Assembly: GCA_964489065.1 (NCBI GenBank)
Contig: CAZAXH010000007.1
Location: 10,672 to 74,671, forward strand
Direction: 5' to 3'
Source: an uncultured Planctomycetales bacterium
GTDB lineage: Bacteria > Omnitrophota > Gorgyraeia > Zapsychrales > JANLHA01
Length of the DNA stretch: 64,000 bases
Shown: piece by piece, positions 1-64,000 of the stretch
Numbering within the stretch: position 1 is the first letter of the stretch
Layout of the letters: every line of letters begins with the position of its first letter
Program-made: the position numbers and the translations under genes
Notes under the pieces: model-generated
The model's input: the letters and a program-made list of their open reading frames with translations, nothing else
What the model was told of the DNA's origin: nothing
The model's database searches: none

Positions 1-1045
1 ACCGCACCAAATTCCACCCACCCGTCCGCACTGATCGTCTGCCCGGACGCCGCTCCGCCATTCCCCCATCCGGTCCCCGCGCTCTTACTGATCGTGTTAC
101 CGTCTGCCGTCACGCCCACCAGGTCCACCCACGTCACCTCAACACTCGTGTCCACCTGGGGCGTGGCGGTCGCACTATTGGACACCGCCGATTCACCATA
201 CCCATTGCTCGAAATCACCCGGAACTGGTATTCCGTCCCGTTCGTTAACCCGCTTACCACGGCCCCTGCCACCGCGTCATCGCTGTAAATATTGTCAAAC
301 AAACCACTGCTCACGGTACCGTATTGAACCTCATACCCTGCTATAGACGACCCGTTATCAAACGGCGCGCTCCAATTTAACGTTACTTCCCCGTCCCCGG
401 CTACGGCCGTTAAATCATCCACCGCGTTAGGCGGGCCGAACGTAACCCCGTTCATCTTTGCGTCAGCCACCGTCCCGCCAACCGTGTAAACCGCCGCGTC
501 AGCCATCACTGTCCCGCTGCTGGCCACCGTGCTCGTATAAAATACAACCCCGTTCTTCTTATACACCACCGTGCTTCCCGTCCGTTCCACCCGGAACCGG
601 TCCCCGCTCTGATACGCCCCGAACGATCCTCTGTTCGTCCCGTTCTCAAACGCGTAGACCGCCCCGTTATATAGGTAAACCGCGTAGTCAATGCTCGTGT
701 AATGCGCATCCGGGTTACTGTCGGACAGCCCGCACATCCGGTATGTATTCGTTTCCACCGCACCAAATTCCACCCACCCGTCCCCGCTGATAGTCTGCCC
801 GGACGCCGCGCCGCCATTACCCCATCCGGTCCCCGCGCTCTTACTGATCGTATTGCCATCCACCGTCACCCCGACCAGGTCCACCCACGTCACCCCAACT
901 TCCTGCGCATATATTGCCTTAGTAAACCAAAAGACAATCGAACTATTTATTATTAAAAACAAAAAAAGGATGGGAATCTTGGTTTGAAAAATCTTTTTTA
1001 AATTAGGTTTCTGAAAAACAGATAAAGGCTGGAAAATTTTTTTCA
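1..1045 (-). CDS. Secreted repetitive surface protein with fibronectin type III domain(s), 3' end beyond window (partial)
   Basis: Minus-strand ATG at 1045 with an N-terminal hydrophobic signal-like segment. Translation is open to the window edge. An FN3-like block is present (LNWSAPFDNGSSIAGYEVQYG...TNGTEYQFRV). A large protein repeat (VTWVDLVGVT.DGNTISKSAGTGWGNGGAASGQTIS) appears twice, matching a DNA repeat at 1-140 and 760-900. It is absent from the ORF track because no stop lies in the window. Confidence 0.6.
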
Positions 1046-1526
1046 TGATTTTTAAATTATGGGTGGTGTAGGATTAAAATTAAATTTATATAAATCGACT
1101 TTCTGCACCGGGCAGACAGAAGGTCGCTTTATATAGGAATTATTTGGTGGGCTCATATACCTTTAAAATTTTCGCACAATTGTTCTACTTGATATCTAGG
1201 CTGCGAACACAGCAAGGGCGCGCAAAATTTTTATAGAAATCCCTGACGTTTTCAAAATTACAATTTTGAAGTTTAAAACTAGGGTATGTTTGGAGTCTTC
1301 TCATAACTCCTTTGGGGAAATTGGGGAACTACAATTTTTATACTAATCTCCCTTTTTTCTTTTGTCAAGCAGGAAAAATAATTCGCAATTTCAAAATACT
1401 ATTTTCCCCCATAAAACCCTTGCTTTAAGGCGGCGGGGGATTTATCATACAACCGGCGGTCGGTTATCTGACAAGCGCCCGCGGCATGGGCGCCCGCCGG
1501 AACATGAAAATCCCATAAGCCTGAAC
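1046..1526. promoter_or_regulatory. AT-rich divergent intergenic region (about 480 nt) between the surface-protein gene and the B12-radical SAM gene; presumed divergent promoters
   Basis: Strong AT enrichment relative to flanks. No convincing ORF. Divergently oriented flanking genes. Confidence 0.35.
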
Positions 1527-2978
1527 ATGAAAATCGCCATATTCAATCCGTCATTCGGGAAAAATTTCGTCCGAGTGGCCCGCTGGGCCGCCAAGTCCCG
1601 GGGCCGCGTCCAGCGCCACCCGGAATACCTGCTCATCGCCGCCCAGGTCCTGATCGACGCCGGCCATGACGTGCGGTTCATTGAAGCCGCGGCCCGCAAT
1701 TTCACTCCGGAAGAATCTTATGCCATCCTCCGGAAGTTCAAGCCGGACCTTCTGGTTATCCACGCCACCACCCCGTCGATCTATAACGATATCGAACAGG
1801 CCCGGGCCGTTAAGGAACAGACCGGCTGCCGCACGGCTTTCGTCGGCCAGCACGTCACCGCCGAGCCGGACAACACCTTTGAAATCGGCGCCGGCGCAGT
1901 GGATTATATTTTAAAAGGCGAATACGATGAGACGCTGCGCGACCTGGCCGCCGGGATACCCGTTGCCGATATCGCCGGGCTGACCTGGCAACAGGCCGGG
2001 CGGGCCGTCCATAATCCGGACCGGCGGCCCCTGGACGTCAACGCCCTCCCTTTCCCGGCCTGGCAGCTCATTAAACCGGAATGGTACCCGGACGCCGGGA
2101 AAAAATTCCCGTTCCTCACGCTCATAAGCGGCCGGGGCTGTAACAACGCCTGCACCTTCTGCCGCGACCCGCAGCTCATGTACGGCTACCGCCTGCGCAT
2201 GCGCTCCGCGGAAAAAGTGGTGGACGAGATGGAATACGACCTATCCGTCCACCCGCAGATCCGGGAAATCATGTTTGAAACCGACACCTTCGCCGCCAGC
2301 CGCGAGCACGCCGAGGAGGTCTGCCGCGAAATCCTCCGGCGGGGACTGCATAAAAAAATATGCTGGTCCTGCAACATGCGCATCAACACGCCGCTGGACC
2401 TCCTGCCGCTCATGAAATCCGCGGGCTGCCGCATGCTGATGGTGGGGTTTGAATTCGGGTATGACGAGGCGTTCCGCGCGGTCAGGAAAGGCGGGGTGAA
2501 CGTGGCCATGGCCCGGCAGTTCGCCCAACGGGCCCATGAGCTGGGCTTCATTATCCACGGCTGTTTCATGATCGGCGCGCCCGGCGAAACCCGCTCCTCC
2601 GCCCAGGAAACCCTTGACATGGCCAAGTCCCTGCCCCTGGACACGGTCCAGATCACTGGCATCGCGACGTATCCGGGCACCGCCATGTATCAATGGGCCA
2701 AAGAAAACGGCTACCTGATCGCCCAAGACTGGCGCGAGTGGCTGACCGCGGAAAACGAACAGCGCACCCTTGTATCTTATCCCCAGCTTTCCAACAAAGA
2801 CATCGACGCGTTTATCGATAAAGGCTTAAAACAGTTCTACCTCCGCCCTGGCCAGATATGGCGCATGCTCATCTCCATCCGCAGCGCCGGCGACCTCTGG
2901 CGGAAGCTTTACGGTTTCGGGGCCTTCCTCAATTACTTCTTTAATAAAATTCGTTCCCGCCCGTCCGGCGCGCGCTGA
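1527..2978 (+). CDS. B12-binding domain / radical SAM protein
   Basis: N-terminal cobalamin-binding-like Rossmann segment (MKIAIFNPS...LLVIHATTPS). Radical SAM CxxxCxxC motif (GCNNACTFC). The start was moved from the track ORF (1362) to the internal ATG at 1527, which fits the conserved N-terminus. Confidence 0.8.
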   Translation: MKIAIFNPSFGKNFVRVARWAAKSRGRVQRHPEYLLIAAQVLIDAGHDVRFIEAAARNFTPEESYAILRKFKPDLLVIHATTPSIYNDIEQARAVKEQTGCRTAFVGQHVTAEPDNTFEIGAGAVDYILKGEYDETLRDLAAGIPVADIAGLTWQQAGRAVHNPDRRPLDVNALPFPAWQLIKPEWYPDAGKKFPFLTLISGRGCNNACTFCRDPQLMYGYRLRMRSAEKVVDEMEYDLSVHPQIREIMFETDTFAASREHAEEVCREILRRGLHKKICWSCNMRINTPLDLLPLMKSAGCRMLMVGFEFGYDEAFRAVRKGGVNVAMARQFAQRAHELGFIIHGCFMIGAPGETRSSAQETLDMAKSLPLDTVQITGIATYPGTAMYQWAKENGYLIAQDWREWLTAENEQRTLVSYPQLSNKDIDAFIDKGLKQFYLRPGQIWRMLISIRSAGDLWRKLYGFGAFLNYFFNKIRSRPSGAR

Positions 2979-3079
2979 ATCTCCCCCCGAATCCGCAATA
3001 TTCATTTGACAGCGCCCGGTCTATCTGTTAAATTTAGGCAGGTCAAAATTTTTTCATCATTATTTCAGGAGGGTTTCTC

Positions 3080-3358
3080 ATGCCACATGTTGTCTGTGAA
3101 CCGTGTATTAAATGCAAATACACGCAATGCGTCGCGGTCTGCCCGGTGGAGAGTTTCAGGGAAGACGAAGAGATGGTCGTGATTGATCCGGACGTCTGCA
3201 TCGACTGCGGCGCCTGCATGCCGGAATGCCCGGTGCAAGCCATTTATCCCGCGGAAGAGGTGCCGAAAAAGTGGCAAAGTTTTATTCAGCTCAACGCTGA
3301 TAAAGCACCCAACCTGCCGCCCATTAACGAGCATAAAACGCCTCTCGCCGAACAATAA
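3080..3358 (+). CDS. fdxA: 7Fe ferredoxin (Azotobacter FdxA type)
   Basis: Two cysteine clusters (CIKCKYTQCVAVCP and CIDCGACMPECP) with near-identity of spacing and flanks to classical 7Fe ferredoxins. An AGGAGG ribosome-binding site lies 6 nt upstream. Confidence 0.85.
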   Translation: MPHVVCEPCIKCKYTQCVAVCPVESFREDEEMVVIDPDVCIDCGACMPECPVQAIYPAEEVPKKWQSFIQLNADKAPNLPPINEHKTPLAEQ

Positions 3359-3385
3359 GCCGCGTCCGGCCCGATCAGCCTTTTA

Positions 3386-3422
3386 TCCCCCGATTCCCTT
3401 AAAGGGAACGGGGGATTTTTTT
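3386..3422 (+). terminator. Rho-independent terminator downstream of fdxA (possibly bidirectional)
   Basis: GC-rich hairpin CCCCCGATTCCC-TTAAA-GGGAACGGGGG followed by TTTTTTT. Confidence 0.6.
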
Positions 3423-3825
3423 AACGCGGCTTCCCGCCGTTAAAAACCCATTCATAATTAAAATTCTTAAGCGGCCGGTATTGTTCCGCACGCACCACCT
3501 TCCCGGTTTTTTTGTCAATAACGACAAGATAGCGCCAGAAATGGTCATCAAAGGCGACCGGATAAAAGGACACAAAAAAATAGTCCGGATACGGCTCCAC
3601 CAGGCGGTCACTTAAAATGCCGGCTTTATTAATGTGAAACCGCTTCGGGCTCTTGGAGTTTAAAAGCGCGTGGCGGGCAATCGCACCGGCTTCCTTTTCA
3701 TCAACGCCGTCCGTCCTGTTCACTCCCGCATAGTCTTTATTCACTTTGGCGGCTACGGAACACCCCGTTAAAAACACGGCGGCCGCTATCAGACAGGATA
3801 CTGTTTTTAAAGACCTCATGGACAA
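3421..3825 (-). CDS. Lipoprotein, function unknown
   Basis: Signal peptide with lipobox (FLTGC). No recognisable catalytic motif. Confidence 0.5.
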   Translation of the reverse strand: MSMRSLKTVSCLIAAAVFLTGCSVAAKVNKDYAGVNRTDGVDEKEAGAIARHALLNSKSPKRFHINKAGILSDRLVEPYPDYFFVSFYPVAFDDHFWRYLVVIDKKTGKVVRAEQYRPLKNFNYEWVFNGGKPR

Positions 3826-3982
3826 ATTCCTTTCTTACCGGGTTCAACCGTCTTATGCCGCGCGACTGTTTCTTCATTCTACACGTTGATCCGGGGCGTG
3901 TCCAAATGTCTCGACAAAAAAACCGGCCGCTCTAAAAAACCGTCCTGGGAAGGGCCGCCGGATAATACCCATGAAAAAAAAT

Positions 3983-4834
3983 CTACCGATGACTGAGCTG
4001 TTTGCGGGCGCGGGCCTTATCAACGCGCTGGATAATCGTCTCCACCACTCGGCCGGCCCGGCCGTTTTCTTTTTCCGCGATGTCCTTGAGGGCGGCCAGA
4101 ATCTCCTCATCACCGGCGGCATTTAAAGTCAGACTAAACAAGGATTCCCGAGCGGTCAACCCGCTGACCCATTCATCATATTCCCGGCTACCGGCTGTCG
4201 GGTGCTGCTGGGCTAAAAGCTGCAGCCTCTCTTTGTAATCATCATCCATGGCCTTAAAATACTTCAGCGCCTTGGTAATTTTGCGGATATACACCCTGTC
4301 ACCGGTCGCGAAAAAACTCGCCCAAAGCACATCTAACGTGTGCCAGTGCTCCGCCTCCATATCCGGATACGGGTAACTCTGCATGGCGTCATATTCATCC
4401 AGGTCGGACGGGGAAAGGCCAAAGACGTCGGCGATAAGCTTCAGGGCTTCCCTTCTGTTTTTGGTGGCGCCGTAGGCGATCGCTTCCGTGCCGAAAGCGG
4501 CCTGGAGTCCGCGGCTCTCCAAAGCCAGGCGCCTGGCGAACGGGAACACTTCGTCCGGGGAGTCATGCAAGATATGAACATAAAAGGCCATTAAGACCGC
4601 GCGGGCGTGGGGCCGGGCACTCTCCTCGGCCAGGCGTTCAAAGCGGCTGAGGTCAACCCGGAAAAAGAAATCCAGCGCTCCTTTCGGGTCTGGATTATTA
4701 TGGTAATTCTGAATGTAGTGGCTTAACGAGGGATCAAACGGAAACAGCTGAAATTGTTCCGCGACAGCCGGTGCCGCCTGAAGGGACACCCACACAATCA
4801 TAAAACAGCATATACGTATGACTTTCTTTTTCAT
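3983..4834 (-). CDS. Secreted hypothetical protein
   Basis: N-terminal signal peptide (MKKKVIRICCFMIVWVSLQAAPAVA). Coding-like composition. Possible hairpin plus T-run terminator at about 3917-3962 on the minus strand. Confidence 0.5.
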   Translation of the reverse strand: MKKKVIRICCFMIVWVSLQAAPAVAEQFQLFPFDPSLSHYIQNYHNNPDPKGALDFFFRVDLSRFERLAEESARPHARAVLMAFYVHILHDSPDEVFPFARRLALESRGLQAAFGTEAIAYGATKNRREALKLIADVFGLSPSDLDEYDAMQSYPYPDMEAEHWHTLDVLWASFFATGDRVYIRKITKALKYFKAMDDDYKERLQLLAQQHPTAGSREYDEWVSGLTARESLFSLTLNAAGDEEILAALKDIAEKENGRAGRVVETIIQRVDKARARKQLSHR

Positions 4835-4975
4835 GCCGGGGAGCTCATCGTCTAATCATGATACCTGACCGCCAAAAATATATTTACGGTACCTCTATTA
4901 TAAGCCTCATCCGGCTGATGGGCAATAAATATATATTGAAGCCTCCGGCGCAATGGAGCCGGATAATCTTTAGAA

Positions 4976-7399
4976 TCAATACCCCGAATCCAGGACCGCG
5001 GCCTTCTCGACCAGGCGGATAAATTCCTGCCGGTACCCCCAGGCATCCGCTTCTAACGAGGCTTTAGCGCGCTGAAGCACGTCCAGATAAGAGGACTGCC
5101 CTTTAAAAGCGGAATCCTTAAGCAGCAGGCCAAACTCGACCACAGCGGCCCCGAAACGGAAATTGTCCGACACCTCTTCCGGCTCCCCGGCCTGTGAGGC
5201 CGGCACCGCCCGGGTGATCAGCCGGCTTGTGTCGTGCTGAAGTTCCTTATACCGCAATTTAACCGTCATCAGATCTCCGCTGTCCCGCACAACGGTTTCC
5301 ATGTACCGCAGGGGATCGGTTTTGCGGTGATCTTCCGGAGAGCCGGCCGGGACGATTTCATAAAACGCGGTCACGGTGTGGCCCGCGCCCAGTTCGCCGG
5401 CGTCCTTGGTGTCGTCATTAAAATCCTCCTTGGCCAGCGCGCGGTTCTCATATCCGATCAGGCGGTACGCCTGGACCGTCGAAGGGTTGAACTCCACCTG
5501 GATTTTCACGTCTTTGGCAACGGGAAACAACACCGATCCCAGTTCCGAAACCAGCACTTTCCGGGCCTCCTGAAGCGTATCGATGTAATAATAATTGCCG
5601 TTGCCTTTATCGGCGAGCTTCTCCATTTTGGAATCCTTGTAATTCCCGGTGCCAAAGCCCAGCACGGTCAGGAATATCCCTTCCCCGCGCTTCTCTTCAA
5701 TGAGACGGGTCAGATCGCCGTCGCTGCTGACCCCAACGTTAAAATCGCCGTCCGTCGCCAAGATCACCCGGTTATTGCCCTGGGGAATAAAGTTCTGCCG
5801 GGCGATGCGGTAGGCCAGATGAATGCCCTGTTCCCCGGCCGTGGACCCACCGGCTTCCAGCCGGTCAATCGCCTGGAGAATCCGTTCTTTTTCATACCCC
5901 GGCGTGGAATCGAGCATCAGCCCGGCGTGGCCCGCGTACGTCACGATGGAAATGCGTTCCTCCGGCCGCAGGCGCTCCACCATCATCTGAAGGGCGGACT
6001 TCAAAAGCGGAAGTTTTTCCGGCCGGTTCATCGACCCGGAAACATCAACCAGAAACACCAGGTTGCTCGCCGGCATCTCCTCTCCCGACAGCTCCCTGGC
6101 CTTCATCCCGATCAGCGCCAGTTGATGCGCGGGGTTCCAAGGGCAGGGCGCGGCTTCCGTGACAAGGGAAAACGGTTCGTCCCCGTCCGGCTGCGGGTAA
6201 TCATACACGAAATAGTTCACCATCTCTTCAACGCGCACCGCATCTTTCGGCGGCATCTGCCCGGCGTTCAGGTAACGGCGCACGTTCGCGTAAGAAGCGG
6301 TATCCACGTCAATGGAAAACGTGGAAAGAGGATTGTCCAGCACCGCCAGAAACTCGTTTTCATACATGCGGTCATACTCCTCGGTGTTCTCCTCCTCAAT
6401 CCTGCCGTAATAAGGATAACCCGCTTCCGTGTCCTTGGGCGGCTCAACAATCATAAACCCCGGACGCATGGGTACCAGCCCCTTGTCCGTATAGTTATAA
6501 ATCTCTCCGGCCCGCCCGTTGGCAGTGTCCCACCGTAAGGCAGGTGTCACGGACATGGACGCCGCCGGGGAAGTCATGGTGAGCGCCCCCGTTTCCACAG
6601 TCCTCTTCCCGAGACTGCCGTACGCCTTCCCCTCCACCCCGTACAGGGCAGAGGATTCCGTCTTGGAGGCCAAGCCCCCATAAAATACCGGACGAGACTT
6701 CTGGTCGCCGAGTTCACTGTTTTTCCTGACCGGGACCTCATTCCGCGTAATGCTCTCAGAAGAAATGTCCTCCCGCGCGGGCTGGCCTTTAAATAAAAAC
6801 CCATCGCCAGACACCTCTCCTCCCAAAACAGGGCCAGACACGGCATCCATCACCGCTTTCCGCTTTTCACCCGGCTCAAGAGGTGCGGAAGCTAACCGGT
6901 TCTGGCTGGATGGAACTTCCAAAAGGGGCACGGCCAACTTCGCCTTTTCCCGCAGGGCAGAGCCCTCCTCCATTTTTCCGCGTGCGGCATTCACGGGCGG
7001 CATAGCAACCCGAGGGACACTCTCCTCGTGGGCGTCCCGCAGAGCCGTCTGCACGTTCCGCTTCATGTACACCCGCAGGAAAACTGTAAGAACCAGCATA
7101 CAAATAATCAGCGTACTCATCGCACTGTAAGGGAAATAATGTTCAAATCTACGCATACCTTGCCCCTCCCGGCTTTTGACAGCCTTGATCTGGTTGACAA
7201 TATTCTGTTCTTGATCAGGAGAGAAAGGTTCGGAATTTAAATTTTTGAGCGATGAGGAAATCTTGCGGATGTCCCGGTAAAAACGCTGGCATTCTTCGCA
7301 ATCCACCAGGTGATCTTCAACGGTCCGGCGTTCGGTTTCCGGTAATTCCTCATCGACGTAAGCGGAAATCAGCACGCGCATATTTTCATGGTCAGTCAT
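4976..7399 (-). CDS. Anti-sigma factor (zinc-finger ZAS N-domain, one TM helix) with periplasmic von Willebrand factor A domain
   Basis: N-terminal HxxxCxxC anti-sigma motif (EDHLVDCEECQRF). A TM segment. C-terminal vWA with a MIDAS-like DxSxS (FLVDVSGSM...ATDGDFN). It overlaps the upstream ECF sigma gene by 8 nt. Confidence 0.7.
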   Translation of the reverse strand: MTDHENMRVLISAYVDEELPETERRTVEDHLVDCEECQRFYRDIRKISSSLKNLNSEPFSPDQEQNIVNQIKAVKSREGQGMRRFEHYFPYSAMSTLIICMLVLTVFLRVYMKRNVQTALRDAHEESVPRVAMPPVNAARGKMEEGSALREKAKLAVPLLEVPSSQNRLASAPLEPGEKRKAVMDAVSGPVLGGEVSGDGFLFKGQPAREDISSESITRNEVPVRKNSELGDQKSRPVFYGGLASKTESSALYGVEGKAYGSLGKRTVETGALTMTSPAASMSVTPALRWDTANGRAGEIYNYTDKGLVPMRPGFMIVEPPKDTEAGYPYYGRIEEENTEEYDRMYENEFLAVLDNPLSTFSIDVDTASYANVRRYLNAGQMPPKDAVRVEEMVNYFVYDYPQPDGDEPFSLVTEAAPCPWNPAHQLALIGMKARELSGEEMPASNLVFLVDVSGSMNRPEKLPLLKSALQMMVERLRPEERISIVTYAGHAGLMLDSTPGYEKERILQAIDRLEAGGSTAGEQGIHLAYRIARQNFIPQGNNRVILATDGDFNVGVSSDGDLTRLIEEKRGEGIFLTVLGFGTGNYKDSKMEKLADKGNGNYYYIDTLQEARKVLVSELGSVLFPVAKDVKIQVEFNPSTVQAYRLIGYENRALAKEDFNDDTKDAGELGAGHTVTAFYEIVPAGSPEDHRKTDPLRYMETVVRDSGDLMTVKLRYKELQHDTSRLITRAVPASQAGEPEEVSDNFRFGAAVVEFGLLLKDSAFKGQSSYLDVLQRAKASLEADAWGYRQEFIRLVEKAAVLDSGY

Positions 7400-7973
7400 C
7401 TTGCCCCTCCATTAATATGGATGGTAAATCTTGTCGCAGCCGCACCCTCGCCCGGTAAATGAGTATTTTCACATTCTCCAGCGAGCAGCCCATAATCGCG
7501 GCGATATCGTCATATTTAAAACTATGATATTCCCGAAGGATCAGGGCCTCTTTCTGGTCGTCCGGCAATTTTTCAACCGCCTCCTGCAGCACAACCGCGG
7601 TTTCCCGGCCTATCAAATGCTCCGGCGGCAGCGGGCCGGAATCAGGCACGGGAATTTCTTCATAACCGTCACTCTGATCATGGGACACCCATAGAGAGGA
7701 AAACCGGTTACGGACGCGGGCCCGGGAAATGCTAGTATTGCGGGCGATGGTGAAAAGCCAGGTCGAGAATCTGGCCCGGGGCTTGTAGCTGTGCTTATGG
7801 GTGTATAATTTCATAAAGACTTCCGCCACAACATCCTCCGCATCCGCCCGGTTACGCAGCAGGCGCATGACAAAATTAAACACCGGGGTCTTATACTTTC
7901 GAAACAGCTCTTCAAAAGCGTCCTCATGACCGTTTTGAAATTCCAAAATCAGTTCTTCGTCAACGCGCTTCAT
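7392..7973 (-). CDS. ECF (sigma-70 family) RNA polymerase sigma factor
   Basis: Region 2 (FEELFRKYKTPVFNFVMRLL...AEDVVAEVFMKLY) and region 4 HTH (DDIAAIMGCSLENVKILIYRARVRLRQ). Translationally coupled to the anti-sigma gene. Confidence 0.85.
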   Translation of the reverse strand: MKRVDEELILEFQNGHEDAFEELFRKYKTPVFNFVMRLLRNRADAEDVVAEVFMKLYTHKHSYKPRARFSTWLFTIARNTSISRARVRNRFSSLWVSHDQSDGYEEIPVPDSGPLPPEHLIGRETAVVLQEAVEKLPDDQKEALILREYHSFKYDDIAAIMGCSLENVKILIYRARVRLRQDLPSILMEGQDD

Positions 7974-8461
7974 ATCCTCTTGTCCGCTCTCTCCTATTGG
8001 TTAAACCCCGGCCTTATGAAAAAGTTACACAAAATTTTTCCCGCGCGAAAACAGCGCAACCCCTTTACCGGGCACGGTACAATCGTTTCGGCCTGAAGGA
8101 CGGTGGGTATCATTGATTTTAAAATAGGGTTAATCTTGAGGACAATAAAAACAGGAATTTCCCCATCAGAAATGGAAGAATCCGCTGAAAAGCACAATGT
8201 AAGAGAAAAGATTTCTAAAGCCGCCCGCGTGAACAATCCCCAAGCAGACGGCAAAGACTTAACGGCTGCCCATATAAACCCAGAACCCAGCCAGCAACAA
8301 AACGGCTATGCCTCCGAAAATAAGGGCTTTCTTTAAAAGTGGAGTCGCATCCTTCATAAAAATCCTTTGGGGTAAAATTTAATTCTTTTATTGAATATAA
8401 CAATTTCCCCGTCATTAATCTACCTTTAAAATAAATTTCTGCGCCCCGCAGACAGACCCGG

Positions 8462-8989
8462 TTAAGGCCGGCTGCGGCTAAACAGTCCCATGAGTTCTGC
8501 CTCCGCCAGAACATGCCCTTTCATGGCCTTTACGACGTCGGCCTTGGCCCATTTTGACGACGGGGTTAAAGACGTGTCTAGGGCGTACACTTTAAAAAAA
8601 TACCGGTGCGTTCCGATGGGCGGGCACGGGCCGCCGTAATCAATTTTCCCGAAACTATTCAAGGCCTGCTGTCCGGGAACGGAATTTTCCCCGACGATCT
8701 CAACCGGAGGAATATTATAGACCACCCAATGGACCCACGTCCCCATGGGCGCATCCGGGTCATCCATGATCAAAACCAGGGTTTTGGTCCCTTCCGGGAT
8801 CCCCCGGATCGACAAAGGCGGATTGATATCCTCTCCGGAACACGTATACTTGACGGGAATTTTTCCGTTGAGAGAAAACGCCGGGCTCGTCACCTGAAAT
8901 ACAGAAGCGGTTATCCCGGGTTTAACGTTTATCCCCAGCCCCCACAGCATGAAAATACCGGTCCACACAAACGCCTGATTTATTCTCAT
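8462..8989 (-). CDS. PEBP (YbhB/YbcL, Raf kinase inhibitor-like) family protein
   Basis: Conserved DPDAP...HW and GxHRY motifs (IMDDPDAPMGTWVHWVV, PIGTHRYFF). The start was set at the internal ATG with an AGGAGG ribosome-binding site (MRINQ...). Confidence 0.75.
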   Translation of the reverse strand: MRINQAFVWTGIFMLWGLGINVKPGITASVFQVTSPAFSLNGKIPVKYTCSGEDINPPLSIRGIPEGTKTLVLIMDDPDAPMGTWVHWVVYNIPPVEIVGENSVPGQQALNSFGKIDYGGPCPPIGTHRYFFKVYALDTSLTPSSKWAKADVVKAMKGHVLAEAELMGLFSRSRP

Positions 8990-9062
8990 AAGATCCTCCT
9001 GTGTTATTATCACCCAATGACTCCTGCCCCTCCCGGCGGCCGTTCCAAAAGCAGAGAAAGGG

Positions 9063-9827
9063 TCAGAGACTCAAAACAATGCCCACCGGGCAATGGTCAG
9101 AGCCCAAAACGTCCTTCAGGATAAAGGCGTCTTGCAGGCGCGGGAGCAGATCAGGCGTCATAAAAAAATAATCGATCCGCCAGCCCACATCCCGTTCCCT
9201 GGCTTTTGTTTTATAATCCCACCAGGAATAATGGCCCGGGCCTTTATGAAAATGCCGGAACGTATCAATATACCCCAGGTCCAGAAAACGCGTGAGCCAG
9301 GCGCGTTCCTCAGGCAGGAACCCGGTGTTTTTTTCGTTCTCCTTGGGCCGGGCCAGGTCGATTTCAGTGTGGGCAGTATTAATGTCCCCGCAGACAACAA
9401 CCGGTTTCCCGGCTCTCCGGAGCTTCTCCAGTTTCTTCAGCAGACAATCATAAAAGGCCATTTTAAAAGGCACCCGTTTATTACCGCTGCCGCCGTTAGG
9501 TACATACAGGTTAAACAGGATAAATTCGCTGAACGTGCAAATCAGCACCCGGCCTTCCGCGTCAAATTCATCGACTCCCAGTCCTTCCTCAACCTTCAAA
9601 GGCCGGGTTTGGGCGTACACCGCCACCCCGCTGTACCCTTTCCGCTCTGCCGACGACCAAAAAGAATGGTATCCTTCCGGCGCCGTAATCGCCGAAGACA
9701 GCTGATCCGGCTGCGCCTTGGTTTCCTGCAGGCACAAAACATCCGGAGAGGCCTGCTGCAGCCAATCCAAAAACCCTTTTTTCTCAAACGCCCTGATCCC
9801 GTTGACGTTCCAGCTGAGCAATTTCAT
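9063..9827 (-). CDS. xthA: Exodeoxyribonuclease III (AP endonuclease)
   Basis: MKLLSWNVNGIRA...LCLQETK N-terminus and a C-terminal SDHCPV motif typical of the ExoIII/APE1 family. Confidence 0.9.
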   Translation of the reverse strand: MKLLSWNVNGIRAFEKKGFLDWLQQASPDVLCLQETKAQPDQLSSAITAPEGYHSFWSSAERKGYSGVAVYAQTRPLKVEEGLGVDEFDAEGRVLICTFSEFILFNLYVPNGGSGNKRVPFKMAFYDCLLKKLEKLRRAGKPVVVCGDINTAHTEIDLARPKENEKNTGFLPEERAWLTRFLDLGYIDTFRHFHKGPGHYSWWDYKTKARERDVGWRIDYFFMTPDLLPRLQDAFILKDVLGSDHCPVGIVLSL

Positions 9828-10888
9828 AAAACACCCCCTGATCCGGCGCCCGTTTCAACAGGAAAAACCCCGGCACACTCCGCACCGCAAAACGCGCACC
9901 GGTTGCCCTGTATCAAATGATACGCGCCGATTTTGTATCCCGCCCGTTCGATCAGGCATTTCCCGCAGGCATGGCAATATGTGCTGCTCCCTTCCGGATC
10001 GATAATATTTCCCGTGTAAACATGCCGCACGCCCTGGGATCGGGCAATACGCCTGGAACACTGTAAAATGTCCGCCGGGGTGACAGGGGCGTCCACAAGC
10101 CGGTAGGCGGGATGAAACGCGGTCAGATGCAGCGGCACGTCCGGCCCCAGGTTGGAGACAATCCACTCTGCCATTTTGGAAACCTCTTCTTTGGAATCAT
10201 TCCGTCCCGGAATCAGCAGGGTGGTAATTTCAACCCAGACAGACGTTTCATTCTTAAGATACAGCAGGGTCTCGAGGACAGGCCGCAGGGACCCCTGGCA
10301 GTATTCCCGGTAAAACTCTTCGGAAAAGGACTTAAGGTCAACATTGGCGGCATCCATGGCTTGAAAGAAATCCCGGCGCGCCTCACCGGTGATATAACCG
10401 GCGGTCACCGCCACGGTTTTGACCCCCTCTTCATGACAGGCGTCCGCGGTGTCAATCGCGTATTCGGCAAAAATAACCGGTTCGTTATAAGTAAAGGCCA
10501 CGCTGCGGCAGCCCATCTCACGGGCCCGGCGGGCGATGGCCTCAGGCGGCGCATGAACCGCCAGCCGGTCCTCTCCCCGGGAACGGCTTAAATCCCAATT
10601 CTGGCAAAAACGGCAGCCCAGGTTGCAACCGATGGTTCCTAAAGACAAGACACTGGAGCCGGGGAGAAAATGGTTCAACGGTTTTTTTTCAATCGGGTCA
10701 ATGCACAATCCGCTGGTCTGGCCGTAGGCAGTCAGGACAAGACTCTGCCCTATGTTCTGGCGGATAAAACAAAATCCCCTCTGGCCTTCGGCGAGGCGGC
10801 AGGCCCGCGGACAGAGATGGCAGACAATATGGCCTGAATCGGCCTTGTCCCAATATCGGGCGGTAAAAGGCTCTTGATACGAATTCAT
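9824..10888 (-). CDS. Radical SAM protein, AmmeMemoRadiSam-system AmrS-like (PFL-activase family)
   Basis: N-terminal W..(x)VxCxLCPRxCxLxxGQRGFC signature. Radical SAM CxxxCxxC (GCNLGCRFC). Cys-rich C-terminus. No AMMECR1 or MEMO1 partners are in the window. Confidence 0.6.
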   Translation of the reverse strand: MNSYQEPFTARYWDKADSGHIVCHLCPRACRLAEGQRGFCFIRQNIGQSLVLTAYGQTSGLCIDPIEKKPLNHFLPGSSVLSLGTIGCNLGCRFCQNWDLSRSRGEDRLAVHAPPEAIARRAREMGCRSVAFTYNEPVIFAEYAIDTADACHEEGVKTVAVTAGYITGEARRDFFQAMDAANVDLKSFSEEFYREYCQGSLRPVLETLLYLKNETSVWVEITTLLIPGRNDSKEEVSKMAEWIVSNLGPDVPLHLTAFHPAYRLVDAPVTPADILQCSRRIARSQGVRHVYTGNIIDPEGSSTYCHACGKCLIERAGYKIGAYHLIQGNRCAFCGAECAGVFPVETGAGSGGVL

Positions 10889-10930
10889 GGATCGTCCCTA
10901 GTAGGTGACCACAAACCGGCGCTGTATGTA

Positions 10931-11506
10931 TCAGCGCACGATTCCGGCAAATCCCATAAACGCCAGGGAAAGCAGCCCAGCAATGACAAGCGTAATCGGG
11001 ATCCCCCGCATCCCCTGCGGGATATCGGCAAGATCCAGCTGTTCGCGGATACTGGAAAAAAGAATCAAAGCCAGGGAAAATCCGACGGCGTTGGCAATGG
11101 CAAACACCACGCTTTCCAGGAGATTATATTCCTTCTGAATGACCAGGATCGCCACCCCGAGGACGGTGCAATTGGTCGTGATCAGGGGCAGGAAAACGCC
11201 CAGAGCCTGGTAAAGCGGGCGGCTGACCTTCTTTAAAATAATTTCGACCATCTGAACCAGCGCGGCGATGACCAGGATATAGGCCACGGTCTGCAAATAA
11301 CCGATCTGAAAAGGAGCGAGGATGTATGTGTTGACCAGGTACGTCACAATCGTGGCGAGGGTCATGACAAAAATGACCGCCCCGCACATGCCGACAGCGT
11401 TGGAAAAACGGTTGGAAACCCCCAGGCAGGGGCACAGGCCCAGGAAACGGGTCAGGACGATATTGTTCACGAGGACAGCGGAGATAATAATTAAAACATA
11501 TTCCAT
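10931..11506 (-). CDS. rnfA: Rnf complex subunit A
   Basis: RnfA/NqrE family polytopic protein (LGLCPCLGVSNRFSNAVGMG...). Confidence 0.9.
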   Translation of the reverse strand: MEYVLIIISAVLVNNIVLTRFLGLCPCLGVSNRFSNAVGMCGAVIFVMTLATIVTYLVNTYILAPFQIGYLQTVAYILVIAALVQMVEIILKKVSRPLYQALGVFLPLITTNCTVLGVAILVIQKEYNLLESVVFAIANAVGFSLALILFSSIREQLDLADIPQGMRGIPITLVIAGLLSLAFMGFAGIVR

Positions 11507-11510
11507 ACCT

Positions 11511-12140
11511 TTAATCCCTTTTATTGAATAATCGAACCAGGGCGATCATGTACCCCAAAACAATGAAAGCGCCGGGAGCCAGGACAAACACCAATATTCC
11601 GTCGCCGGCGATAAACTTGTGGCCGAAAACCGCACCGCTGCCTAAAAGTTCCCGGACAGTGCCCAAAAGCGTCAGGGCAAAGGTGAACCCCAGGCCCATA
11701 CTTAAACCGTCGATGCCCGAAAGCCAGACGGGATTCTTAGACGCGTACGCTTCCGCTCTCCCCAAAATAATACAGTTAACGACGATCAGGGGCAGAAACA
11801 GCCCCAGCTGCGCGTGCAAAGCCGGGATATACGCCGCCATCACCAGGTCCACGATCGTCACGAAAGAAGCGATCACCACGATAAAACAGGGGATCCGCAC
11901 ATCGTCCGGAACCAGGGATTTGATCAAAGACACCACCATATTGGACATCACCAGCACAAAAGTCGCGGCCAGTCCCATCCCCAAACCGTTGGCCGCGGAC
12001 GTCGTGACCCCAAGGGTGGGGCAGACTCCAAGGACCAGGACAAAAACAGGGTTTTCGCGGAGAAAACCTTTAGTGAAATTCTTCCAGATACTAATGGTCC
12101 GTCTCCTTTCTATAGGTGTCGTACGCCCGCTGAACCGCAT
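11511..12140 (-). CDS. rnfE: Rnf complex subunit E
   Basis: RnfE/NqrD motifs (WKNF...NPVFVLVLGVCPTLGVTTS). The track start at 12140 overlaps rnfG by about 50 nt. The true start is uncertain because there is no canonical start next to the conserved N-terminus. Confidence 0.8.
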   Translation of the reverse strand: MRFSGRTTPIERRRTISIWKNFTKGFLRENPVFVLVLGVCPTLGVTTSAANGLGMGLAATFVLVMSNMVVSLIKSLVPDDVRIPCFIVVIASFVTIVDLVMAAYIPALHAQLGLFLPLIVVNCIILGRAEAYASKNPVWLSGIDGLSMGLGFTFALTLLGTVRELLGSGAVFGHKFIAGDGILVFVLAPGAFIVLGYMIALVRLFNKRD

Positions 12141-12681
12141 CGCAAAAAGCCCGGGAGCTTATGGTCGCGGCCGTGATCGCGTCCACATCCCCCCCGTCTT
12201 TCTTCACCGTCAGTTTGAACACGGCCGGATTTTTATCTTTAAACTGGCGGCTGAAATCCGACTTCTTCCGGTCGATTTTATCCCCCAGTCCCGGGGTCTC
12301 TTTATGGTCGATGACCGCCACATCATAAATCGTCCCGTCCGGGAGAAATCCCACCATGAGCTTGATTTCCCCCCCAAAACCCTGCTGCGTCCAGGACTCG
12401 ACAGCAGTGCCGACCAGTTCCCCGGATTTTCTCACGGGATATAATGTGATACAACGGTCGTTCTGACACCGCTCAATTTTATCGTCAAAAGGCGAGCTGT
12501 CGAATTCCGGCACAACGTTCCTGATCGCCTCGGTCTTTTTATTCAATTCCGCCTGGGCCTTAGGGCCTTTTGTGACTTCATAAACAACCCCTAAAGCGGC
12601 GGAAGAAACAAATGTCGCCACGAAAAGAGTCACCACCAAATTGGCGAATGTCGCTTCCCTTTTCTTCATTCTATTCCCCAA
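12091..12681 (-). CDS. rnfG: Rnf complex subunit G (FMN-binding)
   Basis: RnfG/NqrC FMN-binding domain (ETPGLGDKI...AITAATISSRA). Apparent TTG start. Confidence 0.85.
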   Translation of the reverse strand: MGNRMKKREATFANLVVTLFVATFVSSAALGVVYEVTKGPKAQAELNKKTEAIRNVVPEFDSSPFDDKIERCQNDRCITLYPVRKSGELVGTAVESWTQQGFGGEIKLMVGFLPDGTIYDVAVIDHKETPGLGDKIDRKKSDFSRQFKDKNPAVFKLTVKKDGGDVDAITAATISSRAFCDAVQRAYDTYRKETDH

Positions 12682-13660
12682 ACCGTTTCGGTTTACAATA
12701 CCGGTTGATCAGCGGGACAAACGCGTTCATAATAAGAATCGCGAAAGACACCCCTTCCGGATAGGCGCCAAAAACCCGGATGGTGATGGACAGGATCCCG
12801 ATCCCGCAGCCGTAAATAAACATCCCCCGGGGGACCATGGGGGAGGTCACATAGTCCGTGGCCATAAAAATAGCGCCCAGGACAATTCCTCCGCTTAAAA
12901 CATGAAAAACCGGATCCATATATTGGGACGGGTTCATCAGCCACAAGCAACCGGAAAAAACAGCGGCGCTTCCTATCACGGCAACCGGGATATGCCAGGT
13001 AATGATTTTCCGGTACAGCAGATACGCGCCGCCCGCCAAAAGCGCCAGGGCGGACACTTCCCCCATAGACCCGGCTATCTTCCCCAACAGCATATCCGAA
13101 TAACGCGGCAATTCACCCATCAACTGCTGCGGCGTCATTCCGCTTTTTAAGCCTTCCTTAATAATCGCCAGCGGGGTGGCGGTGGTCACGCCGTCCACGG
13201 CCACCATCGCGCCGCTGAATGGCCTGGGCCACGTTGTCATGGCCGCCGGGAAAGACACCAGAAGGAAAACCCGGCCGACCAGCGCCGGATTAAACGGATT
13301 GTTCCCCAAACCGCCGAAAGACATTTTGGCCACCGCGATCGCAATGAAACTGCCCAGCACCACCATCCACCCGGGAAGCGTGGCCGGCAGGTTAAACGCC
13401 AGCAAAAGGCCCGTGACCGCCGCCGATCCGTCCGCGACCGACGGGTCTTTCTTAAATATATATTTCTGAATGATATATTCAAAAAACACAGCGGAGATAA
13501 CGGCCAAAGCCGAAACTTTCAGGGCCGCCCAGCCGAAGACGATAACCGACACAACCCAGGCGGGCATTAAAGCGATCAGGACCCAGGTCATAATCCTGCG
13601 GACCGACTCCCCGCCGTGGGTATGCGGCGACAAAGAAACCGTTAAAAGTGATGAATTCAT
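12671..13660 (-). CDS. rnfD: Rnf complex subunit D
   Basis: RnfD/NqrB family. The start was set at the ATG giving MNSSLLTVSLSPHTH, the conserved RnfD N-terminus with a ribosome-binding site. The track ORF was over-extended to 13765. Confidence 0.9.
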   Translation of the reverse strand: MNSSLLTVSLSPHTHGGESVRRIMTWVLIALMPAWVVSVIVFGWAALKVSALAVISAVFFEYIIQKYIFKKDPSVADGSAAVTGLLLAFNLPATLPGWMVVLGSFIAIAVAKMSFGGLGNNPFNPALVGRVFLLVSFPAAMTTWPRPFSGAMVAVDGVTTATPLAIIKEGLKSGMTPQQLMGELPRYSDMLLGKIAGSMGEVSALALLAGGAYLLYRKIITWHIPVAVIGSAAVFSGCLWLMNPSQYMDPVFHVLSGGIVLGAIFMATDYVTSPMVPRGMFIYGCGIGILSITIRVFGAYPEGVSFAILIMNAFVPLINRYCKPKRFGE

Positions 13661-15018
13661 TTTTGTTTTTGTTCCTTTAATCTTTTTAATACTTTTGCCT
13701 TTCCAATCCGGATATAATCCAAAAGCGGCCGGTGAGCCGGGCAGGCAAAACTGCAGCAGGCGCACTCACAACAGCTCAACAACCTTTCCTCAAAAGCGCG
13801 GTCCAGCCAATGCCGCTCAACAAGCGCCATCAAGAGATACGGTTCCAGCCCCAGCGGGCAGGCCGACACGCATTTCGCGCAGCGGATACAATTCTGCACG
13901 GGGCCGCGCCTGGCCTGGTCTTCCGGCAAGAGAAGAATCCCGGACATCCCTTTGGTGACCGGGATATCGGCCGAGTCCACGGCCCGGCCCATCATCGGGC
14001 CGCCGGCAATGATCTTGCCGGTCTTATCCGGAAGCCCCCCGGCCGCCTCAATAAGCTCCTGCACCGAAGTCCCGATCCTGACCCAAAAATTGGACGGATT
14101 TTTAAGCGCCGGCCCGGTCACGGTGACGGCGCGTTCCATCAACGGTTTGCTTTTTTGAACAGCTTCATAGACAGCGAAAACCGTCCCGACATTACACACC
14201 ACGCAGCCGACATCGCTGGGAAGCCCCCGGGGCGGAGGCGGGACCTCCCGGCCGGTCAACGCTTTAATAAGCTGCCGTTCCCCGCCCTGGGGATAGCAGA
14301 CTTTAAGCGATTCAACCCGGATACCGGAATCACATCGGGCGGCGGCTGTCATGATGTCCATCGCGTCCGGCTTATTTTCCTCGATACCGATACACGCATG
14401 ACCAATGCCCAAAGCTTTCAAAAGAATCCGGACGCCGGTCATAATCTCTTCACTTTTTTCAAGCATTAAACGGTGATCGGCGGTGAGATACGGCTCGCAT
14501 TCGACTCCGTTAATCAGCAGGAACTCAATGGTTTTATCTTTCGGGGGAGACAGTTTGACATGCGCCGGGAACGTCGCCCCGCCCAAGCCAACGATACCCG
14601 CTGCCGCGATCCTGGCGATAATGTCCTCCCGCTGCTCTGGGATTTCTTTCTTTACCCCCGGAGTCCTGTCAACACCGTCCTCCCAGACGTCCTGCTGAAC
14701 TTCAATAATCACAGCCGGAACCTTGTACCCGGTCACGTCTTTCACAAAATCAATCTTCTTCACCTTCCCGCTCACGGAGGAATGGATGTTCGCGGAAACA
14801 AATCCCCCGGCCCGGGCGATAAGCTGCCCGGTCTTCACAAAATCCCCCGCCTGAACCACAGCCGCGGCCGGAGCGCCGATATGCTGTGCAAGAGGAATGA
14901 CAACGGTTTTCGGCAATGGGAAAACAGATAAAGGTTTGTCCGCCGAAAGCTTGCTGTCGGGAGGATGAACGCCTCCCTGAGGAAAAGTTTTAGATGGACC
15001 GTTCTTCATAATAGTCAA
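13657..15018 (-). CDS. rnfC: Rnf complex subunit C (NADH-binding, 2x[4Fe-4S])
   Basis: RnfC-type domains. Two CxxCxxCxxxCP ferredoxin motifs near the C-terminus. ATGA overlap with rnfD. Confidence 0.9.
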   Translation of the reverse strand: MTIMKNGPSKTFPQGGVHPPDSKLSADKPLSVFPLPKTVVIPLAQHIGAPAAAVVQAGDFVKTGQLIARAGGFVSANIHSSVSGKVKKIDFVKDVTGYKVPAVIIEVQQDVWEDGVDRTPGVKKEIPEQREDIIARIAAAGIVGLGGATFPAHVKLSPPKDKTIEFLLINGVECEPYLTADHRLMLEKSEEIMTGVRILLKALGIGHACIGIEENKPDAMDIMTAAARCDSGIRVESLKVCYPQGGERQLIKALTGREVPPPPRGLPSDVGCVVCNVGTVFAVYEAVQKSKPLMERAVTVTGPALKNPSNFWVRIGTSVQELIEAAGGLPDKTGKIIAGGPMMGRAVDSADIPVTKGMSGILLLPEDQARRGPVQNCIRCAKCVSACPLGLEPYLLMALVERHWLDRAFEERLLSCCECACCSFACPAHRPLLDYIRIGKAKVLKRLKEQKQK

Positions 15019-15067
15019 ATTTTTATTTCAACAGCCGGGATTCGTCTTACTCCAGCCCGTCCCATTC

Positions 15068-15919
15068 TTACACGTTCACCTGCGCCGGCTCAAGTTTGGC
15101 TTTAATTTCCGGAAAATTGATTTCAAGAATCGCGTGCGTTGGACACACCGGCACGCATTTACGGCAAAGCCGGCATTTCCCGGGATCAATATACGCAAAA
15201 TTATTATTTAATGTAATGGCCTCAAAAGGACAGGCTTTCACGCACAACCCGCAGCCGATACAGGCCACCGTGCAGGCCTTTTTGGCGGCCGGCCCTTTGT
15301 CCTGATTCATACAGCCCACGAAAATACGCCGGTTCTTCGGCCCGCGTTTGCGCAACTCAATAAGAGACCGTGGACAAGCCTGGGCACAGGCCCCGCAGGC
15401 CGTGCATTTATCCTCGATGACAACCGGAAGCCCGGTGTCCGAATTCATATAAATCGCCTCAAATTTACATACCTGCACGCAATCGCCCATTCCGAGGCAG
15501 CCGTAAGCGCAGGCCGTGTCGCCGCCGTAAAGGGAAGCCGCGACAGCACAAACCGGGGCGCTGTCGTAAACGCTGGTCTTAGCGCGGTAAGCGTGTGTCC
15601 CCTGACAACGGACCACCGCGATTAAGGGGTCCTTTAGGGACACCTTCTTCCCCAGAATATCAGCCACCGCTTCCATACAGGCCTGGCCGCCGACCGGGCA
15701 ATATAAATCACTTAAATCCCCGGCCGCCACACAGGCCTCGGCAAAATTCCGGCAGCCCGGATATCCGCACCCCCCGCAATTAGCCAGCGGCAATGCCGCT
15801 TCGACTTGATCGACACGGGGGTCTCCCTGCACTTTAAACTTCTGGGCCACGACATATAGGATGACAGCGGACAGAATACCCAGGATACTTAATGTTGCGA
15901 CTGTAAAAATAATCGTCAT
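15068..15919 (-). CDS. rnfB: Rnf complex subunit B (polyferredoxin)
   Basis: N-terminal TM helix. CGGCGYPGC motif. Multiple 4Fe-4S CxxCxxCxxxCP motifs. Confidence 0.85.
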   Translation of the reverse strand: MTIIFTVATLSILGILSAVILYVVAQKFKVQGDPRVDQVEAALPLANCGGCGYPGCRNFAEACVAAGDLSDLYCPVGGQACMEAVADILGKKVSLKDPLIAVVRCQGTHAYRAKTSVYDSAPVCAVAASLYGGDTACAYGCLGMGDCVQVCKFEAIYMNSDTGLPVVIEDKCTACGACAQACPRSLIELRKRGPKNRRIFVGCMNQDKGPAAKKACTVACIGCGLCVKACPFEAITLNNNFAYIDPGKCRLCRKCVPVCPTHAILEINFPEIKAKLEPAQVNV

Positions 15920-16353
15920 GTTTTGAGATGATATTTTTTATAAAGTTTCATCTGGAAAGATCCCTGCAACCGGGGACTTAGTACGTGCAGAAGTATATAA
16001 TAAGGAACCAACATCAGCAACGCTCCGCCTCCGGCCAGGTACTCCCGGGTTGTTATCCCCGAAAAGACAAGGAGTGAAAAAACAACAAGGCCCAGCGGCA
16101 ATACATACGCAAAAAACAGCGCTTTAAAACCTTCTGATGCTTCCAGGATAATGTTGACTTCTTCCCCTATCGTGAAATCTTCCGGTTGGTCATGGAAGAT
16201 GAGGGTTTGATATTGTTTTTCTGCCAGTTCGCAATGTTGCCGGGACTCACATGAGCCGCAGGCCGATGTTCTTAAAAGCTCCACAAAAACATCACGGCCG
16301 CGGATTTCTTTAACGACACCCGGATGCTCAACATTCCGACTGGTATGAGTCAT
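15916..16353 (-). CDS. RseC/MucC-like (SoxR-reducing system) membrane protein preceding the rnf operon
   Basis: N-terminal Cys cluster (CGSCESRQHC) followed by two TM helices. It sits first in the rnf operon, as in many genomes. Confidence 0.6.
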   Translation of the reverse strand: MTHTSRNVEHPGVVKEIRGRDVFVELLRTSACGSCESRQHCELAEKQYQTLIFHDQPEDFTIGEEVNIILEASEGFKALFFAYVLPLGLVVFSLLVFSGITTREYLAGGGALLMLVPYYILLHVLSPRLQGSFQMKLYKKYHLKT

Positions 16354-16526
16354 GTTTTCATCTGCCGGATCGCTTAAATGTTTTTACTATATCTTTGCGC
16401 CTACGTCTTGTCAAGCGGCATTTAGCCCTTCTGAAGGGCGACCGGGCAGACTCCTTGTTCCCGGGGCTATCCCCCGCGCAAGAATCAAGAAACCCCGTCT
16501 CTCCTCTTGACACGTGTTGTCTCTAT

Positions 16527-16919
16527 TTATCTTCTGGAATGGGTACGCCTGGAAGATGATACCGCCGCGCCGGCTGTCCGTGACGGCTTGTTGCGGAGGG
16601 TCTTTTTATAATCAACAAATTTAATAGCAATCAGGAAAAACACGCCAGCAGCCTTTTTCTCCACCCGGACCACTTGGCCGTATCCTTTAAAAATATCAAG
16701 GATCCCGGACATCACCACGTTAACTTCAATGATGTCATCGACGTGCAAAGGGATATCGGAAAAGAACGCCAGCCCCAGGAAGCTCATATCATGCGTCGTG
16801 GATAAATGCCAGCGTTTATCCGCTTTCCGAATCCGTGTTTTTACGACCCGGAACTGGATGCTCAGAATACGTTTTGCGCGTAAAGCCTGCCTCATTTCGC
16901 CAATAGGCTGTTTAACCAT
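16527..16919 (-). CDS. PilZ domain protein (putative c-di-GMP receptor)
   Basis: RxxxR (LRAKR) and DxSxxG-like (DMSFLG) motifs at the appropriate spacing. About 130 aa. Confidence 0.5.
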   Translation of the reverse strand: MVKQPIGEMRQALRAKRILSIQFRVVKTRIRKADKRWHLSTTHDMSFLGLAFFSDIPLHVDDIIEVNVVMSGILDIFKGYGQVVRVEKKAAGVFFLIAIKFVDYKKTLRNKPSRTAGAAVSSSRRTHSRR

Positions 16920-17004
16920 AATTCCCTCTTTTATAATACAAGTCCTTTAATAAGGATAATCTTTAAATCCTTATTCGTCAAGAGGTTGCTCAGTAAGTTT
17001 AGCG

Positions 17005-17078
17005 GGGCTCTTGGTTTAATAAGCCGTAGCCTTGCTGCGGTTCATTGAGTTCAGAGCTTGCTCTAGGGTTTATAGCGT
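17005..17078 (-). repeat. Partial (5'-half) copy of the ~175-nt structured intergenic repeat, reverse orientation
   Basis: CTTGCTGCGGTTCATTGAGTTCAGAGCTTGCTCTAGGGTTTATA matches the reverse complement of the 5' half of the copies at 31388, 31700 and 39413. Confidence 0.55.
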
Positions 17079-17091
17079 TGATTTCCCGGGG

Positions 17092-19053
17092 CTAAAAGGT
17101 GTTCCGTTTAAAAAACAACCGGATATCCCCAGAGGGTTTCTGGTCTGTCAAAGAAAAAATATAGACCCTCTTCTCTTCTATCGGCTGACCAGGCTGGTCT
17201 TGGATGCCATACGTCAAGGAAACCTCCGCGTAAAGCGTATCAACGGGGAAAATGGTGTAAACATGGAAAGTGGCTGTTTCGTCATAGATGGCATAGAGGC
17301 GCTGAAAATCCCGGGAAGCGGTAAATAACCTGACGTAGGGATTCCTGTCATAAAGAATCCTGGCTCCCCGGGGCAATTTCAGGGAAAACGTTAAGTCCTG
17401 AATATCATTGGAAAAAGTTTTACGGATCTTCTGCGTAGGTCCCTTAAAATCCTCTATCCCGGGCTGCGCGGCCAGGAAGGTCTCGATATTCCCCTTGAGA
17501 GGCAGGGTTCCCACCCGTTTATTTTCCAAGTCCAGAATACGGATGCTGTGATTGTTCGTATCAGCGATAAACACACGGTTATTCATATAGCTTACCCCGC
17601 CGGGCCCATTGAACAGGGCCCGGTGAAAAGGGCCGTCTCTAAAGCCTCTGCGAGCGTCACCGCTTAAAGTAGTCAAAGTGTTGTCGGACAGGGAAAACAC
17701 CCGGATTTTATTATTGTAGGTATCGGCGATCAGCAAGGATTCCGGAGTCCGGCATAACCCCAACGGATGCTGCAAGCGCGCCTGCTCCGGGCCCCCCTCC
17801 TCATCGCCATACGTATGCAAACCTTTCCCCGCCATTGTCTCCACCTGCGCACCCAAAAACAGCCCGACACGCCGTATAGCGCTGACCTCGCTGTCAAGGA
17901 CGTAAACGGCATTCTCGGACGGAACGATCCCGGCCGGCTGCGCAAAGGCGCTCTTGAGAAGGGGACCATCAAGCAAATTTTCAATCCCTGACCCGGCATA
18001 CACCTTGATATTTCCATCCTGAAGATCCAGGGTCCAGATCTGGTGCGCGCCGGTCATGGCGATATATAACTGTTCCCCGACCCGTGTCAAATCCGTCGGG
18101 TAATTTAAATCAACCGCAGTCCCGGCCCCTTGGGGAAAACGAGACAGACTTCTACGCCCTGTCCCGGCGATGGTAACCACCTTTCTGGCTTTCAGGTCGG
18201 CCCTCCGGACCGCGTGATTCCCGGCATCGGCGATATAAAGGCTATCCCCCTGCCTCGCCATCCCCTGAGGATCGGTGAACCGGGTGGTCTCAAACGCCCC
18301 GTCTTCAAGCCCGGGAACCCCAGAGCCGATCGTATCCTGAATACGCCCCTGCCCATCGGTTATAAGGATCCGGTTATGGCCGGAGTCGGCGATGAACAAC
18401 CGTTCATCGTCTGTGGCCAGGACCTTCCCCGGGAACAACAGGCTCGTCAACGGCTCTTTATGCCTTTCCAGCCGCAAGGACACCGGGGTGGTCCGGATAA
18501 AATAACCGCCATGGCTGATGCGGGTCCGGAGTTCTTTATCCACGGCCGGATAAATATTTTCCCCGATCTGCTTATGAACGATTTTACCTTCCGGGTCAAT
18601 CAAAATAACCGTGGGCCAGGTGTGAATATCGTAATCCCGCCATATTCTCAACGAGGCGTCATTCACCACCGGATAATCCAGGCTGTAACGGATCACCGCT
18701 TCCTTGACATTATCCGTATAACGCTGAACAGGATATTTGGGAGAATGGATTCCTACAATGACAAGCTCACGGGGATATTTTTCTTGCAAGGCCTTTAATT
18801 CAGGGAAAACATTGACGCAGTTAACGCTGGAATATGTCCAGAAATTCAGCAGGACAAACTTGCCCTTCAGGTCCGCCAAAGTCAACGGAGCTTCGGTGTT
18901 CAACCAGTCCAGTCCGGGCCGAAGCGTCGGCGCCTGTTTATGCGGAAGATACTCCACGAGACCGGCACCCGCCGGAAGTCCGGCGGGATTAAAAAACCAC
19001 AAGACCGCCAGGAAAAGGTAAAAAAAACGCGGTATTGATTTCATGATTTCCAT
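17092..19053 (-). CDS. Thioredoxin-like (redoxin/AhpC-TSA fold) domain protein fused to NHL-repeat beta-propeller
   Basis: Signal peptide. A redoxin-like segment (FVLLNFWTYSSVNC...WPTVILIDPEGKI). Repeated NHL-type blocks follow (LFIADSGHNRI, LYIADAGNHAVRR, VYVLDSE, LLIADTYNNKIRVF, VFIADTNNHSIRIL). Confidence 0.75.
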   Translation of the reverse strand: MEIMKSIPRFFYLFLAVLWFFNPAGLPAGAGLVEYLPHKQAPTLRPGLDWLNTEAPLTLADLKGKFVLLNFWTYSSVNCVNVFPELKALQEKYPRELVIVGIHSPKYPVQRYTDNVKEAVIRYSLDYPVVNDASLRIWRDYDIHTWPTVILIDPEGKIVHKQIGENIYPAVDKELRTRISHGGYFIRTTPVSLRLERHKEPLTSLLFPGKVLATDDERLFIADSGHNRILITDGQGRIQDTIGSGVPGLEDGAFETTRFTDPQGMARQGDSLYIADAGNHAVRRADLKARKVVTIAGTGRRSLSRFPQGAGTAVDLNYPTDLTRVGEQLYIAMTGAHQIWTLDLQDGNIKVYAGSGIENLLDGPLLKSAFAQPAGIVPSENAVYVLDSEVSAIRRVGLFLGAQVETMAGKGLHTYGDEEGGPEQARLQHPLGLCRTPESLLIADTYNNKIRVFSLSDNTLTTLSGDARRGFRDGPFHRALFNGPGGVSYMNNRVFIADTNNHSIRILDLENKRVGTLPLKGNIETFLAAQPGIEDFKGPTQKIRKTFSNDIQDLTFSLKLPRGARILYDRNPYVRLFTASRDFQRLYAIYDETATFHVYTIFPVDTLYAEVSLTYGIQDQPGQPIEEKRVYIFSLTDQKPSGDIRLFFKRNTF

Positions 19054-19089
19054 GCCGTATCCGTCAGCAGACCCGCTTCATAGAATCTA

Positions 19090-20490
19090 TCACGCCCCCG
19101 GCTCAACAGGGTGTGTCATATCTTCCGGACGGATAAGGGTGTCAAATTCGGCTTCGGTGAGATACCCTGATTCGGCCGCTGCGGCACGCAATGTTTTATT
19201 CTCTTCGAAAGCCTTCCGGGCGATCCGGGCCGCCTTGTCATAACCGATATGCGGGGTCAAGGCGGTAACCAGCATGAGCGACTGCTCCACATGACGCTGT
19301 ATTCTCTCGGCATGAATCGAGAGGCCTTCCACGCAATACCGGGTGAAATGCCGGACCGCGTCAGAGAGCAATTGGATGGACTGCAACACGTTAAAAATAA
19401 TAACCGGTTTGCAAACGTTAAGCTGAAAATTCCCGCTGGCTCCGGCGAAGGCCACGGTGGTGTCGTTGCCCACGACCTGCATGCAGACCATCAGCAGGGC
19501 CTCGGCCTGCGTGGGATTGACTTTCCCCGGCATAATGGAACTTCCCGGCTCATTGGCCGGCAGCCGGAGCTCGCCGATGCCACACCGCGGTCCGGAACCA
19601 AGCCACCGGATATCGTTGGCGATTTTGATCAGGGAAACCGCGATAATTTTCAGGACCCCGCTTAATTCAACCAAAGCATCGTGAGCCGCGATCGCCTCAA
19701 ATTTATTACGGGCGCTCACAAAAGGATATCCGGTCAGTTCTGCCAGCCTGGCCACCGCCTTCTCCGCGAACCCGGCCGGTGTGTTGAGTCCCGTCCCGAC
19801 CGCGGTCGCCCCCAGAGCCACTTCATACAGCCGGGGGAGCACGGCCTGAATCCTCTCCAGTCCGTTGGTGATCTGCTGAAAGAAACCGCTGAATTCCTGT
19901 CCCAGGGTTAAAGGCGTCGCGTCCATAAGGTGCGTTCGCCCGATTTTCACCACGTCCTTCCATTCTCCGGCCTTCTGCGCCAACGGCTCCTCCAGTCCCT
20001 TAAGGGCAGGAATCAGCCCCTCCTGGAGGGCGGTCACCGCGGCAATATGCATAGCCGTCGGGAAGACATCGTTGGAGGACTGGGACATATTCACATGATC
20101 ATTGGGGTGAACGGGGTGTTTGCTGCCGATGACCCCTCCGGCCAGTTCTATCGCCCGGTTGGCAATGACTTCATTCACGTTCATATTGGAGTGCGTGCCG
20201 CTCCCGGTCTGCCAAATTCTTAAAGGGAAATGATCTAACAGAAACCCATCGATCACTTCCTCGGCCGCCTGGACAATATATTCGCAAATTTTTGCATCCA
20301 GCCTGCCGCAATCAGCATTGGTCAGCGCGCAGGCTTTTTTAATAATCGCCAGGGACCGGATCATCCCCAACGGCATCACTTCGCTGCCGATGTCGAAATG
20401 GGTGGCCGAACGCGCGGTCTGCGCTCCATAATAAACATGCGCCGGCACCGGAATTTCACCCAGGCTGTCTGATTCCATTCTGTAATCCAT
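19090..20490 (-). CDS. fumC: Fumarate hydratase class II
   Basis: Fumarate lyase signature [16 protein letters not shown] and the overall FumC N-terminus. Confidence 0.9.
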
Positions 20491-20499
20491 AAAAAACCT

Positions 20500-21243
20500 T
20501 TACTCTTTCTGCAGGAACATTGATTTAATCAGGTCGATCGGGATCGGGAATAACGTTGTTGTATTTTTATCGCTGCCGATCTCCACCAGTGTCTGAAGAT
20601 ACCGCAACTGCAACGCCATGGGGCTCCTCTGCATCCGCTCGGCGGCCTGGCAGAGCTTTTCCGCTGCCTGAAACTCGCCTTCCGCCGAAATAATCTTCGC
20701 CCGGCGTTCCCGTTCCGCTTCCGCCTGGCGCGCCATAGCCCGCCTCAATTCCTCGGAAATATCCACATGCTTGACTTCCACATTGGTCACCTTGATCCCC
20801 CAAGGATCGGTCTGTTTATCCAGAATCGTCTGCAGGCTGTCGTTAATTTTTTCCCTTTGGGCCAGGATTTCGTCTAGATCCATTTCCCCGACCACGCTCC
20901 GAAGTGTGGTCTGCGCCATCTGGGATGTCGCGTATTGATAATTTTGAACCTCAATGATCGCCTTGATCGGGTCCATGACCCGGAAATACACCACCGCGTT
21001 CACTTTAACCGAAACATTATCCTTGGTGATCACATCCTGGGGCGGGACGTCCAGGGTCACCAAACGCAGGCTCAGCACAACACCGGTTTCAATAGGAAAA
21101 AAGATAAAAACCAAACCCGGGCCGCGGGGCGCGTCCACGATTTTTCCAAGACGGAATATAACAACGCGTTCGTATTCCTTAATGATCTTCACGCTGTTCA
21201 TCAACCACCAGGCCAGAATAACCAGAGAGCCTATAAACCACAT
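20500..21243 (-). CDS. SPFH/band-7 (stomatin/prohibitin-like) membrane protein
   Basis: N-terminal TM helix, SPFH domain, C-terminal coiled-coil ([20 protein letters not shown]). Confidence 0.85.
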
Positions 21244-21277
21244 ATCCCGCTCCTTTCATAAAGCTGCTTATTTTCTA

Positions 21278-22807
21278 TTAACCTTTAAGGGATTTTTTGA
21301 CCTTGAGCGTCAGTCCATTGATCGCCACAACGGTGATTTTATCCCCGCAAGAGAGCGTCTCGTCAGTCACCGCGTTCCAGAGTTCCCCGTGGACAAAAAC
21401 TTTTCCGTCCATGCCTGGGCCAAAATCTTTTTTTGCCACTCCCGGGAGACCCACCATCCCCTCCGGCCCGGACACCGGTTTCTGCCTTAAAGACTTGATC
21501 GCCAGTCTTAACAGAAATGACGTTATCAACGCAGTCGTGCCGAGGATAGAAATGATAATAGGTATGGAAATACGCATAATCGGGTCGGATCTGTCAAATA
21601 AAAGCAACGACCCCAGGAACAGACACACACACCCGCCTATCGTCATAACCCCGAATCCCGGTACAAAGCTTTCCGCGACCAGGAACCCGAGCCCTACAAA
21701 AATTAATGCCAGCCCGGCGTAATTCGTAGGGAGCATCTGCATGCTAAAAAAGGACAAAATCAGAAAGATTGCGCCCAGAATACCCGGAACCCCAAAGCCG
21801 GGACTCGTGATCTCGTAAAGAAGGCTGAGAAAACCAAAAATGAGAAGAAGATAGGCGATATTGGGATTAGCAAGGATATTATAAAACCGCTGACGAACGC
21901 TCATGTCCACGCCGACAACCTCGGCCCGGGCCGTCTTCAGGGTGACGTCCACCCCCCGCACTTGAACCGTCTTCCCATCGATCTGTCTTAATAAATCCCC
22001 AACATCCTGGGCCACGATGTTCACGACATTCTTTTGCAGGGCTTCTGTTTCCGTGATGGACAGGCTTTTGGTCACACTCTTGACCGCCCATTCTTCACTC
22101 CGGTGGCGGAGATGGGAGAGCGCCCGGATAAACGCCACGGTATCCTGGAGGATTTTGGTGTTAAGCGCGTCGTTATCCGGGGCATATTCGAGGTCAGGAG
22201 CCCCGGCAGCAGGCGTCTGCCCCCCTGCTTCGTCGGCTCCATCGGTCAAAGGAAAACTTTTCTCCGCGCCGTCCTCCGTCCCGGAGGGATCAGGATCACC
22301 CGCCTGTTTTTCGGAATCCGAAGACAGTTTCTCTTCAATATCTTTCAGCAGGTCCCTGATCTCTTGCCAGGAACCGCCTTTCTGCCCGCCCATCTGAATA
22401 GGATGCGCGGCCCCAATATTGGTGGAAGGAGCCATGGCCGCGATATGCGCGGCGTAAGTGATAAAGACCCCAGCAGAGCCCGCGCGGGACCCTCCGGGGG
22501 AAATATACACCACCACCGGGACCTCGGCGGAAAGTATGTGCTTGACAATCTGCCGGGTCGAGGACAGCAAGCCCCCCGGCGTATCAAGTTCAATGATCAA
22601 ACACTGGGCGTTCTTTTCCGCAGCCAGATCAATGCTTTTTAATATATATTCCGCGGTGATCGGGTTAATCGCATCATCATTAAGCCGGATGCGGTACACG
22701 CGTTCCCCCGCGGCTTCGGCCTGTCCGGGAGGCAGCAACGGCATTCCGCCGGAAAGGCCGGCCAGCAAAACTGCAATCGCAAATAAGCGCACTAATAACG
22801 ATTTCAT
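21278..22807 (-). CDS. NfeD-like membrane-bound ClpP-class serine protease (stomatin operon partner)
   Basis: ClpP-like fold with catalytic-serine context (GGSRAGSAG). C-terminal TM helices plus an OB-fold. It lies directly upstream of the SPFH gene. It contains an acidic, low-complexity insertion (SDSEKQAGDPDPSGTEDGAE...). Confidence 0.8.
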   Translation of the reverse strand: MKSLLVRLFAIAVLLAGLSGGMPLLPPGQAEAAGERVYRIRLNDDAINPITAEYILKSIDLAAEKNAQCLIIELDTPGGLLSSTRQIVKHILSAEVPVVVYISPGGSRAGSAGVFITYAAHIAAMAPSTNIGAAHPIQMGGQKGGSWQEIRDLLKDIEEKLSSDSEKQAGDPDPSGTEDGAEKSFPLTDGADEAGGQTPAAGAPDLEYAPDNDALNTKILQDTVAFIRALSHLRHRSEEWAVKSVTKSLSITETEALQKNVVNIVAQDVGDLLRQIDGKTVQVRGVDVTLKTARAEVVGVDMSVRQRFYNILANPNIAYLLLIFGFLSLLYEITSPGFGVPGILGAIFLILSFFSMQMLPTNYAGLALIFVGLGFLVAESFVPGFGVMTIGGCVCLFLGSLLLFDRSDPIMRISIPIIISILGTTALITSFLLRLAIKSLRQKPVSGPEGMVGLPGVAKKDFGPGMDGKVFVHGELWNAVTDETLSCGDKITVVAINGLTLKVKKSLKG

Positions 22808-24262
22808 TTAATTCCTCTTCAAAAATTCGGTTAAAAGGCGCACCCCCGCTCCCGTAGCGCCGGGCGCGTAGTACAAACGGCCTTTCCCTTCCCGAAAAGC
22901 CGTGCCGGCAATATCAATATGCGCCCAAGGCGTGTCTTCGGTGAACTGGCGCAAAAATTCCGCAGCCGTCATAGTTCCGGCCGCGCCTTTTGAAAAACCC
23001 AGATTCTTAAGATCCGCGACCTGCGACTCAACCGCGTCTTTAATCTCGGGATAATTGGGCAGCCGCCATAACCGGTCATCCGTGATTTCCGAAGCGGCAA
23101 GCAATTTGGCGGCCAGGGTTTCATTATTCGAAACCAGCCCGCTGTAATCATAACCCAAAGCAACCACGCAGGCGCCCGTAAGCGTGGCGATATCAATCAG
23201 GCGATGGGGTTTATAATTCCTGATCACATATGAAATCGCGTCGGCAAGGACCAAACGGCCTTCGGCGTCCGTGTTAGCGACCTCCACGGTTTTCCCGCTG
23301 TAGCTCTTAAAAACATCTCCTGGTTTGCATGAAGACGGGCCGATCGCGTTCTCGGCCAGCCCAAAAGCGAAAATAATGTTTTTCTTTAAACCCAAACTGA
23401 TAACATTTTTAAGGATGCCCAAAAGGGCCGCCGCGCCGCTCATATCACAACGCATGGTTTCCATATGGCCGGACGGTTTAAGGTTCAGCCCGCCGGTATC
23501 AAACGTGATCCCTTTCCCGACCAAAGCCGTGGTTCTGGCATCCCGCGAGGCCCCCCGGTATTTCACAATGATTAATTTAGGCGGATACAGACTGCCTTTA
23601 TTGACCGCCAGGTGCAGGTTGAGTCCTTTTTCTTTCAGTTCCTCTTCATTCAGGATCTTGATACTGGCTTGTTTACACCCCCGGCTCACGGAGAAAACCG
23701 CTTCCTCAAAAGTTTCTGATTGAACCACGTCAGCGTTATCATTAACCAAGTCCCTCGCCAAGGTTACGCCTTCACAGACCATGACCGCTTCGGCAAAGGA
23801 TTTTTTCTCCTTCACCACCAGGAACACCTTCCTGTCTCTCGGCGGGCACTCGCCGTTCTTAACGCTTCGGTATTTATCCCATGTATATGTCCCGATTAAA
23901 ACACCTTCAATAACCGCAATGATTTCCGCGTCTTCCGCGAAAAACGCCGCTAGTTCTACCTCCCGGACCGTTTTGATAAATTCAGATGCCAGGGCCTGGC
24001 GGACCGCCACCCGCAAGGTCGTGAGAAAGCCGGGGGCTTTAGCCCCTAAACCGACAAACAGGACGATCCGGTTCTTCTGGACAACCGGAAAAAGTTCCCC
24101 TTTCTCCGCTTTAAAGACCTGGCCCTGGGTTAAGGAAGCAAGCGCGGACTTCAATTCGCCGGGCAGTTGGCTCAGCCAGGTTTTCTGTTCGATTTGATCT
24201 TTGCCGACCAAAACCAGAAGGGCCGGCTTATCCATTAATAATTTAGAACAAAATTCAATCAT
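22808..24262 (-). CDS. pepA: Leucyl aminopeptidase (M17)
   Basis: M17 signature NTDAEGRLVLADA and surrounding conserved blocks. Confidence 0.85.
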   Translation of the reverse strand: MIEFCSKLLMDKPALLVLVGKDQIEQKTWLSQLPGELKSALASLTQGQVFKAEKGELFPVVQKNRIVLFVGLGAKAPGFLTTLRVAVRQALASEFIKTVREVELAAFFAEDAEIIAVIEGVLIGTYTWDKYRSVKNGECPPRDRKVFLVVKEKKSFAEAVMVCEGVTLARDLVNDNADVVQSETFEEAVFSVSRGCKQASIKILNEEELKEKGLNLHLAVNKGSLYPPKLIIVKYRGASRDARTTALVGKGITFDTGGLNLKPSGHMETMRCDMSGAAALLGILKNVISLGLKKNIIFAFGLAENAIGPSSCKPGDVFKSYSGKTVEVANTDAEGRLVLADAISYVIRNYKPHRLIDIATLTGACVVALGYDYSGLVSNNETLAAKLLAASEITDDRLWRLPNYPEIKDAVESQVADLKNLGFSKGAAGTMTAAEFLRQFTEDTPWAHIDIAGTAFREGKGRLYYAPGATGAGVRLLTEFLKRN

Positions 24263-24295
24263 AAAAAATAATCCTTTCCGATGGCGATTCCGTTA

Positions 24296-25585
24296 TTAAC
24301 GCTGGTCGATGGGAATATATTCCCTCTTATTCGCTCCGACATAGATCTGCCTAGGCCTGGCAATACGCGTTTCGGGATTCTCAACCATTTCTTTCCAGTG
24401 GGCGATCCATCCCGGCAGACGGCCAATGGCAAACATCACCGGGAACATCGGCGTTGGAATACCGATGGCTTTATAAATCAGGCCGCTGTAAAAATCAACG
24501 TTGGGATAAAGTTTTCTTTCCGCAAAATAATCATCTTTCAACGCCTTCTCTTCAAGCCTTACAGCCAAATCCAGCAAAGGGTCATGCCGCTCTAAAGTGT
24601 TCAGCAAGGCATGGGTCTCCGTCTTAATAATCTTGGCCCGGGGGTCATAATTTTTATAAACCCGATGGCCGAATCCCATAAGCCGGAACTTACTGTTGGG
24701 GTCCTTGGCCTTCGCGATATATTTGTCCACATCCCCGCCGTCAGCGGAGATCATTTCCAGCATCTCAACCACTTTCTGGTTGGCGCCGCCATGCAGAGGC
24801 CCCCAAAGCGCAGAGACACCGGCAGAAACCGAAGCGAACAGGTTGGCCCCGGAACTGCCGACCATCCGTACCGTCGAAGTGCTGCAATTCTGCTCATGGT
24901 CGGCATGAAGCAGGAAAAGCATCTTCAGGGTGTTCACAACGGTTTGATTAATTTTGTATTCATGGGTCGGCGTGGAAAACATCATATGTAAAAAATTTGC
25001 CACATATTCCAACTCTTCCTTGGCGTACATAAACGGCTCGCCCACTGTTTTCTTGTACGTGCAAGCCACAATCGTCCGAACCTTGGCCATCAGTTCAATG
25101 GCGCTCAATTCAATGTCTTCCGGCCTAGGATCCGGCTTAATCAATTCCGGGTAATAGACAGACAGCGCGCAAATCATCGCCGAAAGCATGGCCATAGGGT
25201 GGCCTGTTGCCGGATAGCCGCCAAAAAATTTCTTCATGTCCTCATGAAGATTGGCATTTTTGGTAAAAGCCTGGGAATAACGGCTCAGCTCGGCCCGGGA
25301 TGGCAGCTCCCCGTTAATAAGGAGATACGCGGTTTCCACAAAGGAAGCCTTCTCGGCCAGTTGTTCGATCGGATAACCCCGGTAGCGCAAGATGCCTTTA
25401 TCCCCGTCTATATAAGTAATCGCGCTTCGGCAGGAACCCGTGCTGGCGAACCCGGGATCAACGGTAATATAACCGGTTTCCTGGCGCAATTTGGAAATCA
25501 CAAAACCATGCTCGCCTTCCGTGCCAACCACCACCGGGAGTTCAATCGTCTTATCATCAATCACAAGTTTAACTTTTTCTGACAT
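24296..25585 (-). CDS. gltA: Citrate synthase
   Basis: GFGHRVYKNYDPRA signature and full-length similarity of conserved blocks. Confidence 0.9.
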   Translation of the reverse strand: MSEKVKLVIDDKTIELPVVVGTEGEHGFVISKLRQETGYITVDPGFASTGSCRSAITYIDGDKGILRYRGYPIEQLAEKASFVETAYLLINGELPSRAELSRYSQAFTKNANLHEDMKKFFGGYPATGHPMAMLSAMICALSVYYPELIKPDPRPEDIELSAIELMAKVRTIVACTYKKTVGEPFMYAKEELEYVANFLHMMFSTPTHEYKINQTVVNTLKMLFLLHADHEQNCSTSTVRMVGSSGANLFASVSAGVSALWGPLHGGANQKVVEMLEMISADGGDVDKYIAKAKDPNSKFRLMGFGHRVYKNYDPRAKIIKTETHALLNTLERHDPLLDLAVRLEEKALKDDYFAERKLYPNVDFYSGLIYKAIGIPTPMFPVMFAIGRLPGWIAHWKEMVENPETRIARPRQIYVGANKREYIPIDQR

Positions 25586-25698
25586 GGCAAGCCCCCTCTT
25601 CTTTTTGAAATAAATTATTGCAAGATATTATATTATAATCACTTTGCATTTGCAACTCTCTAAAGGGGATAGAAGGAAAAGGATAAGCAGGAAGAAAA

Positions 25699-26100
25699 TT
25701 AATCCTGATCGGATTTTTCCAGGACAGACGCCAATTTCGTCAATAAAACATTAGCATCTATGGGTTTAAGGATATAATCATCACAGCCTTTCTCATAGGC
25801 TTCCAGGAAACGTTTTTCATAAGCCGTGACAATAATGATAGGAATCCCGTCCCCCAAGGCAATTCCGGCATTTTTTTCACTTTCTCGGATTTTTTCAAGA
25901 ATTTCCAGCCCGTTAATCTCCGGGAGTTCGATATCCAACAGAATAAGGCTGTATTGGTCCCCTCGCTGCAGGGATAAATTATACGCGTCAATGGCTTCCT
26001 TCCCGCTGGCCGCGAAATCACATTCCGCAACTTCTCTTAAAATTTCGGCCAGCAATTGCCTGTTTTCAAAATTATCGTCCACAATGAGGATTTTATGCAT
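25699..26100 (-). CDS. Response regulator, receiver domain only (CheY-like)
   Basis: ILIVDD...LILLDIELP...KP receiver motifs. 133 aa. Confidence 0.85.
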   Translation of the reverse strand: MHKILIVDDNFENRQLLAEILREVAECDFAASGKEAIDAYNLSLQRGDQYSLILLDIELPEINGLEILEKIRESEKNAGIALGDGIPIIIVTAYEKRFLEAYEKGCDDYILKPIDANVLLTKLASVLEKSDQD

Positions 26101-26134
26101 TATGATCTCCCGGACACGTTATTATACCAACATC

Positions 26135-26506
26135 CTAAGGCGTTTTATTGATATATTCCGAAAATTTCTCGGATTCTCCTTTAAGCAAAACAAGATATTC
26201 AGCCAGCTTCACGGGGTCGGCCAGCCCCTTGACTTCAACGTGCATCAAGTTTTCCGCTTCATTAATACTGACCAGCCTTAAATTACTGGCGGTCCCCTTG
26301 ATCTCGTGCAGGATCCTTCGCATGGTTTCCTTATCCATGACCTGCAACGCGGCCTCCAAGTCCGCTATTTTTTCCTTAAGCGTCCCGGAAAAACTCTTGA
26401 CGATACGCAGATAAATATCCGGACGGATCTTTAAATCCGCGCTGATGCGTTCCGCATCAAGCTGAAATGGCTCATTCATGATGTCTCTATTCTCATTCAA
26501 CGGCAT
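26135..26506 (-). CDS. Hpt (histidine phosphotransfer) domain protein
   Basis: LHEIKGTASNL motif typical of the Hpt phospho-accepting His helix. About 120 aa, all-helical composition. Confidence 0.6.
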   Translation of the reverse strand: MPLNENRDIMNEPFQLDAERISADLKIRPDIYLRIVKSFSGTLKEKIADLEAALQVMDKETMRRILHEIKGTASNLRLVSINEAENLMHVEVKGLADPVKLAEYLVLLKGESEKFSEYINKTP

Positions 26507-26853
26507 TCCGGGCCGGCATTTTCACAAAACTGCTTCAGTTCTTTAAAAACCCCTGACAACACCGTGAATAATCCTGATAGTTCCGCCTGATTAATATTGC
26601 CTGATTTCACCATAACATTCATGGTACGCGCGACGGACGAAAGATCCGTGATGCGCATGTTGTCATAATCGCCTTTTAACCGGTGGGAGAGTTTCTGGAC
26701 CGTATCCCAGTCTTCCCCGTTCAGCGCCTTTCCCAAGGCGGCGATATCCGTGGTCGTCTGGACCACGGCCTTATTTAAAATCCGCAAATAAATATCCCGC
26801 CCGATTTTCAGCTGTTCACAATTTTTGTCCACATTGATCACTAGCCCCATCAC
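26497..26853 (-). CDS. Hpt domain protein (second, divergent)
   Basis: SHRLKGDYDNM motif. Similar size to the adjacent Hpt protein and overlaps its gene. Confidence 0.5.
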   Translation of the reverse strand: MMGLVINVDKNCEQLKIGRDIYLRILNKAVVQTTTDIAALGKALNGEDWDTVQKLSHRLKGDYDNMRITDLSSVARTMNVMVKSGNINQAELSGLFTVLSGVFKELKQFCENAGPECR

Positions 26854-26873
26854 GTCCTCCAGAAAAACATTGT

Positions 26874-27461
26874 TTATTTCAGCCGGGGTACCGCGCCCAT
26901 CGTCATATCCATGACCAGCCTTTTAACATTTTCTATTTCAAAAACAAGTTCCACCATGTCGAATTCATTATAACAAAAATCCACTCCGGCAAACGCGGAA
27001 TTGCGGTAATTCGTAAAATGGGACATTTCAAGCTCAATATAACCGGCGGACGAAATCTCGGATTTGAACCGGCCGGATATAATATTGCAAAGCGTTCCGC
27101 AGGAATCCTGCATAGCAGTCTCACTTTCATCGTCAATCGGAGGATACTTCAAAAGCTTCATCATCTTGGCAATATAATCCTGCTGGACATAAATGATCAA
27201 CGCGCCCAGCGTCTTTTTTTGAGCCATGTCTTTCTCGCTGGCATAAAAGTTAACGGCGGAAACATAGGTCGGCTCGTTGTCATATTTTTCCATCCCATCC
27301 GCCCGCATTCTCCCTTCGGACTCAATAATCTTTCTCCGGGTCTTCACCGGCTCTTTGGAAAAATGCACGTCGCCCCGCTCGTTAAACAAAGCCACAGTCC
27401 CCTGCTCCAGGAGGTCGGCAAATTTATCCAACTCTTTATTCTTTTTTCCAAGGAAGAACAA
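26874..27461 (-). CDS. Hypothetical protein, possibly CheX/CheC-like phosphatase fold
   Basis: Coding-like and in-operon with the phosphorelay genes. Weak resemblance (DSCGTLCNIISG) to CheX-family motifs only. Confidence 0.3.
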   Translation of the reverse strand: MFFLGKKNKELDKFADLLEQGTVALFNERGDVHFSKEPVKTRRKIIESEGRMRADGMEKYDNEPTYVSAVNFYASEKDMAQKKTLGALIIYVQQDYIAKMMKLLKYPPIDDESETAMQDSCGTLCNIISGRFKSEISSAGYIELEMSHFTNYRNSAFAGVDFCYNEFDMVELVFEIENVKRLVMDMTMGAVPRLK

Positions 27462-27482
27462 AACTCACATCCTTTCAAGAAA

Positions 27483-27893
27483 TCAACCCGTCGTTTTTAA
27501 CTGCACGAATGGATAAATAACATCAAGCAAAGATTCCGGGGTGTACGGCTTCACAACATAACCGACGAGGTTCGGATTAACCGCCCAGGCCTTTTTTTTA
27601 TTCTCATCCGTCCCGGAAGCAGTCACCATGATGATCGCTTTATTAGCCACCTGCGGCACTTTAACCACCGCCTCCATAAATTCCATCCCCGACATGCGGG
27701 GCATCTGCCAATCCAAGAGAATCAGCCCCACTTCTTTATAGTGCGTCCCCAAAATCTCGATCGCCTCTTCTCCTGTCCTGGCCTGCAGAAAATTATTCTG
27801 GACCCCGGCTCCCTTAAGGACCTCAATTAACAATTCCCTCTCCAGGTCAGAATCATCCACCACTAAAATTTTGCCATGATTTAATTCTTCCAC
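27483..27893 (-). CDS. Response regulator, receiver domain only
   Basis: ILVVDDS...LILLDWQMP...VVKP receiver motifs. Confidence 0.85.
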   Translation of the reverse strand: MEELNHGKILVVDDSDLERELLIEVLKGAGVQNNFLQARTGEEAIEILGTHYKEVGLILLDWQMPRMSGMEFMEAVVKVPQVANKAIIMVTASGTDENKKKAWAVNPNLVGYVVKPYTPESLLDVIYPFVQLKTTG

Positions 27894-27926
27894 AAGAATA
27901 GTCCTTTGGTTTAAAAATATCCCGCG

Positions 27927-30230
27927 TCACATTTTGGTATTGCGAATAATTTTTTCCTTCAATTCATCCACCCCAAACGGTTTGGGAAGATAATCCGTCA
28001 TCCCGGCTTCCAGGCAACGTTCTTTTTCGTCTTCAAGCTCCGCCGCTGTCAGGGCGACAATGGGCAACTTTCTTTTCAACTCGTTCCGTATAATTTTTGT
28101 CGCTTCGACGCCCCCCATCACCGGCATCTGCAAATCCATAAAACAGATGCTGTAATCATTCTGCCGCAAGAAATCAATCGCTTCTTGGCCGTTCGTCGCG
28201 TAATCACAGGTACACCCCAGCATCTCAAAATGGATTTTTAACAACTCCATATTCGGGACGCTGTCTTCCGCGACCAGAACTTTGATCCCGGAGCAGGAAA
28301 TTTTCTGGATCATCTCATCCGACAAAACACGCGTGGTGTCAACTTTTTCGCCCAGGACACGCTGAAGCACATCCCATAACTCCTCCGGGATAATCGGCTT
28401 CGGCAAAAAGCTGTCAAAGCCGGCATGGGTAAACTCCGCAGACGTTTCCGACTTCACATCCGATGACACCCCAATCAGTTTAATGTTTTTATAGTGTTCC
28501 TGCTGCTTCAGCTTATACGCCAGCATATACGCCTGCTTTTCCGGGAGAAGCAAATCGACAAAAATCAAAACCGGTAACGTCTGTTGCTCTTTTTCCCGCG
28601 ACAACAGCAATTCAGAGGCCTGTTTGGCTGACTGACAGACTGCCAGGACGCTCAGCCGCGCGGCCTCGAACTGGGGAAGATACTGGCGCAAAGACGTTTC
28701 GTGCATGTCAACAATCAAGACTTCGGCTCCGGCATTTTCTTTCAGCACCACCACATCCTCTTTCGGAGGCTGGTCTGCGGCCTCATCGAAATGAATCGTA
28801 AAAAGGAAACGGCTCCCTTCCCCCAGTTTTGATTCCACCCATATCGCCCCGCCCATGGTTTCCACAAAGGTTTTACAAAGCGCCAACCCCAGGCCGGAAC
28901 CGCCGTAAAGGCGTGTTGTCGAGTCGCTGGCCTGCGTGAACGTCTCAAAGACAGCATCCTGGCGGTCGTCCGGAATCCCTATCCCGGTATCCCGGACGAC
29001 AAATTTAATCGCCTGCCCGGGCACCGCAAACCCATTCTGACTGGCAAGGCTGACCTCCAAGCCGATTTCCCCGTGTTCAGTGAACTTAATCGCGTTATCG
29101 ATCAAATTAATAAAAATCTGTTTCAGGCGGGTAGGGTCCCCCAGAAGGAACCGCGGGACATCCGGAGCGACATTAAAATACAGGTTAATGGGTTTGCTGG
29201 CCAGGCGGGTACGGATAATTTTAAACACCTCTTCGATAACATAATCAAGATGAAACGGAATCTTTTCCAACTTGAGCTTACCGGATTCCACTTTCGAAAA
29301 ATCAAGGATGTCATTCACGATCTCAAGCAACATGCGCCCGCTGACAATAATCGTATTGAGATGCTCATTCTGTTTGCTGTTGAGGCCGCTTTCCTTCAGA
29401 AGATCCGTGAAGCCCATAATGGCGTTGATCAACGTCCGGATTTCATGCGACATATTCGCCAAATATTCACTTTTAGCCCGGGCTTCTTCCTGGGCCTGCT
29501 GAGTCAACTTAATGGCCAGTTCCCGCTCCTTGATAAGTTCCCGTTGCCGCTCATGCAACTTACTCTGTGCCACTTTCAGTTCACGTCCGGTTTCTTCATA
29601 ATCCTGCAAAAGTTTGGAAAGCACGCTCACCTCACACTCGATGCGATCCTGGGCCTGCTCGAGCTGTTGCTTTAATAAAGCGCAGGCTGTCATGTCCGGC
29701 TCAAAGTTAATTTTGGGGATATTCCGGACCACCGGTTTAACCGGGCGGGCGGCCAGGTGGCTTTTACGGATCGTATCCTCAATAGCGGTAATAATACTTC
29801 TCACGTCAAAATATTCGCTTTTCAGTTCCCCGCCGTTGGCGATCTGCTCATCCAGAAGTTCCAACAATTTCTGCAGGGCTTCAATGGCCTGCGTGATCAG
29901 CAGGATCATCTCATTGTCCAGCGGCAAGAGATTCTTGCGGAACTTATCCAACAAGGTTTCCGAAGAGGCGGTGAGCGCGAAAATGTCGTGCAACTCCAAA
30001 AAATCCGCAAGGCCTTTAATGGTATGAAACGTTTTAAATACGTCTTCCACCGCTTCCCGGTCAGACGGGACGGTTTCAAGGATCAACAAGGCGTTCCTCG
30101 CGGCAATGAGATGACGTTGGGCTTCCCGGGAGAAGTCCGTGAGCATCTCTGTCCCTTCCGAGAGGTCCAATTGGGGAACCTGAGGCAGAAATTCTTTTTT
30201 TTCTGCGGTCATGCTAACCGAACTCCACAA
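27927..30230 (-). CDS. Hybrid sensor histidine kinase with N-terminal Hpt domain, coiled coil, HisKA/HATPase core and two C-terminal receiver domains
   Basis: Hpt motif FHTIKGLADFLEL. H-box MSHEIRTLINAIMGF. N, G1 and G2 boxes (DNAIKFT..DTGIGI..GGSGLGL). Receiver motifs (VLVAEDSVPN...CFMDLQMP). No TM segments, so likely cytoplasmic. Confidence 0.85.
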   Translation of the reverse strand: MWSSVSMTAEKKEFLPQVPQLDLSEGTEMLTDFSREAQRHLIAARNALLILETVPSDREAVEDVFKTFHTIKGLADFLELHDIFALTASSETLLDKFRKNLLPLDNEMILLITQAIEALQKLLELLDEQIANGGELKSEYFDVRSIITAIEDTIRKSHLAARPVKPVVRNIPKINFEPDMTACALLKQQLEQAQDRIECEVSVLSKLLQDYEETGRELKVAQSKLHERQRELIKERELAIKLTQQAQEEARAKSEYLANMSHEIRTLINAIMGFTDLLKESGLNSKQNEHLNTIIVSGRMLLEIVNDILDFSKVESGKLKLEKIPFHLDYVIEEVFKIIRTRLASKPINLYFNVAPDVPRFLLGDPTRLKQIFINLIDNAIKFTEHGEIGLEVSLASQNGFAVPGQAIKFVVRDTGIGIPDDRQDAVFETFTQASDSTTRLYGGSGLGLALCKTFVETMGGAIWVESKLGEGSRFLFTIHFDEAADQPPKEDVVVLKENAGAEVLIVDMHETSLRQYLPQFEAARLSVLAVCQSAKQASELLLSREKEQQTLPVLIFVDLLLPEKQAYMLAYKLKQQEHYKNIKLIGVSSDVKSETSAEFTHAGFDSFLPKPIIPEELWDVLQRVLGEKVDTTRVLSDEMIQKISCSGIKVLVAEDSVPNMELLKIHFEMLGCTCDYATNGQEAIDFLRQNDYSICFMDLQMPVMGGVEATKIIRNELKRKLPIVALTAAELEDEKERCLEAGMTDYLPKPFGVDELKEKIIRNTKM

Positions 30231-30311
30231 TGTGTAAATGAAAGAAACTCAAAAATCAATATAGCATCAACTCCTGATAAAAAAAAGCATTGATCATAAT
30301 ATTTACGGATA

Positions 30312-31370
30312 TTAGCTGATACACCGGTTTCGTATGTCCTCGATGAGCGGCAGAATCTCCAGGAAGCGGTCCACAATAATGGGAGAAAAATGGGTTTCTT
30401 TCATATGCCGAATCTCCTCCACCGCCGCGTCAACCGGCCAGGCCTGCTTATACGGCCGGTCCGAGGTTAACGCGTCAAAAACATCACAAATACTGCAGAT
30501 CTGGCCGACCGTAGGGATTTCCTCACCCCGGAGCTGTTTGGGGTATCCGGTCCCGTCCCATTTTTCATGATGCGTAATGCAAATGATCTGCGCCATTTTC
30601 ATAACCGGAGAACTGCTGCCGGCCAAGAGCTTGGCGCCGATGACGGTATGAGTTTTCATGATTTCATATTCTTCCTGCGTCAAGCGGCCCGGTTTCAGCA
30701 GAATGGCGTCAGGAATACCGAGCTTGCCGATATCATGAAGCGGGCTGGCGTGTAACAAAAGGTCGCACTCCGGCAGACTCATCCCCATCGCCACCCCGAA
30801 TTTCTGGCAATACTGGCTCATCCGGATGATGTGCAACCCTGTATCGCTATCGCGAAATTCCGCAGCCTGGGCAAGTCGCCGGATGATGTCCAACTGAGTT
30901 TCCCGCAGTTCTTTCGTCCGCTCCTGGACTCTGCTTTCTAGGATCTTGTTCTGATTTTTGACTTCCATATGCAAACACCGCATTTCAATCATGTTGTGGA
31001 TGCGGAAAATGATTTCCATATTTTCATAAGGCTTATTAAGGAAATCCGTCGCACCGGACTGCAACGCCCGCAAACGGACATCAGAACTTTTCTCCGAAGA
31101 CAGGGCCAGGATGGGAAGATAATGTTCCTTACGGAATTCCGCCAGTTGTTCCATGACCTGAAACCCGTCAAGGTGCGGCATAAATATGTCCAGGACGATG
31201 ATCTCCGGCTGAAAATCCCGGACCAACCCAAGGACTTTCAGGGAATCATTGGTATATTCCACGTTCTTAAATCCTTCTTCAGCGAGGATTTTTTTTAAAT
31301 AGAGCCCGTGAAGTTTCTGGTCATCCACAATCAGGATTCGGGAATGAGCCATTTGTTCTTTTGTGTACAT
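30312..31370 (-). CDS. Response regulator with HD-GYP domain (c-di-GMP phosphodiesterase, RpfG family)
   Basis: N-terminal receiver (ILIVDDQ...VLDIFMP). HD motif (HDIGKLGIPD). HHEKWDGTGYP signature. Confidence 0.85.
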   Translation of the reverse strand: MYTKEQMAHSRILIVDDQKLHGLYLKKILAEEGFKNVEYTNDSLKVLGLVRDFQPEIIVLDIFMPHLDGFQVMEQLAEFRKEHYLPILALSSEKSSDVRLRALQSGATDFLNKPYENMEIIFRIHNMIEMRCLHMEVKNQNKILESRVQERTKELRETQLDIIRRLAQAAEFRDSDTGLHIIRMSQYCQKFGVAMGMSLPECDLLLHASPLHDIGKLGIPDAILLKPGRLTQEEYEIMKTHTVIGAKLLAGSSSPVMKMAQIICITHHEKWDGTGYPKQLRGEEIPTVGQICSICDVFDALTSDRPYKQAWPVDAAVEEIRHMKETHFSPIIVDRFLEILPLIEDIRNRCIS

Positions 31371-31387
31371 AACGTTAATCTCTTAAA

Positions 31388-31560
31388 TCAGAGGTATAAA
31401 CCCCAGAGCAAGCTCTGGACTCAATTAACCGCAGCAAGCTGCGGGGTATTAAACCAACATCCTTCAACTCGTTCGCTTGAGCTCTTTCGCCTGAAGGATC
31501 AATTCGCATTTTTAGTTTACACTCCCTTAGGTCGTGTAAACTAAATGCTCATTGAATCAA
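31388..31560 (+). repeat. Structured intergenic repeat, copy 1 (~175 nt)
   Basis: Near-identical to the copies at 31700 and 39413. Contains tandem hairpins CCAGAG-CAAG-CTCTGG and CCGCAG-CAAG-CTGCGG, an ATCCTTC...GAAGGAT stem, and a long 3' hairpin GCATTT..AGTTTACAC-loop-GTGTAAACT.AAATGC. Confidence 0.75.
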
Positions 31561-31699
31561 CCCCATACCAGAACACGAGCATATTTCTTCCATGTCCGGA
31601 GCAGACAAAAAGCAATAAATAGTCTTATTTTAGTGTGCGCGTAGCCGGAATGTAAGGAAAATTACGGTTTTTTTGAATCCCGTTAAAGATTTTTAAAAT

Positions 31700-31870
31700 C
31701 AAAGGTATAAACTCCAACGCAGGCTCTGGACTCAATGAACCGCAGCAAGCCGCAGGGTATGAACCCGACATCCTTCGGCTCGTTCGCTTGAGCTCTTTCG
31801 CCTGAAGGATCAATTCGCATTTCTAGTTTACACTCCCTTGGGTCGTGTAAACTAAATGCTCATTGAATCA
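31700..31870 (+). repeat. Structured intergenic repeat, copy 2 (more degenerate 5' hairpins)
   Basis: About 88% identical to copy 1. It lies 140 nt downstream of copy 1 in the same orientation and overlaps the last ~20 nt of surE. Confidence 0.75.
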
Positions 31871-32619
31871 AAATTCCACCCCCGCATATTCTCTAAGGTC
31901 CGGTCATCCGTTAAATCACACTGCACCGGGCAAATCGTGATGTATTTCTCTTTTAAGGCGCTGGTATCAACGTCCAGGGCCCTGTCCGTGCGGGGCGCCC
32001 TCCCGCTCATCCAATAATATGTTCGTCCCGAAGGATCCTGCCGTTTCCGGAAGGTCCCGTCAATAGGCAGGAGGCATTGCCGGGTCACGCGGACTCCTTT
32101 GATCTTCCCGGCGGGGAGAGCGGGAACGTTAATATTCAAGAATGTCCCCGGCGGGAGCCCCCTTTTGAGCACGTCTCTGGCAATACCCCGGGCGACCTTC
32201 GCCGCTGTCCGGAAATCAGGCTTGACAAAGGTATCCAACGAAACCGCCAAAGAAGGGATTCCGCTGAAGGCGCCTTCCCTGGCCCCTGCGACCGTCCCGG
32301 AGTAAAACACGCTACAACCATCGTTGCCGCCGAGGTTGATCCCGGACACAACCAAATCCGGTTTTTTCTTTAAAATCACCTTCATGGCAAACTTAACGCA
32401 GTCCGCCGGCGTTCCGCTGATCCCGTAACCGAAAAACGTTTCTTTCCGCTGGACGGTTTTATACCAAATCGGGTGCGACAGCGTAATCCCATGCCCGACG
32501 GAACTCCGTTCGCTGTCCGGGGCAACGACAACGATGTCCCCCACCTTTTTCATTTCCGCGGCAAGCGCATAAATCCCTTCCGCATAAATACCGTCGTCAT
32601 TTGTGATCAATATGGTCAT
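31852..32619 (-). CDS. surE: 5'/3'-nucleotidase SurE
   Basis: MTILITNDDGI...GINLGGN motifs. The start was reset to the internal ATG with an AGGAGG ribosome-binding site. The track ORF was over-extended to 32697. Confidence 0.85.
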   Translation of the reverse strand: MTILITNDDGIYAEGIYALAAEMKKVGDIVVVAPDSERSSVGHGITLSHPIWYKTVQRKETFFGYGISGTPADCVKFAMKVILKKKPDLVVSGINLGGNDGCSVFYSGTVAGAREGAFSGIPSLAVSLDTFVKPDFRTAAKVARGIARDVLKRGLPPGTFLNINVPALPAGKIKGVRVTRQCLLPIDGTFRKRQDPSGRTYYWMSGRAPRTDRALDVDTSALKEKYITICPVQCDLTDDRTLENMRGWNFDSMSI

Positions 32620-32677
32620 ACCCTTCCTCCTGAAAATGTTCCTGTTTCTCCCGTCCTGCAACCATACCAGCGCCCCG

Positions 32678-33736
32678 TCAAAGGGCGTGCAGGGCACAAA
32701 GTTTCTCGACTATTTTTACACTGCCGGATGGCATCGCAAAATCCGCGAACTCACGCAAGCTCACCCAGCGGTGGGCAGAGTCGCCTCGGGGCAACGGGCG
32801 CGTAGTACAAAGCCATACGGATAAGTGCACCCGGAACCGGGTATAAAAATGCCGCACATGCATCAACGGCACGGCCGTTTGAATCACAACCCCCAGTTCT
32901 TCTTTGATCTCCCGTTCCATAGCCTGACGGCTCGTTTCCCCGGCTTTAATCCGGCCGCCGGGGAACTCCCATAATCCCGCCAACAATCCGGTCGGTGGCC
33001 GCTGTTGAATCAAAAATCGTCCCTTATACTTAATCACGGCAACCGCCGCACGGACGTCTTCCCATCGTTTTGCTTTCGGCTCAGGAATAATCTCCTGCAC
33101 TCCTTTATGATAGGCCAAGCATGTCCCCCGCACCGGACATTGGGAACACAAAGGAAGCTGACGGCGGCAAAGGATGGCCCCCAACTCCATTAAGGCCTGG
33201 TTGAAATCCCCGGGAAGCCTAACCGGCAAAAGACGCTTTAATTCTTCGGCAATCACGCCGTCATGCCGGCCCTCTGCCGTTCCTTTCAAAAGAAGAAGAC
33301 GCATAAAGACCCGGCGGATATTCGCATCAATAATCGTCTCCGCCTTTTGAAAAGCGATGCTTAAAACCGCCCCTGTCGTGTAAGCCCCAAAACCAGGAAG
33401 GCTCCTTAAGGTGTCTTTATCCGCAGGCAATACCCCGCCGTGCCTTTCACAGATAATCTGTGCCGCCTTATGAATATTCCGGGCCCGCTGGTAATAGCCG
33501 AGTCCTTGCCAGGCCTTTAAAACCTCGGCCGATGAAGACCGGGCCACGCTCGCAATATCCGGGAACTTCGCAAGCCATCTTTCATAAAAAGGGATAACGA
33601 CGGAAACTGTTGTTTGCTGCAACATAATTTCAGAAATCCATATTTTATACGGATTACACGTTCTCCGCCAGGGAAGATCCCGGGCATGACGCCGGTACCA
33701 AGAACGCAAACTCCGCCTAAAAGCGTTTCTATCCAT
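32678..33736 (-). CDS. mutY: A/G-specific adenine DNA glycosylase
   Basis: HhH-GPD motifs (LPGFGAYTTGAV). [4Fe-4S] Cys cluster (CxxxxxxCxxCPxxxxC). C-terminal NUDIX-like domain. Confidence 0.85.
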   Translation of the reverse strand: MDRNAFRRSLRSWYRRHARDLPWRRTCNPYKIWISEIMLQQTTVSVVIPFYERWLAKFPDIASVARSSSAEVLKAWQGLGYYQRARNIHKAAQIICERHGGVLPADKDTLRSLPGFGAYTTGAVLSIAFQKAETIIDANIRRVFMRLLLLKGTAEGRHDGVIAEELKRLLPVRLPGDFNQALMELGAILCRRQLPLCSQCPVRGTCLAYHKGVQEIIPEPKAKRWEDVRAAVAVIKYKGRFLIQQRPPTGLLAGLWEFPGGRIKAGETSRQAMEREIKEELGVVIQTAVPLMHVRHFYTRFRVHLSVWLCTTRPLPRGDSAHRWVSLREFADFAMPSGSVKIVEKLCALHAL

Positions 33737-33781
33737 AACATATACTCATTAAGAAACAGCCCCAACCCTTCAAACCCGGGA

Positions 33782-34645
33782 TCACCCGGCGACAAAACGA
33801 AGCGCCTGGGAGCAAGCCCGGACCCGAAGCCGCTCCCCGAAACGAAACAAACGCTTCTCATGAGACCCGTCAATAAAAACCACGCCGTCTTTCATTAATG
33901 ACGTTAAATAGATAGACGCCGGCGGTTCAACCACCCCGGCCAGAAGCCGGCCGCCGGAACCCCGGCCCCGGTACAATTCCCTCACCCGGTACTGCAATGT
34001 CCGGCTTGTTAAAGCCAACCGTCTTCCGCCCGCGGAACGCATCGCTCCCGTTGACCCGGCGGCGGTTGCTATCCACAGCCCCGAGCTGCTCTGATCCTCT
34101 TCGTCTCTCCCGATCCGCAGGTTATACCGGCTCATCGCCGCCGGATTGGAATGACAGGCCAGGATATCATTCAAAGCGAAAATCTTTTCTCCGGTCGACC
34201 CCAACATGACCTGCATCCGGTTTAGCAGAAGCGTTTTCACACGGCCCTCATGAATCCTCTCCAGCACGGAGGCGAATCGGGCCGCGGTCACAGGGCAAAA
34301 ACGCCCCACGCTCCATTGCGGGTCCGAATTCACTCCCAAGATATATTGCCGGGTCACGAAGCGGGCCCCTTCCAGGAATGTCCCGTCTCCGCCCACCGTA
34401 ATGACCCAATCGTAACGGCAATAATCGGCGGATTGCCCCCGCGGGATCATGTCGAAAACAATGCCACGGGACCTCAAGGCGCACGCAACAATATCCAGAT
34501 TTTTATAATGAACGTCATGGGTCCGCTTAAAGCGGGAAACAAAAACCCGTTCGGTAGGGCTCAAGGGCGAGGTTAAACGGTGTTTCTGAAAATGATGTTT
34601 GTACGTGCTTTTTTTATATAAAAGTAACGCTTTTTTAATATTCAT
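33782..34645 (-). CDS. nadK: NAD+ kinase
   Basis: GGDGT motif (VITVGGDGTFL) and NAD kinase architecture. Confidence 0.8.
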   Translation of the reverse strand: MNIKKALLLYKKSTYKHHFQKHRLTSPLSPTERVFVSRFKRTHDVHYKNLDIVACALRSRGIVFDMIPRGQSADYCRYDWVITVGGDGTFLEGARFVTRQYILGVNSDPQWSVGRFCPVTAARFASVLERIHEGRVKTLLLNRMQVMLGSTGEKIFALNDILACHSNPAAMSRYNLRIGRDEEDQSSSGLWIATAAGSTGAMRSAGGRRLALTSRTLQYRVRELYRGRGSGGRLLAGVVEPPASIYLTSLMKDGVVFIDGSHEKRLFRFGERLRVRACSQALRFVAG

Positions 34646-35343
34646 TTCCGATGAGGCCTCTTCTGAATGGCAGGCAGGTTATTCCGGAAAAAGACCTTTT
34701 CCCGCATATCTTGGAAAGAAGCAAATATCCTGTCCGCATGTTTAAGATAACACGGAGGCAAGGAGGTGGCGATGGCAAAGCATGTTACCCCAGCGGCCTT
34801 CGCCGCCTGGACTCCAAAGGGGGCATTCTCAATCACCAGGGCCCGGGAAGCGTTGACATGAAGCAGCTTCAGGGCTTTCAAATACGGCTCCGGATCGGGC
34901 TTGCCGCGCCGGACATCATTCCCGGTCACGGTAACCGGGAAATGTTTTAAAACCTTATCGGGAAGGATCCGATGCATTTCGTGCCGGGACGTCCCGGTCA
35001 CCAAGGCCAGGAGCATCCCGCGGCGCTGCATGTCACGAAGGAATGTCCGGGCACCGGCGATAAAACGTTGCTTGACAATTTTCTTAAATAACGCTTCTTT
35101 GGCCAAAAGAAGCCGCCTGCTTTTCGCCAGGGTATATTTCCCATGATACAGCGATAAGAGTTCCCGGACGCTGACGCTGCCTTTCTGTCCTTCCCTGCGA
35201 TAAATCTCTTCACGGGGCACCGCGATCCCTTCCTCCTGAAGCAGAACCTGATGCCAGGCCCGGTAATGATCCGGCATGGTGTTGGTGATGACCCCATCCA
35301 TATCAAACAAAACAGCCTGCACGTCTACGCAAAATGATTTCAT
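34642..35343 (-). CDS. HAD-superfamily hydrolase (beta-phosphoglucomutase/phosphatase-like)
   Basis: HAD motif I (VLFDMDGVITNT). Motif III and IV equivalents are present. The start was reset to the internal ATG (MKSFC...) with a ribosome-binding site. ATGA overlap with nadK. Confidence 0.75.
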   Translation of the reverse strand: MKSFCVDVQAVLFDMDGVITNTMPDHYRAWHQVLLQEEGIAVPREEIYRREGQKGSVSVRELLSLYHGKYTLAKSRRLLLAKEALFKKIVKQRFIAGARTFLRDMQRRGMLLALVTGTSRHEMHRILPDKVLKHFPVTVTGNDVRRGKPDPEPYLKALKLLHVNASRALVIENAPFGVQAAKAAGVTCFAIATSLPPCYLKHADRIFASFQDMREKVFFRNNLPAIQKRPHRK

Positions 35344-35403
35344 CTCAACAGCTTTCCTTGGGTAAAATCGCTGTGCTGGGATCAACTCCCGGTTTATCTT
35401 CAT

Positions 35404-35672
35404 AAAAGGATCGACACTGTGATGATATGTGTCTGACAGGGCCCTGTCCCGAGGGGAATTTCAAGCAAATCCGCCACTGCGGCTTATAAATTTATTCTGT
35501 TCTTTCCATCCCACCCTCAAGCGCAAAACAAGGGTCTCTTGAATTCACGGAGAAGGGTTACCCTGGAGCCCTTATACCCGGGGGGTCTCCATGAGCCACT
35601 CGCTTCACGGAATGAGTTGACGTCTTAACATGGGCCGGACATCTCCCGGGGAGAAAAGCTTGTTAACCCCGC
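35404..35672 (-). other. Unusually long (about 270 nt) GC-rich intergenic region with perfect palindromes (GACAGGGCCCTGTC, AGGGTTACCCT); candidate operator sites or a small structured RNA
   Basis: No ORF with coding character. A 14-nt perfect palindrome lies about 110 nt upstream of the HAD/nadK operon start. A GGAGA...TCTCC enclosing stem is also present. Confidence 0.3.
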
Positions 35673-36098
35673 TCATTCATCTCCAGGCATGCCCGTGGTC
35701 GTCTGCGAAGGCGGATAAAAATTCGGGTCAAATTGTTTGCGGCACTTCACTTCGCAGACAAAAGGGTTGATTTCAGCTTTATTCAATTCACAATCCTGAA
35801 CACAACTTTTGCATCGCATAAAAATATCATTGCTGACAAAACGGCACTCCCCTTCAACCAGGCGGCATTCCGCAAACTGGCGGCAAAAATCCCCGAGTTG
35901 ATACATCGCCGTGCAGGCCATGGGCTGACTCAATCCGCATTGTATCTCCAGCCCGTGACAATTCTGGATCCGGCATTCTTCTTCCGGCTTTCCCTGCGGC
36001 CTGGTCAGGGTCTCACGCCTTTCGCTGCTGCCCAGCAACACGAACGCGCAAGCCACAAAAATGCAAGCAAAAATCCATTTCTTAAAAATCATAAACAA
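35673..36098 (-). CDS. Small secreted cysteine-rich protein (16 Cys in about 115 mature residues)
   Basis: Signal peptide (MFMIFKKWIFACIFVACAFVLLGSS). Regularly spaced Cys pairs (CRIQNC, CTAMYQLGDFC, CKSCVQDC, CEVKC). Confidence 0.5.
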   Translation of the reverse strand: MFMIFKKWIFACIFVACAFVLLGSSERRETLTRPQGKPEEECRIQNCHGLEIQCGLSQPMACTAMYQLGDFCRQFAECRLVEGECRFVSNDIFMRCKSCVQDCELNKAEINPFVCEVKCRKQFDPNFYPPSQTTTGMPGDE

Positions 36099-36224
36099 CC
36101 TCTTCCGGCCCTAGCCTTGAATGACAACGCCAAACAACCCCCAGACCCCATAGCCCCGTCATCTTCTTAGAAATAAAATATTGTATCATGGCGAATCGGC
36201 CTGATGCAAACAGAATGAAACATA

Positions 36225-37850
36225 TCATTGGTTTAAAAGCAACGGAGATCCCCGCCGCATCTTTTTCTGATTCATCCGGATAATCCTGGGCGTCCCATCA
36301 TGACGGGCCGACACGAAAACAAACATCGGATTCTCATTGTCAAAATAGTTCAAATAAATCATTTCCGCGAAACTGTAGCGTTTGGCGATCGGGTCCTGTT
36401 CGCGGAGACGATAGGGGTACATAAAATTCCCCGGGAAATCGTAATCGATGTAAAACGAAAACCCGGGCTGATCGCCCTCCCGCATGATCATCGACTCTAC
36501 GGCTTTGACGAGCTCGCGGCTCGGCGCGTACCACTGGGAGATGCGCCTATTCATGGAGTATACAAGACGACCATTGTGCAGCATCTGCCCCACAATCAAA
36601 ATGATAAAGGCGCACTTTATCGCCCGGGTCAAACGGTCGCTTGGCAGAGCCTCGAAGTTGACGGCCGAATACATAAAAACAACAAGGAAACACCAGATGA
36701 TGTAATGATAGATCACGGTCCCTCCGAGGGCAAAAGCCACTCCCCGCTCCTGCACCCGCGCGGATGAAATAACCGCGCCCCAGCATAAGGCCATACCTCC
36801 CAGTAAAGCCAGGAAGCCCAGCCGTTTTTTAAAGAATTCCCAGGTCCCGCTTCGTACGGCCAAAAATCCCCAACATAAAACAAATAAAGTCCCGAGCCAT
36901 AATTGCCACTCCGAAAAACCCATAACCGGGAAGATATCCTGCCGGTTGGCTAATTCCGCCCGGCCCAGGACATGGATAATTTCATATTTCCCGGGAAAAA
37001 GCGCCGAATAGATCCACCACCCCATGGCGAGAAAGGTGTTCTTGACGATTTGGACAAAATCCGGCAGGCCCGCCCCTTTAACCGGGTGCAGGCGATGGAA
37101 TCCCAGCGCCACATAGTTATATGCGCTGGCAACCATAAAAATGGCCGGGGGGATCAACAACCACAAAGACCGCCAGCGCCCGTGTTCCTTCCAAGAAACA
37201 GTCAAAAACAAATAAACAAAAAATAAAACAGAAAGAACCACACTGATTTCATAAGTCAAGGCGGCCACGGTCATTCCAGCGGACGCGATCATCAAACGGT
37301 GTGTTTGCCGACGTTTTCCTTCCTGATACAGCCATATCTGATTCAGGCTCATCAGGGTCATCATCACCGCCAAAAGAATACTGTTGACCGCGTGCCAGAC
37401 AACCGTTTCCATATTCATAAAAAGAAAAGAAAAATAGCCCGCCATCATAATGGCGAATAAACTGGAGCCGATATTGAGTAAAAGTCTTAATAACATTCCA
37501 ACGATGATCAGGTGCATAACAAGTCCGGTCACCTGCCACAGCACGAAATTATACCCAAAAAAAAACTTCTCTGATCCCATAAGAAAATACGCGCCGGGCC
37601 TGAAGATCAAATAATCCCCCGGGGCAAAAGTCCGGGAGCGCGACCAGTCAAAAGATTGGATAGCCAGGGGAACCCAATCCTGTTTATAAGCCATGTCAGC
37701 CAGATAAAACAGATGATCCGCCCGAGGCATATGGGAAAACGACGGGAAATATATAAGAATATTGCCCGCGACGATCATCAAAAACAGAAAAAAAATCCAT
37801 GTCCGGTTTGCGGTGATTTTCATAAACATCTTGCCCGGGACAGCCCCCAC
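36225..37850 (-). CDS. Polytopic integral membrane protein (at least 12 predicted TM helices), possible GT-C-type glycosyltransferase
   Basis: Long series of hydrophobic helices with short loops. No soluble catalytic motif recognised. The start is ambiguous (MFMKIT or MKIT). Confidence 0.55.
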   Translation of the reverse strand: MGAVPGKMFMKITANRTWIFFLFLMIVAGNILIYFPSFSHMPRADHLFYLADMAYKQDWVPLAIQSFDWSRSRTFAPGDYLIFRPGAYFLMGSEKFFFGYNFVLWQVTGLVMHLIIVGMLLRLLLNIGSSLFAIMMAGYFSFLFMNMETVVWHAVNSILLAVMMTLMSLNQIWLYQEGKRRQTHRLMIASAGMTVAALTYEISVVLSVLFFVYLFLTVSWKEHGRWRSLWLLIPPAIFMVASAYNYVALGFHRLHPVKGAGLPDFVQIVKNTFLAMGWWIYSALFPGKYEIIHVLGRAELANRQDIFPVMGFSEWQLWLGTLFVLCWGFLAVRSGTWEFFKKRLGFLALLGGMALCWGAVISSARVQERGVAFALGGTVIYHYIIWCFLVVFMYSAVNFEALPSDRLTRAIKCAFIILIVGQMLHNGRLVYSMNRRISQWYAPSRELVKAVESMIMREGDQPGFSFYIDYDFPGNFMYPYRLREQDPIAKRYSFAEMIYLNYFDNENPMFVFVSARHDGTPRIIRMNQKKMRRGSPLLLNQ

Positions 37851-37878
37851 TCTACTCCCAAGAGGAGCCTTCTCTCTC

Positions 37879-39303
37879 CTATCGGGATATAGGCCGCTGT
37901 CCTCCTTTTGTTTTTAAGCCGACCAAAGCGTCGTACCCCAATATCATGAGCCGTTTTATAATCAGCACCGGATTATACCCCAGCATCATCTGGATGACAT
38001 GAACAGGATGACGGAAAAAAGTATAAAGATACATGCGAAACGCGAAGCGCGCAAAATTAAAATTCTCTAACCCCTTGCTCACATACACCCGGCGGCCTGA
38101 GGTCGTGCCGGGAAGGAGAGTGTCCTGGATCTCCCCCTTTTTAACCAGTTCATCGTACACAGGAGTTCCGGGCATAGGCTGAAAATACTGTATCCCCAAG
38201 TGATCAAAGTCGCATTTTTTCATCAGCGCTTCGGTCTGGCGGATATCTTTCGTGGTCTCGCCCGGATACCCAATCAAAAATAATCCGATCGACACCAGCC
38301 CCGCGCTCCGGATTTCCCGGGCCTTAGCCGGCCACATATCCGGGTCCAAATCTTTTTTCATGAGTTTCAGCACCCGCCGGGAACCGCTCTCCGGGGCGAC
38401 AACCGCGGTCTTCCATCCGGCGCGCTTCATAAGTTTCAAAGTCTCAAAATCCACCCGCTGCGCACGAATCCCATTGGCCGTGTACATCGTCAATCCCTGA
38501 AAATTCTTTTTGATCAAAGCCTCACAAAAGCTCTTGGTATAATCCGCCTGAAAGGCAAAATTATCATCGATAATATTAACGTGACGCACCTTATATTTAT
38601 AATAAAGCATCGATATCCATTCAATCCCGTAATCCACGGAATGCCGGCGGATCTTATGTCCGTTAATCTGCGGGGCGGTGCAGAATTTACAGCTGTACGG
38701 ACAGCCCCGCGTCATCCAGATCGGCGCGCTGCGACGTGTCCCTGAAAAATAGCGGTACCCTTTACGGTAATATCGTTCCAGTTCAATAGCGTCATAATCT
38801 GGATAAGCGATCGTATCCAAATCCTGCGTGAAGGCCAAAGGATTCGTCATGAACCGGTCGTCTAAACGGTACACCAGGCCAGGGACGCGCAGGAGTTTTT
38901 CTTTATCACGCAGATTCTTTACGAATTCCTGGAAAGTGAACTCCGCTTCACCGGCCAGAATATAATCCGCCTGGCTGTCGCTTAAAGTCTTGGCCGCATA
39001 GGCCGTAGGATGTATTCCGCCCAGGACCGACACGGCTTCCGGAAGATCGTTCTTAACAACCGCCACGATTTTACGGGCTTCCTGATATGTCTTAGACCAG
39101 CAAGAAACCCCCACGACATCCGGGGCGTAATCCTTCAGGAATCGCCGGAAAGAATCTGAATGGGACGGCGCATTATTCAACGTACCGTCAAATATCTTAT
39201 ATTCCACTCCCGGGGCCCGGCAGTTAGATATAATATACCCCAAGCCAAGCGGAATGGAATAAGTGAAATCATTGCCATGCGGCCAAACGAGCGCAACCCT
39301 CAT
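37879..39303 (-). CDS. B12-binding domain / radical SAM protein
   Basis: N-terminal B12-binding-like domain (MRVALVWPHG...VVGVSCWS...VLGGIHPT). Radical SAM CxxxCxxC (GCPYSCKFC). Confidence 0.8.
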   Translation of the reverse strand: MRVALVWPHGNDFTYSIPLGLGYIISNCRAPGVEYKIFDGTLNNAPSHSDSFRRFLKDYAPDVVGVSCWSKTYQEARKIVAVVKNDLPEAVSVLGGIHPTAYAAKTLSDSQADYILAGEAEFTFQEFVKNLRDKEKLLRVPGLVYRLDDRFMTNPLAFTQDLDTIAYPDYDAIELERYYRKGYRYFSGTRRSAPIWMTRGCPYSCKFCTAPQINGHKIRRHSVDYGIEWISMLYYKYKVRHVNIIDDNFAFQADYTKSFCEALIKKNFQGLTMYTANGIRAQRVDFETLKLMKRAGWKTAVVAPESGSRRVLKLMKKDLDPDMWPAKAREIRSAGLVSIGLFLIGYPGETTKDIRQTEALMKKCDFDHLGIQYFQPMPGTPVYDELVKKGEIQDTLLPGTTSGRRVYVSKGLENFNFARFAFRMYLYTFFRHPVHVIQMMLGYNPVLIIKRLMILGYDALVGLKTKGGQRPISR

Positions 39304-39412
39304 GGCTTAACCTTTCGTTAAAATCCGGGTAGGTAATAAGAATGTAAGTAGTAGCGTTGGAATCCATATCGCTATACGAGCCTTGAACTGCATGAATATC
39401 CTATGACAAATC

Positions 39413-39584
39413 AAAGGTATAAACCCCAGAGCAAGCTCTGGACTCAATGAACCGCAGAACGCGCTGCGGGGTATTCAACCAGCATCCTTCGGCTCGTTCG
39501 CTTTAGCTCTCTCGCGCTGAAGGATCAATTCGCATTTCTAATTTACACCCCCTTGGGTCGTGTAAACTAAATGCTCATTGAACG
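39413..39584 (+). repeat. Structured intergenic repeat, copy 3
   Basis: About 90% identical to copy 1. The second hairpin loop is changed (CCGCAG-AACGCG-CTGCGG) while the stem is preserved. Confidence 0.75.
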
Positions 39585-39845
39585 TGTCATTATACCGAAT
39601 AGTCTCGGGGTAAGAAACAAAAAGTTTCAAAAAGGGTGGATATTGATCCGCCTTCGTAGAAGACCACGGCATACCCATAAATGCGAGGGGGGAACAAGGT
39701 CTTCTGCTTCGGAGGTTCGCACATATATTAATTAAGAAGCCCGGGATCCCGTGAAACGAACTGTCCCTAGGCCCCCCCGCCCATAGGCGTGAGCCATCGC
39801 ACGAGCAGTGAATTTCAGAAACAGCGGAGAAATTGGAGAAAGGGA

Positions 39846-41282
39846 TTAAAAACTGTACGGGAAACGGAGTTCAAACGTCATATCGGGAGCATCCGTTGTC
39901 AGCCCAACACTAACGGCAAAATCCATGGAAGCCCGTTCACTGAGCGTCCAGTTAAAACCGGTCTTAAAATTAGCCGCGTTTTGAAAAGACCCAGGGACAT
40001 CACGCCCTTCCCGGTTCATTTTGCCGGTCACCGTGTGATCAAAAGAAAAGTTAATCGCTGTCTGATAACTCAAAGCGATGGCCGTGCCCAGGCTGTAGCC
40101 TATGGAATCCCCGGGGTCTACCTCTCCAAAATTCTCGATATCACCGCGCGGAATGTTGTAGGTATAATTAAGGCTCCCAAAAACAACCGCCGGGTCACTA
40201 GCTTTAGCCGCAACCAAGGCGCCACTCACCGCCCAGTGCCCGGTTCCCAAAGCAATATCTGTATTATAGGGTTCATCGCCTGTATTGGATTTGACGGACA
40301 GGCTCGCCACGAGATCAGGCATCATCCCGTGTTCCCACCCGATTTGACGGCTGATGGAAACCTGGATGTCCCCCAGCCCGCCTTTTGAATCAGTCTGATC
40401 ATAGGTCGTGCTGTCCGTGTTGGTAATGCGGTTATATTCAAAGCGGCCCGGGATGCGGACTTCGGTCTGCAGATTATGGAAAAGCCCGTATTTAAACGCC
40501 CAGGTATGGATAAATACGTCTCGTTTGACTTTCTCCGTATTTATGTCTCCCACGACCAGAATAGGAAGGATACTAAAACCATTAATATTAATCCGATTGG
40601 AAGAAAAATGCGCATAAGTTAAGCTCGGTTCAAACTGCAATTTACCTTTCGGAAGAAGGATACCCCCTTTTTGGACAAGCGTCCTCTCAATCGAATCGAC
40701 CCGTTCCTGAGATCCCGCAGCTTCGGTTTCTCCGGGTAAGTCTTCCTGTTTCTTAGAACTTTTCTCTGCAGCAATCGCCGAAGCCAAAAGCATAACATCC
40801 TGGGAAGGAACCGTCATCTTCCCCCCGCCCGGCCACGGAACATCCGATTCGATACCCTTCCCGACAACGACACGATCCAACTCCTCGTCGGTTAAACCAG
40901 TATTATGTTGGTCAACCGCTTCCCGGATTGTCCGACGGACAGCTTCGCGGATTAAGTCCTCATTCAAGGAAACGGCTTCACTCTGTTGAGAAAGCCCCAT
41001 TTCTGAGCTGGCCCCTTCCACCGCCGGGTTCGCTTTCTGAGCCCAAAAAGACTCCACTTCCTTCCGCACGGCTTCCCTGATAAAAGGTTCCATTTGGGCC
41101 AACACTTCGGCGCGCACGGCCCCCTGCATGTCACGGCGGATTTTAGCCGATAGGATGTCGATATCTATCTCGGACCGGGAGGAACGAAAATGAGCAACCA
41201 ACAAGACCGCGACGACCACCACAGCCGCAAATGCCATTATATAAAAGGGATTCTTTCTAAATATCATAATATTCTTTACCAC
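39846..41282 (-). CDS. N-terminally anchored outer-membrane beta-barrel protein with periplasmic helical domain (FapF-like transporter candidate)
   Basis: N-terminal hydrophobic anchor or signal. A helical segment (AEVLAQMEPFIREAVRKEVESFWAQ). A C-terminal beta-rich region with alternating aromatics that ends in ...FELRFPYSF, an OMP-type terminal Phe. Confidence 0.5.
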   Translation of the reverse strand: MVKNIMIFRKNPFYIMAFAAVVVVAVLLVAHFRSSRSEIDIDILSAKIRRDMQGAVRAEVLAQMEPFIREAVRKEVESFWAQKANPAVEGASSEMGLSQQSEAVSLNEDLIREAVRRTIREAVDQHNTGLTDEELDRVVVGKGIESDVPWPGGGKMTVPSQDVMLLASAIAAEKSSKKQEDLPGETEAAGSQERVDSIERTLVQKGGILLPKGKLQFEPSLTYAHFSSNRININGFSILPILVVGDINTEKVKRDVFIHTWAFKYGLFHNLQTEVRIPGRFEYNRITNTDSTTYDQTDSKGGLGDIQVSISRQIGWEHGMMPDLVASLSVKSNTGDEPYNTDIALGTGHWAVSGALVAAKASDPAVVFGSLNYTYNIPRGDIENFGEVDPGDSIGYSLGTAIALSYQTAINFSFDHTVTGKMNREGRDVPGSFQNAANFKTGFNWTLSERASMDFAVSVGLTTDAPDMTFELRFPYSF

Positions 41283-41959
41283 TCATTAGTAAAAATCGTG
41301 GTCCTGAGCTGAAACGGGTTGAAGAAACGTTTAATCGCCCGATAGTCTGTCATACGGATATCGTCCTGGTCTACTTTTAAAGCATAGTCCCCTTTAATTT
41401 CTTGGCCGGGACGCTCAACCACGAACCCGATTCCATTCGTCCACATCGACATAAATTTCTCTTTTTTCATGGTCATGTTTCCGACCGCCGGGTCCGCGAT
41501 GAATACCCTGTCGCCGAAAACGCCCTTAACAACAACAAAATGCCGGTAATTCTTAAATTTAATTGGCACCAGGACCGGTTTCCCCAGGGATTTTAAATAC
41601 TCGAAATCCATCCGGTATCCGGTCACAAGATATCCCCTGGACTGTGCGAATTTTTTTAAATCAAACAATGAAAATCCCTGCCGGGCAATCACCTTGTCCA
41701 AAGGGATAGTATTGAGCATGGAATTAATTATTTCAACTTCAGGGATAGGATCATTCAAGTAGTAATGAAACAGGGTGGCTAAACCGGCCGCGCCGCAGCT
41801 GTAATCCAGGCTTTGTGTTACGACATTTTCCTGCCGGATTTCTTTCAAGCACCGGACTTTCTTGTTAAACCCCATGCCCCCGGCAGAAAAATTGGCCGCA
41901 TGCGCGGCCACCGTAAGGTTCGAGAGGACACACAGACTGAAAAATATTTTCTTTATCAT
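41276..41959 (-). CDS. Standalone periplasmic C39-family cysteine peptidase-like protein (FapD-like)
   Basis: Signal peptide. Catalytic-Cys context typical of C39 peptidase domains (SLDYSCGAAGLATL). Later His and Asp are present (YRHFVVV...DPA). About 227 aa with no ABC-transporter fusion. Confidence 0.65.
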   Translation of the reverse strand: MIKKIFFSLCVLSNLTVAAHAANFSAGGMGFNKKVRCLKEIRQENVVTQSLDYSCGAAGLATLFHYYLNDPIPEVEIINSMLNTIPLDKVIARQGFSLFDLKKFAQSRGYLVTGYRMDFEYLKSLGKPVLVPIKFKNYRHFVVVKGVFGDRVFIADPAVGNMTMKKEKFMSMWTNGIGFVVERPGQEIKGDYALKVDQDDIRMTDYRAIKRFFNPFQLRTTIFTNEW

Positions 41960-42015
41960 TTTTATATTTTAGACAAAATAACGGCGGGATGCAAATGATT
42001 AATACAAGAAAGGGG

Positions 42016-42471
42016 TTAAGGTGCAATCACAAGATTATTGTTGCTGATCACATTACCGGCGATCGTTGAATTGATGATAACATTCAGGTTCAACCCGACC
42101 AAAACATTGCTGCCTGCCGCATTGACATTCACGAGGCTATTGGCGAACTGTTGGGCATAATCCTGCAAATTAATGTAATTAATATCTCCGGACCCCGTAC
42201 TAAAAATAGGGCTAGCCCCTGTGTCCCCGCTAAAAAACAGCGTCGCATCCCCACTTGCGTCCAAGCTGAAATTAAGTTCCGGCGGCATGAATATTTTATC
42301 AAAACTCCCCAAAAAATCATTAAATCCGCTAAAATTAAAACCATGCGCGTAAATTTGATCGAGTTCCTCATCTGACAGGACCACAGCCGTTCCCGCCGCA
42401 AACAGCGAAGAAACGACAGTCATGGAGAAAATAACCGCTGCCATAATCATGAACACATGCTTTCGCACCAT
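42016..42471 (-). CDS. Small secreted protein, paralogue of the giant repetitive protein (FapB-like nucleator candidate)
   Basis: Signal peptide followed by VVLSDEELDQIYA, which matches IALSDSEMDEIAA in the giant protein. N/V/G/S-rich C-terminal strands (NVNAAGSNVLVGLNLNVIINSTIAGNVISNNNLVIAP). GAGGGAGG ribosome-binding site. Confidence 0.5.
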   Translation of the reverse strand: MVRKHVFMIMAAVIFSMTVVSSLFAAGTAVVLSDEELDQIYAHGFNFSGFNDFLGSFDKIFMPPELNFSLDASGDATLFFSGDTGASPIFSTGSGDINYINLQDYAQQFANSLVNVNAAGSNVLVGLNLNVIINSTIAGNVISNNNLVIAP

Positions 42472-42569
42472 ACCGCAGGGCCTCCCTCTTTCCCTAAAAC
42501 ATTTATATACAGTATTCTGTGGGGGAAAAGAAATTCCCTTCCCCCACAGAATATCTGTCCTACTTCTTT

Positions 42570-45038
42570 TTAAAGACCATTCGTCACGTTCGCAACGTTG
42601 GATTGGTTAATCGCACCATTCAAACTACCCGTCGCACTCATAATGTTCGTTTGAACAGACACGCCAGATCCAACAGCGTTTACAGTACTCAACGCGGTGA
42701 TGCCGGCCTGTGAAGATCCGGATAAAATCAACACGTTTTTCTCGCTCTTATTTTGACGATTTGTGTTCGTAACTTCCGCTACGTTTGTGATTGTCTGACT
42801 TGCATCGTTGGTTGTCGCTTCGATGTCTTTTGTTTCAACCGCATTCTCGGTTTTCTCATACTGATCTTTGAACTCATCGTTGTTACGTGCTTGCGCACTT
42901 TCGGAAGCCTGCTCTTCTTCATGGTTAAACGTCGTTGATAAGGCTCCTTCAGCTTCGAAATTGCTCGTGGTTGACAGACTATTTTCATCAGAATGATCCG
43001 TCGTGTCAATCGAGTCGGTCGAAGCGGCAATATCACGAGATGCTGATGTGGATACGGCGTCAGAATCCGTGTACCCGATCGTCAACCCGGATGAAGAGTC
43101 AGATGAATCCGCTTCAGATGCAGAAGCAGAAGCCGCATCATCATACGCCACGTTTAAAGAACCCGAAGCTGTGGTGTCTGTAGAAGAAGCGGATGACGCT
43201 GAATCATTATAAGCAGCATCTACGGAATTAGACGCTGTCGCTTCTGAAGAAGAAGCAGATGACGCAGAGTCATCATAGGCTGCGTTTAAAGAACCGGAAG
43301 CTGTGGTGTCAGCAGAAGAAGCAGCCGACGCAGAATCATTGTACGCAGCATCTACGGAATCAGACGCTGTCGCCTCTGAAGAAGAAGCGGCTGACGCGGA
43401 ATCATTATAAGTTCCATTTAAAGAACCCGATGCTGTTGTTTCTTCCGAAGCAGCGGCAGATTGCTGAGCTTCGTTAGAAGCAGCCGCATTGGCAGAATTA
43501 GACGCAGAATCATTATAAGTCGCGTTCAGATTCCCAGCTTCATTACTGTTAGAGTCTGCAGAACTGGAGCTCGCGGCAGAATCATTGTAAGTCGCAGAAA
43601 GCGCGCCGGAGGCATCCGTACCCTCGGAGCTGGCCGCTGATGTTGACGCTGTGTTGTCTTTGCTGTCATACGTGTCGCTGCTGGAAGCAACGCCTTCAAC
43701 CGTGGTGGTTGAGGTCGCGCAATCTTCGCAGGTGTCCGTGCTCTGGCTATAAGTCCCGTCAAGCGCCTGCGCACTTGTCGTGGTTTCCCCATCCGTGGCC
43801 GATGAACTGGTCGAAGATTCCGATGCCGCGTTGTCAGAATACTGGGCATTGGCATCTAAAGTAGCGGATGTGGCTTCTTCAGCAGCAGCTTCTTGAGAAG
43901 CACTATCCGACGCGGAATAGTCAGCTTCCAGAGAAGCGGCCGTCGCATTATCAGCCTGTGAACTGCTTTGGGATTGAGCGGCTTCACTGGCGCTGGATTC
44001 AGAAGCTGCGCTATCAGAATAGTCAACAGCTACGTCTAAGGACGCATCCGTTGCTTCCTGCGACTGCGAAGCAGCACTATTAGAGGAAGCCGAATCCGCT
44101 GCAAAGGTCGCGGAGGTCGCTTCTTCTGACTGGGCGGCTTCACTGTCAGAATAGTCAACAGCCACGTCTAAGGACGCACTGGTGGCTTCTTGGGATTGCG
44201 AAGCAGCACTATTAGAGGAAGCTGAATCCGCTGCAAAGGTCGCGGAGGTCGCCTCTTCTGCCTGAGCGGCCGCACTGTCAGAATACTGGGCTTCGGCATC
44301 TAACGACGCGGACGTCGACTCGGCCGATTCAGATTCAGCCGTGTGAGCGGCTGACTGTTGAGCCTGTTGATCGTAATCAAACGTCGTGTCATGGGAAGCG
44401 TTGAACTGCGCGTCAGCGCTGTCTGTGGCTGCGGCGTGATCTTCGTTCAAAGTTGAATCAGTGACTTTAGACGCTGCATCAGAAGTAGCAGAGCTTGATC
44501 CAGAAGCGGACGCGTCTAATGTAGCCGATGTAGATTCGGAAGAACTGCTGGCTGCTGAAGACTGCTCGTTGTCATATATTTGGGTATTGTCTTCTTTTTC
44601 CCACAGGTCAGACGTCTTCACTGTGGTTTCTTTTGACCAAGCATTAACCTGATCCTGTTCCACGATATTCGTGGATTTGGTGGTCACGGAATAATCTTCA
44701 GAAGGATTCATGTTAACCACCGCCGCAGTGTTGCTCTGGACCGCCTCCACGTCAGCCTGATCTTCAGAATTACCGACGTTGGTCTGCACGGCAACCGCGC
44801 TGTCCACCGTATTAACAACACTCAATCCTGTTAAATTTTCCTGCGCGCCACTTTCGGATTTGAGTTGATTTTCGCTGAAATAAACATCCTCCACCACATC
44901 GCCTTCAGCGACCACGATCCATTCACCAGCCGCGATTTCGTCCATTTCGGAATCAGAAAGCGCAATGCCTTCTGCGTAACCGGCCACCGGATAGGCGGCG
45001 AACGCCACGGCCAAAATCCAAATTAATAATTTTTTCAT
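42570..45038 (-). CDS. Giant secreted S/A/D/T-rich repetitive protein with conserved N- and C-terminal N/Q/V/G-rich modules (FapC-like amyloid subunit candidate)
   Basis: Start set at MKKLLIWILAVAFAAYPVAGYA with a ribosome-binding site; the track start at 45107 is over-extended. A roughly 650-aa low-complexity core carries 44-aa tandem repeats. The termini resemble the small paralogue (…VNAVGSGVSVQTNIMSATGSLNGAINQSNVANVTNGL). Confidence 0.5.
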   Translation of the reverse strand: MKKLLIWILAVAFAAYPVAGYAEGIALSDSEMDEIAAGEWIVVAEGDVVEDVYFSENQLKSESGAQENLTGLSVVNTVDSAVAVQTNVGNSEDQADVEAVQSNTAAVVNMNPSEDYSVTTKSTNIVEQDQVNAWSKETTVKTSDLWEKEDNTQIYDNEQSSAASSSSESTSATLDASASGSSSATSDAASKVTDSTLNEDHAAATDSADAQFNASHDTTFDYDQQAQQSAAHTAESESAESTSASLDAEAQYSDSAAAQAEEATSATFAADSASSNSAASQSQEATSASLDVAVDYSDSEAAQSEEATSATFAADSASSNSAASQSQEATDASLDVAVDYSDSAASESSASEAAQSQSSSQADNATAASLEADYSASDSASQEAAAEEATSATLDANAQYSDNAASESSTSSSATDGETTTSAQALDGTYSQSTDTCEDCATSTTTVEGVASSSDTYDSKDNTASTSAASSEGTDASGALSATYNDSAASSSSADSNSNEAGNLNATYNDSASNSANAAASNEAQQSAAASEETTASGSLNGTYNDSASAASSSEATASDSVDAAYNDSASAASSADTTASGSLNAAYDDSASSASSSEATASNSVDAAYNDSASSASSTDTTASGSLNVAYDDAASASASEADSSDSSSGLTIGYTDSDAVSTSASRDIAASTDSIDTTDHSDENSLSTTSNFEAEGALSTTFNHEEEQASESAQARNNDEFKDQYEKTENAVETKDIEATTNDASQTITNVAEVTNTNRQNKSEKNVLILSGSSQAGITALSTVNAVGSGVSVQTNIMSATGSLNGAINQSNVANVTNGL
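43151..43480 (-). repeat. In-frame 132-nt tandem repeats (about 2.5 units) inside the giant protein gene
   Basis: The unit beginning CGTTTAAAGAACC(C/G)GAAGCTGTGGTGTC recurs at 43151, 43284 and 43416. It encodes repeats of the type ...ASGSLNAAYDDSASSASSSEATASNSVDAAYNDSAS... Confidence 0.7.
43985..44300 (-). repeat. Second family of in-frame 132-nt tandem repeats (about 2.4 units) inside the giant protein gene
   Basis: The unit containing TCAGAATAGTCAACAGC(T/C)ACGTCTAAGGACGCA recurs at 44014, 44146 and 44278. It encodes ...ATSATFAADSASSNSAASQSQEATSASLDVAVDYSDSEAAQSEE... Confidence 0.7.
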
Positions 45039-45421
45039 TGTTATCCTCTCTTTGACTGCAAGGGCGAAAAGCCAGCTTCGCTTTCCATTAACCCTCTGCT
45101 CACTCACTTATTTTTATTCGCCAAATTCACGTGCCTCGTCCTTCCTAACTATATCCGCGCTCACCTCCTTTCAAATCCTTCACAATAAAAAGACCGGAAC
45201 GAACCAAACCTACTTGGCTCTTTTCCGGGATGACTTTTTTACAAGTTGTCTTTTTCATCAATTTAAGGACCCTGACATGCGACATAAAAAATCGCCCCTA
45301 TTTTAGCAACAAACCAGTTATAAACAATGGCCGCATTTGTTCATCTATTGGAATTTTTTGTCTTGGGCACCCCATAAAAAGGCAGGCCATTTTTTAACAA
45401 AGCAATACTTTTTAGGGGATA

Positions 45422-46288
45422 TTAAAGGCCGGACTCAACCGGCGCAAGTCTGGGATGGATCTTCGGCAAAGTTAAGCGGCGGGACGTTTGACAAACCCGG
45501 TAAAAACCCGGAGTCTGCCCATACGCTTTCTTAAACAATTTACAAAAATACCCTGGATCTTCATAACCGCAGGCATAAGCGATTTCCGTGACAGAGAGGC
45601 TTTTGTTCTGTAAAAGCCGGGAAGCGACTTGCAGGCGAATCCGGTTAAGATATTGGGTAAAACTCGTTTTCAAAACCTTCTTGATTAACCGGCTCAAATA
45701 ATGATAACTCAATCCAGTTTCTTCACAAAGGCTCCGGAGCGAAAGATCCGGGCGATGATAGTTCGCATTAATATAATACGCCACTTTCTCAACAATTTTT
45801 TGCTGGTAACTCATGGCGTTCTCTTTAACGTTGGCGAACTGATTCAGTTCTTGACTTATGTCTGACAAAAAATTTTCCAAAAGGTTAATAATCGCTCTGA
45901 TTTGTTGTTGGCTGAGACGAAAATGAGGAGGCTCCGAAACGAGCAAATAACCAACGATCTGCTGACGGATCTCAATGGGAAGTAAAATTTTGGTAAACCC
46001 GGCCCGGCATTTGTTAATCTGCATTTTCCCGGAACTGGTCGCCTTCTCTATAATAACTGAAATCAAAGAATCACAACCCTCAGTCCGATACTGGCAATCC
46101 GCGTGGGAATCCTGGGCCTCCCCGTACCGGGGTTTATGAGAAGCGGGGGAATAATTGCATTTAAAAATCCGGCCGTCTAATGACCGGATTTCCAAAGTGG
46201 CACCGCATAAGATACAAATAATTTCCTGGATGTGTTTGAACGCCTGAGCTTCTTCAAAATACTCTAAAAGAGTATTAAAGTTCATCAA
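45422..46288 (-). CDS. AraC-family transcriptional regulator with N-terminal Cys-containing sensor domain
   Basis: C-terminal AraC-type HTH (LSVTEIAYACGYEDPGYFCKLFKKAYGQTPGFYR). It lies immediately upstream of, and co-oriented with, the giant repetitive protein gene. Confidence 0.8.
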   Translation of the reverse strand: MMNFNTLLEYFEEAQAFKHIQEIICILCGATLEIRSLDGRIFKCNYSPASHKPRYGEAQDSHADCQYRTEGCDSLISVIIEKATSSGKMQINKCRAGFTKILLPIEIRQQIVGYLLVSEPPHFRLSQQQIRAIINLLENFLSDISQELNQFANVKENAMSYQQKIVEKVAYYINANYHRPDLSLRSLCEETGLSYHYLSRLIKKVLKTSFTQYLNRIRLQVASRLLQNKSLSVTEIAYACGYEDPGYFCKLFKKAYGQTPGFYRVCQTSRRLTLPKIHPRLAPVESGL

Positions 46289-46426
46289 ACCCTCCTCTGC
46301 AAATTATATTAGGCACCTGACTCTTCCCCTTTTTAATGGAATTCTAAAAATTTGTCAACATGACACAAATGGACAACCCCAGACAGGGACACACTGGGAA
46401 ACACCCTGACACGAAAGCAGCCCGCG

Positions 46427-47323
46427 TTAATATTGAAAATATATTTTCACTTCTTTAAGATGATGGGTTCCGGATTTCGAGGAAAGGCCCGGAGACAAAA
46501 GAGACTTTTTATTGAGGCAATCCTGGGCGTTCTGGAAATTCTGGCGAAGGCATGCGAGTTGCTGTTCGTGTCCCAGGGCAAAGAGGCCGTTAATAAGTTC
46601 TAAATATTGCATAAAATACTTGGTGGCGGCAAAATAATTCAATTCCACACCCACGGCCGAAGGTCCCGGCGCGAATGTCAGCGTTTTGCGTCCCTGAATG
46701 ATATATTCTTTATCGCCGAGGATCGTGGGGTGAGCAAACCGCGAACATTGCCGGAACATCGCTTCGTATTCCTGGTGGAGTTCGCGGCTGACAAGGCGGG
46801 CCATGTCTTTAACCGTCTTGCCGGACCAGGTCACCAGAGCGCGGTCTGAAACGACATGATATTTTTTCCTGAAATTATCCACATGCTCCAAAACCAAGGC
46901 TTTCTTTTCGGAGAACTCCTGCTGAGCTTCCCGGGACGCGCTTCGCACGGACAATTCTTCTTCGGCCATGGAACGCTTAAAAATAATCCATTTATATTCC
47001 ACAAACCGTCTGGCTTTTTCATCCGCGTTCCGGAGATCATAAATGATATACCGCACCGTGATCAGGTTCTCCAGCAGGCTCCGGATCAGGGAGGAGACAT
47101 CCTGCCCGTACCCGCGTTTGCATAACACCTCAATAGCCGCGAAAGTTTTGACCGCCCGGGTCATAATAAAGAGAAAAATTCGCTTATGCGCCGGAAGATC
47201 AAAAAGTTTAATATTGCGCCTGTTGATATCCTGGAAAAGCGTTCTCCCCAGGTCATGAGCGGCCTTCCCTGCCTGGGTCAGATCAAGACAAGAAATATAA
47301 TTATGATCTTTATTTTTAGTCAT
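46427..47323 (-). CDS. Hypothetical cytoplasmic protein
   Basis: Coding-like composition over about 900 nt. No recognisable motif. Confidence 0.4.
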   Translation of the reverse strand: MTKNKDHNYISCLDLTQAGKAAHDLGRTLFQDINRRNIKLFDLPAHKRIFLFIMTRAVKTFAAIEVLCKRGYGQDVSSLIRSLLENLITVRYIIYDLRNADEKARRFVEYKWIIFKRSMAEEELSVRSASREAQQEFSEKKALVLEHVDNFRKKYHVVSDRALVTWSGKTVKDMARLVSRELHQEYEAMFRQCSRFAHPTILGDKEYIIQGRKTLTFAPGPSAVGVELNYFAATKYFMQYLELINGLFALGHEQQLACLRQNFQNAQDCLNKKSLLSPGLSSKSGTHHLKEVKIYFQY

Positions 47324-48702
47324 AGTCTTGAAGAAAATACGGCCCGGTCAAGATGCCGCTCCAACGGCAAGCCTTCCCACGCCTCTGGTTGTTCCATGCA
47401 TAAATAAACAGGAACGCGGCTGTCATGTTCCCGGATAAAGCTCACCATGCTTTTATATATCTTTTTTCTTACACCCAACTGATACCGCAGTTTTCCGTCA
47501 TAACCCGGCACAAGTTCGCCGAACAGAAGGCGGGACGCCGGGAAACGGGTTTCTATCGCCTGCTGCAGACGCGGCATCATCCGCAAACACCCCAGACTGA
47601 TCCAGACCACCCTTTCTGGAGGAACAAAACTAAACAAACGCCGGATCACATCCCGGTAAGATTCCGCCCACCCCTCGTCATACACGATCGGGTCAAAATG
47701 GAACGACACGCGCCAGCCCCAAGCAGCGCATTTTTGCGCCGCCGCCAGCCGGGCCTCCAAAGGCGCCGTTCCTTGCTCATCACAGGCGGCAATCCGCGCA
47801 GGATTCAGGGACCAACCGACACAAACATTCGGTACGGGCTCTTCTTCCAACAATAAACCTATATTATCACTTTTGGTCTTAAATTCAAAAAACCACTCCG
47901 GGTGCCGCCGCATGAAAGAAACAATGCCCCGGGAATATTGCGTAAAATGATCCAATGCCAAAGAATCGCTGAACTGCCCGCTCCCGATCCGCCAGGGGCC
48001 TCCGTGAGCCTCAAGCCTTTCAAAAAAATCATTAACATTCGCCGGGAGAACGATTCCCGGAGAATTCAGATACCCTTGCATAAAACAATACGTGCAATCA
48101 AACGGGCAGCCCTGTCCTAAATTCAGGACAGCGTACCCGCAGGAAACCGATCCTGGGGAACAGGGGCACGGCTGCCAAAATTGATGCTGTTCCTGAACGA
48201 CAAAAAAGGTTTCCGCCCGCCGGTTATAATCGTCAACGGAATAGGCCTGTTGACGGCAATAATGCTTATACGAAAAAATCGGCTCAATGGCGGCGTCGGG
48301 GGCTAGCCGCCGAAGTCGCCGGACAAGCGGGTCGGTCATTAGCGGTTCTTCCACGAACACCTTTTTCGGCTCCCACCGGCAGGCAACAGGCCCCGACACC
48401 TGCATCCGGCAGGGCTCCGGGATCTTCAGAAAACGCTGCAGGCTTTTTCTTTGAGCCGCGGTCATATTTGGATAACGCCGTTTCGTCAAAAACGCCTTGA
48501 CCTGCCGGAAGGAATCACTGCGTTTGATGGCTTCCGGCAAGACACTCTGGAGATGACAGCCGTCCCTTCTGACAATCTCAAACAAAAGGCGGGAAATTTC
48601 CTGTTTCTTATTCACCCCGAAAGCAGGAAAAACGTCCTCTGTATAACGTTGAATCGTCTGAATCGAAATGCCTCCATCCATTATGAACCCCCTCGCATTC
48701 AT
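47320..48702 (-). CDS. Radical SAM protein, spore-photoproduct-lyase (SplB)-like DNA repair family, with about 190-aa N-terminal extension
   Basis: CxxxCxxC (GCPFDCTYC) in an SPL-like context. ATGA overlap with the upstream aldo-keto reductase gene. Confidence 0.65.
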   Translation of the reverse strand: MNARGFIMDGGISIQTIQRYTEDVFPAFGVNKKQEISRLLFEIVRRDGCHLQSVLPEAIKRSDSFRQVKAFLTKRRYPNMTAAQRKSLQRFLKIPEPCRMQVSGPVACRWEPKKVFVEEPLMTDPLVRRLRRLAPDAAIEPIFSYKHYCRQQAYSVDDYNRRAETFFVVQEQHQFWQPCPCSPGSVSCGYAVLNLGQGCPFDCTYCFMQGYLNSPGIVLPANVNDFFERLEAHGGPWRIGSGQFSDSLALDHFTQYSRGIVSFMRRHPEWFFEFKTKSDNIGLLLEEEPVPNVCVGWSLNPARIAACDEQGTAPLEARLAAAQKCAAWGWRVSFHFDPIVYDEGWAESYRDVIRRLFSFVPPERVVWISLGCLRMMPRLQQAIETRFPASRLLFGELVPGYDGKLRYQLGVRKKIYKSMVSFIREHDSRVPVYLCMEQPEAWEGLPLERHLDRAVFSSRL

Positions 48703-49646
48703 CCCCGGGCATGCCCGTGGTTTTCTGTGAAGGCGGATAAAGCGGCGATCGTTTCCATGTCCTCTTTTGATAAATCCCAGTCGGCCGCGCCCATATTATC
48801 GGCCACCTGCCGGGCGCTCCGGCACCCGACGATAACACTGGAAACACCCGGCTGCTGGCGCACCCAGTTGACCGCGATCTGCTGAGGCGGCCGGCTGATT
48901 TTCCTAAAAGCTTCAAGCGCCGACTGCGCTTTCCGGAATGGTTCTCCGCTATAAAACTTATAAAAAAAACTCCGGGCGTCGGCCTTATCCAAAGCCGGCG
49001 GCACCGCATATTTCCCTGTCAAAATGCCGCCCCCCAAAGCGCCATAGGCGAAAACCGCCACTCCTTGACTCCGGCAAAAAGGGAGGATATCTCCGGCTAT
49101 ATCCCGGGTCAGGACGGAAAACTGGTTCTGGACCGAAAAAATCTCGGCATACTCCATGGCTTCTTTTAATTGTGCCAAAGAAAAATTGCAAACACCGATA
49201 TCCCGAATTTTCCCTTCTTCCTGAAGTTTGCGCATGGCGCTCATGGTTTCTTCCAAAGGGGTTTTCGGATCAGGCCAATGACACTGATACACATCAATAT
49301 AGTCCGTCCCCAGGCGGCGCAAAGACTGTTCCGCCTCGGAGCGGATGCTCGCGGCCTTGAGGCTGATCAGGATGCGGCGGCCCTCTGTGACCAACCCGCA
49401 TTTTGTCGCGATAATAACCCGGTCCCGGCGGCCTTGAATAGCCCGGCCGACCAAAGTTTCAGCCAACCCCCGCCCGTAAATCGGAGCCGTGTCAACACAT
49501 GTTACCCCCGAATCCAAAGCTGCCTGTATGGCTTGCAGACTGTCCTTCTCGTCGCTTCCTCCCCAGCTTTCCCCCCCATGCACCCAGGTCCCTAAAGTCA
49601 AAGCCGAAAGCTTCAGCCCGGAACGCATCTCCTTAATATATTTCAT
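48699..49646 (-). CDS. Aldo/keto reductase
   Basis: AKR family blocks (LGTWVHGG...DTAPIYG...IGVCNFS). Confidence 0.85.
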   Translation of the reverse strand: MKYIKEMRSGLKLSALTLGTWVHGGESWGGSDEKDSLQAIQAALDSGVTCVDTAPIYGRGLAETLVGRAIQGRRDRVIIATKCGLVTEGRRILISLKAASIRSEAEQSLRRLGTDYIDVYQCHWPDPKTPLEETMSAMRKLQEEGKIRDIGVCNFSLAQLKEAMEYAEIFSVQNQFSVLTRDIAGDILPFCRSQGVAVFAYGALGGGILTGKYAVPPALDKADARSFFYKFYSGEPFRKAQSALEAFRKISRPPQQIAVNWVRQQPGVSSVIVGCRSARQVADNMGAADWDLSKEDMETIAALSAFTENHGHARG

Positions 49647-49745
49647 TCTTCATCCTTTCCATCCGTCCCATGATATCCTGCCTGTGATATAATGATACAT
49701 TCTAACATATTTCATTAAAAATCAAAATCGCCGGGTCAAAAAACC

Positions 49746-50465
49746 ATGTTCAGACAGATCTTCGGAGAGGACCAAGACGCCATTAAACCTTTTTGCCTTC
49801 TGGCGCCATTTTATAATGCCGATCTTCTCCAGGCCTTTAAAATACCCAAGCTGAAACAAGGCCGGCTCTACGCCTGCGGGCATAACACGGAATTGACTTT
49901 CATTCATACCCGCATGGGTCCGACTTATCTGGGGGACGCAGTCCTGCACCTCGAGAAAACACCGGGTCTGAATCTTGTTCTACTCGGCGCCTGCGGAGCC
50001 GTTTCCCTAAAACCGGGCATAGAACTAGGGACAATCATAATCCCGTCCGGAAGTTACGCTATGGATTCTTTTTCCTCCCTTCTGGCCCGAGATATGTCCC
50101 GCGTTTCTTTTCACAAAAGTGACGAAGGGCTGACCGAAACCTTATGGGGTCAAAACAGGGGCACGGGACAGCGGGTTGCGGCAGCCGCCAGCTTCGCTTC
50201 TTTTTATTTAGAAACACACTATCAGGATTATCTACTCCAGCAAGGAATCGACATTATCGATATGGAAACAGCCGCATTATTCCAGGCAGCGGCGCTAACC
50301 CGGAAAAAAGCGGCGGCCATTCTTTATGTCTCGGATATCCTCTCGGTGTCCCACCCCTTCCGTCCGTGGTCCAGGGAAGAAGCGCAGGTTATAAAAACAG
50401 CATCCCTTAAGGCGGCGGAAACCATCATGCGGGCGGCCCGCCAGATAAACGTATCCAAAAGTTAA
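49746..50465 (+). CDS. Nucleoside phosphorylase family-1 protein (MTA/SAH nucleosidase or futalosine hydrolase-like)
   Basis: PNP_UDP_1-type motifs (LVLLGACGA, IDMETAALFQAA). Confidence 0.65.
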   Translation: MFRQIFGEDQDAIKPFCLLAPFYNADLLQAFKIPKLKQGRLYACGHNTELTFIHTRMGPTYLGDAVLHLEKTPGLNLVLLGACGAVSLKPGIELGTIIIPSGSYAMDSFSSLLARDMSRVSFHKSDEGLTETLWGQNRGTGQRVAAAASFASFYLETHYQDYLLQQGIDIIDMETAALFQAAALTRKKAAAILYVSDILSVSHPFRPWSREEAQVIKTASLKAAETIMRAARQINVSKS

Positions 50466-50555
50466 ACGTCAAGACATTTTCACTAAAAACGCTTCCTTTA
50501 AAAATATCCTTCCCGTCCGGTGGGCAAGCCAGCCAGGTATATGTTATACTTAAGT

Positions 50556-50672
50556 TGACAATTAGAAAGGTAAACTATTCGAAAGAATAGGGCGCAAAGC
50601 CGTGAGCCTAAAGCTTCCTTCTGATAAATAGGGGAATGACATGGTTGTCTGGCTACCGTAACCATCCGGTTC
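50556..50672 (+). promoter_or_regulatory. c-di-GMP-I (GEMM) riboswitch aptamer
   Basis: GGTAAACTATTCGAAAGAATAGGGCGCAAAGCCGTGAGCCTAAAGC aligns to the Vibrio cholerae Vc2 aptamer GGCAAACCAUUCGAAAGAGUGGGACGCAAAGCCUCCGGCCUAAACC. The P1b GAAA tetraloop hairpin, the GCAAAGC motif and CCUAAA are all present. A TTGACA -35-like hexamer lies at 50555. Confidence 0.7.
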
Positions 50673-50685
50673 CGTGAAAACATGA

Positions 50686-50716
50686 GCCCTTCGAATCTTT
50701 CGAAGGGCTTTTTTCT
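50686..50716 (+). terminator. Intrinsic terminator forming the riboswitch expression platform
   Basis: GCCCTTCGAA-TCTT-TCGAAGGGC followed by TTTTTT. It lies 14 nt before the downstream ribosome-binding site. Confidence 0.65.
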
Positions 50717-50729
50717 TAAGGAGTGGGGC

Positions 50730-50993
50730 ATGAAAAACGTCTTATGGATACTGCTGGCCGTGACGATCGTGGCCGCCTGCGGCCTAAAAGCTTTCGCCGC
50801 GACGCCAACATCTTCACAGGAATTTAAAATTTCCGTTTATATCCCGGCCATCCCTGGGGTCAACGCCCCCCTGAATCAAATGACGGATGAAACGAGCAAC
50901 GACACAAAAACCGGGGCATCCTTTTACACCATCACGGAAAAACTCCAGGAGAACGGGCAAACGGTGATCCGGGAAACGATCGTGGCCCGATAG
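50730..50993 (+). CDS. Small secreted protein or lipoprotein (87 aa) under riboswitch control
   Basis: AAGGAGTGGGG ribosome-binding site. Signal peptide with possible lipobox (VAACG). The track ORF starts earlier at 50682, inside the terminator. Confidence 0.5.
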   Translation: MKNVLWILLAVTIVAACGLKAFAATPTSSQEFKISVYIPAIPGVNAPLNQMTDETSNDTKTGASFYTITEKLQENGQTVIRETIVAR

Positions 50994-51017
50994 CCGAGAG
51001 CCAGCCCACGGTCTCTG

Positions 51018-53774
51018 TTATTTTTCTTTAAGCGGGATATTAAACACATACGTGATCCCTTCCCCGACTTTAATTTCATTCCTGATTTTAACAAGCGGAA
51101 TATATTTTATCGGGAGCGAATTGACATCCAGCTCCAAAACATGCGACCCCGGCGTAATATTGTCAAAGCTGTACGTCCCCTCAAAATCACTGTAGGTGAC
51201 GTCCTTCCCGTCCAGGATAATCCTGGCCTTGGAAATAAATTCATCGTCTCTATCTAAAATATTATTTTGATTGACGTCAACGAACACAACGCCATAAACA
51301 CCGGACTGGCTGGTTAAGCCGAAATTATTCACGTGCACTTTTTGGTGGTCCACCAGGACATCTTTCATAAACCCGTCGGAATTGATATACCCGGGCGGCA
51401 AGGTTGAAATGTCCAGGGCGACCCTCACTTTTTGCGCCTTGACGACCGCGTAATAACGGCCCTGGTCATTGGTTTTCACAAGCTTATCGCCGACTTTAAC
51501 CCCGATACCGGGAAGCCCTGCTTCGCCCGGATCAGGCACCGTGTTGCCGTTAGCGTCATTGAAAACCCGGCCCGTAAACCTCCCCGTGGGATTCCAGCGG
51601 AAAAATGTGTCCCAATTGGTCCGCACCCCTAACCGGACATCGGCGTCATTATAAGCCGCATTATCCGGAGCTTCCCTCCAAACGCTGCGGACATTCCCAT
51701 CCATATAGACTTCAAAATCAGCGTTGGGACGATAAACAAACCCCAGAGAGCCGCGGATGGAATCTTCCCCGGACAGAAAGCTAAACTGGCCTGTCGTGTT
51801 CTCTTCGTCCCGGTAGCGCAAGCTCATTCTGCCGGACAGAGGGTCGGTCATCCTCCAGGAATAATCAACTCCTGTGCTAAAAACATGCGGATAGCTCCAA
51901 CGGTCTTCCAGAAGATTCCGGACAAACGAATATTCATAATTCACATAAAACCCTATATTAAAAAACAGCGGCATCCGCAGGCCCGCGGACAAAGAATTGC
52001 GGTCAAATTCGGAAGCTGGAGATTTATCATAACGGTTCTGCTGATAGGTCTGACCGAGCGACAAAGTCATCGCCCGGCCCCATAAAAACGGAAAGCGCTG
52101 GTTAAACATGTTCGAAAGGGTTTTGCTTTCGTGCGGAGAAATAAGCTGGGGGGTATACGACACAAAAGCCCCGCTGGTCCAATTCGAGGCGGAGGACAAA
52201 GGATAATTCAAGGAGCCGTTCCAATCAAAGTTCAGCGCGTCTTCTTTGTCAGGGTTGGATAAAAACCGGTCGCGATAAAAGTCAAGATTCGAATTGACCC
52301 GGGCTTTCTCTCCCCGAAACGCGTAGCGGATATTTCCTCCGACTTCTCCCCTGTCTGAAGGGCGCCCGACCAAAGTCACGTAATCTTTATGGATATCGCG
52401 GAAATTCATATTAAAACTGTAGGCCTTTTTCTTAATCTCCGTCCTCACGATGTCGCTGTAGACATCCTCATCTGACGCTAATTCCCCGTATATTTTAAAA
52501 TCCCGGAATTTGTGTTCGGTCTCCGCGGAAAAAACCTTGTCTTTTAAAAAATTATCCCTCGAGTCGCCATACCCTCTCCCGGCGTTGACCGTGTACGTGT
52601 GATCTCCTTGCGGGAATAACGTCACGCTCGCCCCTTCAATATGGGTTTTTTTGACGCTCATGATCCCGGGGCTCAAAAAGAGAAATTGAGCGCGGTCCTG
52701 CCCCTGAAAGACCGTGTAATGAAGGTTATGATTAAACGCATAACTTTCCAATTTGACGCCCCGAAAACTCCGGCCCGGGATTGATAAATCGGACAAAAAG
52801 ACTTCCGTATCAAACCCCCGGATAATGAAATCCCGGAATGGGCCGATATGCCCGTCGGCCAATCCCATCCGTTCGCCAATCCGCTCCGTGGATTCGGCAT
52901 ACTTATAGAAATTCATAGAGGCGTCAAAATCGCCATACGGCGTCTTCCCGTACGTCCCGACCCACTGGGAAAAATTAAGGCTGGTCCGGGCCATATCCGG
53001 AATACGGTCCCCCAAATAAATTCCACTCCAATTATTTGAATACGCGATATTAAAGGGCGGGGCGTCGGCCTTCCCTGTCAATTCAAATTTTTCCAGCGCT
53101 AAATTCTGCTGAATAACCGGGAGCTGACCCTTCACGTTAAAAGTCCAGCGGCCCCGGTCATCCCAAACATGAAAAAAGGTGGCCCCCCGGACTTTAGTCA
53201 TAAAACTGATGCGGTCCTTGTCCAGCCGGTCCACCTCCAGGACGCCTTCATTGACGGCTAAAAACTGTTTAATATTCCGGCCCTGCAGAACATACGCCTT
53301 ATTGGTTTCTATTTCTAACTCCGTATTGGGCTGCATGGCCCAAAGGACATCATCCAGCTTAAGGATAGCCGCATCCCTAGGTTTAAGCGCCATTTCTCTG
53401 GCCTGCATTATGGCTGACGAAGGGGAAAACTGCTGCGCGATGGTTGTCCGGGCGTCCTTCTCCGATTCCCCGGGGGCCACCATCGCTTCTTGAGGAGGGG
53501 CCGCCGTCTGGACCACGGCCGTGCGGCCCTCTTTAAACCGTTTAATGAGATTAATATACTTAAGAGGAGTGTCTCTTGCCGTATTTATAGACTGGGCTCG
53601 CTCGAAATACGCAATGGCTTTCTCATAGAACCCCTTATCAAAAGCCCGTACGCCCAAACTCATGTAATAATGATAATCAGCGTCCGCCCCTGCCCAGGCG
53701 CCTTGGGGGAAGGCAATAAGAAATAACGCAGCAATAAGAATTCCAAGGAAAAATTTGATCATACCTCGCAACAT
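51018..53774 (-). CDS. Large outer-membrane-associated protein: signal peptide, N-terminal TPR-like segment, central beta-rich region, two C-terminal Cna-B/SdrD-B-like domains
   Basis: Signal peptide. TPR-like segment (YHYYMSLGVRAFDKGFYEKAIAYFERA). Long stretch of alternating aromatic beta-strand pattern. C-terminal repeats (GRVFNDANGNTVPDPGEAGLPGIGV...; GVVFVDVNQNNILDRDDEF...). Confidence 0.55.
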   Translation of the reverse strand: MLRGMIKFFLGILIAALFLIAFPQGAWAGADADYHYYMSLGVRAFDKGFYEKAIAYFERAQSINTARDTPLKYINLIKRFKEGRTAVVQTAAPPQEAMVAPGESEKDARTTIAQQFSPSSAIMQAREMALKPRDAAILKLDDVLWAMQPNTELEIETNKAYVLQGRNIKQFLAVNEGVLEVDRLDKDRISFMTKVRGATFFHVWDDRGRWTFNVKGQLPVIQQNLALEKFELTGKADAPPFNIAYSNNWSGIYLGDRIPDMARTSLNFSQWVGTYGKTPYGDFDASMNFYKYAESTERIGERMGLADGHIGPFRDFIIRGFDTEVFLSDLSIPGRSFRGVKLESYAFNHNLHYTVFQGQDRAQFLFLSPGIMSVKKTHIEGASVTLFPQGDHTYTVNAGRGYGDSRDNFLKDKVFSAETEHKFRDFKIYGELASDEDVYSDIVRTEIKKKAYSFNMNFRDIHKDYVTLVGRPSDRGEVGGNIRYAFRGEKARVNSNLDFYRDRFLSNPDKEDALNFDWNGSLNYPLSSASNWTSGAFVSYTPQLISPHESKTLSNMFNQRFPFLWGRAMTLSLGQTYQQNRYDKSPASEFDRNSLSAGLRMPLFFNIGFYVNYEYSFVRNLLEDRWSYPHVFSTGVDYSWRMTDPLSGRMSLRYRDEENTTGQFSFLSGEDSIRGSLGFVYRPNADFEVYMDGNVRSVWREAPDNAAYNDADVRLGVRTNWDTFFRWNPTGRFTGRVFNDANGNTVPDPGEAGLPGIGVKVGDKLVKTNDQGRYYAVVKAQKVRVALDISTLPPGYINSDGFMKDVLVDHQKVHVNNFGLTSQSGVYGVVFVDVNQNNILDRDDEFISKARIILDGKDVTYSDFEGTYSFDNITPGSHVLELDVNSLPIKYIPLVKIRNEIKVGEGITYVFNIPLKEK

Positions 53775-53935
53775 TTCTGCGGTTCCACGGCGTCTTCTAA
53801 AAATTTAACTTACAAAAACCCACCTTATCCGACATTTCCCTATGGTATCTTTGCACAAAATTCAACATGAAACCGAAACACAGAAAAAAAAATCACCACC
53901 TTGCTTAAATATTATTTACCGTCCGGCATGCAGTC

Positions 53936-54748
53936 TTAATTCCGTGTTGCTAACAGCTTCAACGCCCCGTCCGGGGTCTTATTAAAATCAGCTTCAACGA
54001 CAACATTATCCCCCCCGTCCAAATCAAAGGTCAAGACAGCCGTATGCTTCCCCGGCGGGAGTCTTTCAGGAATGCCCAATTTAAAATCCGCTTCCGTCTG
54101 CGGGGGGATATAAAGCTTATTCACTTCTCCCCGGTCCTCCACCAGGCCGTCATCACTAAGGATAAAAAAGACCCCTTTAGGAAAAAGTACGACATTACCC
54201 TGATTATGAAAGACACCCTGCAGGGTACCCTCTTGCAAAAGCAAATCCTTAACCGCCGCGGTTTTGTCTTTCTCTGTGGACTCCAGGAAAAACAAGGTGC
54301 CGATCCGGGTTACAAAATTCATCCCAATTCTGGCCTGCTCAACATTCGTGTTCATCTCAAAAAATAGCACACCATCGCATCCGGACTTAAATGACTCCGG
54401 GACTTTGATTGAATATTTAACTTCTTGTTTACCGAATGGCGGGAGAGTCAGGGTGTTGGGAGCAAAGGTAACCATATCCGAACAGGAATAATCCGATGTC
54501 CCGGACGGCATAAATTCTTTATTCCCCTTATCAAAAGGCGGACGATAAATAAAATCCTGCCAATATAATTTTACTCCCAGGGGCTTACTGGTACTATTTA
54601 TCACCTCCAGAGAATCAGCCACTCCGGATCCCGGGGCAATTTCATGTGTAATGACACTCTTCTGGATAATCAGCTGCGCAGAAACTCTGCCCGGCACACC
54701 GAATAAAACGACAAGCAAAAAAAGGATTATATGGACAAATCGATTCAT
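53936..54748 (-). CDS. Secreted protein, possible Ig-fold periplasmic chaperone-like
   Basis: Start set at MNRFVHIILFLLVVLFGVPGRVSA (signal peptide). N-terminal pattern LIIQKSVI...SLEVINSTSKPLGVKLYW weakly resembles pilus-chaperone N-domains. Confidence 0.4.
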   Translation of the reverse strand: MNRFVHIILFLLVVLFGVPGRVSAQLIIQKSVITHEIAPGSGVADSLEVINSTSKPLGVKLYWQDFIYRPPFDKGNKEFMPSGTSDYSCSDMVTFAPNTLTLPPFGKQEVKYSIKVPESFKSGCDGVLFFEMNTNVEQARIGMNFVTRIGTLFFLESTEKDKTAAVKDLLLQEGTLQGVFHNQGNVVLFPKGVFFILSDDGLVEDRGEVNKLYIPPQTEADFKLGIPERLPPGKHTAVLTFDLDGGDNVVVEADFNKTPDGALKLLATRN

Positions 54749-54812
54749 AAATTTAATAATTTTTACGGGCAGGAGTACCCTGCCCGTAAAAATTTTAAGT
54801 TTTAAAAACAAA

Positions 54813-55472
54813 TTACGGTCCCGGAGCGGCAACCGTCATGGTTAACGTCCCGGTGTAATTACCAGGAGTGTCTCCCGGATTAAACGGGATTGCGCCGGTT
54901 GGTTCATTCTCCAACGGATTACCCGTTGCCAACCCAACATAAAAACGTAAGTATTGCCCGTTGGCCAGAATGTCTGAAGCAAAAATAGTCTGAGCAATAT
55001 TACCCAATATGGCCTTGGTCCCGATCCCTGTTTCAATGTCATCATTGTAATTTGTCGGTGTCCCGTTATTATCATTGGAAACCGGGGTGCCGATAGCGTG
55101 GACACCTAAACCCGTTCCGTCATTAATAACGCCGTTAGGATTACTGTCATCCGTATAAGAAACCCCGACGTTAAGAGCTCCCGCCCCATACGGAAAAACA
55201 TCAATCGCGTAATAAACATCGCCCAGGTAAGCATACGCGGGCGGATCCCCGGGGTCCGAGACCAGGGTAAGATCCGGATTAAAAGCCAAAGTCCCGGTCC
55301 AAGGCGAAAAAACACCGCCGTCAACCTGGTAGATCACGAAGGTCGCTGTGCTGGCATTGTTAATAGCGACACTGATCGGAAACGTTGCCGAGCTGCTTTG
55401 GGCAAAAGCACCCGACGTGCAGCACAACAGTACGCCTGCCACCAACATTGTTAATAAGGTTAATCTTTTCAT
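54813..55472 (-). CDS. Secreted protein of unknown function (G/N/T/P-rich, pilin- or surface-subunit-like)
   Basis: Signal peptide (MKRLTLLTMLVAGVLLCCTSGAFA). Beta-rich, Gly/Asn/Thr-rich mature region. Confidence 0.45.
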   Translation of the reverse strand: MKRLTLLTMLVAGVLLCCTSGAFAQSSSATFPISVAINNASTATFVIYQVDGGVFSPWTGTLAFNPDLTLVSDPGDPPAYAYLGDVYYAIDVFPYGAGALNVGVSYTDDSNPNGVINDGTGLGVHAIGTPVSNDNNGTPTNYNDDIETGIGTKAILGNIAQTIFASDILANGQYLRFYVGLATGNPLENEPTGAIPFNPGDTPGNYTGTLTMTVAAPGP

Positions 55473-55502
55473 CTTCTCCCTTTCCTCCTTTCAAGGATTC
55501 AA

Positions 55503-56885
55503 CTAAATTGCGCCTAACGAATACATGACCTGCACTTTATAATGACCAGCTCGCATGTTCGGGTAAGGCTTCATACGGTAACTCACCTTCAAAACCACTG
55601 ACGACCCCAGGCCGTCTGAAACGTATAAAGGGACCTCACCCTTGCTTACTGGAGAAAAATCATTGTGCTGAACGCTCCCTTCTCCACGCACCAGTTCCTC
55701 TTTAACTGTGAAAAAATCGCTGGAAAACTCCTCCCCCTTTTCATTCGTCATCGGCGTCTGGAGGATTTGATTTACAACATACGGTTTGCCCAAATTTGTC
55801 TTAACCGTCACCGTCACGTCTTTGACTTGAGGGGGATCGGTTTCCAACGTGCCTTCAAAATTCATGCCTTCGGGCGGGAACTCCACCTTCAGTTCAAAGA
55901 CCGGGGGAAGAATGAGTTCCAGGTCAACATCACATACCTGTTCCCCCTGGCTGCTTTCAATAAGATATCTGGCCCTCCCCTCATAACGCCCCGCCTTGTA
56001 ATTTTGTATCAAATCCTGATTCACGCTAAAATTAATCCCGATGGTGTCATGGCTGACTGTCCCTTCATAAAGAAGGATCTGCTCCGGATTAAGATCCCCA
56101 GTCCCCTCCTGAAGGACATCTCCACCCCCTTCTCCGCCAAACGCTGAATATTGAATTAATCCCGCCTCAACCGGCTGCATCAATTCATCCCGGGGGAAAA
56201 TGTCGATATATTGATAAATTTTTATGGGTTTGCCCTCCATATTATTCGTAAAAGAAATAGAAAAAACCGAGTCGGCAAGCGGGTGCTGATCTGTTGATAC
56301 TCTGACCCGAGTCGCCCCGGCATTTCCGGCAGTTTCGACTTTTAAATCGCCGCCCACTTCCAGAGTAACCGTCAGGACAGTTTCATCGATGTTCCCTTCG
56401 CCTATAGGGCGAACCGTAAAAAACATTTGCCCCTGAAAAGAGCCGGAAACGTTCAGGGCTTCAGGATCAACCCTATAAAAAACCACAAAAGAGTCTGACG
56501 TCCCGGCAGGATCAGAGGAATAAATCTGCTGCTCAGAAAAACCCAATGGCTCTGTATCCTGAATATAAAACGTTCCCTGGGCATTGGACCCGATTAAACC
56601 GCCGGTTAATAAAGCGGTATGCTCTAGCATTTCCCCTTTTTCATTAACAAGGGATCCCATCCTTTGAAAAACCTGGTATTGCTGTCCTGAATCGGAAGTA
56701 ACCCGGATACGGACTTCTTTATCTTCTGAGGAAAGGGTCCCGACCCGGCCGAACCGAATACTGTTACCTCCTTCAGACGGGGTCACAGAAAGCGTCACAG
56801 CGGCAAAACTCTGGGTAGAAATTAAACCGAGGAAAAAAGAAATATAAATTATGAATAAAATCTTGTTTATTAAAGATGTTTTCAC
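55503..56885 (-). CDS. Secreted protein with two tandem Ig-like/beta-sandwich-type domains
   Basis: Signal peptide. The N-terminal module (VTLSVTPSEGG...VRIRVTSDSG) and the C-terminal module (ELILPPVFELKVEFPPEG...VTVTVKTNLG) have similar patterning. Confidence 0.45.
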   Translation of the reverse strand: MKTSLINKILFIIYISFFLGLISTQSFAAVTLSVTPSEGGNSIRFGRVGTLSSEDKEVRIRVTSDSGQQYQVFQRMGSLVNEKGEMLEHTALLTGGLIGSNAQGTFYIQDTEPLGFSEQQIYSSDPAGTSDSFVVFYRVDPEALNVSGSFQGQMFFTVRPIGEGNIDETVLTVTLEVGGDLKVETAGNAGATRVRVSTDQHPLADSVFSISFTNNMEGKPIKIYQYIDIFPRDELMQPVEAGLIQYSAFGGEGGGDVLQEGTGDLNPEQILLYEGTVSHDTIGINFSVNQDLIQNYKAGRYEGRARYLIESSQGEQVCDVDLELILPPVFELKVEFPPEGMNFEGTLETDPPQVKDVTVTVKTNLGKPYVVNQILQTPMTNEKGEEFSSDFFTVKEELVRGEGSVQHNDFSPVSKGEVPLYVSDGLGSSVVLKVSYRMKPYPNMRAGHYKVQVMYSLGAI

Positions 56886-57018
56886 ATTCCTATTGTACTA
56901 AAAAAATAGAAAAATGTATATAATAATATTCTATGTAAATATTTATATTTCAAACTCTTATAATTTTAAATAATTATTTTCTAACAATCTCTCTCTTTTT
57001 ACGAAAACTTTTTAAAAC

Positions 57019-58512
57019 TTATTCCTCCTCCCTATCTTTCAACCATCCTTCCACATCCTTAGAATACGGAGCGGGGATATTATTCCGTTCAATGACCTGC
57101 CTTGTAATTTGGTCTATTTCCTTATTTTTTAAAATAAAATGATGTTGCATTCGGGTTTCTATGACCGTAAAAGGAGACGTTGACTTCGCTAACAATGTTA
57201 CAAATTCTTGGAATGATTCAAATTCCTGGCCATTCACCGCATGGATCACTTCATTATTAGCGTCATGATATCCGATATTCACATCATCAGGCAAGACCTG
57301 CAGTAAAACCACCAACTCTTTTTTTCGGGCCAGATTTAAACGTCCCTCCCCCGTTAAATAAGCCATAAAATCCAGTGGGGCCTTCTCCCACCACTGAGGA
57401 CCCCAGGACTGCAACAAGTCCGCGCTGAGAACAGTAAAAACCAAGCCTCCATAAATATAATAAGGTGGTTTCTCAAAAAAATTAGGCTGTGGGATTAAAT
57501 CAGCAGGGGGTTTAAACAAGACATCCTTTTCCTCCACGTTCCCATCCCGGACAACCTTTAAAGGAATCGATTGCCCGATCTGCTGATTATGAATAAGGTA
57601 TGAGAATCCCAATCGTTCATTCTCCCGGAATTCAAACGTGCCATCCATCCCGAGAGGAACTCCATTCACCTCAAGGATGATATCCCCCTCGCGCAATATC
57701 CCGTCGGAAGCGGAGAACGGCAAAACCCGCGTGATGTAAACACCGCCGTCATGGCCGCTGACTTTATAATATTCCCGTAAAGCAGGGCTCTCCGTATTAT
57801 GATACTCCACCCCTAACCCAGGGAACCCATCATACCGTCCGTTATCTTCCAAATCCTGGATAAAATGGTCGATGATCGGAACCGGGATCATATAGCCGAT
57901 ATTCTGGCTGTGCCTCATCGCCTGCATGGCGACACCGACGATCTTGCCGTCCTTAAAAACCGGGCCGCCGCTGTTTCCCGGATTAATCGCGGCGTCAATC
58001 TGCACCGCCAGCAGCCGTTTGGACGTCTGCACATACGGGACAATTTCTATACGGGAAACCACGCCCTCGGTAATCGACAATTTATCTCCCCCCTCGGGGA
58101 ACCCAAGGACGACAACCGTGTCCTGAAGCTGCGGGAGCTCCCCGAAATCTAAAGGGACAACCCCCTCAAAAAACCGGGGATCATCCACCGTGAGGATAGC
58201 CAGATCACAGTCATTCCCGATAGATTCGACTTTAGCGGTATACTTCGTAGGGTCGGACTCTTTCCTGACCTGGATGAACGTGCTGTCGACGACGACATGG
58301 GCATTCGTCAGGATCTTCTGCCCTTTTAAGATGCAGCCTGATCCGGTCGCCGAAAAACTCCCCCGGGACTGCCAGGGCCGATAGAAATCCATCTGGTTGG
58401 ACGTGACAAAAATTTTAACAACCGAATCCCGCAAATTGTCGCAACAACCGTCGACAGGACACAGCCCCAGAGACACGGCCGCCAGGAGGAAATAAAGACA
58501 GGCTCTCTTCAT
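57019..58512 (-). CDS. Trypsin-like serine protease, S1C (HtrA/DegP-related) family, with C-terminal extension
   Basis: Catalytic triad contexts TNAHVV (His), DCDLAIL (Asp) and GNSGGPVF (Ser). Signal peptide. Confidence 0.8.
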   Translation of the reverse strand: MKRACLYFLLAAVSLGLCPVDGCCDNLRDSVVKIFVTSNQMDFYRPWQSRGSFSATGSGCILKGQKILTNAHVVVDSTFIQVRKESDPTKYTAKVESIGNDCDLAILTVDDPRFFEGVVPLDFGELPQLQDTVVVLGFPEGGDKLSITEGVVSRIEIVPYVQTSKRLLAVQIDAAINPGNSGGPVFKDGKIVGVAMQAMRHSQNIGYMIPVPIIDHFIQDLEDNGRYDGFPGLGVEYHNTESPALREYYKVSGHDGGVYITRVLPFSASDGILREGDIILEVNGVPLGMDGTFEFRENERLGFSYLIHNQQIGQSIPLKVVRDGNVEEKDVLFKPPADLIPQPNFFEKPPYYIYGGLVFTVLSADLLQSWGPQWWEKAPLDFMAYLTGEGRLNLARKKELVVLLQVLPDDVNIGYHDANNEVIHAVNGQEFESFQEFVTLLAKSTSPFTVIETRMQHHFILKNKEIDQITRQVIERNNIPAPYSKDVEGWLKDREEE

Positions 58513-58551
58513 AAATAACTCCGTCCTTCATAACTGGTTATCATACTTGGC

Positions 58552-60192
58552 TTAATACTGAATTATTTCGCTGCTTAGAGGTTTTGCATTCATCAAATTC
58601 TCAATACGGTATTTCGTACTTTCAAGAATCGGAAGGGCTGCTTTGCTGTCAATCATGCCTGGAGGAGTGATTAAATCCCGGGTGGCTGGAGGCGGGAGGG
58701 TTTCTTCGGATACCCCTTGTTCTTCCACGACAGAATCATTGGAGAAATCAAGCGAATTTTGATCAAAAAGGCTTTCCAAACCGCGCAACTGCTGTTCAAT
58801 CTCGGAAATATACATATCCCTTTGCTTCAACAGCTCACACGTGTCGTCCAAACGGCCTTTATAAATTTCCAGTATCCCTTTCACCTGGACCAATTCCTGC
58901 TCCTTCTTGGAATGGCTCTGCCGGTAAGAAATAACCTTACGGTCCAGCAGTCCGACCAGTTGATTCAGTTCAGCGATATGAGATTCTTTTTCTTTCAAGA
59001 CATCTTCCAACGTTTGATATTTCACTTTCAAATCATCAAGGTTCTCTTCAGCCGCCACAACAGACCCGCCAGTTCCCAGAGGAAAAAGAAGCGGCCCGGC
59101 CTGATCGCTGGCCGGTTGTTGTATTTCAATTTCTTTCTCAGCCAAACGGGCGGCTTCTGCGGCTTTCAACCGTTCTTCCATCTGGCTCAACTGTGCCTGG
59201 AACCCTGCGATCCGGTCGTCTTTTTCTCCAATAATCCCCTGCATAAGCTGCAACTGGGCCTGTGACTCTCTCACCTGATCGCTTAACTGCCGGATCACCG
59301 CCTCCTTATCCTCCAGCATCTGCTCTTTACCGAACCCATCCAGAGACATTCCCGCAAGCTCTTTTGTTAATTCAGCCAGTTTCCGGTCCGTGTCAGCCAT
59401 TTTACCCTGCAAAGAGCTGAACTCCAGCCGGACCTCCTGCAGTTCCCCGCGCAAAGACTGAATCTGTTGATCCTGGGCTTGTATCCTGGATTCTTTTTCC
59501 GACAGCTGTCGGCGCAAATGATCTAAATCCGTATCAGGTTCTTTAATGGAAACGGACCGCTGTCTGGACATCTCCTTATCAAGAAGCGCCTGCTTGAGGG
59601 AACGCAATTGACTATTAATGCGCTGTTTAGCTTCAAGCATTTGCATGGACTGTTCCTTTTGGTCCAGCATCAACTTGACCGCAAGGCCCAAGGTTTCAAC
59701 ATCATGGGCGTCACGGATCTGCTCCAGTTTTGTCGTTAATGCCGCGATATCCCGTTTGGGCTTGACCATCGTAGCCAGGGTTTCAAAATTCTCCCGGTTT
59801 TTATCCGTGATGAGATTATTTTTTTCTATAAACTCAAAAAGTCGCTCATTCGATTCATCCAGATAGGCAATACGGGAATTCACAAAATCGGTCTGATCCG
59901 CTAAATCCAAAAATTTTTTCAATTTATACTGGTCATACTTATCTTTTAAAAAATCATTTATGGCTGGCTGTAATAAATATTCCCGGGCTTTTTGATGGGC
60001 CGGGTCCAAAAGAGTCACAATGAGAAACTGGTTCATCGCCACGAGATAATCTTCTTTCTCAAGGAACCGCTCCCCTTTTAAGAGGTAAAAATCAACCAGA
60101 GAATATTTTTCATTTGCAAAAACTCGTGCAGGAGAAATCAGGCCTGCTCCGATTAAAGATACGGATAAAATAATGATGAGAAATGTGCGCAT
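58552..60192 (-). CDS. Membrane-anchored or secreted long coiled-coil protein
   Basis: Start set at MRTFLIIILSV (signal or anchor). About 300 aa of heptad-like Q/E/L/K-rich sequence. Confidence 0.5.
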   Translation of the reverse strand: MRTFLIIILSVSLIGAGLISPARVFANEKYSLVDFYLLKGERFLEKEDYLVAMNQFLIVTLLDPAHQKAREYLLQPAINDFLKDKYDQYKLKKFLDLADQTDFVNSRIAYLDESNERLFEFIEKNNLITDKNRENFETLATMVKPKRDIAALTTKLEQIRDAHDVETLGLAVKLMLDQKEQSMQMLEAKQRINSQLRSLKQALLDKEMSRQRSVSIKEPDTDLDHLRRQLSEKESRIQAQDQQIQSLRGELQEVRLEFSSLQGKMADTDRKLAELTKELAGMSLDGFGKEQMLEDKEAVIRQLSDQVRESQAQLQLMQGIIGEKDDRIAGFQAQLSQMEERLKAAEAARLAEKEIEIQQPASDQAGPLLFPLGTGGSVVAAEENLDDLKVKYQTLEDVLKEKESHIAELNQLVGLLDRKVISYRQSHSKKEQELVQVKGILEIYKGRLDDTCELLKQRDMYISEIEQQLRGLESLFDQNSLDFSNDSVVEEQGVSEETLPPPATRDLITPPGMIDSKAALPILESTKYRIENLMNAKPLSSEIIQY

Positions 60193-60297
60193 AGTTCGCT
60201 TGTATCCTAAAATTATAAAATTAAAGTGTGCGGAGATTATAGCACTAAAAAGACAGGTATTCAAGCGCCAGAATTTTTGTTCAAGAAGGAAACCCCT

Positions 60298-61209
60298 TTA
60301 TCTTCTTCGAGATAAAGGGCACAGGGAAGGACGGTCGCAAGGCTTGTGTTCTATCACATTTAACGACAATAGCTTAGATGCGGTCACCTCCTGATGATCC
60401 ATGTTCCAGACTCCGATAACGAGAACTTCATAGGGCCCGGGACTGGCATTAGGTTCAATGCGCAGGGAATATTGACAGGCAATCTCTCTGTCTTCCAGCG
60501 AATACACAGGCGAGAGGATTAACAATTTATCAGGTTTTTTGACATATTCCGCAAATTGAATTTTCAACGGCACGGTCTGCCCCGGGAGAACATGAACATT
60601 ATTTTCAGGAAATACAATCTCAATATCCGAATCCTGCGGAGGCCTGTTTTGATCACTGCCAGGCACAAAACAAATTTGTTCAAAAGGGATCAAAAGTTCA
60701 AATGGGGATTCAATATCCGGATATGCGACATCAACCTTGAGAACCAGGTTATCATGAAATTCGTCCCAGGACTGGAAATAAAGCCTCACACTATCTGATC
60801 CGGCGATAAAAGGCCGGGGGCCATCCGGCGACCCGGGGGACGGAGCGTCCCGGCTCCCCCTCTCTTCATTCAAGAATTTCATACCCCGGCCCTGAGTGTC
60901 TCTCAATTCATACTGAACGCCCGTTTCATCATCAAACCGCCAAGCCTCTCCATTTTTTAAAACGGCCATATTCAGCGAAACAATATAAACCGTGTCAGAA
61001 GGCTGCAACATGTTTTGCGGGAACGGTAAGGTGTCTGTAGCCATAGCAGATTGAATTGGTATCTTCATCACTTCCGCACGGCGGATAAAAAACTCCCATT
61101 CCTTCTCCGTGTGACGGATATCGAGAGACTCTGCGGCCATTTGCCCCCAACCCAACCCGAAAAAGACGCAAATAAAAAAAAGCCGGATTATTTTCAACAT
61201 GATTTTCAC
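60298..61209 (-). CDS. Secreted hypothetical protein
   Basis: Signal peptide (MKIMLKIIRLFFICVFFGLGWGQMAA). Coding-like. No recognisable motif. Confidence 0.45.
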   Translation of the reverse strand: MKIMLKIIRLFFICVFFGLGWGQMAAESLDIRHTEKEWEFFIRRAEVMKIPIQSAMATDTLPFPQNMLQPSDTVYIVSLNMAVLKNGEAWRFDDETGVQYELRDTQGRGMKFLNEERGSRDAPSPGSPDGPRPFIAGSDSVRLYFQSWDEFHDNLVLKVDVAYPDIESPFELLIPFEQICFVPGSDQNRPPQDSDIEIVFPENNVHVLPGQTVPLKIQFAEYVKKPDKLLILSPVYSLEDREIACQYSLRIEPNASPGPYEVLVIGVWNMDHQEVTASKLLSLNVIEHKPCDRPSLCPLSRRR

Positions 61210-61284
61210 CGGCCTTATTATAACAAAAATATATGGTAACTAAATATTTTAAACAATTTTTTGCTCAACAACGATTTGTCGAGA

Positions 61285-61668
61285 TCAGTCCCAGCCATCT
61301 AAATGCTGTTCGATGGCCGCAATTAATTCCTCAACGGAGGAAGGTTTGGCGACAAAAATGTATCCCCCCACCAGCCCACCCCCGGAGGCCGCTTCTTCTT
61401 TTGTGATTGTGGCCGTCAGGAAAATAACCGGGACATCCCGGGATAAAGGATGGTTTTGCAACTGAAACACGACGTCCGGGCCTTCCCGGCACGGCATAAT
61501 AACATCAAGGAGGATAATATCCGGCTGCGTCCGGATAACTGTATCCAGGGCGAACGCAGAATCATTCTCAATAAAAACACGGTACCGTCCGGTCACTTCC
61601 AAATTGAATTTGACCATTTCCGTAAATCCGCGTTCGTCATCAATAATCAGGACCTTAGCTTTCCTCAT
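61285..61668 (-). CDS. Response regulator, receiver domain only
   Basis: VLIIDDE...ILLDVIMP...AKP receiver motifs. Confidence 0.85.
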   Translation of the reverse strand: MRKAKVLIIDDERGFTEMVKFNLEVTGRYRVFIENDSAFALDTVIRTQPDIILLDVIMPCREGPDVVFQLQNHPLSRDVPVIFLTATITKEEAASGGGLVGGYIFVAKPSSVEELIAAIEQHLDGWD

Positions 61669-61692
61669 ATCCTCTGCATATCCTGCGCAAGC

Positions 61693-62886
61693 CTATATTT
61701 TAAAAATCAGACGCGCCCGAACGCCCCCTTCCTCTCTATTCGTGACACTAATTAATCCCTGGTGATTGTGCATAATAGTGCGGGCGATGGCCAGCCCCAG
61801 CCCGACGCCTCCCGCAGCGCGTTTGGTTGTAAAAAACGGGTCAAATATTTTCGTCATATATTCGGGACTGATCCCTCCCCCGGAATCCTGGATATCAACG
61901 ATCACCACGGGATCGCCAAGGTTCATCAAGCATGACGGCGGGCCAGGACAGCCGTCGTCATCACCAGCCAAAGGCTTAACCAAAGTCGTGATCTGCAAGG
62001 TCCCTCCCCGGGGCATAGCCTGAATCGCATTTAATGTTAAATCCAGGACAACCTGTTCGATCCGATTCCGGTCAATATAGATTTCAGGAATATCAGCGGA
62101 ATATTTTTTCTGAACCGTGACGGAAAACTTTTCGCAGTGGTGATGAACCAATGTTAAAGCGTGGTCGATAACCGCATTGATGTCCTCTCGTTGTTTTTGT
62201 AATGATGAGAGGCTGGAAAAATCCAAGAGGTCTTTAATGATCCTGTTCGCTTTAACCGCCGCCTCATAAATGGCCTTGAGCGTAATCTGGATCTGCTCGT
62301 CATCCGTGTCTTCTAATTTTTTGTAAAGAAATTCTATCCCGTATAAAATCGTGGCCAGGGGATTTTTCACTTCATGCGCGACTCCGCTGGCCAGACCTCC
62401 GACGACATGAATCTTTTCCGCCTGAATCAGTTGGGCCTGCGTTTCCCGAAGATGGTTGTAGGCCGCTTTCAGGTCCTGCTCCGCCTTTTTGCGTTCCACC
62501 GCGTAATAGAGGGCTTTAGTCAGGCCATAGGGCAAATATTTCCCTTTAATGAGGTAGTCCTGCGCGCCGCTGGTGATCGCCTTAAGCCCCAGGCTATCTT
62601 CATAGGCGCCGGTATTGATAACGATGGGAAGATGCGGGAACTTACAATGAATCCGTTCCAGGGTATCGAGGCCCCGGCTGTCTTGCAGATTCAAATCAAG
62701 GAGGATCACATCATAAGAATTATTTTCCAAATGCTGGTAAGCGTCTGCCAGGCAGCCGCAGCAATCAAGCTCAAACGACCCGTAAGCCGTCTTTTCCAGC
62801 ATCCCCTTGAGCATCCGGCTGTCCACCTGGTTGTTTTCAACAATCAGGACGGAAAGCTTCCTTTTCATCTCAGGGTTTATCGGCAT
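61693..62886 (-). CDS. Hybrid histidine kinase: N-terminal receiver fused to HisKA/HATPase core
   Basis: Receiver motifs (VLIVENN...ILLDLNLQD). H-box (GVAHEVKNPLATI). N and G boxes (LNAIQAM...DSGGGI...GGVGLGL). Confidence 0.8.
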   Translation of the reverse strand: MPINPEMKRKLSVLIVENNQVDSRMLKGMLEKTAYGSFELDCCGCLADAYQHLENNSYDVILLDLNLQDSRGLDTLERIHCKFPHLPIVINTGAYEDSLGLKAITSGAQDYLIKGKYLPYGLTKALYYAVERKKAEQDLKAAYNHLRETQAQLIQAEKIHVVGGLASGVAHEVKNPLATILYGIEFLYKKLEDTDDEQIQITLKAIYEAAVKANRIIKDLLDFSSLSSLQKQREDINAVIDHALTLVHHHCEKFSVTVQKKYSADIPEIYIDRNRIEQVVLDLTLNAIQAMPRGGTLQITTLVKPLAGDDDGCPGPPSCLMNLGDPVVIVDIQDSGGGISPEYMTKIFDPFFTTKRAAGGVGLGLAIARTIMHNHQGLISVTNREEGGVRARLIFKI

Positions 62887-62946
62887 GCGTCCCCCTTGTT
62901 TTAAAAAGGATATCGGCGGCCCGCCTCGGACATGCTTTGAAACAAA

Positions 62947-64000
62947 TTACCGTGACCCGAGCTGATTATGGGAAAAAAGCGCGGGCACATGCTGTTTAAT
63001 CCAGTCGACTTTCTGGTCCTCGGTCGCAAGCGTCAAATATTTAGAAAAATAAGTGACGGCCGAATCATAATCCCCCAAAGACTGGATGGAGCGGCCGGCG
63101 AAAAAATAAGCATTCGCCTTGTCCGGCTGCAAATCAATGACCCTCCGAAAATGATCATACGCCCTGCGGTAATCGGCCATGTTGAAATACAAATTCCCCA
63201 ACTTGTAATGCACCTCAATATCCCGACCGCGAGATACCAGGGCCTTCTCAAAAAAATCCGCAGCCAAAGAAACATTGCCCTCCGACTCGGCCTGATGTCC
63301 TTTTGCGAGACAGAGGTAAAACTGCGCCTGGCCGTCTTGGTCACTCAACTGCAAAGCCCGGGACAAAGACGCGACAGACGCGTGATAATCTCCCAGCCTC
63401 AGGTAAGCCAACCCCAGATATTCATTCAATTCATAAGAATTGCCTTCCAGTTCCAGAGCCTGCCGACAATAACTGACCGCTTTATCATACTCTTGATACT
63501 TGTTAAGATATATCCAGGCCAGACGTTTCAAAATTCTCTGACGAAGCCCCTGTTCCGGGTTCATATCCAAGGCTATCGAGAGATATTCCACCGCTTTCTG
63601 CGGTTCATCCTGATCCAGGACAAATGACCCGGCGTAATAGAACGTCTTAGGGTCGTCCGGATATAATGTTAAATAAATCTGGGCTTCCTTCTTGTTCAGG
63701 TAGTAATTTTCGAAGATCTTTTCAATCTCTGAATAATGGTCATGGACTGCGCGAATCGTCGGGCCCAATTCCAGGGCTTTCACCGCATTCGGCAAAGCTT
63801 GTTCATGGACCAACTTCATATTGTAATGATCATCAAACAAGACCGCGTCCATCAGCAGAGCCCGGCTCATACCAAGGTAACCGAGAGCGGATTCCGGGTA
63901 CCGGTCGATTAACTGCTGAAAAATTTCTTTGGCTTCAATAATATCCTGACGGTCCCCGCGAAAAGAGGACAGGAATTCCGAGCCCCTCTCATAATAATCC
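62947..64000 (-). CDS. TPR-repeat protein, 5' end beyond window (partial)
   Basis: Multiple 34-aa TPR-like units (AYLRLGDYHASVASLSRALQL, YKLGNLYFNMADYRRAYDHFRRVIDL). The frame stays open upstream of the track start to the window edge. Confidence 0.7.
   Translation of the reverse strand, partial: DYYERGSEFLSSFRGDRQDIIEAKEIFQQLIDRYPESALGYLGMSRALLMDAVLFDDHYNMKLVHEQALPNAVKALELGPTIRAVHDHYSEIEKIFENYYLNKKEAQIYLTLYPDDPKTFYYAGSFVLDQDEPQKAVEYLSIALDMNPEQGLRQRILKRLAWIYLNKYQEYDKAVSYCRQALELEGNSYELNEYLGLAYLRLGDYHASVASLSRALQLSDQDGQAQFYLCLAKGHQAESEGNVSLAADFFEKALVSRGRDIEVHYKLGNLYFNMADYRRAYDHFRRVIDLQPDKANAYFFAGRSIQSLGDYDSAVTYFSKYLTLATEDQKVDWIKQHVPALFSHNQLGSR

What the first reader, a model, noticed from the sequence alone, without database searches (positions are those of the whole stretch)
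42570..45038. 822-aa secreted protein with about 650 aa of S/A/D/T low-complexity sequence and two families of perfect 132-nt in-frame tandem repeats
The repeats at 43151-43480 and 43985-44300 are near-identical at the DNA level. This implies recent expansion and a high potential for slipped-strand or recombinational length variation, as in a variable-number tandem repeat surface protein. The extreme Ser/Ala/Asp/Thr composition suggests a heavily O-glycosylated or mineral-binding extended linker. It is flanked by conserved terminal modules, which is unusual for a putative amyloid subunit.
Basis: seen in the sequence. Interest (0 to 1): 0.55.

Follow-up and report, generated by a model that had tools for sequence, protein, structure and literature searches.

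The report
Fap-like fibre subunit with giant two-armed spacer

Summary
The 822-aa ORF (42570-45038, minus strand), its signal peptide and its ~650-aa S/A/T/D-rich centre are real. The two in-frame 132-nt repeat arrays are real too, but their units are only 83-89% identical, not perfect.

The gene heads an operon: major subunit, 151-aa minor subunit, periplasmic C39 peptidase (FapD/FilB-like), outer-membrane barrel (FapF-like). This operon recurs in Omnitrophota and Planctomycetota MAGs. The subunit family has no Pfam, NCBIfam or PDB match and most members are ~310 aa.

AlphaFold2 on a short homolog puts the centre into one long beta-hairpin between two copies of a conserved module. Three results fit this:
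- In 46 homologs the two arm lengths co-vary (r = 0.99, constant difference of 2 aa). In the window protein they are 325 and 322 aa around a CxxC tip.
- In four long homologs each arm carries its own tandem array with the same period and copy number at mirror positions.
- The arms share no DNA similarity, so the expansions were independent and compensatory.

Copy number is stable: 822 aa in both lineages, with one 778-aa assembly as the exception. Subunits and transporter share a double-glycine-like motif ending in AG, a candidate C39 recognition site. Verdict: a new variant of a known kind of system.

The parts
42570..45038 (-). Major subunit gene, 822 aa plus stop codon
   Evidence: ORF. RBS GAGAGG upstream of the ATG at 45038. 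Homologs start at the equivalent Met. A 100% identical copy is in a Logan contig of SRR15237810.
44973..45038 (-). Sec-type signal peptide, aa 1-22 (MKKLLIWILAVAFAAYPVAGYA). The cleavage site is inferred.
   Evidence: Read from the sequence. The same n-h-c layout is present in all homologs. No signal-peptide predictor was available.
44925..44960 (-). Leader motif LSDSEMDEIAAG (aa 27-38), double-glycine-like but ending in Ala-Gly. Proposed C39 recognition or cleavage site.
   Evidence: The motif is present in 103 of 119 family proteins that start with Met. Median start is residue 26, and 102 of 103 end in AG. It occurs in 0.25% of shuffled N-termini. A36, G37 and W39 are nearly invariant in alignment A2.
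44703..44924 (-). N-terminal core module (aa 39-112), contains NTVDSAVAVQTN and ends at NMNP
   Evidence: Conserved in all homologs. Predicted beta-hairpin in the homolog model. The same module occurs as 12-18 tandem copies in P0085 and P0077.
43731..44702 (-). N arm of the central spacer (aa 113-436), S/A/T/D-rich
   Evidence: 325 residues lie between anchor P112 and tip residue E438. The equivalent region of the short homolog is one long beta-strand.
43986..44321 (-). N-arm tandem array, 2.5 x 44 aa (aa 240-351).
   Evidence: Best 132-nt unit identity is 89%.
43719..43730 (-). Hairpin tip C437-E-D-C440 (CxxC)
   Evidence: It lies at the midpoint (437.0) between the two core motifs. An equivalent C-K-x-C tip occurs in 18 of 46 short homologs, and both Cys are always present together.
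42759..43718 (-). C arm of the central spacer (aa 441-760)
   Evidence: 322 residues lie between E438 and R761. No DNA similarity to the N arm in either orientation.
43113..43460 (-). C-arm tandem array, 2.6 x 44 aa with a 22-aa sub-period (aa 527-642).
   Evidence: The mirror image of the N-arm array about residue 437 is aa 523-634. The sister lineage has an N-gap (L001) and a one-unit deletion (L015) here.
42573..42758 (-). C-terminal core module (aa 761-822), contains NAVGSGVSVQTN and ends in VTNGL
   Evidence: Conserved. No amino-acid change against the sister lineage (6 synonymous, 0 non-synonymous codon changes).
42509..42558 (-). Strong RNA stem-loop between the major and minor subunit genes
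   Evidence: MFE -46.7 kcal/mol for the 116-nt stretch, z = -6.75, and none of 200 shuffles folds as well.
42016..42471 (-). Minor subunit, 151 aa: signal peptide, leader-like LSDEELDQIYAHG, one C-terminal copy of the core module (LVNVNAAGSNV...)
   Evidence: Orthologs of 240-609 aa sit at the same operon position in L002, L004-L006 and L009.
41276..41959 (-). Periplasmic C39 cysteine peptidase (FapD/FilB-like) with its own signal peptide
   Evidence: Pfam Peptidase_C39 6.8e-22. NCBIfam FilB 1.3e-39 and FapD 3.2e-34, both below the curated cut-offs. SCGAAG and RHFVVV motifs are visible in the sequence.
39846..41282 (-). FapF-like outer-membrane barrel protein (start codon uncertain: 463-478 aa)
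   Evidence: NCBIfam FapF 1.5e-43, aligned to model positions 100-420 of 420, below the cut-off. Pfam Phenol_MetA_deg 6.8e-11.
40851..40895 (-). Leader-like motif GLTDEELDRVVVGKG inside the periplasmic linker of the FapF-like protein (aa 130-144)
   Evidence: An equivalent motif sits at about the same place in all six FapF-like proteins compared, for example ILPESQMEIIVGG in L002 and LVSDEELDKIVAAGG in L006. The regex matched four; the other two were read by eye.
45422..46288 (-). AraC/PocR-type regulator next to the operon
   Evidence: Pfam HTH_18 and PocR. An AraC-type gene lies next to the operon in L001, L002, L005-L009.
46427..47323 (-). DUF5677 protein, conserved neighbour of the operon
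   Evidence: Pfam DUF5677 1.1e-19. 42-53% identical orthologs lie upstream of the major subunit in L002 and L005-L009.

Best explanation
The gene encodes the major secreted subunit of a Fap-type (FapD/FapF-dependent) surface-fibre system in a Candidatus Omnitrophota bacterium.

Proposed pathway (inferred):
1. The Sec system exports the pre-protein.
2. A short propeptide ending in Ala-Gly (LSDSEMDEIAAG), built like a double-glycine bacteriocin leader, is recognised and probably cut by the operon's periplasmic C39 peptidase.
3. The unfolded chain leaves through the FapF-like outer-membrane barrel.

Proposed structure:
- The two terminal ~60-75-aa modules are copies of one repeat that other family members carry 12-18 times in tandem (shown). 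They form the stacked beta core of the fibre (inferred).
- The ~650-aa acidic Ser/Ala-rich centre is one insertion between these two modules. It leaves and returns at the same point. Its halves run antiparallel as a very long two-armed hairpin with a CxxC tip. Equal arms, a mid-point tip and mirror-positioned arrays are shown; the beta-hairpin fold is predicted only for a short homolog.

Because the arms must stay in register, a tandem duplication in one arm has been matched by a duplication of the same length in the other. The arm length (about 65 aa in most relatives, about 320 aa here) would set how far an acidic, silk-like bristle projects from the fibre (speculative).
For: System and organism:
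- FapF-like and FapD/FilB-like neighbours.
- The same gene order (major, minor, C39, barrel) in L002, L004-L006, L009, L011 and L021.
- Cluster mates of the window's proteins are named Candidatus Omnitrophota.

Core modules:
- Conserved at both ends in 46+ homologs.
- 18 and 12 matched stretches in P0077 and P0085.
- One copy in the minor subunit.

Hairpin:
- The AF2 model of P0005 with a 46-sequence alignment gives strands 121-182 and 189-250, pLDDT 62.5.
- Arm lengths in 46 homologs are 66/64, 72/70, 76/74, 78/76 and 80/78; r = 0.986, difference 2.0 +/- 0.6.
- Window arms are 325/322 and the CxxC lies at the exact midpoint 437.0.
- Tip Cys pairs occur 18/18 together, and nested symmetric Cys pairs at -23/+24 and -3/+4 occur in two homologs.
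- Mirror arrays with equal period and copy number in four long proteins: window 44 aa x 2.5/2.6; L005 36 aa x 4.3/4.4 (290-445 vs 586-744, mirror 588-743); L006 54 aa x 2.3/2.4; L009 48 aa x 1.6/1.8.
- No DNA similarity between the arms in either orientation.

Constraint on the arms:
- No indel, and synonymous:non-synonymous codon changes of 73:32 and 69:32 against the sister lineage.

Leader:
- Motif in 103 of 119 family proteins, against 0.25% of shuffles.
- The same motif in the minor subunits and in the FapF-like linker.
- FapD is a periplasmic, catalytically required C39 peptidase whose substrate is unknown (PMC5557850).
Against: - No sequence similarity of the subunit or its module to FapC, FapB, CsgA or any Pfam, NCBIfam or PDB entry. 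The fibre or amyloid nature therefore rests on operon context only.
- The FapF and FapD matches are far below NCBI's equivalog cut-offs.
- AF2 on the window protein alone is uninformative (pLDDT 33). The hairpin model comes from a short homolog at moderate confidence (pLDDT 62.5, pTM 0.33).
- A two-stranded ribbon with about 320-residue arms and a net charge near -115 has no hydrophobic core. It is unlikely to be stable alone without counter-ions or lateral packing.
- The leader has Ala, not Gly, at position -2. In the window's minor subunit position -1 is His. Bacteriocin-leader HMMs do not match it; the single weak hit is E = 0.055.
- No cleavage, secretion or fibre has been observed.
Confidence: 0.6

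Rival explanations
1. The centre is an intrinsically disordered, possibly O-glycosylated or cation/mineral-binding spacer with no defined pairing. The repeats are just low-complexity drift.
For: About 66% of residues are S/A/T/D, there are 130 acidic against 15 basic residues, and there is almost no hydrophobic content. The single-sequence AF2 model has pLDDT 33. FapC linkers are known to be long, variable and exposed (PMC3792158).
Against: Disorder alone does not predict arm lengths locked to a 2-residue difference across 46 homologs and in the 822-aa protein. It does not predict mirror arrays of equal period and copy number in four long homologs, co-occurring and symmetric Cys pairs, or zero indels with more synonymous than non-synonymous changes against the sister lineage. 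No glycosyltransferase is conserved with the operon across loci.
Confidence: 0.2
2. The gene is a contingency-type VNTR locus: repeat copy number changes often by slippage or recombination and produces surface length variants in the population.
For: One sister-lineage assembly (L015, 778 aa) lacks exactly one 44-aa C-arm unit. Another (L001/L013) has an N-gap at that array. The sister C-arm units are 129/132 nt identical, which suggests recent gene conversion.
Against: The window's own units are only 83-89% identical. The length is 822 aa in the window lineage and in four complete sister-lineage assemblies, with no indel at 11% DNA divergence. The deletion and the gap lie exactly where a short-read assembler would collapse a 97.7%-identical 132-nt repeat.
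Confidence: 0.12
3. The long hairpins of several subunits assemble into a beta-barrel tube or pore, as in beta-pore-forming toxins or phage tail tubes, rather than projecting from an amyloid-like fibre.
For: The only Foldseek PDB matches to the homolog model are long beta-hairpin stems: phage Andhra and phi29 tails, and lysenin, anthrax PA, CDTb and aerolysin pores. By my reading of the sequence, strands near the tip of short homologs alternate hydrophobic and acidic residues.
Against: TM-scores are about 0.1, so the match is to a generic hairpin only. The window protein's arms have no amphipathic hydrophobic stretch. The operon encodes a Fap-type exporter, and relatives with 12-18 tandem modules and no long arms use the same operon.
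Confidence: 0.05
4. The repeat region is an assembly artefact (collapse or expansion) and the true gene differs.
For: Assemblers visibly struggle at the C-arm array in the sister lineage: an N-gap in L001 and a one-unit deletion in L015.
Against: The window's units differ at 11-17% of positions, enough for unambiguous assembly. An identical sequence is in a Logan contig, though possibly built from the same reads. The orthologous gene has the same length and array structure in four assemblies from different samples and pipelines. The arm-length rule derived from other proteins is obeyed.
Confidence: 0.03

Closest known systems
Pseudomonas Fap functional-amyloid system (FapA-F; FapC major subunit, FapB/FapE minor, FapD C39 peptidase, FapF outer-membrane transporter)
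   Same: Both have a periplasmic Sec-exported C39 peptidase and a FapF-related barrel encoded directly after the subunit genes. Both have major and minor subunits that share an imperfect repeat module. In both, a variable region between repeats accounts for most of the size variation (PMC3792158). In both, the substrates are predicted to be unfolded as monomers.
   Different: There is no detectable sequence similarity of the subunits to FapC or FapB, and no FapA or FapE homolog was found. The phyla differ: Omnitrophota/Planctomycetota here, Proteobacteria for Fap. There are two core repeats instead of three. The spacer is a single insertion with strictly equal halves and mirror arrays. The substrates and the transporter carry a clear double-glycine-like motif, which Fap proteins are reported to lack (PMC5557850).
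Acinetobacter 'Fil' putative pilus system (NCBIfam FilB C39 peptidase, FilC)
   Same: FilB is the best NCBIfam match of the peptidase (1.3e-39), and FilC also matches the barrel (2.2e-16).
   Different: Both scores are far below the cut-offs. No Fil subunit model matched the major or minor subunit. I found no experimental literature on Fil biogenesis.
Double-glycine leader peptides cut by C39 peptidase domains of bacteriocin ABC exporters (PCATs)
   Same: The consensus L-S-x-x-E-L/M-x-x-I-x-(G)-G has hydrophobic residues at -12, -7 and -4 and an acidic residue at -8 (this consensus is from my own knowledge of the family). The window's LSDSEMDEIAAG fits at -12, -11, -8, -7, -4 and -1. A C39 peptidase is encoded alongside.
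   Different: Position -2 is Ala in 102 of 103 cases. The motif follows a Sec signal peptide and would act in the periplasm, not the cytoplasm. It also occurs inside the transporter's linker. Leader HMMs do not match it.
Curli (CsgA/CsgB)
   Same: Both are secreted subunits built from imperfect N/Q/S/A-rich strand-turn-strand repeats, with a major and a minor subunit.
   Different: There is no CsgG/E/F-type machinery and no sequence match. Curli subunits have no spacer between repeats.
Antiparallel coiled-coil arms of SMC/Rad50 proteins (analogy only, from my own knowledge)
   Same: Two distant segments of one chain pair antiparallel, so their lengths must co-vary.
   Different: Those arms are alpha-helical and intracellular. 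Here the arms are predicted beta, extracellular and low in complexity, and they grow by tandem duplication.

Membership tests
Fap functional-amyloid system | FapF-type outer-membrane transporter encoded in the operon | tested here: inconclusive
   NCBIfam FapF E = 1.5e-43 over model positions 100-420, but 149 bits against an equivalog cut-off of 700. It is a relative, not an equivalog.
Fap functional-amyloid system | Periplasmic C39 peptidase FapD with a Sec signal and catalytic Cys/His | tested here: inconclusive
   FapD E = 3.2e-34 (118 bits, cut-off 330). FilB scores higher. Pfam C39 is above its cut-off. The signal peptide and the SCG and RHF motifs are visible in the sequence.
Fap functional-amyloid system | FapB/FapC subunits with Fap repeats (minimal pattern G-x4-N-x3-G-x6-N; PMC3792158) | tested here: not met
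   No NCBIfam or Pfam hit. Profiles of the major family and of the module do not find the PDB FapC chains 9nqd and 9u4u even at E <= 10. Those chains are in the library, because a FapC-like query found them.
Fap functional-amyloid system | FapA and FapE accessory proteins | tested here: not met
   No gene in the operon matches them. The only extra gene is the 151-aa minor subunit, which has no NCBIfam hit.
Functional amyloid (general) | Cross-beta fibrils (dye binding, X-ray fibre pattern, detergent resistance) | not testable with these tools
   The only evidence is an all-beta prediction for a homolog and the operon context.
Double-glycine leader / C39 substrate | Leader consensus with hydrophobic -12, -7, -4 and Gly-Gly (or Gly-Ala/Ser) at -2/-1 | tested here: inconclusive
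   The hydrophobic and acidic positions fit. Position -1 is Gly, but -2 is Ala in 102 of 103 cases. There is no HMM match apart from one hit at E = 0.055 to a lacticin-481 leader.
Double-glycine leader / C39 substrate | Cleavage by the cognate C39 peptidase | not testable with these tools
   Requires a biochemical assay or N-terminal proteomics.
VNTR / contingency surface protein | Near-identical tandem units | tested here: not met
   83-89% identity in the window. The feature is met only in the sister lineage's C-arm array, at 97.7%.
VNTR / contingency surface protein | Copy-number polymorphism among close relatives | tested here: inconclusive
   The window and four complete sister-lineage assemblies are 822 aa. 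One assembly is 778 aa (minus one unit) and one is gapped. Assembly collapse is not excluded.
Beta-pore-forming toxin | Amphipathic membrane-spanning hairpin and a fold match outside the hairpin | tested here: not met
   Foldseek TM-scores are about 0.1 and the match is to the hairpin only. The window arms lack hydrophobic alternation.

The most novel reading that the evidence does not exclude
This would be a previously undescribed class of bacterial surface fibre in Omnitrophota and Planctomycetota. It would have a stacked-repeat (amyloid-like) core, and each subunit would project one acidic, silk-like beta-hairpin bristle. Bristle length would be tuned from about 65 to over 400 residues per arm by compensatory tandem duplications in the two arms. 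Its substrates and transporter would carry the first clear recognition motif (L-S-D-x-E-M/L-D-x-I-x-A-G) for FapD-type periplasmic C39 peptidases, whose target in the Pseudomonas Fap system has been unknown since 2017.
Probability: 0.35. Interest if true: 0.8.

Novelty: new variant of a known kind. Interest (0 to 1): 0.66.

Why it matters
1. It extends Fap-type (C39 peptidase plus FapF-like barrel) export beyond Proteobacteria, to uncultured Omnitrophota and Planctomycetota, with a substrate family that has no Pfam, NCBIfam or PDB match.

2. The substrates and the transporter carry a conserved, easily testable leader-like motif. The substrate of FapD is still stated to be unknown (PMC5557850), so this system could answer that question by a simple cleavage assay.

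3. Matched tandem duplications in two unrelated halves of one protein show that structure can constrain how low-complexity sequence evolves. They are also a warning against reading such regions as unstructured linkers.

4. A fibre core with a spacer of naturally tunable length could be a useful scaffold for engineered amyloid or curli-type materials.

Tried and rejected
- Pfam and NCBIfam scans of the major and minor subunits gave no hits.
- PDB sequence searches with the family profile, the module profile and the 18-repeat relative found nothing. FapC was not found, although a FapC-like query did find FapC chains 9nqd and 9u4u.
- AF2 on the 822-aa protein alone was uninformative (pLDDT 33).
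- Foldseek against the PDB matched only generic long hairpins at TM about 0.1. The afdb50 library was unavailable.
- An inverted or direct DNA duplication as the origin of the mirror arrays was rejected: blastn between the arms gives a best E of 0.11 in either orientation, and only 20-nt chance inverted repeats were found.
- Rfam on 39500-46500 gave no riboswitch or known RNA, only weak miRNA-like hits on the intergenic stem-loop.
- The promoter and terminator scans were not above shuffle expectation.
- Leader peptides against NCBIfam bacteriocin-leader models gave one hit at E = 0.055.
- The B12-radical-SAM gene downstream was considered as a modifying enzyme. It is absent from the Omnitrophota loci L005, L006 and L009, so it is probably not part of the system.
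- Literature searches for Fil biogenesis, Omnitrophota amyloid, periplasmic C39 with a double-glycine leader, and FapF homologs in Planctomycetes found no description of this family.
- An exact look-up of the 822-aa and 845-aa products found neither on record as a protein, although the 845-aa gene call exists on Logan contig L010.
Full report
**1. The observation**

The minus strand carries an open frame from 45107 to 42570. The ATG at 45038 has a GAGAGG ribosome-binding site upstream and corresponds to the MKK... start of every homolog.

Residues 1-22 look like a Sec signal peptide; this is read from the sequence, and no predictor was available. Residues 150-790 are S 24%, A 22%, T 11% and D 10%. 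After the AG motif the protein has 130 acidic and 15 basic residues.

- The pair at 44005-44268 is 89% identical.
- The array at 43116-43445 is 83% identical at period 132 and 67-71% at its 66-nt sub-period.

At protein level the arrays are aa 240-351 and aa 527-642, each about 2.5 copies of 44 aa at 78-79% identity. Self-identity at offset 44 is 0.32, above the maximum of 0.25 in 200 shuffles.

**2. Context**

The genes downstream on the same strand are:
- A 151-aa secreted protein.
- A 227-aa C39 peptidase with its own signal peptide: Pfam 6.8e-22; NCBIfam FilB 1.3e-39 and FapD 3.2e-34.
- A 478-aa outer-membrane protein: NCBIfam FapF 1.5e-43 over model positions 100-420; Pfam Phenol_MetA_deg.

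All NCBIfam scores are far below the equivalog cut-offs. An AraC/PocR regulator and a DUF5677 gene lie upstream.

Exact-sequence look-ups place the window's proteins in clusters whose named members come from Candidatus Omnitrophota MAGs. A Logan contig of SRR15237810 is 100% identical to the window over 8.4 kb.

In Pseudomonas, FapF is the trimeric channel for unfolded amyloid subunits. FapD is a periplasmic C39 peptidase whose catalytic Cys is required for secretion. [quoted passage not shown]

**3. The protein family**

A query made of the two termini found 9 relatives. A profile found 48. An exhaustive HMMER scan of 1.84 billion representatives found only 102. None has a Pfam domain or an informative name.

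Full-length members are typically 292-364 aa. They all have the same layout:
- A signal peptide.
- The motif L-S-D-x-E-M-D-E-I-A-A-G followed by E/D-W-V.
- A module containing N-A-N-A-V-D-S-A-V-A-V-Q-T-N and ending in N-Y-N-P-S.
- About 130 polar residues.
- R-K-N-L-S-E-N-N-H, then a second related module (N-L-N-A-V-G-S-G-A-A-x-Q-T-N ... V-x-N-G-L).

A scan of GTDB species genomes and contig look-ups show the same operon in MAGs labelled Planctomycetia/Planctomycetales and Omnitrophota.
- Short subunits often occur as two paralogs (L002, L004).
- Several MAGs have one long subunit: 985 aa (L005), 1055 aa (L006) and 840 aa (L009), with an S/A-rich centre like the window's.
- A third architecture (L021) has subunits of 1283 and 1000 aa, with 18 and 12 stretches matching the family profile, almost all of them tandem copies of the module. 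These lie in the same kind of operon.

The minor subunit carries one copy of the module at its C-terminus. The module is thus the repeating core element, and the centre is an insertion of variable length between two core copies. Neither the family profile, the module profile nor the 18-repeat protein matches FapC, CsgA or anything else in the PDB, Pfam or NCBIfam. A FapC-like control query did find FapC chains 9nqd and 9u4u.

**4. The centre is two matched arms**

AF2 on the window protein alone gave nothing (pLDDT 33). AF2 on the 310-aa homolog P0005 with a 46-sequence alignment gave an all-beta model (pLDDT 62.5, pTM 0.33). Each terminal module is a short hairpin, and the whole centre is one hairpin with strands 121-182 and 189-250. 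I tested this moderate-confidence prediction in ways that do not depend on AF2.

(a) *Arm lengths in short homologs.* In the 46 aligned homologs I counted residues from the Pro of NYNPS to the conserved tip Lys, and from that Lys to the Arg of RKNLSENNH. The values are 66/64, 72/70, 76/74, 78/76 and 80/78. The correlation is r = 0.986 and the difference is 2.0 +/- 0.6. Insertions in one half are matched by insertions of equal size in the other.

(b) *Arm lengths in the window protein.* The same anchors give 325 and 322 residues. The tip is C437-E-D-C440, which sits at the exact midpoint (437.0) between the two core motifs.

(c) *Cysteine pairs.* A C-K-x-C tip occurs in 18 of 46 homologs, always with both Cys present. 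Two homologs have nested symmetric Cys at -23/+24 and -3/+4 from the tip.

(d) *Mirror arrays in long homologs.* In all four long proteins, each half carries its own tandem array with the same period, the same copy number and similar unit identity, at mirror-image positions:

| Protein | Period | N-arm array | C-arm array | Mirror of the N-arm array |
|---|---|---|---|---|
| Window | 44 aa | 240-351 (2.5 copies) | 527-642 (2.6 copies) | 523-634 |
| L005 | 36 aa | 290-445 (4.3 copies) | 586-744 (4.4 copies) | 588-743 |
| L006 | 54 aa | 223-347 (2.3 copies) | 751-882 (2.4 copies) | 760-884 |
| L009 | 48 aa | 296-372 (1.6 copies) | 531-616 (1.8 copies) | 538-614 |

(e) *Independent origin.* The two arms share no DNA similarity in direct or inverted orientation (best E 0.11). 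The symmetry therefore does not come from one duplication event. It reflects independent expansions that compensate for each other.

(f) *Selection on the arms.* Against the sister lineage, the arms show synonymous:non-synonymous codon changes of 73:32 and 69:32 and no indel. They are under purifying selection.

By my rough estimate, which is not a formal test, equal periods and mirror positions in four proteins by chance are of order 1e-10.

Whether the pairing is a simple two-stranded beta-ribbon, as AF2 draws it, or something more folded remains open. A ribbon with about 320-residue arms and net charge near -115 would need counter-ions or lateral packing. The Ala/Ser-rich composition recalls silk-like beta-sheet formers; this comparison is my own. 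Foldseek finds only generic long hairpin stems of pore formers and phage tails at TM about 0.1.

**5. Repeat stability**

Look-ups through the neighbouring peptidase recovered the orthologous gene of a sister lineage (89% DNA identity, 91.6% aa identity) from NCBI, JGI and ENA assemblies.
- Four complete copies are 822 aa and differ from one another by 0-1 nt.
- One partial copy matches over 811 aa.
- One (L015) is 778 aa and lacks exactly one 44-aa C-arm unit.
- One (L001/L013) has a 130-N gap in the same array.

In that lineage the C-arm units are 129/132 nt identical while the N-arm units are 80% identical. In the window the figures are 86% and 89%. The arrays therefore undergo occasional homogenisation, but copy number is conserved between lineages. 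The 778-aa form could be a real variant or a short-read collapse, and only long reads can tell. An assembly artefact in the window itself is unlikely.

**6. Leader motif**

The pattern [LMIV]-x-[DENS]-x-x-[LMI]-x-x-[IVM]-x-[AG]-G occurs within the first 90 residues of 103 of 119 family proteins that start with Met.
- The median start is residue 26, directly after the signal peptide.
- 102 of the 103 end in Ala-Gly.
- It occurs in 0.25% of shuffled N-termini.

Its spacing fits the double-glycine leader consensus (my knowledge of that family): hydrophobic at -12, -7 and -4, and acidic at -8. The difference is Ala at -2.

The minor subunits carry the same helix. Their endings vary...YAGG...HAGG or ...YAGA in some loci...YAHG in the window. 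All six FapF-like proteins compared have it in the periplasmic linker about 50 residues before the FapF-homologous part, for example GLTDEELDRVVVGKG in the window and ILPESQMEIIVGG in L002. The regex matched four of the six, and I read the other two by eye. Bacteriocin-leader HMMs do not detect it.

The inference is that this is the docking or cleavage signal for the operon's periplasmic C39 peptidase. This would parallel the published suggestion that FapD acts on FapE and/or the FapF linker. It is inferred, not shown.

**7. Verdict**

The gene is the major subunit of a Fap-like export and fibre system. It is not a member of the FapC family, because that membership test failed. Its low-complexity centre is best read as a length-matched, two-armed insertion whose repeat arrays are compensatory expansions. 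It is not a recently expanded hypervariable VNTR.

- Machinery: a known kind.
- Substrate family, leader motif and mirror co-expansion: not described in the literature I could search.
- Novelty: new variant of a known kind.
- Interest: 0.66.

Noticed in passing
window 42509-42558 (-), between the major and minor subunit genes: There is a very stable RNA stem-loop with a 19-bp perfect core. The 116-nt stretch has MFE -46.7 kcal/mol, z = -6.75, and none of 200 shuffles folds as well. It is probably an attenuator or 3' stabiliser that sets the ratio of major to minor subunit. Rfam gives only weak miRNA-like hits here.
   Followed up: partly
window 40851-40895 (-), aa 130-144 of the FapF-like protein; also L002, L004-L006, L009: The outer-membrane transporter carries the same double-glycine-like motif as its substrates, in its periplasmic linker (GLTDEELDRVVVGKG; ILPESQMEIIVGG in L002). 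The C39 peptidase may therefore also dock on or cut the transporter.
   Followed up: partly
window 46427-47323 (-) and 45422-46288 (-); L002, L005-L009: A DUF5677 gene (42-53% identical orthologs) and an AraC-type regulator accompany the operon across distant MAGs. The role of DUF5677 is unknown.
   Followed up: partly
L021 8001-15042 (GCA_030765235.1): The same operon type has two major subunits of 1283 and 1000 aa, with 18 and 12 stretches matching the family profile, almost all of them tandem copies of the terminal module. They have no long S/A arms. They lie next to a giant protein of more than 4154 aa and a polysaccharide-export (Poly_export) gene.
   Followed up: partly
L015 887-3223 (JGI 3300026163) and L001 about 9796-9925 (JGI 3300027914): In the sister lineage, one assembly lacks exactly one 44-aa C-arm unit (778 aa) and another has a 130-N gap at the same array. 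The units there are 97.7% identical. This could be real copy-number variation or assembly collapse.
   Followed up: yes
window 36225-39303 (-): A B12-binding radical-SAM gene (474 aa) and a 541-aa polytopic membrane protein with no Pfam hit lie just downstream of the operon. A radical-SAM gene is also downstream in L002, but not in L005, L006 or L009, so it is probably not part of the system.
   Followed up: partly
window 51018-56885 (-): This is a second cluster of secreted or envelope proteins: 918 aa with SdrD_B-like and T2SS pilus-N-like pieces, then 298, 219 and 460 aa with signal peptides and no Pfam family. It may be another surface-structure locus.
   Followed up: no
window 43003-43212 (+) and other antisense ORFs inside the gene: Stop-free ORFs on the opposite strand encode similar S/A/E/D-rich peptides. 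They are a by-product of the GCN/GAN/AGC-rich codon usage, not evidence of genes.
   Followed up: no
short homologs in alignment A2; window aa 437-440: A CxxC (mostly C-K-x-C) sits at the hairpin tip in 18 of 46 homologs. Two homologs also have symmetric Cys pairs further along the arms. This suggests cross-arm disulfides formed in the periplasm before export through a narrow channel, which is mechanistically puzzling.
   Followed up: partly

Follow-up and report, generated by a model that had tools for sequence, protein, structure and literature searches.

c-di-GMP-I (GEMM-I) riboswitches are represented in Rfam by the family RF01051, with Vc2 of Vibrio cholerae as its prototype. The Vc2 aptamer consists of two parallel helices and contains a GAAA tetraloop, a CCUAAA/UAUGG-type receptor, and the bases G20, A47, and C92. 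A47 is reportedly a ligand contact, a role attributed to Smith et al. 2009. The two guanines of c-di-GMP are recognized through G20 and C92 (PMC6140456). In the OFF switch Cd1, located in the flgB leader of Clostridioides difficile, the aptamer and a downstream terminator coexist, and an antiterminator formed from aptamer sequence is needed for read-through; in the pilM ON switch, the aptamer and terminator folds are mutually exclusive (PMC9262584). The GEMM-Ib 3′,3′-cGAMP riboswitches of Geobacter (Gs1761 and pilM) share their fold, Rfam clan, and transcription-terminator platform with the RNA described here. However, they have A at position 20 and a terminator that overlaps the aptamer, which results in ON switching (PMC6140456, PMC9262584), whereas the RNA described here has G20 and a non-overlapping terminator.

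This RNA is encoded in a genome of the phylum Omnitrophota, in contrast to Vc2. A cmscan search of the window, i.e., the whole 64-kb stretch of DNA that was analyzed, returned a sole Rfam match, RF01051, at 50559–50660 on the plus strand. The match covers the full model (1–87) with a score of 60.4 bits and an E-value of 2.5e-9 (64 kb × 4227 families). The earlier note on this DNA had proposed a c-di-GMP-I riboswitch and had tied the proposal to the gathering score of the family; this score is 35 bits and is clearly exceeded. The strings quoted there were located at 50577–50588 (ATTCGAAAGAAT), 50590–50601 (GGGCGCAAAGCC), and 50606–50612 (GCCTAAA), and the identity to the Vc2 core, put at about 80%, was found to be 35/44 (80%). 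The P1a hairpin, CUAUUC-GAAA-GAAUAG, spans 50575–50590 (+) and is capped by a GNRA tetraloop at 50581–50584 in the cmscan alignment. The P2 domain (50598–50654, +) contains the tetraloop receptor, in which CCUAAA (50607–50612) faces CAUGG (50640–50644), the latter being replaced by UAUGG in orthologues. At the sequence level, the GAAA tetraloop and its receptor are consistent with the type-1 geometry. Alignment to the RF01051 model places the equivalents of G20, A47, and C92 at 50569, 50596, and 50656 (+), respectively.

The window aptamer differs from Vc2 and the RF01051 consensus at four sites. The distal part of P2 is extended by 19 nt, with UUCCUU (50615–50620, +) pairing with GGGGAA (50631–50636), and this stem covaries among close orthologues, e.g., UUCCUGC/GCGGGAA in locus L006 and UUCCUUC/GGGGGAA in L001. 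Position 22 is U in place of C, giving a U-G pair, and the P1a–P2 junction reads GGC where the consensus is GAC. Finally, the conventional P1 is very weak, and directly 3′ of C92 a hairpin is present instead (CG-U-AACC/GGUU-C-CG, 50657–50674, +, −4.5 kcal/mol), which covaries as AACCU/AGGUU in L056, AACCA/UGGUU in L057, AUUCCAC/GUGGGAU in L042, and CUUUG/CAAAG in both L058 and L059. This linker hairpin may serve either as an anti-P1 element or as a 3′-side substitute for P1.

Comparison with related loci provides further support for the aptamer fold. All seven orthologous loci tested scored 61.7–66.1 bits with RF01051. Across 16 aptamers associated with the gene family of the downstream secreted mini-protein, compensatory changes affecting both sides were found at 13 of the 17 aptamer pairs, and these substitutions back both the P1a and P2 helices; the P1a stem, for example, occurs as CUACUU/GAGUAG and CUAUCU/GGAUAG. 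Among orthologous Omnitrophota loci, the leader hardly varies between the −10 box and the terminator and the flanks diverge, and the identity of the mini-protein falls to 57% among orthologues whose leader barely changes. The segment 50559–50660 is therefore almost certainly a functional riboswitch of the c-di-GMP class. It is a further member of a textbook class, and the aptamer itself is no news.

The bases at G20, A47, and C92 point to c-di-GMP as the probable ligand. It is very improbable that the RNA recognizes a different ligand, e.g., 3′,3′-cGAMP, or belongs to the orphan variant class c-di-GMP-I-GGC (RF03167). This variant was reportedly defined by Weinberg et al. 2017 and is not known to have a ligand. 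For distant relatives that precede genes of the same family, RF03167 is indeed the best-scoring model, with 27 of 33 matches reported under this name at 59–75 bits (gathering score 59), and in a single relative, L059, the G20 position is occupied by A. Yet all 33 relatives inspected have A at position 47, whereas the RF03167 consensus has G (GACGCGAAG); since A47 is present in all of them, the RF03167 label reflects their overall shape and not the diagnostic base, at which it was rejected. In the window RNA itself, position 47 is A (CGC-A-AAG) and position 92 is C, and the RNA was assigned to RF01051 under the gathering as well as the E-value settings. The A that marks GEMM-Ib at the Vc2 G20 equivalent is likewise absent, as the window has G at 50569 and A was found among the relatives only in L059. 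Vc2, a G20 aptamer, has an affinity for cGAMP that is about a million-fold lower than its affinity for c-di-GMP (PMC6140456).

A promoter-like site identified by a consensus scan at 50521–50550 (+) consists of TGGGCA, an 18-nt spacer, and a TG-extended TATACT, from which transcription would start near 50556–50558. From TATATGTTATACT onward, eight orthologous leaders share an invariant block, and the sequence upstream of it diverges. Downstream of the aptamer, the terminator-type platform recognized in the earlier note, with its hairpin GCCCTTCGAA/TTCGAAGGGC and T-run, lies at 50684–50714 (+). The terminator scan assigned it a stem at 50684–50710 (GAGCCCUUCGAA/UUCGAAGGGCUU) with 12 pairs, six of them G-C, closed by the 3-nt loop UCU, and a run of six Us at 50709–50714, the first two of which lengthen the stem. 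With this G+C-rich stem-loop and U-run and a folding energy of −18.1 kcal/mol, the element is a predicted Rho-independent terminator; in orthologues it is unchanged save for one wobble-preserving change. The hairpin is palindromic and was also flagged on the minus strand, where CATGTTTTCA follows. As the note had also described, a ribosome-binding site precedes an 87-aa signal-peptide open reading frame: the Shine-Dalgarno sequence AAGGAG (50718–50723, +), conserved in orthologues, is separated by 6 nt from the start codon (ATG, 50730) of this frame, whose stop codon ends at 50993. Aptamer and terminator share no sequence, as 23 nt lie between them, and the expression platform is a separate terminator able to coexist with the folded aptamer.

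The aptamer also contains sequences that could act as an antiterminator. On the aptamer side, it is formed by UCGAAAGA (50579–50586, +) and AGGGC (50589–50593), i.e., by parts of the tetraloop hairpin and the junction. On the terminator side, it occupies 50686–50703 (+), within the 5′ arm, the loop, and the start of the 3′ arm. In the proposed mechanism, the single-stranded junction AGGGC of the ligand-free RNA would capture GCCCU (50686–50690), at the base of the terminator 5′ arm, as it emerges, after which UCGAAAGA would pair with UCUUUCGA (50696–50703) in the terminator loop and 3′-arm start. The antiterminator would prevent completion of the hairpin, and RNA polymerase would read into the mini-protein gene. 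With c-di-GMP bound, the tetraloop would be docked on its receptor and the junction locked, so the antiterminator could not nucleate, the terminator would form, and transcription would stop, as in a Cd1-type transcriptional OFF switch. In the models, the aptamer and terminator are compatible and the antiterminator excludes both, as OFF logic requires.

The energetics are consistent with this mechanism. The antiterminator duplex has a predicted energy of −18.3 kcal/mol, a value matched in 2 of 2000 mononucleotide shuffles of the terminator region, in 29–38 of 2000 dinucleotide-preserving shuffles, and in 0.6% of genomic 39-mers; the palindrome UUCGAA, which occurs three times in the leader, inflates chance complementarity, and the dinucleotide-shuffle p is ~0.015. 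When the transcript ends at 50703, the unconstrained minimum-energy fold is the antiterminator. Direct-path barriers were estimated at 4.1 kcal/mol from the apo fold to the antiterminator, 12.6 kcal/mol from the antiterminator to the terminator, and 3.0 kcal/mol for terminator formation with the aptamer kept folded. The full-length minimum-energy fold, however, contains the terminator and not the antiterminator (−53.0 vs. −42.0 kcal/mol), and the OFF model thus relies on kinetics. The same holds for Cd1, in which the terminator is likewise the thermodynamic end state and control is kinetic. Two differences from Cd1 are present: the antiterminator of the window would be supplied by the 5′-half tetraloop hairpin and the junction, whereas Cd1 uses the 3′ strand of its aptamer, and the target is a secreted mini-protein and not a flagellar operon. 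In addition, the polarity is a prediction in the case of the window.

An equivalent duplex was found in five other window-type leaders, with energies of −15.2 to −22.7 kcal/mol that were reached by 0–8 of 2000 shuffles. Three of these leaders (L042, L058, and L059) differ in both the P1a stem and the terminator sequence, and in these three the duplex is more stable than the terminator hairpin. The cross-lineage pairing matrix is not cleanly diagonal, as the window aptamer pairs better still with the L042 terminator. In about 28 more distant relatives, the conserved terminator carries in its loop and 3′ arm a sequence, UUGCCUUUA, complementary to the 5′ junction UAAAGGCAA of the aptamer, suggesting the same switch logic as in the window leader. 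For these relatives, the junction and terminator were aligned by anchoring on the U-run; 75.5% of cells pair, and the register is best at zero slide. Covariation of this pairing is modest: GGC:GCC is replaced by GGU:ACC in two distinct lineages, and 17 of 500 shuffles attain the observed score.

The leader also offers pairings that could produce the opposite polarity from the same aptamer, although an ON switch operating through such a relay is unlikely. Without ligand, GUAACC 3′ of C92 would pair with GGUUCC, either in the linker hairpin (50657–50674) or in a larger hairpin (50633–50673), leaving GAGCC free and allowing termination. With ligand, GGUUCCGUG (50668–50676) would pair with CAUGAGCC (50681–50688) and cap the base of the terminator, resulting in read-through. 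The capping hairpin at 50668–50688 does appear, at −6.0 to −6.5 kcal/mol, when the aptamer is forced; all substitutions in the linker preserve pairing via wobble, GGUU(C/U) opposite (G/A)AGCC is kept in L056 and L057, and the linker hairpin covaries, as noted above. Surface factors are, moreover, commonly induced by high c-di-GMP, and repression of a putative surface factor under such conditions is not the commonest pattern. Nevertheless, the terminator exceeds the cap in stability by about 12 kcal/mol and keeps its upper 7 bp free to nucleate and displace the cap, and the relay is not exclusive, since the anti-aptamer hairpin and the cap coexist in the local minimum-energy fold of orthologues. 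For the same reason, the larger hairpin (50633–50673; AUGGUUG/UAACCAU and GGAAU/GUUCC) was rejected as a relay element, as it could not switch alone. All six window-type leaders have the P1a-junction antiterminator, but two of them, L058 and L059, lack the cap. Two further pairings were discarded. The full-leader minimum-energy pairing AUUAGAA.GG:CC.UUCUGAU is absent in L005 and L006 and was attributed to lineage-specific chance, and a long-range fold combining AGGGG (50630–50634):CCCUU with CAUG:CAUG was superseded by the stronger, conserved P1a-junction antiterminator.

The anatomy of the leader favors repression by c-di-GMP over induction, a point on which the earlier note was silent. The evidence on polarity is computational throughout, and the calculations leave out tertiary structure and ligand; on this basis, c-di-GMP probably promotes termination. 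The reading as a whole, namely a c-di-GMP-I aptamer in the leader of a monocistronic mini-protein gene, with a coexisting terminator and an antiterminator that together act as an OFF switch, appears likely with slightly less assurance.

The product of the controlled gene (50730–50993, +), designated FAM, is an 87-aa mini-protein that is predicted to be secreted. It has a signal peptide of approximately residues 1–23 ending in AFA|A, the motif SSQEFKISVYIPAIPGVNAP, and the C-terminus TVIRETIVAR. Neither the mini-protein nor its relatives matched any Pfam or NCBIfam family above cut-off; an assignment to BhsA was rejected because the NCBIfam match is weak (17 bits against a cut-off of 90). The description of the product as a small secreted protein or lipoprotein was borne out in its first part. 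The lipoprotein alternative is unlikely, since the Cys of the lipobox-like VAAC is absent or shifted in family members P0002 and P0003 and missing in most of the 20 family members, and the sequence agrees better with an AXA-type signal-peptidase I site. The mini-protein is under clear purifying selection, with conservation of the motif and signal peptide, and its AlphaFold2 model is of low confidence (pLDDT 70, pTM 0.27). Its N-terminus contains a strand in which hydrophobic residues alternate, and its C-terminus a β-hairpin. The mini-protein was found in only two GTDB species in a scan of the genome collection, and a riboswitch of the GEMM-I clan lies upstream of genes of its family in about 45 of the 57 loci scanned. 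In most relatives, the operon also contains a partner open reading frame for a cytoplasmic protein of ~80 aa, which is likewise unannotated and gave no match in Pfam, NCBIfam, or PDB-sequence searches.

The mini-protein gene is closely linked to a gene on the opposite strand (51018–53774, −) encoding a 918-aa outer-membrane protein (p918), which is not part of the riboswitch. In the window, the two stop codons are 24 nt apart, and no terminator was detected between the genes. A p918 homologue is convergent to the mini-protein gene in 37 fetched loci, with 27–94% protein identity, and in 38 measurements including the window the median inter-stop gap was 14 nt, the smallest being −4 nt. The AlphaFold2 model of p918 (pLDDT 83) contains a large β-barrel and two Ig-like domains. 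It was compared with FimD and PapC, ushers of chaperone-usher pili, which are characterized by a 24-strand barrel with a plug and a cognate PapD-like chaperone. Ushers came at or near the top of fold searches, but their TM-scores were low and exceeded those of other barrels by little. There was no Usher Pfam match for p918, no match in a PDB sequence search, and no chaperone family in the neighboring genes; the neighboring 298-, 219-, 460-, and 303-aa proteins had no Pfam match. The barrel belongs to an uncharacterized family of 900–1000 aa that is largely specific to Omnitrophota. Its tight linkage to the mini-protein gene in the 37 fetched loci lends indirect support to the idea that the mini-protein is a surface factor.

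This arrangement raises the possibility that the main output of the switch is antisense transcription. Since no terminator lies between the two genes, read-through would enter the 3′ end of p918 and could adjust expression of the outer-membrane operon, either through transcriptional interference or through formation of an RNA duplex, with the small open reading frame as a passenger or co-factor; either polarity would be compatible with such an output. The conserved convergent layout, the narrow gap between the stop codons, and the palindromic leader terminator, flagged on the minus strand too, all agree with this reading, and c-di-GMP riboswitches are the family most enriched in antisense arrangements (PMC9943018). 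The layout resembles that of antisense-acting riboswitches and excludon-type overlaps such as the Listeria B12 riboswitch with AspocR: a transcript under riboswitch control would run toward the 3′ end of a convergent gene, and the space between the genes is too short for a terminator. This likeness is hypothetical, and a difference is that the gated transcript also encodes conserved proteins. Purifying selection and the conserved motif and signal peptide indicate that the mini-protein is not a mere passenger, and the tight convergent linkage is equally explicable as a partnership at the protein level. Antisense control as the main output is rather doubtful. A convergent toggle is a similarly speculative proposal, in which c-di-GMP would reciprocally switch the mini-protein and a possibly usher-like surface-assembly machine across Omnitrophota, with the mini-protein, in view of its N-terminal strand and C-terminal β-hairpin, perhaps a substrate of the latter. 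With a median spacing of 14 nt between the stop codons, the gated transcript, which in most relatives encodes the mini-protein and the ~80-aa cytoplasmic protein, would be forced to overlap the 3′ end of the p918-operon mRNA, and the palindromic leader terminator may end the opposing transcript as well.

On a wider scale, the earlier note had taken PilZ and HD-GYP proteins in the window as evidence of a c-di-GMP regulon. Both are present, as a PilZ protein at 16530–16919 (−; PF07238, 27.6 bits vs. 22.5) and a REC-HD_5 (HD-GYP-type) protein at 30315–31370 (−). Because they lie ~34 and 20 kb away, respectively, they show only that the organism uses c-di-GMP, provide no specific link to the riboswitch, and do not show that the region forms one regulon.

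The interest of the locus is the regulated module and its forced convergent 3′ overlap, not the riboswitch class. The use of the aptamer tetraloop hairpin and junction as an antiterminator strand would be a variation useful for engineering and modeling cyclic-dinucleotide switches, and riboswitch-gated convergent transcription could be tested on the module. The riboswitch marks an unannotated family of secreted mini-proteins as a probable direct c-di-GMP target and thereby gives a functional handle on proteins without a Pfam, NCBIfam, or PDB match. Together with its linkage to p918, the mini-protein suggests that this phylum of uncultivated nanobacteria has an envelope or surface module under c-di-GMP control.

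The only Rfam match in the whole window is RF01051, the c-di-GMP-I (GEMM) riboswitch class, at 50559–50660 on the forward strand. The earlier note had assigned the RNA to this class and proposed scoring it against RF01051; the scan returned 60.4 bits (E = 2.5e-9) with the full model covered, thus above and not below the gathering score of 35, and the assignment was upheld. The strings quoted in that note are all present where it placed them, and its figure of about 80% identity to the Vc2 core agrees with 35 of 44 identical positions, counted against the Vc2 reference sequence. In the cmscan alignment, P1a (CUAUUC-GAAA-GAAUAG) occupies 50575–50590 (+) and P2 50598–50654 (+). P2 bears the tetraloop-receptor motif CCUAAA...CAUGG (UAUGG in the orthologues) and has a distal 19-nt extension, pairing UUCCUU with GGGGAA. 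One ligand guanine is read by G20 and the other is paired with C92, and position 20 is an A in cGAMP-sensing relatives (PMC6140456). The equivalents of Vc2 G20, A47, and C92 are G50569, A50596, and C50656 (+); therefore, the window RNA has the c-di-GMP signature at its ligand-contact bases, and c-di-GMP is its predicted ligand. It differs from GEMM-Ib RNAs, which have A20, and from GGC-variant RNAs, which have G47. It departs from the consensus at position 22, where U replaces C and gives a U-G pair, and in the junction following P1a, which reads GGC instead of GAC. All testable sequence-level features that define RF01051 are present, and ligand binding is predicted.

Close homologues of the 87-aa signal-peptide protein encoded downstream form only three clusters, all from Candidatus Omnitrophota MAGs, and their loci are syntenic. 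The riboswitch was found in 7 of 7 such loci tested (61.7–66.1 bits). In an alignment of eight leaders, the region from a −10-like box through the terminator is nearly invariant; the upstream spacer and the protein (57–93% identity) diverge across these loci. From the leader, we infer the position of the transcription start site. Compensatory changes on both sides were observed at 13 of 17 predicted pairs among 16 aptamers of the wider gene family. Together with the near-invariant leader, this covariation argues that the window riboswitch is functional and under selection.

A metagenome scan for the small-protein family found 44 loci; a GEMM-I-clan riboswitch lies upstream on the same strand in 33 of the 40 scanned, and in 4 of 5 further loci. 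RF03167 (c-di-GMP-I-GGC) was the label on 27 of the 33 relative matches (fetched loci L014–L055), with 59–75 bits against a gathering score of 59. From a comparison of two Rfam consensus lines, we take "GGC" to mean G20, G47, and C92. All 33 inspected relatives have CGC-A-AAG, i.e., A at position 47, plus G20 and C92. Since the diagnostic G47 is missing in 33 of 33, the RF03167 identity was set aside, and the labelled relatives are regarded from their sequences as ordinary c-di-GMP-type aptamers with a receptor-less shape; the RF03167 model therefore appears to capture canonical-triad aptamers of that shape. In locus L059 (1316–1405), the aptamer has an unusual 5′ junction, and its G20 equivalent is an A (UCUUAGUAAAC), as is characteristic of GEMM-Ib RNAs that sense cGAMP. 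At locus L060 (1200–1350), where the small gene lies 35 nt after a 437-aa ORF, no riboswitch was detected; very frequent as it is, the association is thus not universal. Locus L019 carries a cobalamin riboswitch (RF00174, 92.6 bits) on the opposite strand (963–1141, −), just upstream of the c-di-GMP riboswitch.

The intrinsic terminator claimed to follow the aptamer was recovered by a terminator scan as a 12-pair hairpin at 50684–50710 (+) with a folding energy of −18.1 kcal/mol, followed by a U-run. With the aptamer ending at 50660 and the terminator beginning only at 50684, both can coexist. Such coexistence is the architecture of the OFF switch Cd1, in contrast to the ON switch pilM, whose aptamer and terminator exclude each other (PMC9262584). 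A two-part antiterminator can form in the window RNA: UCGAAAGA (50579–50586, +), made up of the P1a top and the tetraloop, pairs with UCUUUCGA (50696–50703, +), the terminator loop plus the beginning of the 3′ arm, and AGGGC (50589–50593, P1a base and junction) pairs with GCCCU (50686–50690). Among 2000 dinucleotide shuffles, 29–38 match the duplex energy of −18.3 kcal/mol, as do 0.6% of genomic 39-mers; palindromic UUCGAA repeats in the leader raise chance complementarity. For a transcript ending at 50703, the antiterminator is the unconstrained minimum-energy fold, and the terminator fold is favoured only from about 50706 onward. By nearest-neighbour energies, which leave out ligand and tertiary contacts, the apo aptamer fold would have to cross an estimated 4.1 kcal/mol on a direct path to reach the antiterminator, and the antiterminator 12.6 kcal/mol to become the terminator; if the aptamer stays folded, the estimated barrier to terminator formation is 3.0 kcal/mol. 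Equivalent antiterminators in the five other window-type leaders have energies of −15.2 to −22.7 kcal/mol, matched by 0–8 of 2000 shuffles; in this sample of six leaders, the window, L056, and L057 have identical P1a stems and nearly identical terminators. In L042, L058, and L059, both the P1a stem and the terminator sequence differ from those of the window, and the antiterminator is stabler than the terminator hairpin.

Judging from their sequences, about 28 distant relatives use a different platform with the same switching logic. Their conserved terminator, ACCCUAAAG-loop-CUUUAGGGU6, lies 10–18 nt past the aptamer, whose 5′ junction UAAAGGCAA, including G20–C22, is complementary to the terminator loop and 3′ arm (UUGCCUUUA). 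For this pairing, 75.5% of cells pair, zero slide is the best register, and two distinct lineages have GGU:ACC in place of GGC:GCC; 17 of 500 shuffles equalled its covariation score. In many distant leaders (L015, L016, L018, L029, L032, L047, L048, L051, and others), the first terminator is followed, still ahead of the first ORF, by another strong hairpin that has its own U-run; UUUGCC, complementary to the aptamer GGCAAA, recurs in the loop or 3′ arm of this hairpin, in what looks like a tandem terminator arrangement.

The window antiterminator, its recurrence, and the logic of the distant relatives lead us to expect that the ligand promotes termination: bound c-di-GMP would block the antiterminator. 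OFF polarity, modelled throughout from nearest-neighbour energies of the kind given above, is thus the reading that we consider rather probable. Cd1 bears the closest mechanistic resemblance, although the antiterminator strand is its aptamer 3′ strand and, in the window RNA, the tetraloop hairpin plus junction. The main rival is an ON relay, permitting read-through with c-di-GMP, in which capping of the terminator base by a hairpin at 50668–50688 requires a folded aptamer. However, this cap (−6.5 kcal/mol) is far weaker than the terminator, can coexist with the anti-aptamer hairpin in orthologues, and is missing in L058 and L059. Directly 3′ of C92, where the P1 3′ strand is expected, a covarying hairpin is present at 50657–50674 (+), with the stem AACC/GGUU in the window, AACCU/AGGUU in L056, AACCA/UGGUU in L057, AUUCCAC/GUGGGAU in L042, and CUUUG/CAAAG in L058 and L059. 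Conventional P1 is very weak in the window RNA (about −1 kcal/mol). The covarying hairpin may compete with P1 as an anti-P1 switch element, or take its place on the 3′ side.

The regulated gene was found as described previously, with a Shine-Dalgarno-type AAGGAG at 50718–50723 (+) and an 87-codon ORF from the ATG at 50730 to 50993 (+). A profile search of 1.8 billion representatives delineated a family of about 82–97 aa. Its members carry a signal peptide, and two parts of them are conserved, the segment S-x-x-F-x-I-x-V-x-IPAIPGVN-x-P and a C-terminal strand with K/R at its end; no Pfam, NCBIfam, or PDB family matched. The suggestion of a lipoprotein was dropped because the lipobox-like Cys varies within the family. 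Most distant loci (L014–L053) encode a cytoplasmic ORF of about 80 aa between the riboswitch and the secreted-protein gene (e.g., L029, 2707–2949), with the motif QRVVTFLNRxEVDFLDKLGKDALFSxGxKLSRAKLIAWLVDF and no match in Pfam, NCBIfam, or PDB. The window lineage is without this ORF.

The small gene is followed, with 24 nt between the ends, by the convergent gene of a 918-aa predicted outer-membrane barrel protein (51018–53774, −). In 37 fetched loci (from the set L012–L060), a barrel-gene homologue (27–94% identity) faces the small gene in convergent orientation. The stop-to-stop gap, measured 38 times with the window included, is 14 nt at the median, −4 nt at its smallest, and often 1–5 nt. 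No terminator was detected between the two genes and there is no room for one, so the transcription units, as read from the sequence, must overlap at their 3′ ends. At L058 (1792–2323), a ParE/YoeB-type toxin and Phd/YefM antitoxin pair lies between the two genes, the only locus seen with a broken tail-to-tail junction. The leader terminator is palindromic and was also flagged on the minus strand (50685–50709), followed by CATGTTTTCA; the terminators of relatives have an A-run on the 5′ flank and a U-run on the 3′ flank. Such terminators may therefore be bidirectional, ending the convergent transcript after antisense passage over the small gene. The arrangement suggests riboswitch-gated convergent interference, and c-di-GMP riboswitches have been reported as the most enriched family in antisense arrangements (PMC9943018).

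The PilZ and HD-GYP proteins invoked as part of a regional c-di-GMP regulon are both encoded in the window, but at a distance: a stand-alone 130-aa PilZ protein (16530–16919, −) about 34 kb from the riboswitch and a 352-aa REC-HD_5 (HD-GYP-type) response regulator (30315–31370, −) about 20 kb from it. Their domains confirm the presence of c-di-GMP signalling parts in the organism. A motif search of the window found no GGDEF or EAL proteins, the lone EAL-pattern match being in fact a radical-SAM/B12-binding protein. The aptamer itself belongs to a known class, RF01051. Less ordinary is the regulated module, which combines an unannotated secreted mini-protein family, an unannotated partner of about 80 aa in most relatives, and, in an uncultivated phylum, a conserved near-zero-gap convergent overlap with a giant outer-membrane barrel that is itself uncharacterised.

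Follow-up and report, generated by a model that had tools for sequence, protein, structure and literature searches.

A probable chaperone-usher-like fibre system in Omnitrophota with a convergent, riboswitch-controlled gene

The four co-oriented genes described here (A, B, C and D) probably encode a chaperone-usher-like surface-fibre machine, known here from the genes themselves and from structural models of C and D; its hosts are uncultivated. This machine looks previously unannotated and conserved across the Omnitrophota. Its best reading is that of a fourth chaperone-usher-like type, which shares no sequence relationship with the classical, alternate and archaic families. The genes lie in a stretch of 64,000 nucleotides (the window) from an uncultured bacterium of this phylum. 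Next to them, a c-di-GMP-I riboswitch drives a convergent gene, E, and not A–D. An initial annotation, made from the sequence alone, had likened the set of subunit-like proteins, possible chaperone and large outer-membrane component to chaperone-usher systems, with no specific match to any. The models of C and D support this likeness, and HMM searches agree with the absence of a specific match: Usher, PapC_N/C, PapD_N/C, Fimbrial and SCPU (spore-coat-U) were absent even at E-values up to 10. In addition, hhalign comparisons with Escherichia coli FimD, FimC and FimA/F/G/H/I returned nothing.

The four minus-strand ORFs carry signal peptides and lie head-to-tail, where they had first been placed (Table 1). 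About 60 species-level genomes, almost all of them from the uncultivated phylum Omnitrophota, contain orthologues of each in the order A-B-C-D. A–D are real genes, and they are strictly co-conserved in related genomes; the genes that flank them vary between loci. Signal peptides with AXA-type cleavage sites were called by eye in A–E. No match to A, B or C was found in Pfam, NCBIfam or PDB sequences. Two accessory genes precede A in the window. The protease adjoins A in 10 loci of a sub-clade only, and the coiled-coil protein, whose hydrophobic N-terminal segment is a possible signal or anchor, co-occurs with it and is found in 8 loci. The riboswitch and E form a plus-strand unit convergent with A–D. 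The riboswitch is next to the cluster, as first reported, but does not precede A–D; it lies on the opposite strand, upstream of E. Gene E, the target of the riboswitch, and the third module of A had been left out of the initial annotation.

Table 1. Features of the fibre locus and its surroundings in the window (positions from the first letter of the window)
Feature	Position	Strand	Basis or remark
Promoter-like site (TGGGCA, 18 nt, TATACT, extended -10 TG)	50521..50550	+	Consensus match only; directly upstream of aptamer
c-di-GMP-I riboswitch aptamer	50559..50660	+	Rfam, 60.4 bits (gathering score 35)
Intrinsic terminator hairpin, 12 bp and U-run	50684..50710	+	Between aptamer and ribosome-binding site
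Gene E, 87 aa, secreted, convergent with D	50730..50993	+	ORF
Gene D, 918 aa, usher-like outer-membrane protein	51018..53774	-	ORF; AlphaFold model, pLDDT 82.9
D aa 730-917, two C-terminal beta-sandwich domains, SdrD_B / CarboxypepD_reg type	51024..51587	-	Model, Pfam
D aa 242-722, about 26 long beta strands	51609..53051	-	DSSP of model
D aa 137-217, T2SS-T3SS_pil_N-type ('pilus formation N-terminal') beta domain	53124..53366	-	Pfam
D aa 28-81, TPR-like helices	53532..53693	-	Model, Pfam
Gene C, 270 aa, secreted	53936..54748	-	ATG 54748 (MNRFVH...)
17-bp GC-rich hairpin in the 64-nt B-C spacer	54758..54794	-	Directly 3' of B
Gene B, 219 aa, secreted, Gly/Asn/Thr-rich	54813..55472	-	ORF
Gene A, 460 aa, secreted, beta-rich	55503..56885	-	ORF
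HtrA/DegP-family protease (Trypsin_2 and PDZ_3), accessory	57019..58512	-	Directly upstream of A
570-aa coiled-coil protein, accessory	58552..60264	-	Hydrophobic N-terminal segment

The 25 database homologues of D (24 full-length) and its 62 genome loci are nearly all from Omnitrophota. Model and Pfam agree with the layout first described for it, a TPR-like N-terminus, a beta-rich centre and two SdrD_B-type C-terminal domains. TPR matches were obtained for 19 of the 25 D members and are absent from the related usher of locus L071; in the window protein, a disordered linker (aa 87-134) follows these helices. The T2SS-T3SS_pil_N domain, matched in 23 of the 25 members (best E 3.1e-6; 3.5e-15 in the relative from L072), precedes the barrel and is a candidate for docking or gating. 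The long-stranded centre of the model is taken as the transmembrane barrel, and no usher-type plug insertion of about 80 aa was seen in it. The two C-terminal domains sit where CTD1 and CTD2 of an usher would.

When the model of D was compared with the PDB by Foldseek, the 11 best matches were FimD and PapC ushers (E 3e-20 to 1e-14, 760-850 aligned columns), in keeping with the proposed chaperone-usher-like outer-membrane component. TonB-dependent transporters are the next fold class (E about 1e-9), and all other classes stand at 1e-9 or worse. The full-length TM-scores are low (0.29-0.37); the FimD translocation domain (3ohn) gives a target-normalised TM-score of 0.47, and with the barrel alone the E-value is about equal to that of TonB-dependent transporters.

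If D were a large gated barrel of the TonB-dependent/SusC type, the locus would serve nutrient uptake, with A, B and C as surface or periplasmic binding proteins. PqqU, OprC, Cir, FrpB and BtuB indeed come after the ushers among the Foldseek matches of D, and SusC-type transporters also contain CarboxypepD_reg domains. However, these domains are C-terminal in D and not N-terminal, the usher matches are about 10 orders of magnitude better, and neither a Plug or TonB_dep_Rec Pfam match nor an N-terminal plug was found in the 25 D members. Since the fold of C is furthermore that of a chaperone and not of a binding protein, we regard uptake as very improbable.

Matrix polysaccharides are commonly under c-di-GMP control. 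An exopolysaccharide exporter of the PgaA/BcsC type (TPR and beta-barrel porin), with A–C as accessory matrix proteins, would fit such control as well as the N-terminal TPR segment of D, but is extremely improbable. The TPR part is short and missing in related D-like proteins, the top fold matches of D do not include PgaA or BcsC, and the riboswitch controls E rather than D. Moreover, the conserved module contains no polysaccharide synthase or glycosyltransferase, and the flanking genes vary between loci, which leaves the PgaA-like export considered in the initial annotation unsupported.

Gene C had first been read as a protein of 298 aa from a TTG start (54832..53936). Alignment with 15 orthologues indicates that it most likely starts at the ATG listed in Table 1, so that C does not overlap B. 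The AlphaFold model of this shorter protein (pLDDT 83.3) comprises two beta-sandwich domains (aa 26-157 and 164-269). Its best PDB matches in Foldseek are the WxLIP structures 9i1y and 9i25 (E about 1e-12, best 1.4e-12). Dozens of PapD-family chaperones follow, including Caf1M, CfaA, FimC, PapD, CupB2, EcpB, SafB and CsuC (1e-11 to 1e-8), the highest target-normalised TM-score among them being that of CfaA (0.65). As modelled, C has the two-domain fold common to WxLIP and the PapD, Caf1M, CfaA and CsuC chaperones, which bears out its earlier description as a possible chaperone. Foldseek matched neither C nor D to an unrelated, well-characterised family. A profile search with C collected 3526 relatives; the Pfam signals that recur in this superfamily are those of WxLIP_PGBD and WxLIP_HBD only, both below the gathering threshold, the former in 14 of 16 C-family members.

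These WxLIP matches raise the question of whether the locus displays or secretes non-polymerising proteins. D would then export A, B and perhaps E as monomers (adhesins, coat or S-layer-like components), and C would be a periplasmic holdase only. Gram-positive WxLIP binds and presents WxL proteins without pilus building or an usher, and the best structural matches and sole recurrent Pfam signals of C point the same way. However, searches detected no WxL domain, C is without a membrane anchor, and the domain layout of D is specifically usher-like. Together with the subunit evidence that follows, this makes the export of monomers unlikely, and we retain the fibre machine as the preferred reading.

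The modular and beta-rich nature of A was recognised initially, but the module consensus gives three tandem pilin-like modules of about 140 aa (about aa 30-175, 180-325 and 328-460) and not two. Each ends in a (K)AG-x-Y-x-x-h-x-h motif, and the closest similarity is between modules 1 and 3. All 60 database homologues of A are Omnitrophota proteins without an assigned name. Its modules are homologous to stand-alone, single-domain subunits of about 170 aa in related operons (hhalign probability up to 97%, E down to 2.8e-11). These operons, which encode the distant C-like proteins, consist of 2-4 tandem genes for secreted proteins of about 160-210 aa followed by a C-like and then a D-like gene (L071, L072, L073). 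Three of the four small subunits in L071 possess an extra N-terminal alternating-hydrophobic strand, and the fourth does not. Tandem paralogous subunits that mostly carry such a strand are the usual signature of polymerising pilins, which argues against the export of monomers. A itself, module 1 included, is devoid of the extra strand. With three fused pilin modules and no such strand, it would enter the fibre first, and we propose that A is the tip subunit or an adhesin.

B gave no family match in profile or sequence searches, and an orthologue is present in every locus. Its recurring motifs are an N-terminal strand (F-x-[IV]-S-V-x-I-P) and a C-terminal G-x-Y-x-G-T-L-T-x-T. The gene is duplicated in L005, L040 and L066 and paired with an additional C copy in L048 and L054. 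Hairpins of -20 kcal/mol or lower per 44 nt follow 36 of 71 B genes, 2 of 69 C genes and none of 59 A genes. We propose that the hairpin is an intra-operon attenuator or mRNA stabiliser which raises B relative to C and D. This points to a high-copy structural subunit and again speaks against non-polymerising proteins. Given its N-terminal strand, the hairpin after the gene and its occasional duplication, B would form the shaft and is proposed as the major subunit.

The aptamer reaches the Rfam gathering score in L001, L004, L005 and L007, and our own covariance model detects it ahead of E in about 55 loci; riboswitch and E lie downstream of D in about 50-55. The terminator hairpin behind the aptamer is the expression platform. 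By a permissive criterion, a comparable hairpin with U-run was recognised behind the aptamer in 53 of 55 loci; a few of these hairpins are weak. E begins with the strand [FY]-x-[IV]-S-V-x-I-P-A-I-P-G-x-N and closes with a conserved segment ending T-x-V-x-[KR]; its middle is variable and looks like a disordered linker. In hhalign, the N-terminus aligns to the N-terminus of B (E-value 1.3e-4, 24 columns, probability 53%). A further likeness, to the additional N-terminal strand on subunit p2 of L071 (probability 87%), takes in the signal peptides. We propose E as a c-di-GMP-gated mini-subunit.

The main subunit operon itself is outside riboswitch control in most loci. The exception is L072, where one c-di-GMP-I aptamer lies upstream of the subunit genes and a c-di-GMP-I-GGC aptamer precedes a convergent, secreted 115-aa ORF downstream of the usher-like gene. 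This ORF is like E in position and layout, without detectable sequence homology (hhalign E 0.12). The subunit operon of L065 is possibly regulated likewise, with a 30-bit aptamer match to our own covariance model only. A full-text literature search retrieved no paper linking c-di-GMP riboswitches with chaperone-usher systems.

The same machinery might also be modulated mainly at the RNA level, the E peptide being secondary: transcription that depends on c-di-GMP and runs convergently into the 3′ end of D would act on A–D by antisense pairing or interference. In its favour, about 50 loci as well as the distant L072 have E and D facing each other at close range (stop codons 24 nt apart in the window), and the expression platform is a transcription terminator. 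However, E is under clear protein-level selection: the signal peptide and the motifs at both ends are conserved, and only the linker between them varies. Furthermore, in L006 a toxin-antitoxin pair splits E from D, with E and the aptamer retained, and in the window a terminator-like hairpin with a T-run can be read behind E. An action mainly as RNA is thus quite unlikely.

For the fibre machine, the following sequence of events can be envisaged. A, B and E would be exported via Sec into the periplasm, where the two-domain, PapD-like C would keep them assembly-competent. D, with its N-terminal docking domain, barrel and two C-terminal beta-sandwich domains, would polymerise the subunits, by a strand exchange which we infer, and thread them to the surface, A first as the tip or adhesin and B then as the shaft. 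With only a B-like N-terminal strand and a short C-terminal segment, E could fill the groove of the last subunit and offer none itself; its role as a terminator or anchor is tentative. The supply of E, set by the riboswitch and its terminator platform, would decide when fibres are capped or anchored, the sign of the response to c-di-GMP being presumed.

Among known systems, chaperone-usher pili come closest in layout, especially those of the non-classical kinds, archaic (Csu, sigma) and alternate (CFA/I, ECP). They share the gene order of subunits, chaperone and usher, a two-domain Ig-like chaperone, and an outer-membrane protein in which a large barrel stands between a periplasmic N-domain and two beta-sandwich domains at the C-terminus. 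Further likenesses are the multi-domain candidate tip A without an N-terminal extension, the N-terminal alternating-hydrophobic strand in the relatives' tandem small subunits, and the stem-loop behind the presumed major-subunit gene. Sequence similarity among the three known classes is essentially nil, as it is here (PMC4654587). In contrast to these pili, A–D give no Pfam or hhalign match to usher, chaperone or pilin families, and C is nearer to WxLIP than to PapD. D differs from ushers in its T2SS-T3SS_pil_N-type N-domain, its SdrD_B / CarboxypepD_reg-like C-domains, about 26 predicted strands instead of 24 and the missing plug insertion; the Omnitrophota clade adds the TPR segment. The riboswitch-controlled E has no counterpart. 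Known hosts are Proteobacteria, Cyanobacteria and Deinococcus-Thermus, a range which does not include Omnitrophota (PMC4654587).

The WxL/WxLIP clusters (DUF916 and DUF3324) of Enterococcus and other Firmicutes provide the best structural matches of C, and they likewise pair small and large secreted partner proteins with an Ig-like binder (PMC10599100). However, A, B and E have no detected WxL domain, C lacks the C-terminal membrane anchor, and the host is diderm with a dedicated usher-like outer-membrane protein.

PapH and FimI are subunits which donate an N-terminal strand but are unable to accept one, and which end growth at the usher. The role proposed for E would be the same. However, both of these have a full-size pilin fold and a gene within the operon, whereas E has about 64 mature residues, mostly variable linker, and is convergent and riboswitch-controlled. 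In Clostridioides difficile, a class II c-di-GMP riboswitch lies upstream of the pilin gene pilA1; in both cases an aptamer directly precedes the gene of a small secreted fibre-related protein. The Omnitrophota system differs in its class I aptamer, in its usher-type rather than type IV machinery and in its target, a separate convergent mini-subunit. By analogy with pilA1, the aptamer upstream of E would couple the level of the second messenger to surface appendages.

The four consecutive minus-strand reading frames with signal-peptide-like starts that the initial annotation placed in this region are present as genes A, B, C and D. The N-termini of their products, judged by eye, carry positive charges followed by a hydrophobic run and an AXA-like cleavage site. 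The length of 298 aa first assigned to C has been revised, as alignment with 15 orthologues favours a 270-aa protein; with this start, B and C lie 64 nt apart and do not overlap. Coordinates of these and all other features are collected in the table.

Positions of genes, RNA elements and protein domains (window coordinates unless a protein or another locus is named)
Feature	Position	Strand	Description
Gene A	56885..55503	minus	460-aa ORF
Gene B	55472..54813	minus	219-aa ORF
Gene C	54832..53936	minus	start re-set to ATG 54748 (MNRFVH..., 270 aa) by alignment with 15 orthologues
Gene D	53774..51018	minus	918-aa ORF
Promoter-like site	50521-50550	plus	
c-di-GMP-I aptamer (RF01051)	50559-50660	plus	60.4 bits, gathering score 35; full model 1-87
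Terminator hairpin	50684-50710	plus	12 bp and U-run
Ribosome-binding site	between terminator and ATG 50730	plus	AAGGAG
Gene E	50730-50993	plus	87 aa, riboswitch-controlled; convergent with D, stop codons 24 nt apart
P2-extension/leader pairing	50684-50735 and 50610-50640	plus	unconstrained MFE fold
HtrA/DegP-type protease (Trypsin_2 and PDZ_3) and 570-aa coiled-coil protein	57019-60264, also 60298-61209	minus	directly upstream of A
Four-gene neighbourhood	46427-50465		see text
D, TPR-like helices	aa 28-81		model
D, disordered linker	aa 87-134		model
D, beta domain	aa 137-217		model
D, helix	aa 221-233		model
D, about 26 long beta strands	aa 242-722		model
D, two beta-sandwich domains	aa 730-822 and 825-917		model
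L071 operon (distant relative)			four tandem 168-175-aa secreted proteins, 367-aa C-like, 867-aa D-like
L073 operon (distant relative)			four tandem 186-209-aa proteins, 374-aa C-like, 914-aa D-like
L072 operon (distant relative)			unclassified bacterial MAG; two subunits (188, 158 aa), 568-aa C-like, 995-aa D-like
L072, two aptamers	14134-14218 and 7563-7646	minus; plus	
L072, PilZ-domain gene	19011-19412		
L005, oligosaccharyltransferase and glycosyltransferase/radical SAM cluster	11165-20320		after module
L006, RHH-PIN pair	13180-13870		between D and E
L044, tandem aptamer-like matches	8959-9063 and 9118-9212		own covariance model
L060, tandem aptamer-like matches	8765-8867 and 8912-9008	minus	own covariance model

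Current pipelines label the five proteins A-E as hypothetical or 'TPR protein', and a Pfam/NCBIfam scan of A-E and the upstream genes returned zero matches for A, B, C and E. D has generic domains only: two copies of SdrD_B at the C-terminus (E 1.2e-7), a weak TPR and a weak T2SS-T3SS_pil_N. Searches of PDB sequences against A, B, C, D and the alignment of A modules, with single sequences and with profiles, yielded chance-level matches only, the best being EcpB (E 0.48, C profile) and the beta-sandwich of a GH123 enzyme (E 0.008).

The module is conserved within Omnitrophota. Among 5.8 billion clustered proteins, D has 25 homologues, of which 24 are full-length and one is a weak partial; those with a name all come from Omnitrophota MAGs. 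A survey covering one genome for each GTDB species turned up 62 loci carrying the module, nearly all labelled Omnitrophota. Some module-bearing MAGs are labelled 'uncultured Planctomycetales/Planctomycetia', and two short contigs with other taxon labels are probably mis-binned. Gene order was surveyed by running our own HMM for each family against all six-frame ORFs of the 62 loci. The order A-B-C-D is kept wherever the contig extends far enough. As the neighbouring genes vary from locus to locus, A-B-C-D can be regarded as a unit. Additional copies of B occur in L005, L040 and L066, and in L048 and L054 two more B-C pairs, that is subunit plus chaperone, sit between D and E. These pairs suggest subunit-specific chaperones, or alternative fibre types using one usher.

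Several neighbours deserve mention. The protease and coiled-coil genes upstream of A are found beside the module in 10 and 8 loci only, respectively, all within a sub-clade; they were therefore rejected as core parts and are considered accessory. In E. coli, DegP-type proteases clear pilus subunits that lack a chaperone, which makes a dedicated quality-control protease plausible here. Further upstream, L001 and L004 encode a response regulator and a histidine kinase. The four-gene neighbourhood listed in the table comprises a PNP_UDP_1 phosphorylase-like gene (plus strand), an aldo-keto reductase, a spore-photoproduct-lyase-like radical SAM gene (PF20903) and a DUF5677 gene; it is conserved in the closest relatives only (L001, L043, L063) and is unrelated to the module. 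In L005, the module is followed by an STT3/PglB-type oligosaccharyltransferase with a glycosyltransferase/radical SAM cluster, and glycosylation of the Thr/Asn-rich subunits is conceivable there.

The AlphaFold2 model of D (25 sequences, pLDDT 82.9) is confident and shows the TPR-like N-terminus, the beta-rich centre and the two C-terminal domains described at the outset. SdrD_B is found by Pfam in all 25 members of the family and T2SS-T3SS_pil_N, the 'pilus formation protein N-terminal region', in 23 of them (best E 3e-6). In a Foldseek search of the PDB, ranks 1-11 are all FimD and PapC ushers, with alignments of 760-850 columns and E-values of 3e-20 to 1e-14. Next in rank is the FimD translocation domain, at a target-normalised TM-score of 0.47 for the barrel. 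Whole-chain TM-scores are low (0.29-0.37), which is to be expected of several flexibly placed domains in one protein. D displays the architecture of an usher, with a periplasmic N-domain, a barrel in which about 26 strands were counted against the ~24 of ushers, and two C-terminal beta-sandwiches.

At the sequence level, this likeness is not seen. D and 24 homologues gave zero matches to Usher (PF00577), PapC_N and PapC_C, even at E up to 10, the sole usher-related trace being CooC_C in two of the 25 members (E 0.02). The hhalign probability of the D profile against FimD is below 1%. In addition, the secondary-structure map of D has no plug-sized insert corresponding to the ~80-aa pore-gating plug that ushers have between barrel strands 6 and 7; the longest loop within the barrel spans ~17 residues (361-377, low confidence).

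Other outer-membrane beta proteins were considered for D. Secretins of the Tad/CpaC, T2SS or T3SS type share with the family only the N-terminal T2SS-T3SS_pil_N, and no Secretin domain (PF00263) is present in its members. TonB-dependent transporters form the next class in the Foldseek search (E about 1e-9). Usher structures match better than these by 10 orders of magnitude, and none of the 25 members matches the plug (PF07715) or TonB_dep_Rec domains of TonB-dependent/SusC transporters. A polysaccharide exporter of the PgaA/BcsC kind would combine a long TPR array with a barrel, but the TPR part of D is short (aa 28-81) and its barrel of about 26 strands differs from a 16-18-strand porin. The conserved module has no synthase or glycosyltransferase, and PgaA/BcsC proteins are absent from the top fold matches of D. 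The resemblance to chaperone-usher or PgaA-like export proposed in the initial annotation is thus upheld for the chaperone-usher half, through the folds of D and C, and abandoned for PgaA. Reading D as a TonB-dependent transporter or as a secretin was rejected too.

The model of C (pLDDT 83.3) consists of two beta-sandwich domains, Ig-like and arranged as in PapD. The PDB entries nearest to it in Foldseek are WxLIP structures of Enterococcus faecium dating from 2026 (E 1e-12), followed by the chaperones Caf1M, CfaA, FimC, PapD, CupB2, EcpB, DraB, SafB and CsuC (E 1e-11 to 1e-8). The highest target-normalised TM-score among chaperones is 0.65 (CfaA). Sixteen members of the family gave zero matches to PapD_N or PapD_C, and hhalign of the C profile against FimC returned nothing. 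R148, K162 and R206 are invariant in the family alignment. The C profile recovers 3,526 relatives at E up to 1e-3 among 1.84 billion representative proteins, 743 at E up to 1e-10 and 152 at E up to 1e-30. Outside the Omnitrophota core, the distant C-like proteins P0133, P0167 and P0181 (367-370 aa) and P0150 (568 aa) carry one to several extra C-terminal beta-sandwich domains; P0150 contains near-identical internal repeats.

A WxLIP-like function, in which surface proteins are displayed and do not polymerise, is one rival reading. WxLIP_PGBD is the sole recurrent sequence-level signal, seen below gathering score in 14 of 16 members; in the family and its distant relatives, WxLIP domains stay below gathering score throughout (best E 1.3e-4). 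Membership in WxL/WxLIP was rejected on three grounds: neither WxLIP_PGBD (DUF916) nor WxLIP_HBD (DUF3324) is above threshold, C stops at the second beta-sandwich and has no hydrophobic tail, hence no C-terminal membrane anchor, and no WxL domain was found in A, B or E. The WxLIP paper contains no discussion of chaperones. The likeness itself suggests that surface-protein presentation in Gram-positive bacteria and the pilus chaperones of Gram-negative ones are linked in evolution.

A is built of three modules, about 140 aa long, each closing with (K)AG-x-Y-x-x-h-x-h, and modules 1 and 3 share a clear consensus. In the distant loci L071, L072 and L073, small secreted proteins precede the C-like and D-like genes. 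The D-like proteins there align with the D profile at an hhalign E of about 1e-51 and have pil_N and SdrD_B domains, and the small proteins are homologous to the A modules (hhalign probability up to 97%, E 2.8e-11). A therefore unites in one gene three units that other operons encode singly, as pilin-sized genes placed where subunit genes classically lie. Of the four L071 subunits, three bear an extra N-terminal alternating-hydrophobic strand ahead of core strand 1 (TATVTI, AVTVTVPA, AQIKVEV), which is absent from the fourth and from A module 1. Judged from sequence, this is the distribution expected of donor-strand extensions and a tip subunit devoid of one.

B has an N-terminal strand F-x-[IV]-S-V-x-I-P and a C-terminal strand G-x-Y-x-G-T-L-T-x-T. 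Since hhalign reveals no relation between B and the A modules (probability below 10%), B appears to be a separate subunit type; E and A are also unrelated by hhalign. No Fimbrial or SCPU match was found in the subunits, DUF4402 matches in relatives are weak (E 0.014), and the family profiles give no hhalign signal against FimD, FimC and FimA/F/G/H/I of E. coli K-12. Hairpins of -20 kcal/mol or stronger lie behind 36 of 71 B genes, compared with 0 of 59 for A and 2 of 69 for C. In pilus operons, a stem-loop behind the major subunit gene is a familiar device for producing the structural subunit in excess.

An orthologue of E lies convergent behind D in about 50 loci. The family has a signal peptide, an N-terminal [FY]-x-[IV]-S-V-x-I-P-A-I-P-G-x-N, a variable, disordered-looking linker and a conserved C-terminal segment closing with T-x-V-x-[KR]. 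Hhalign matches the start of mature E to that of mature B (E 1.3e-4, 24 columns); this part of E also resembles the extra strand of p2, a small subunit of L071, in an alignment that included signal peptides. In L006, an RHH-PIN toxin-antitoxin pair separates D from E; E and its aptamer (46 bits) are kept beyond it.

The aptamer in the window scores above threshold and has both hairpins and the conserved core of the c-di-GMP-I class. Orthologous aptamers at or above the Rfam gathering score (39.8-64.5 bits) occur in L001, L004, L005 and L007, and that of L002 scores 31 bits. Our own covariance model, built from five examples, places an aptamer upstream of E in about 55 loci, and also detects one in L044 and L051, where our HMM missed E. 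L044 and L060, both Omnitrophota loci, have two aptamer-like matches in tandem ahead of the E position, an arrangement that as a rule makes the response sharper and more digital. A terminator-like hairpin with U-run stands behind the aptamer in 53 of 55 loci by a permissive criterion that admits a few weak ones, and control thus appears to be transcriptional. In the unconstrained MFE fold of the window's E leader, the terminator hairpin is present in any case, and the AAGGAG ribosome-binding site is paired with a CUUCCUU stretch (CUUCCUUC) in the 19-nt extension of the second aptamer hairpin (P2). The predicted fold hints at a combined transcriptional and translational platform.

In the distant L072 operon, a c-di-GMP-I aptamer precedes the first subunit gene, and a c-di-GMP-I-GGC variant (62.3 bits; gathering score 59) lies ahead of a secreted, convergent ORF of 115 aa that immediately follows the usher-like gene. 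In its product, an acidic linker joins an N-terminal strand to a C-terminal ...F-T-K-T-E strand that looks like the C-termini of this operon's subunits. The ORF resembles E in position and layout only, as hhalign to the E family (E 0.12) indicates no sequence homology. The sequences place the c-di-GMP link in a distant relative as well, and it seems to run deep. A PilZ-domain gene lies nearby in L072, and L065 has a second, weaker aptamer-like match upstream of A (30 bits, own model only).

The convergent unit could alternatively play a role at the RNA level. This reading, like WxLIP-kind display, a transporter or a polysaccharide exporter, accounts less well for the usher-like architecture and the tandem pilin-sized subunits together than fibre assembly does. 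The best-supported reading is that A-E encode a chaperone-usher-like fibre assembly system. A would form the tip and B the shaft, C would act as chaperone and D as usher, and E would be a riboswitch-gated mini-subunit. E would keep a strand able to fill a neighbour's groove while having no body to accept another strand, and this points to a putative role as terminator or anchor, by analogy with PapH.

We tentatively go further, with rather less than even confidence in the proposal as a whole. The system may represent a fourth, unrecognised usher-type pilus class, widespread in Omnitrophota and other uncultivated bacteria (>3,500 clusters of chaperone-like proteins at 50% identity). On this view, the chaperone would bridge Gram-positive WxLIP and Gram-negative PapD-like proteins, the usher would have different accessory domains and no canonical plug, and a c-di-GMP riboswitch gating a ~64-residue 'donor-strand-only' mini-subunit would set fibre termination or anchoring at the post-transcriptional level. 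In the literature, we found no earlier account of usher, pili or c-di-GMP in Omnitrophota, and nothing joining a c-di-GMP riboswitch to chaperone-usher systems or DUF916 to a chaperone.

If true, usher-mediated strand-exchange fibre assembly would reach a new part of the bacterial tree, and pilus architecture would be controlled in a new manner, by a riboswitch devoted to a very small accessory subunit. Conservation of the system spans an entire candidate phylum, and its metagenome relatives number in the thousands. Ultra-small, host-attached or predatory cells probably occur among Omnitrophota, so that a conserved adhesive fibre tied to c-di-GMP would be a candidate attachment apparatus.

Chaperone-usher pili are regarded as mainly proteobacterial, the exceptions belonging to Cyanobacteria and Deinococcus-Thermus (PMC4654587); a system that shares the folds of these pili while lacking similarity in sequence would alter this view. 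Classical and alternate systems do not extend beyond beta- and gamma-proteobacteria, nor archaic ones beyond Proteobacteria, Cyanobacteria and Deinococcus-Thermus, and the three classes share little sequence similarity with one another (PMC4654587). The early impression that the genes match no export system specifically is borne out, as HMM searches give no Usher, PapC_N/C, PapD_N/C, Fimbrial or SCPU match. The system also offers a natural comparison for the essential features of ushers: plug, N-terminal domain and C-terminal domains. Measured against the known families, it departs in sequence and in the plug domain, whereas fold, architecture and operon logic hold. We therefore believe that it works like a chaperone-usher pathway and constitutes a new, divergent variant outside the existing classes.
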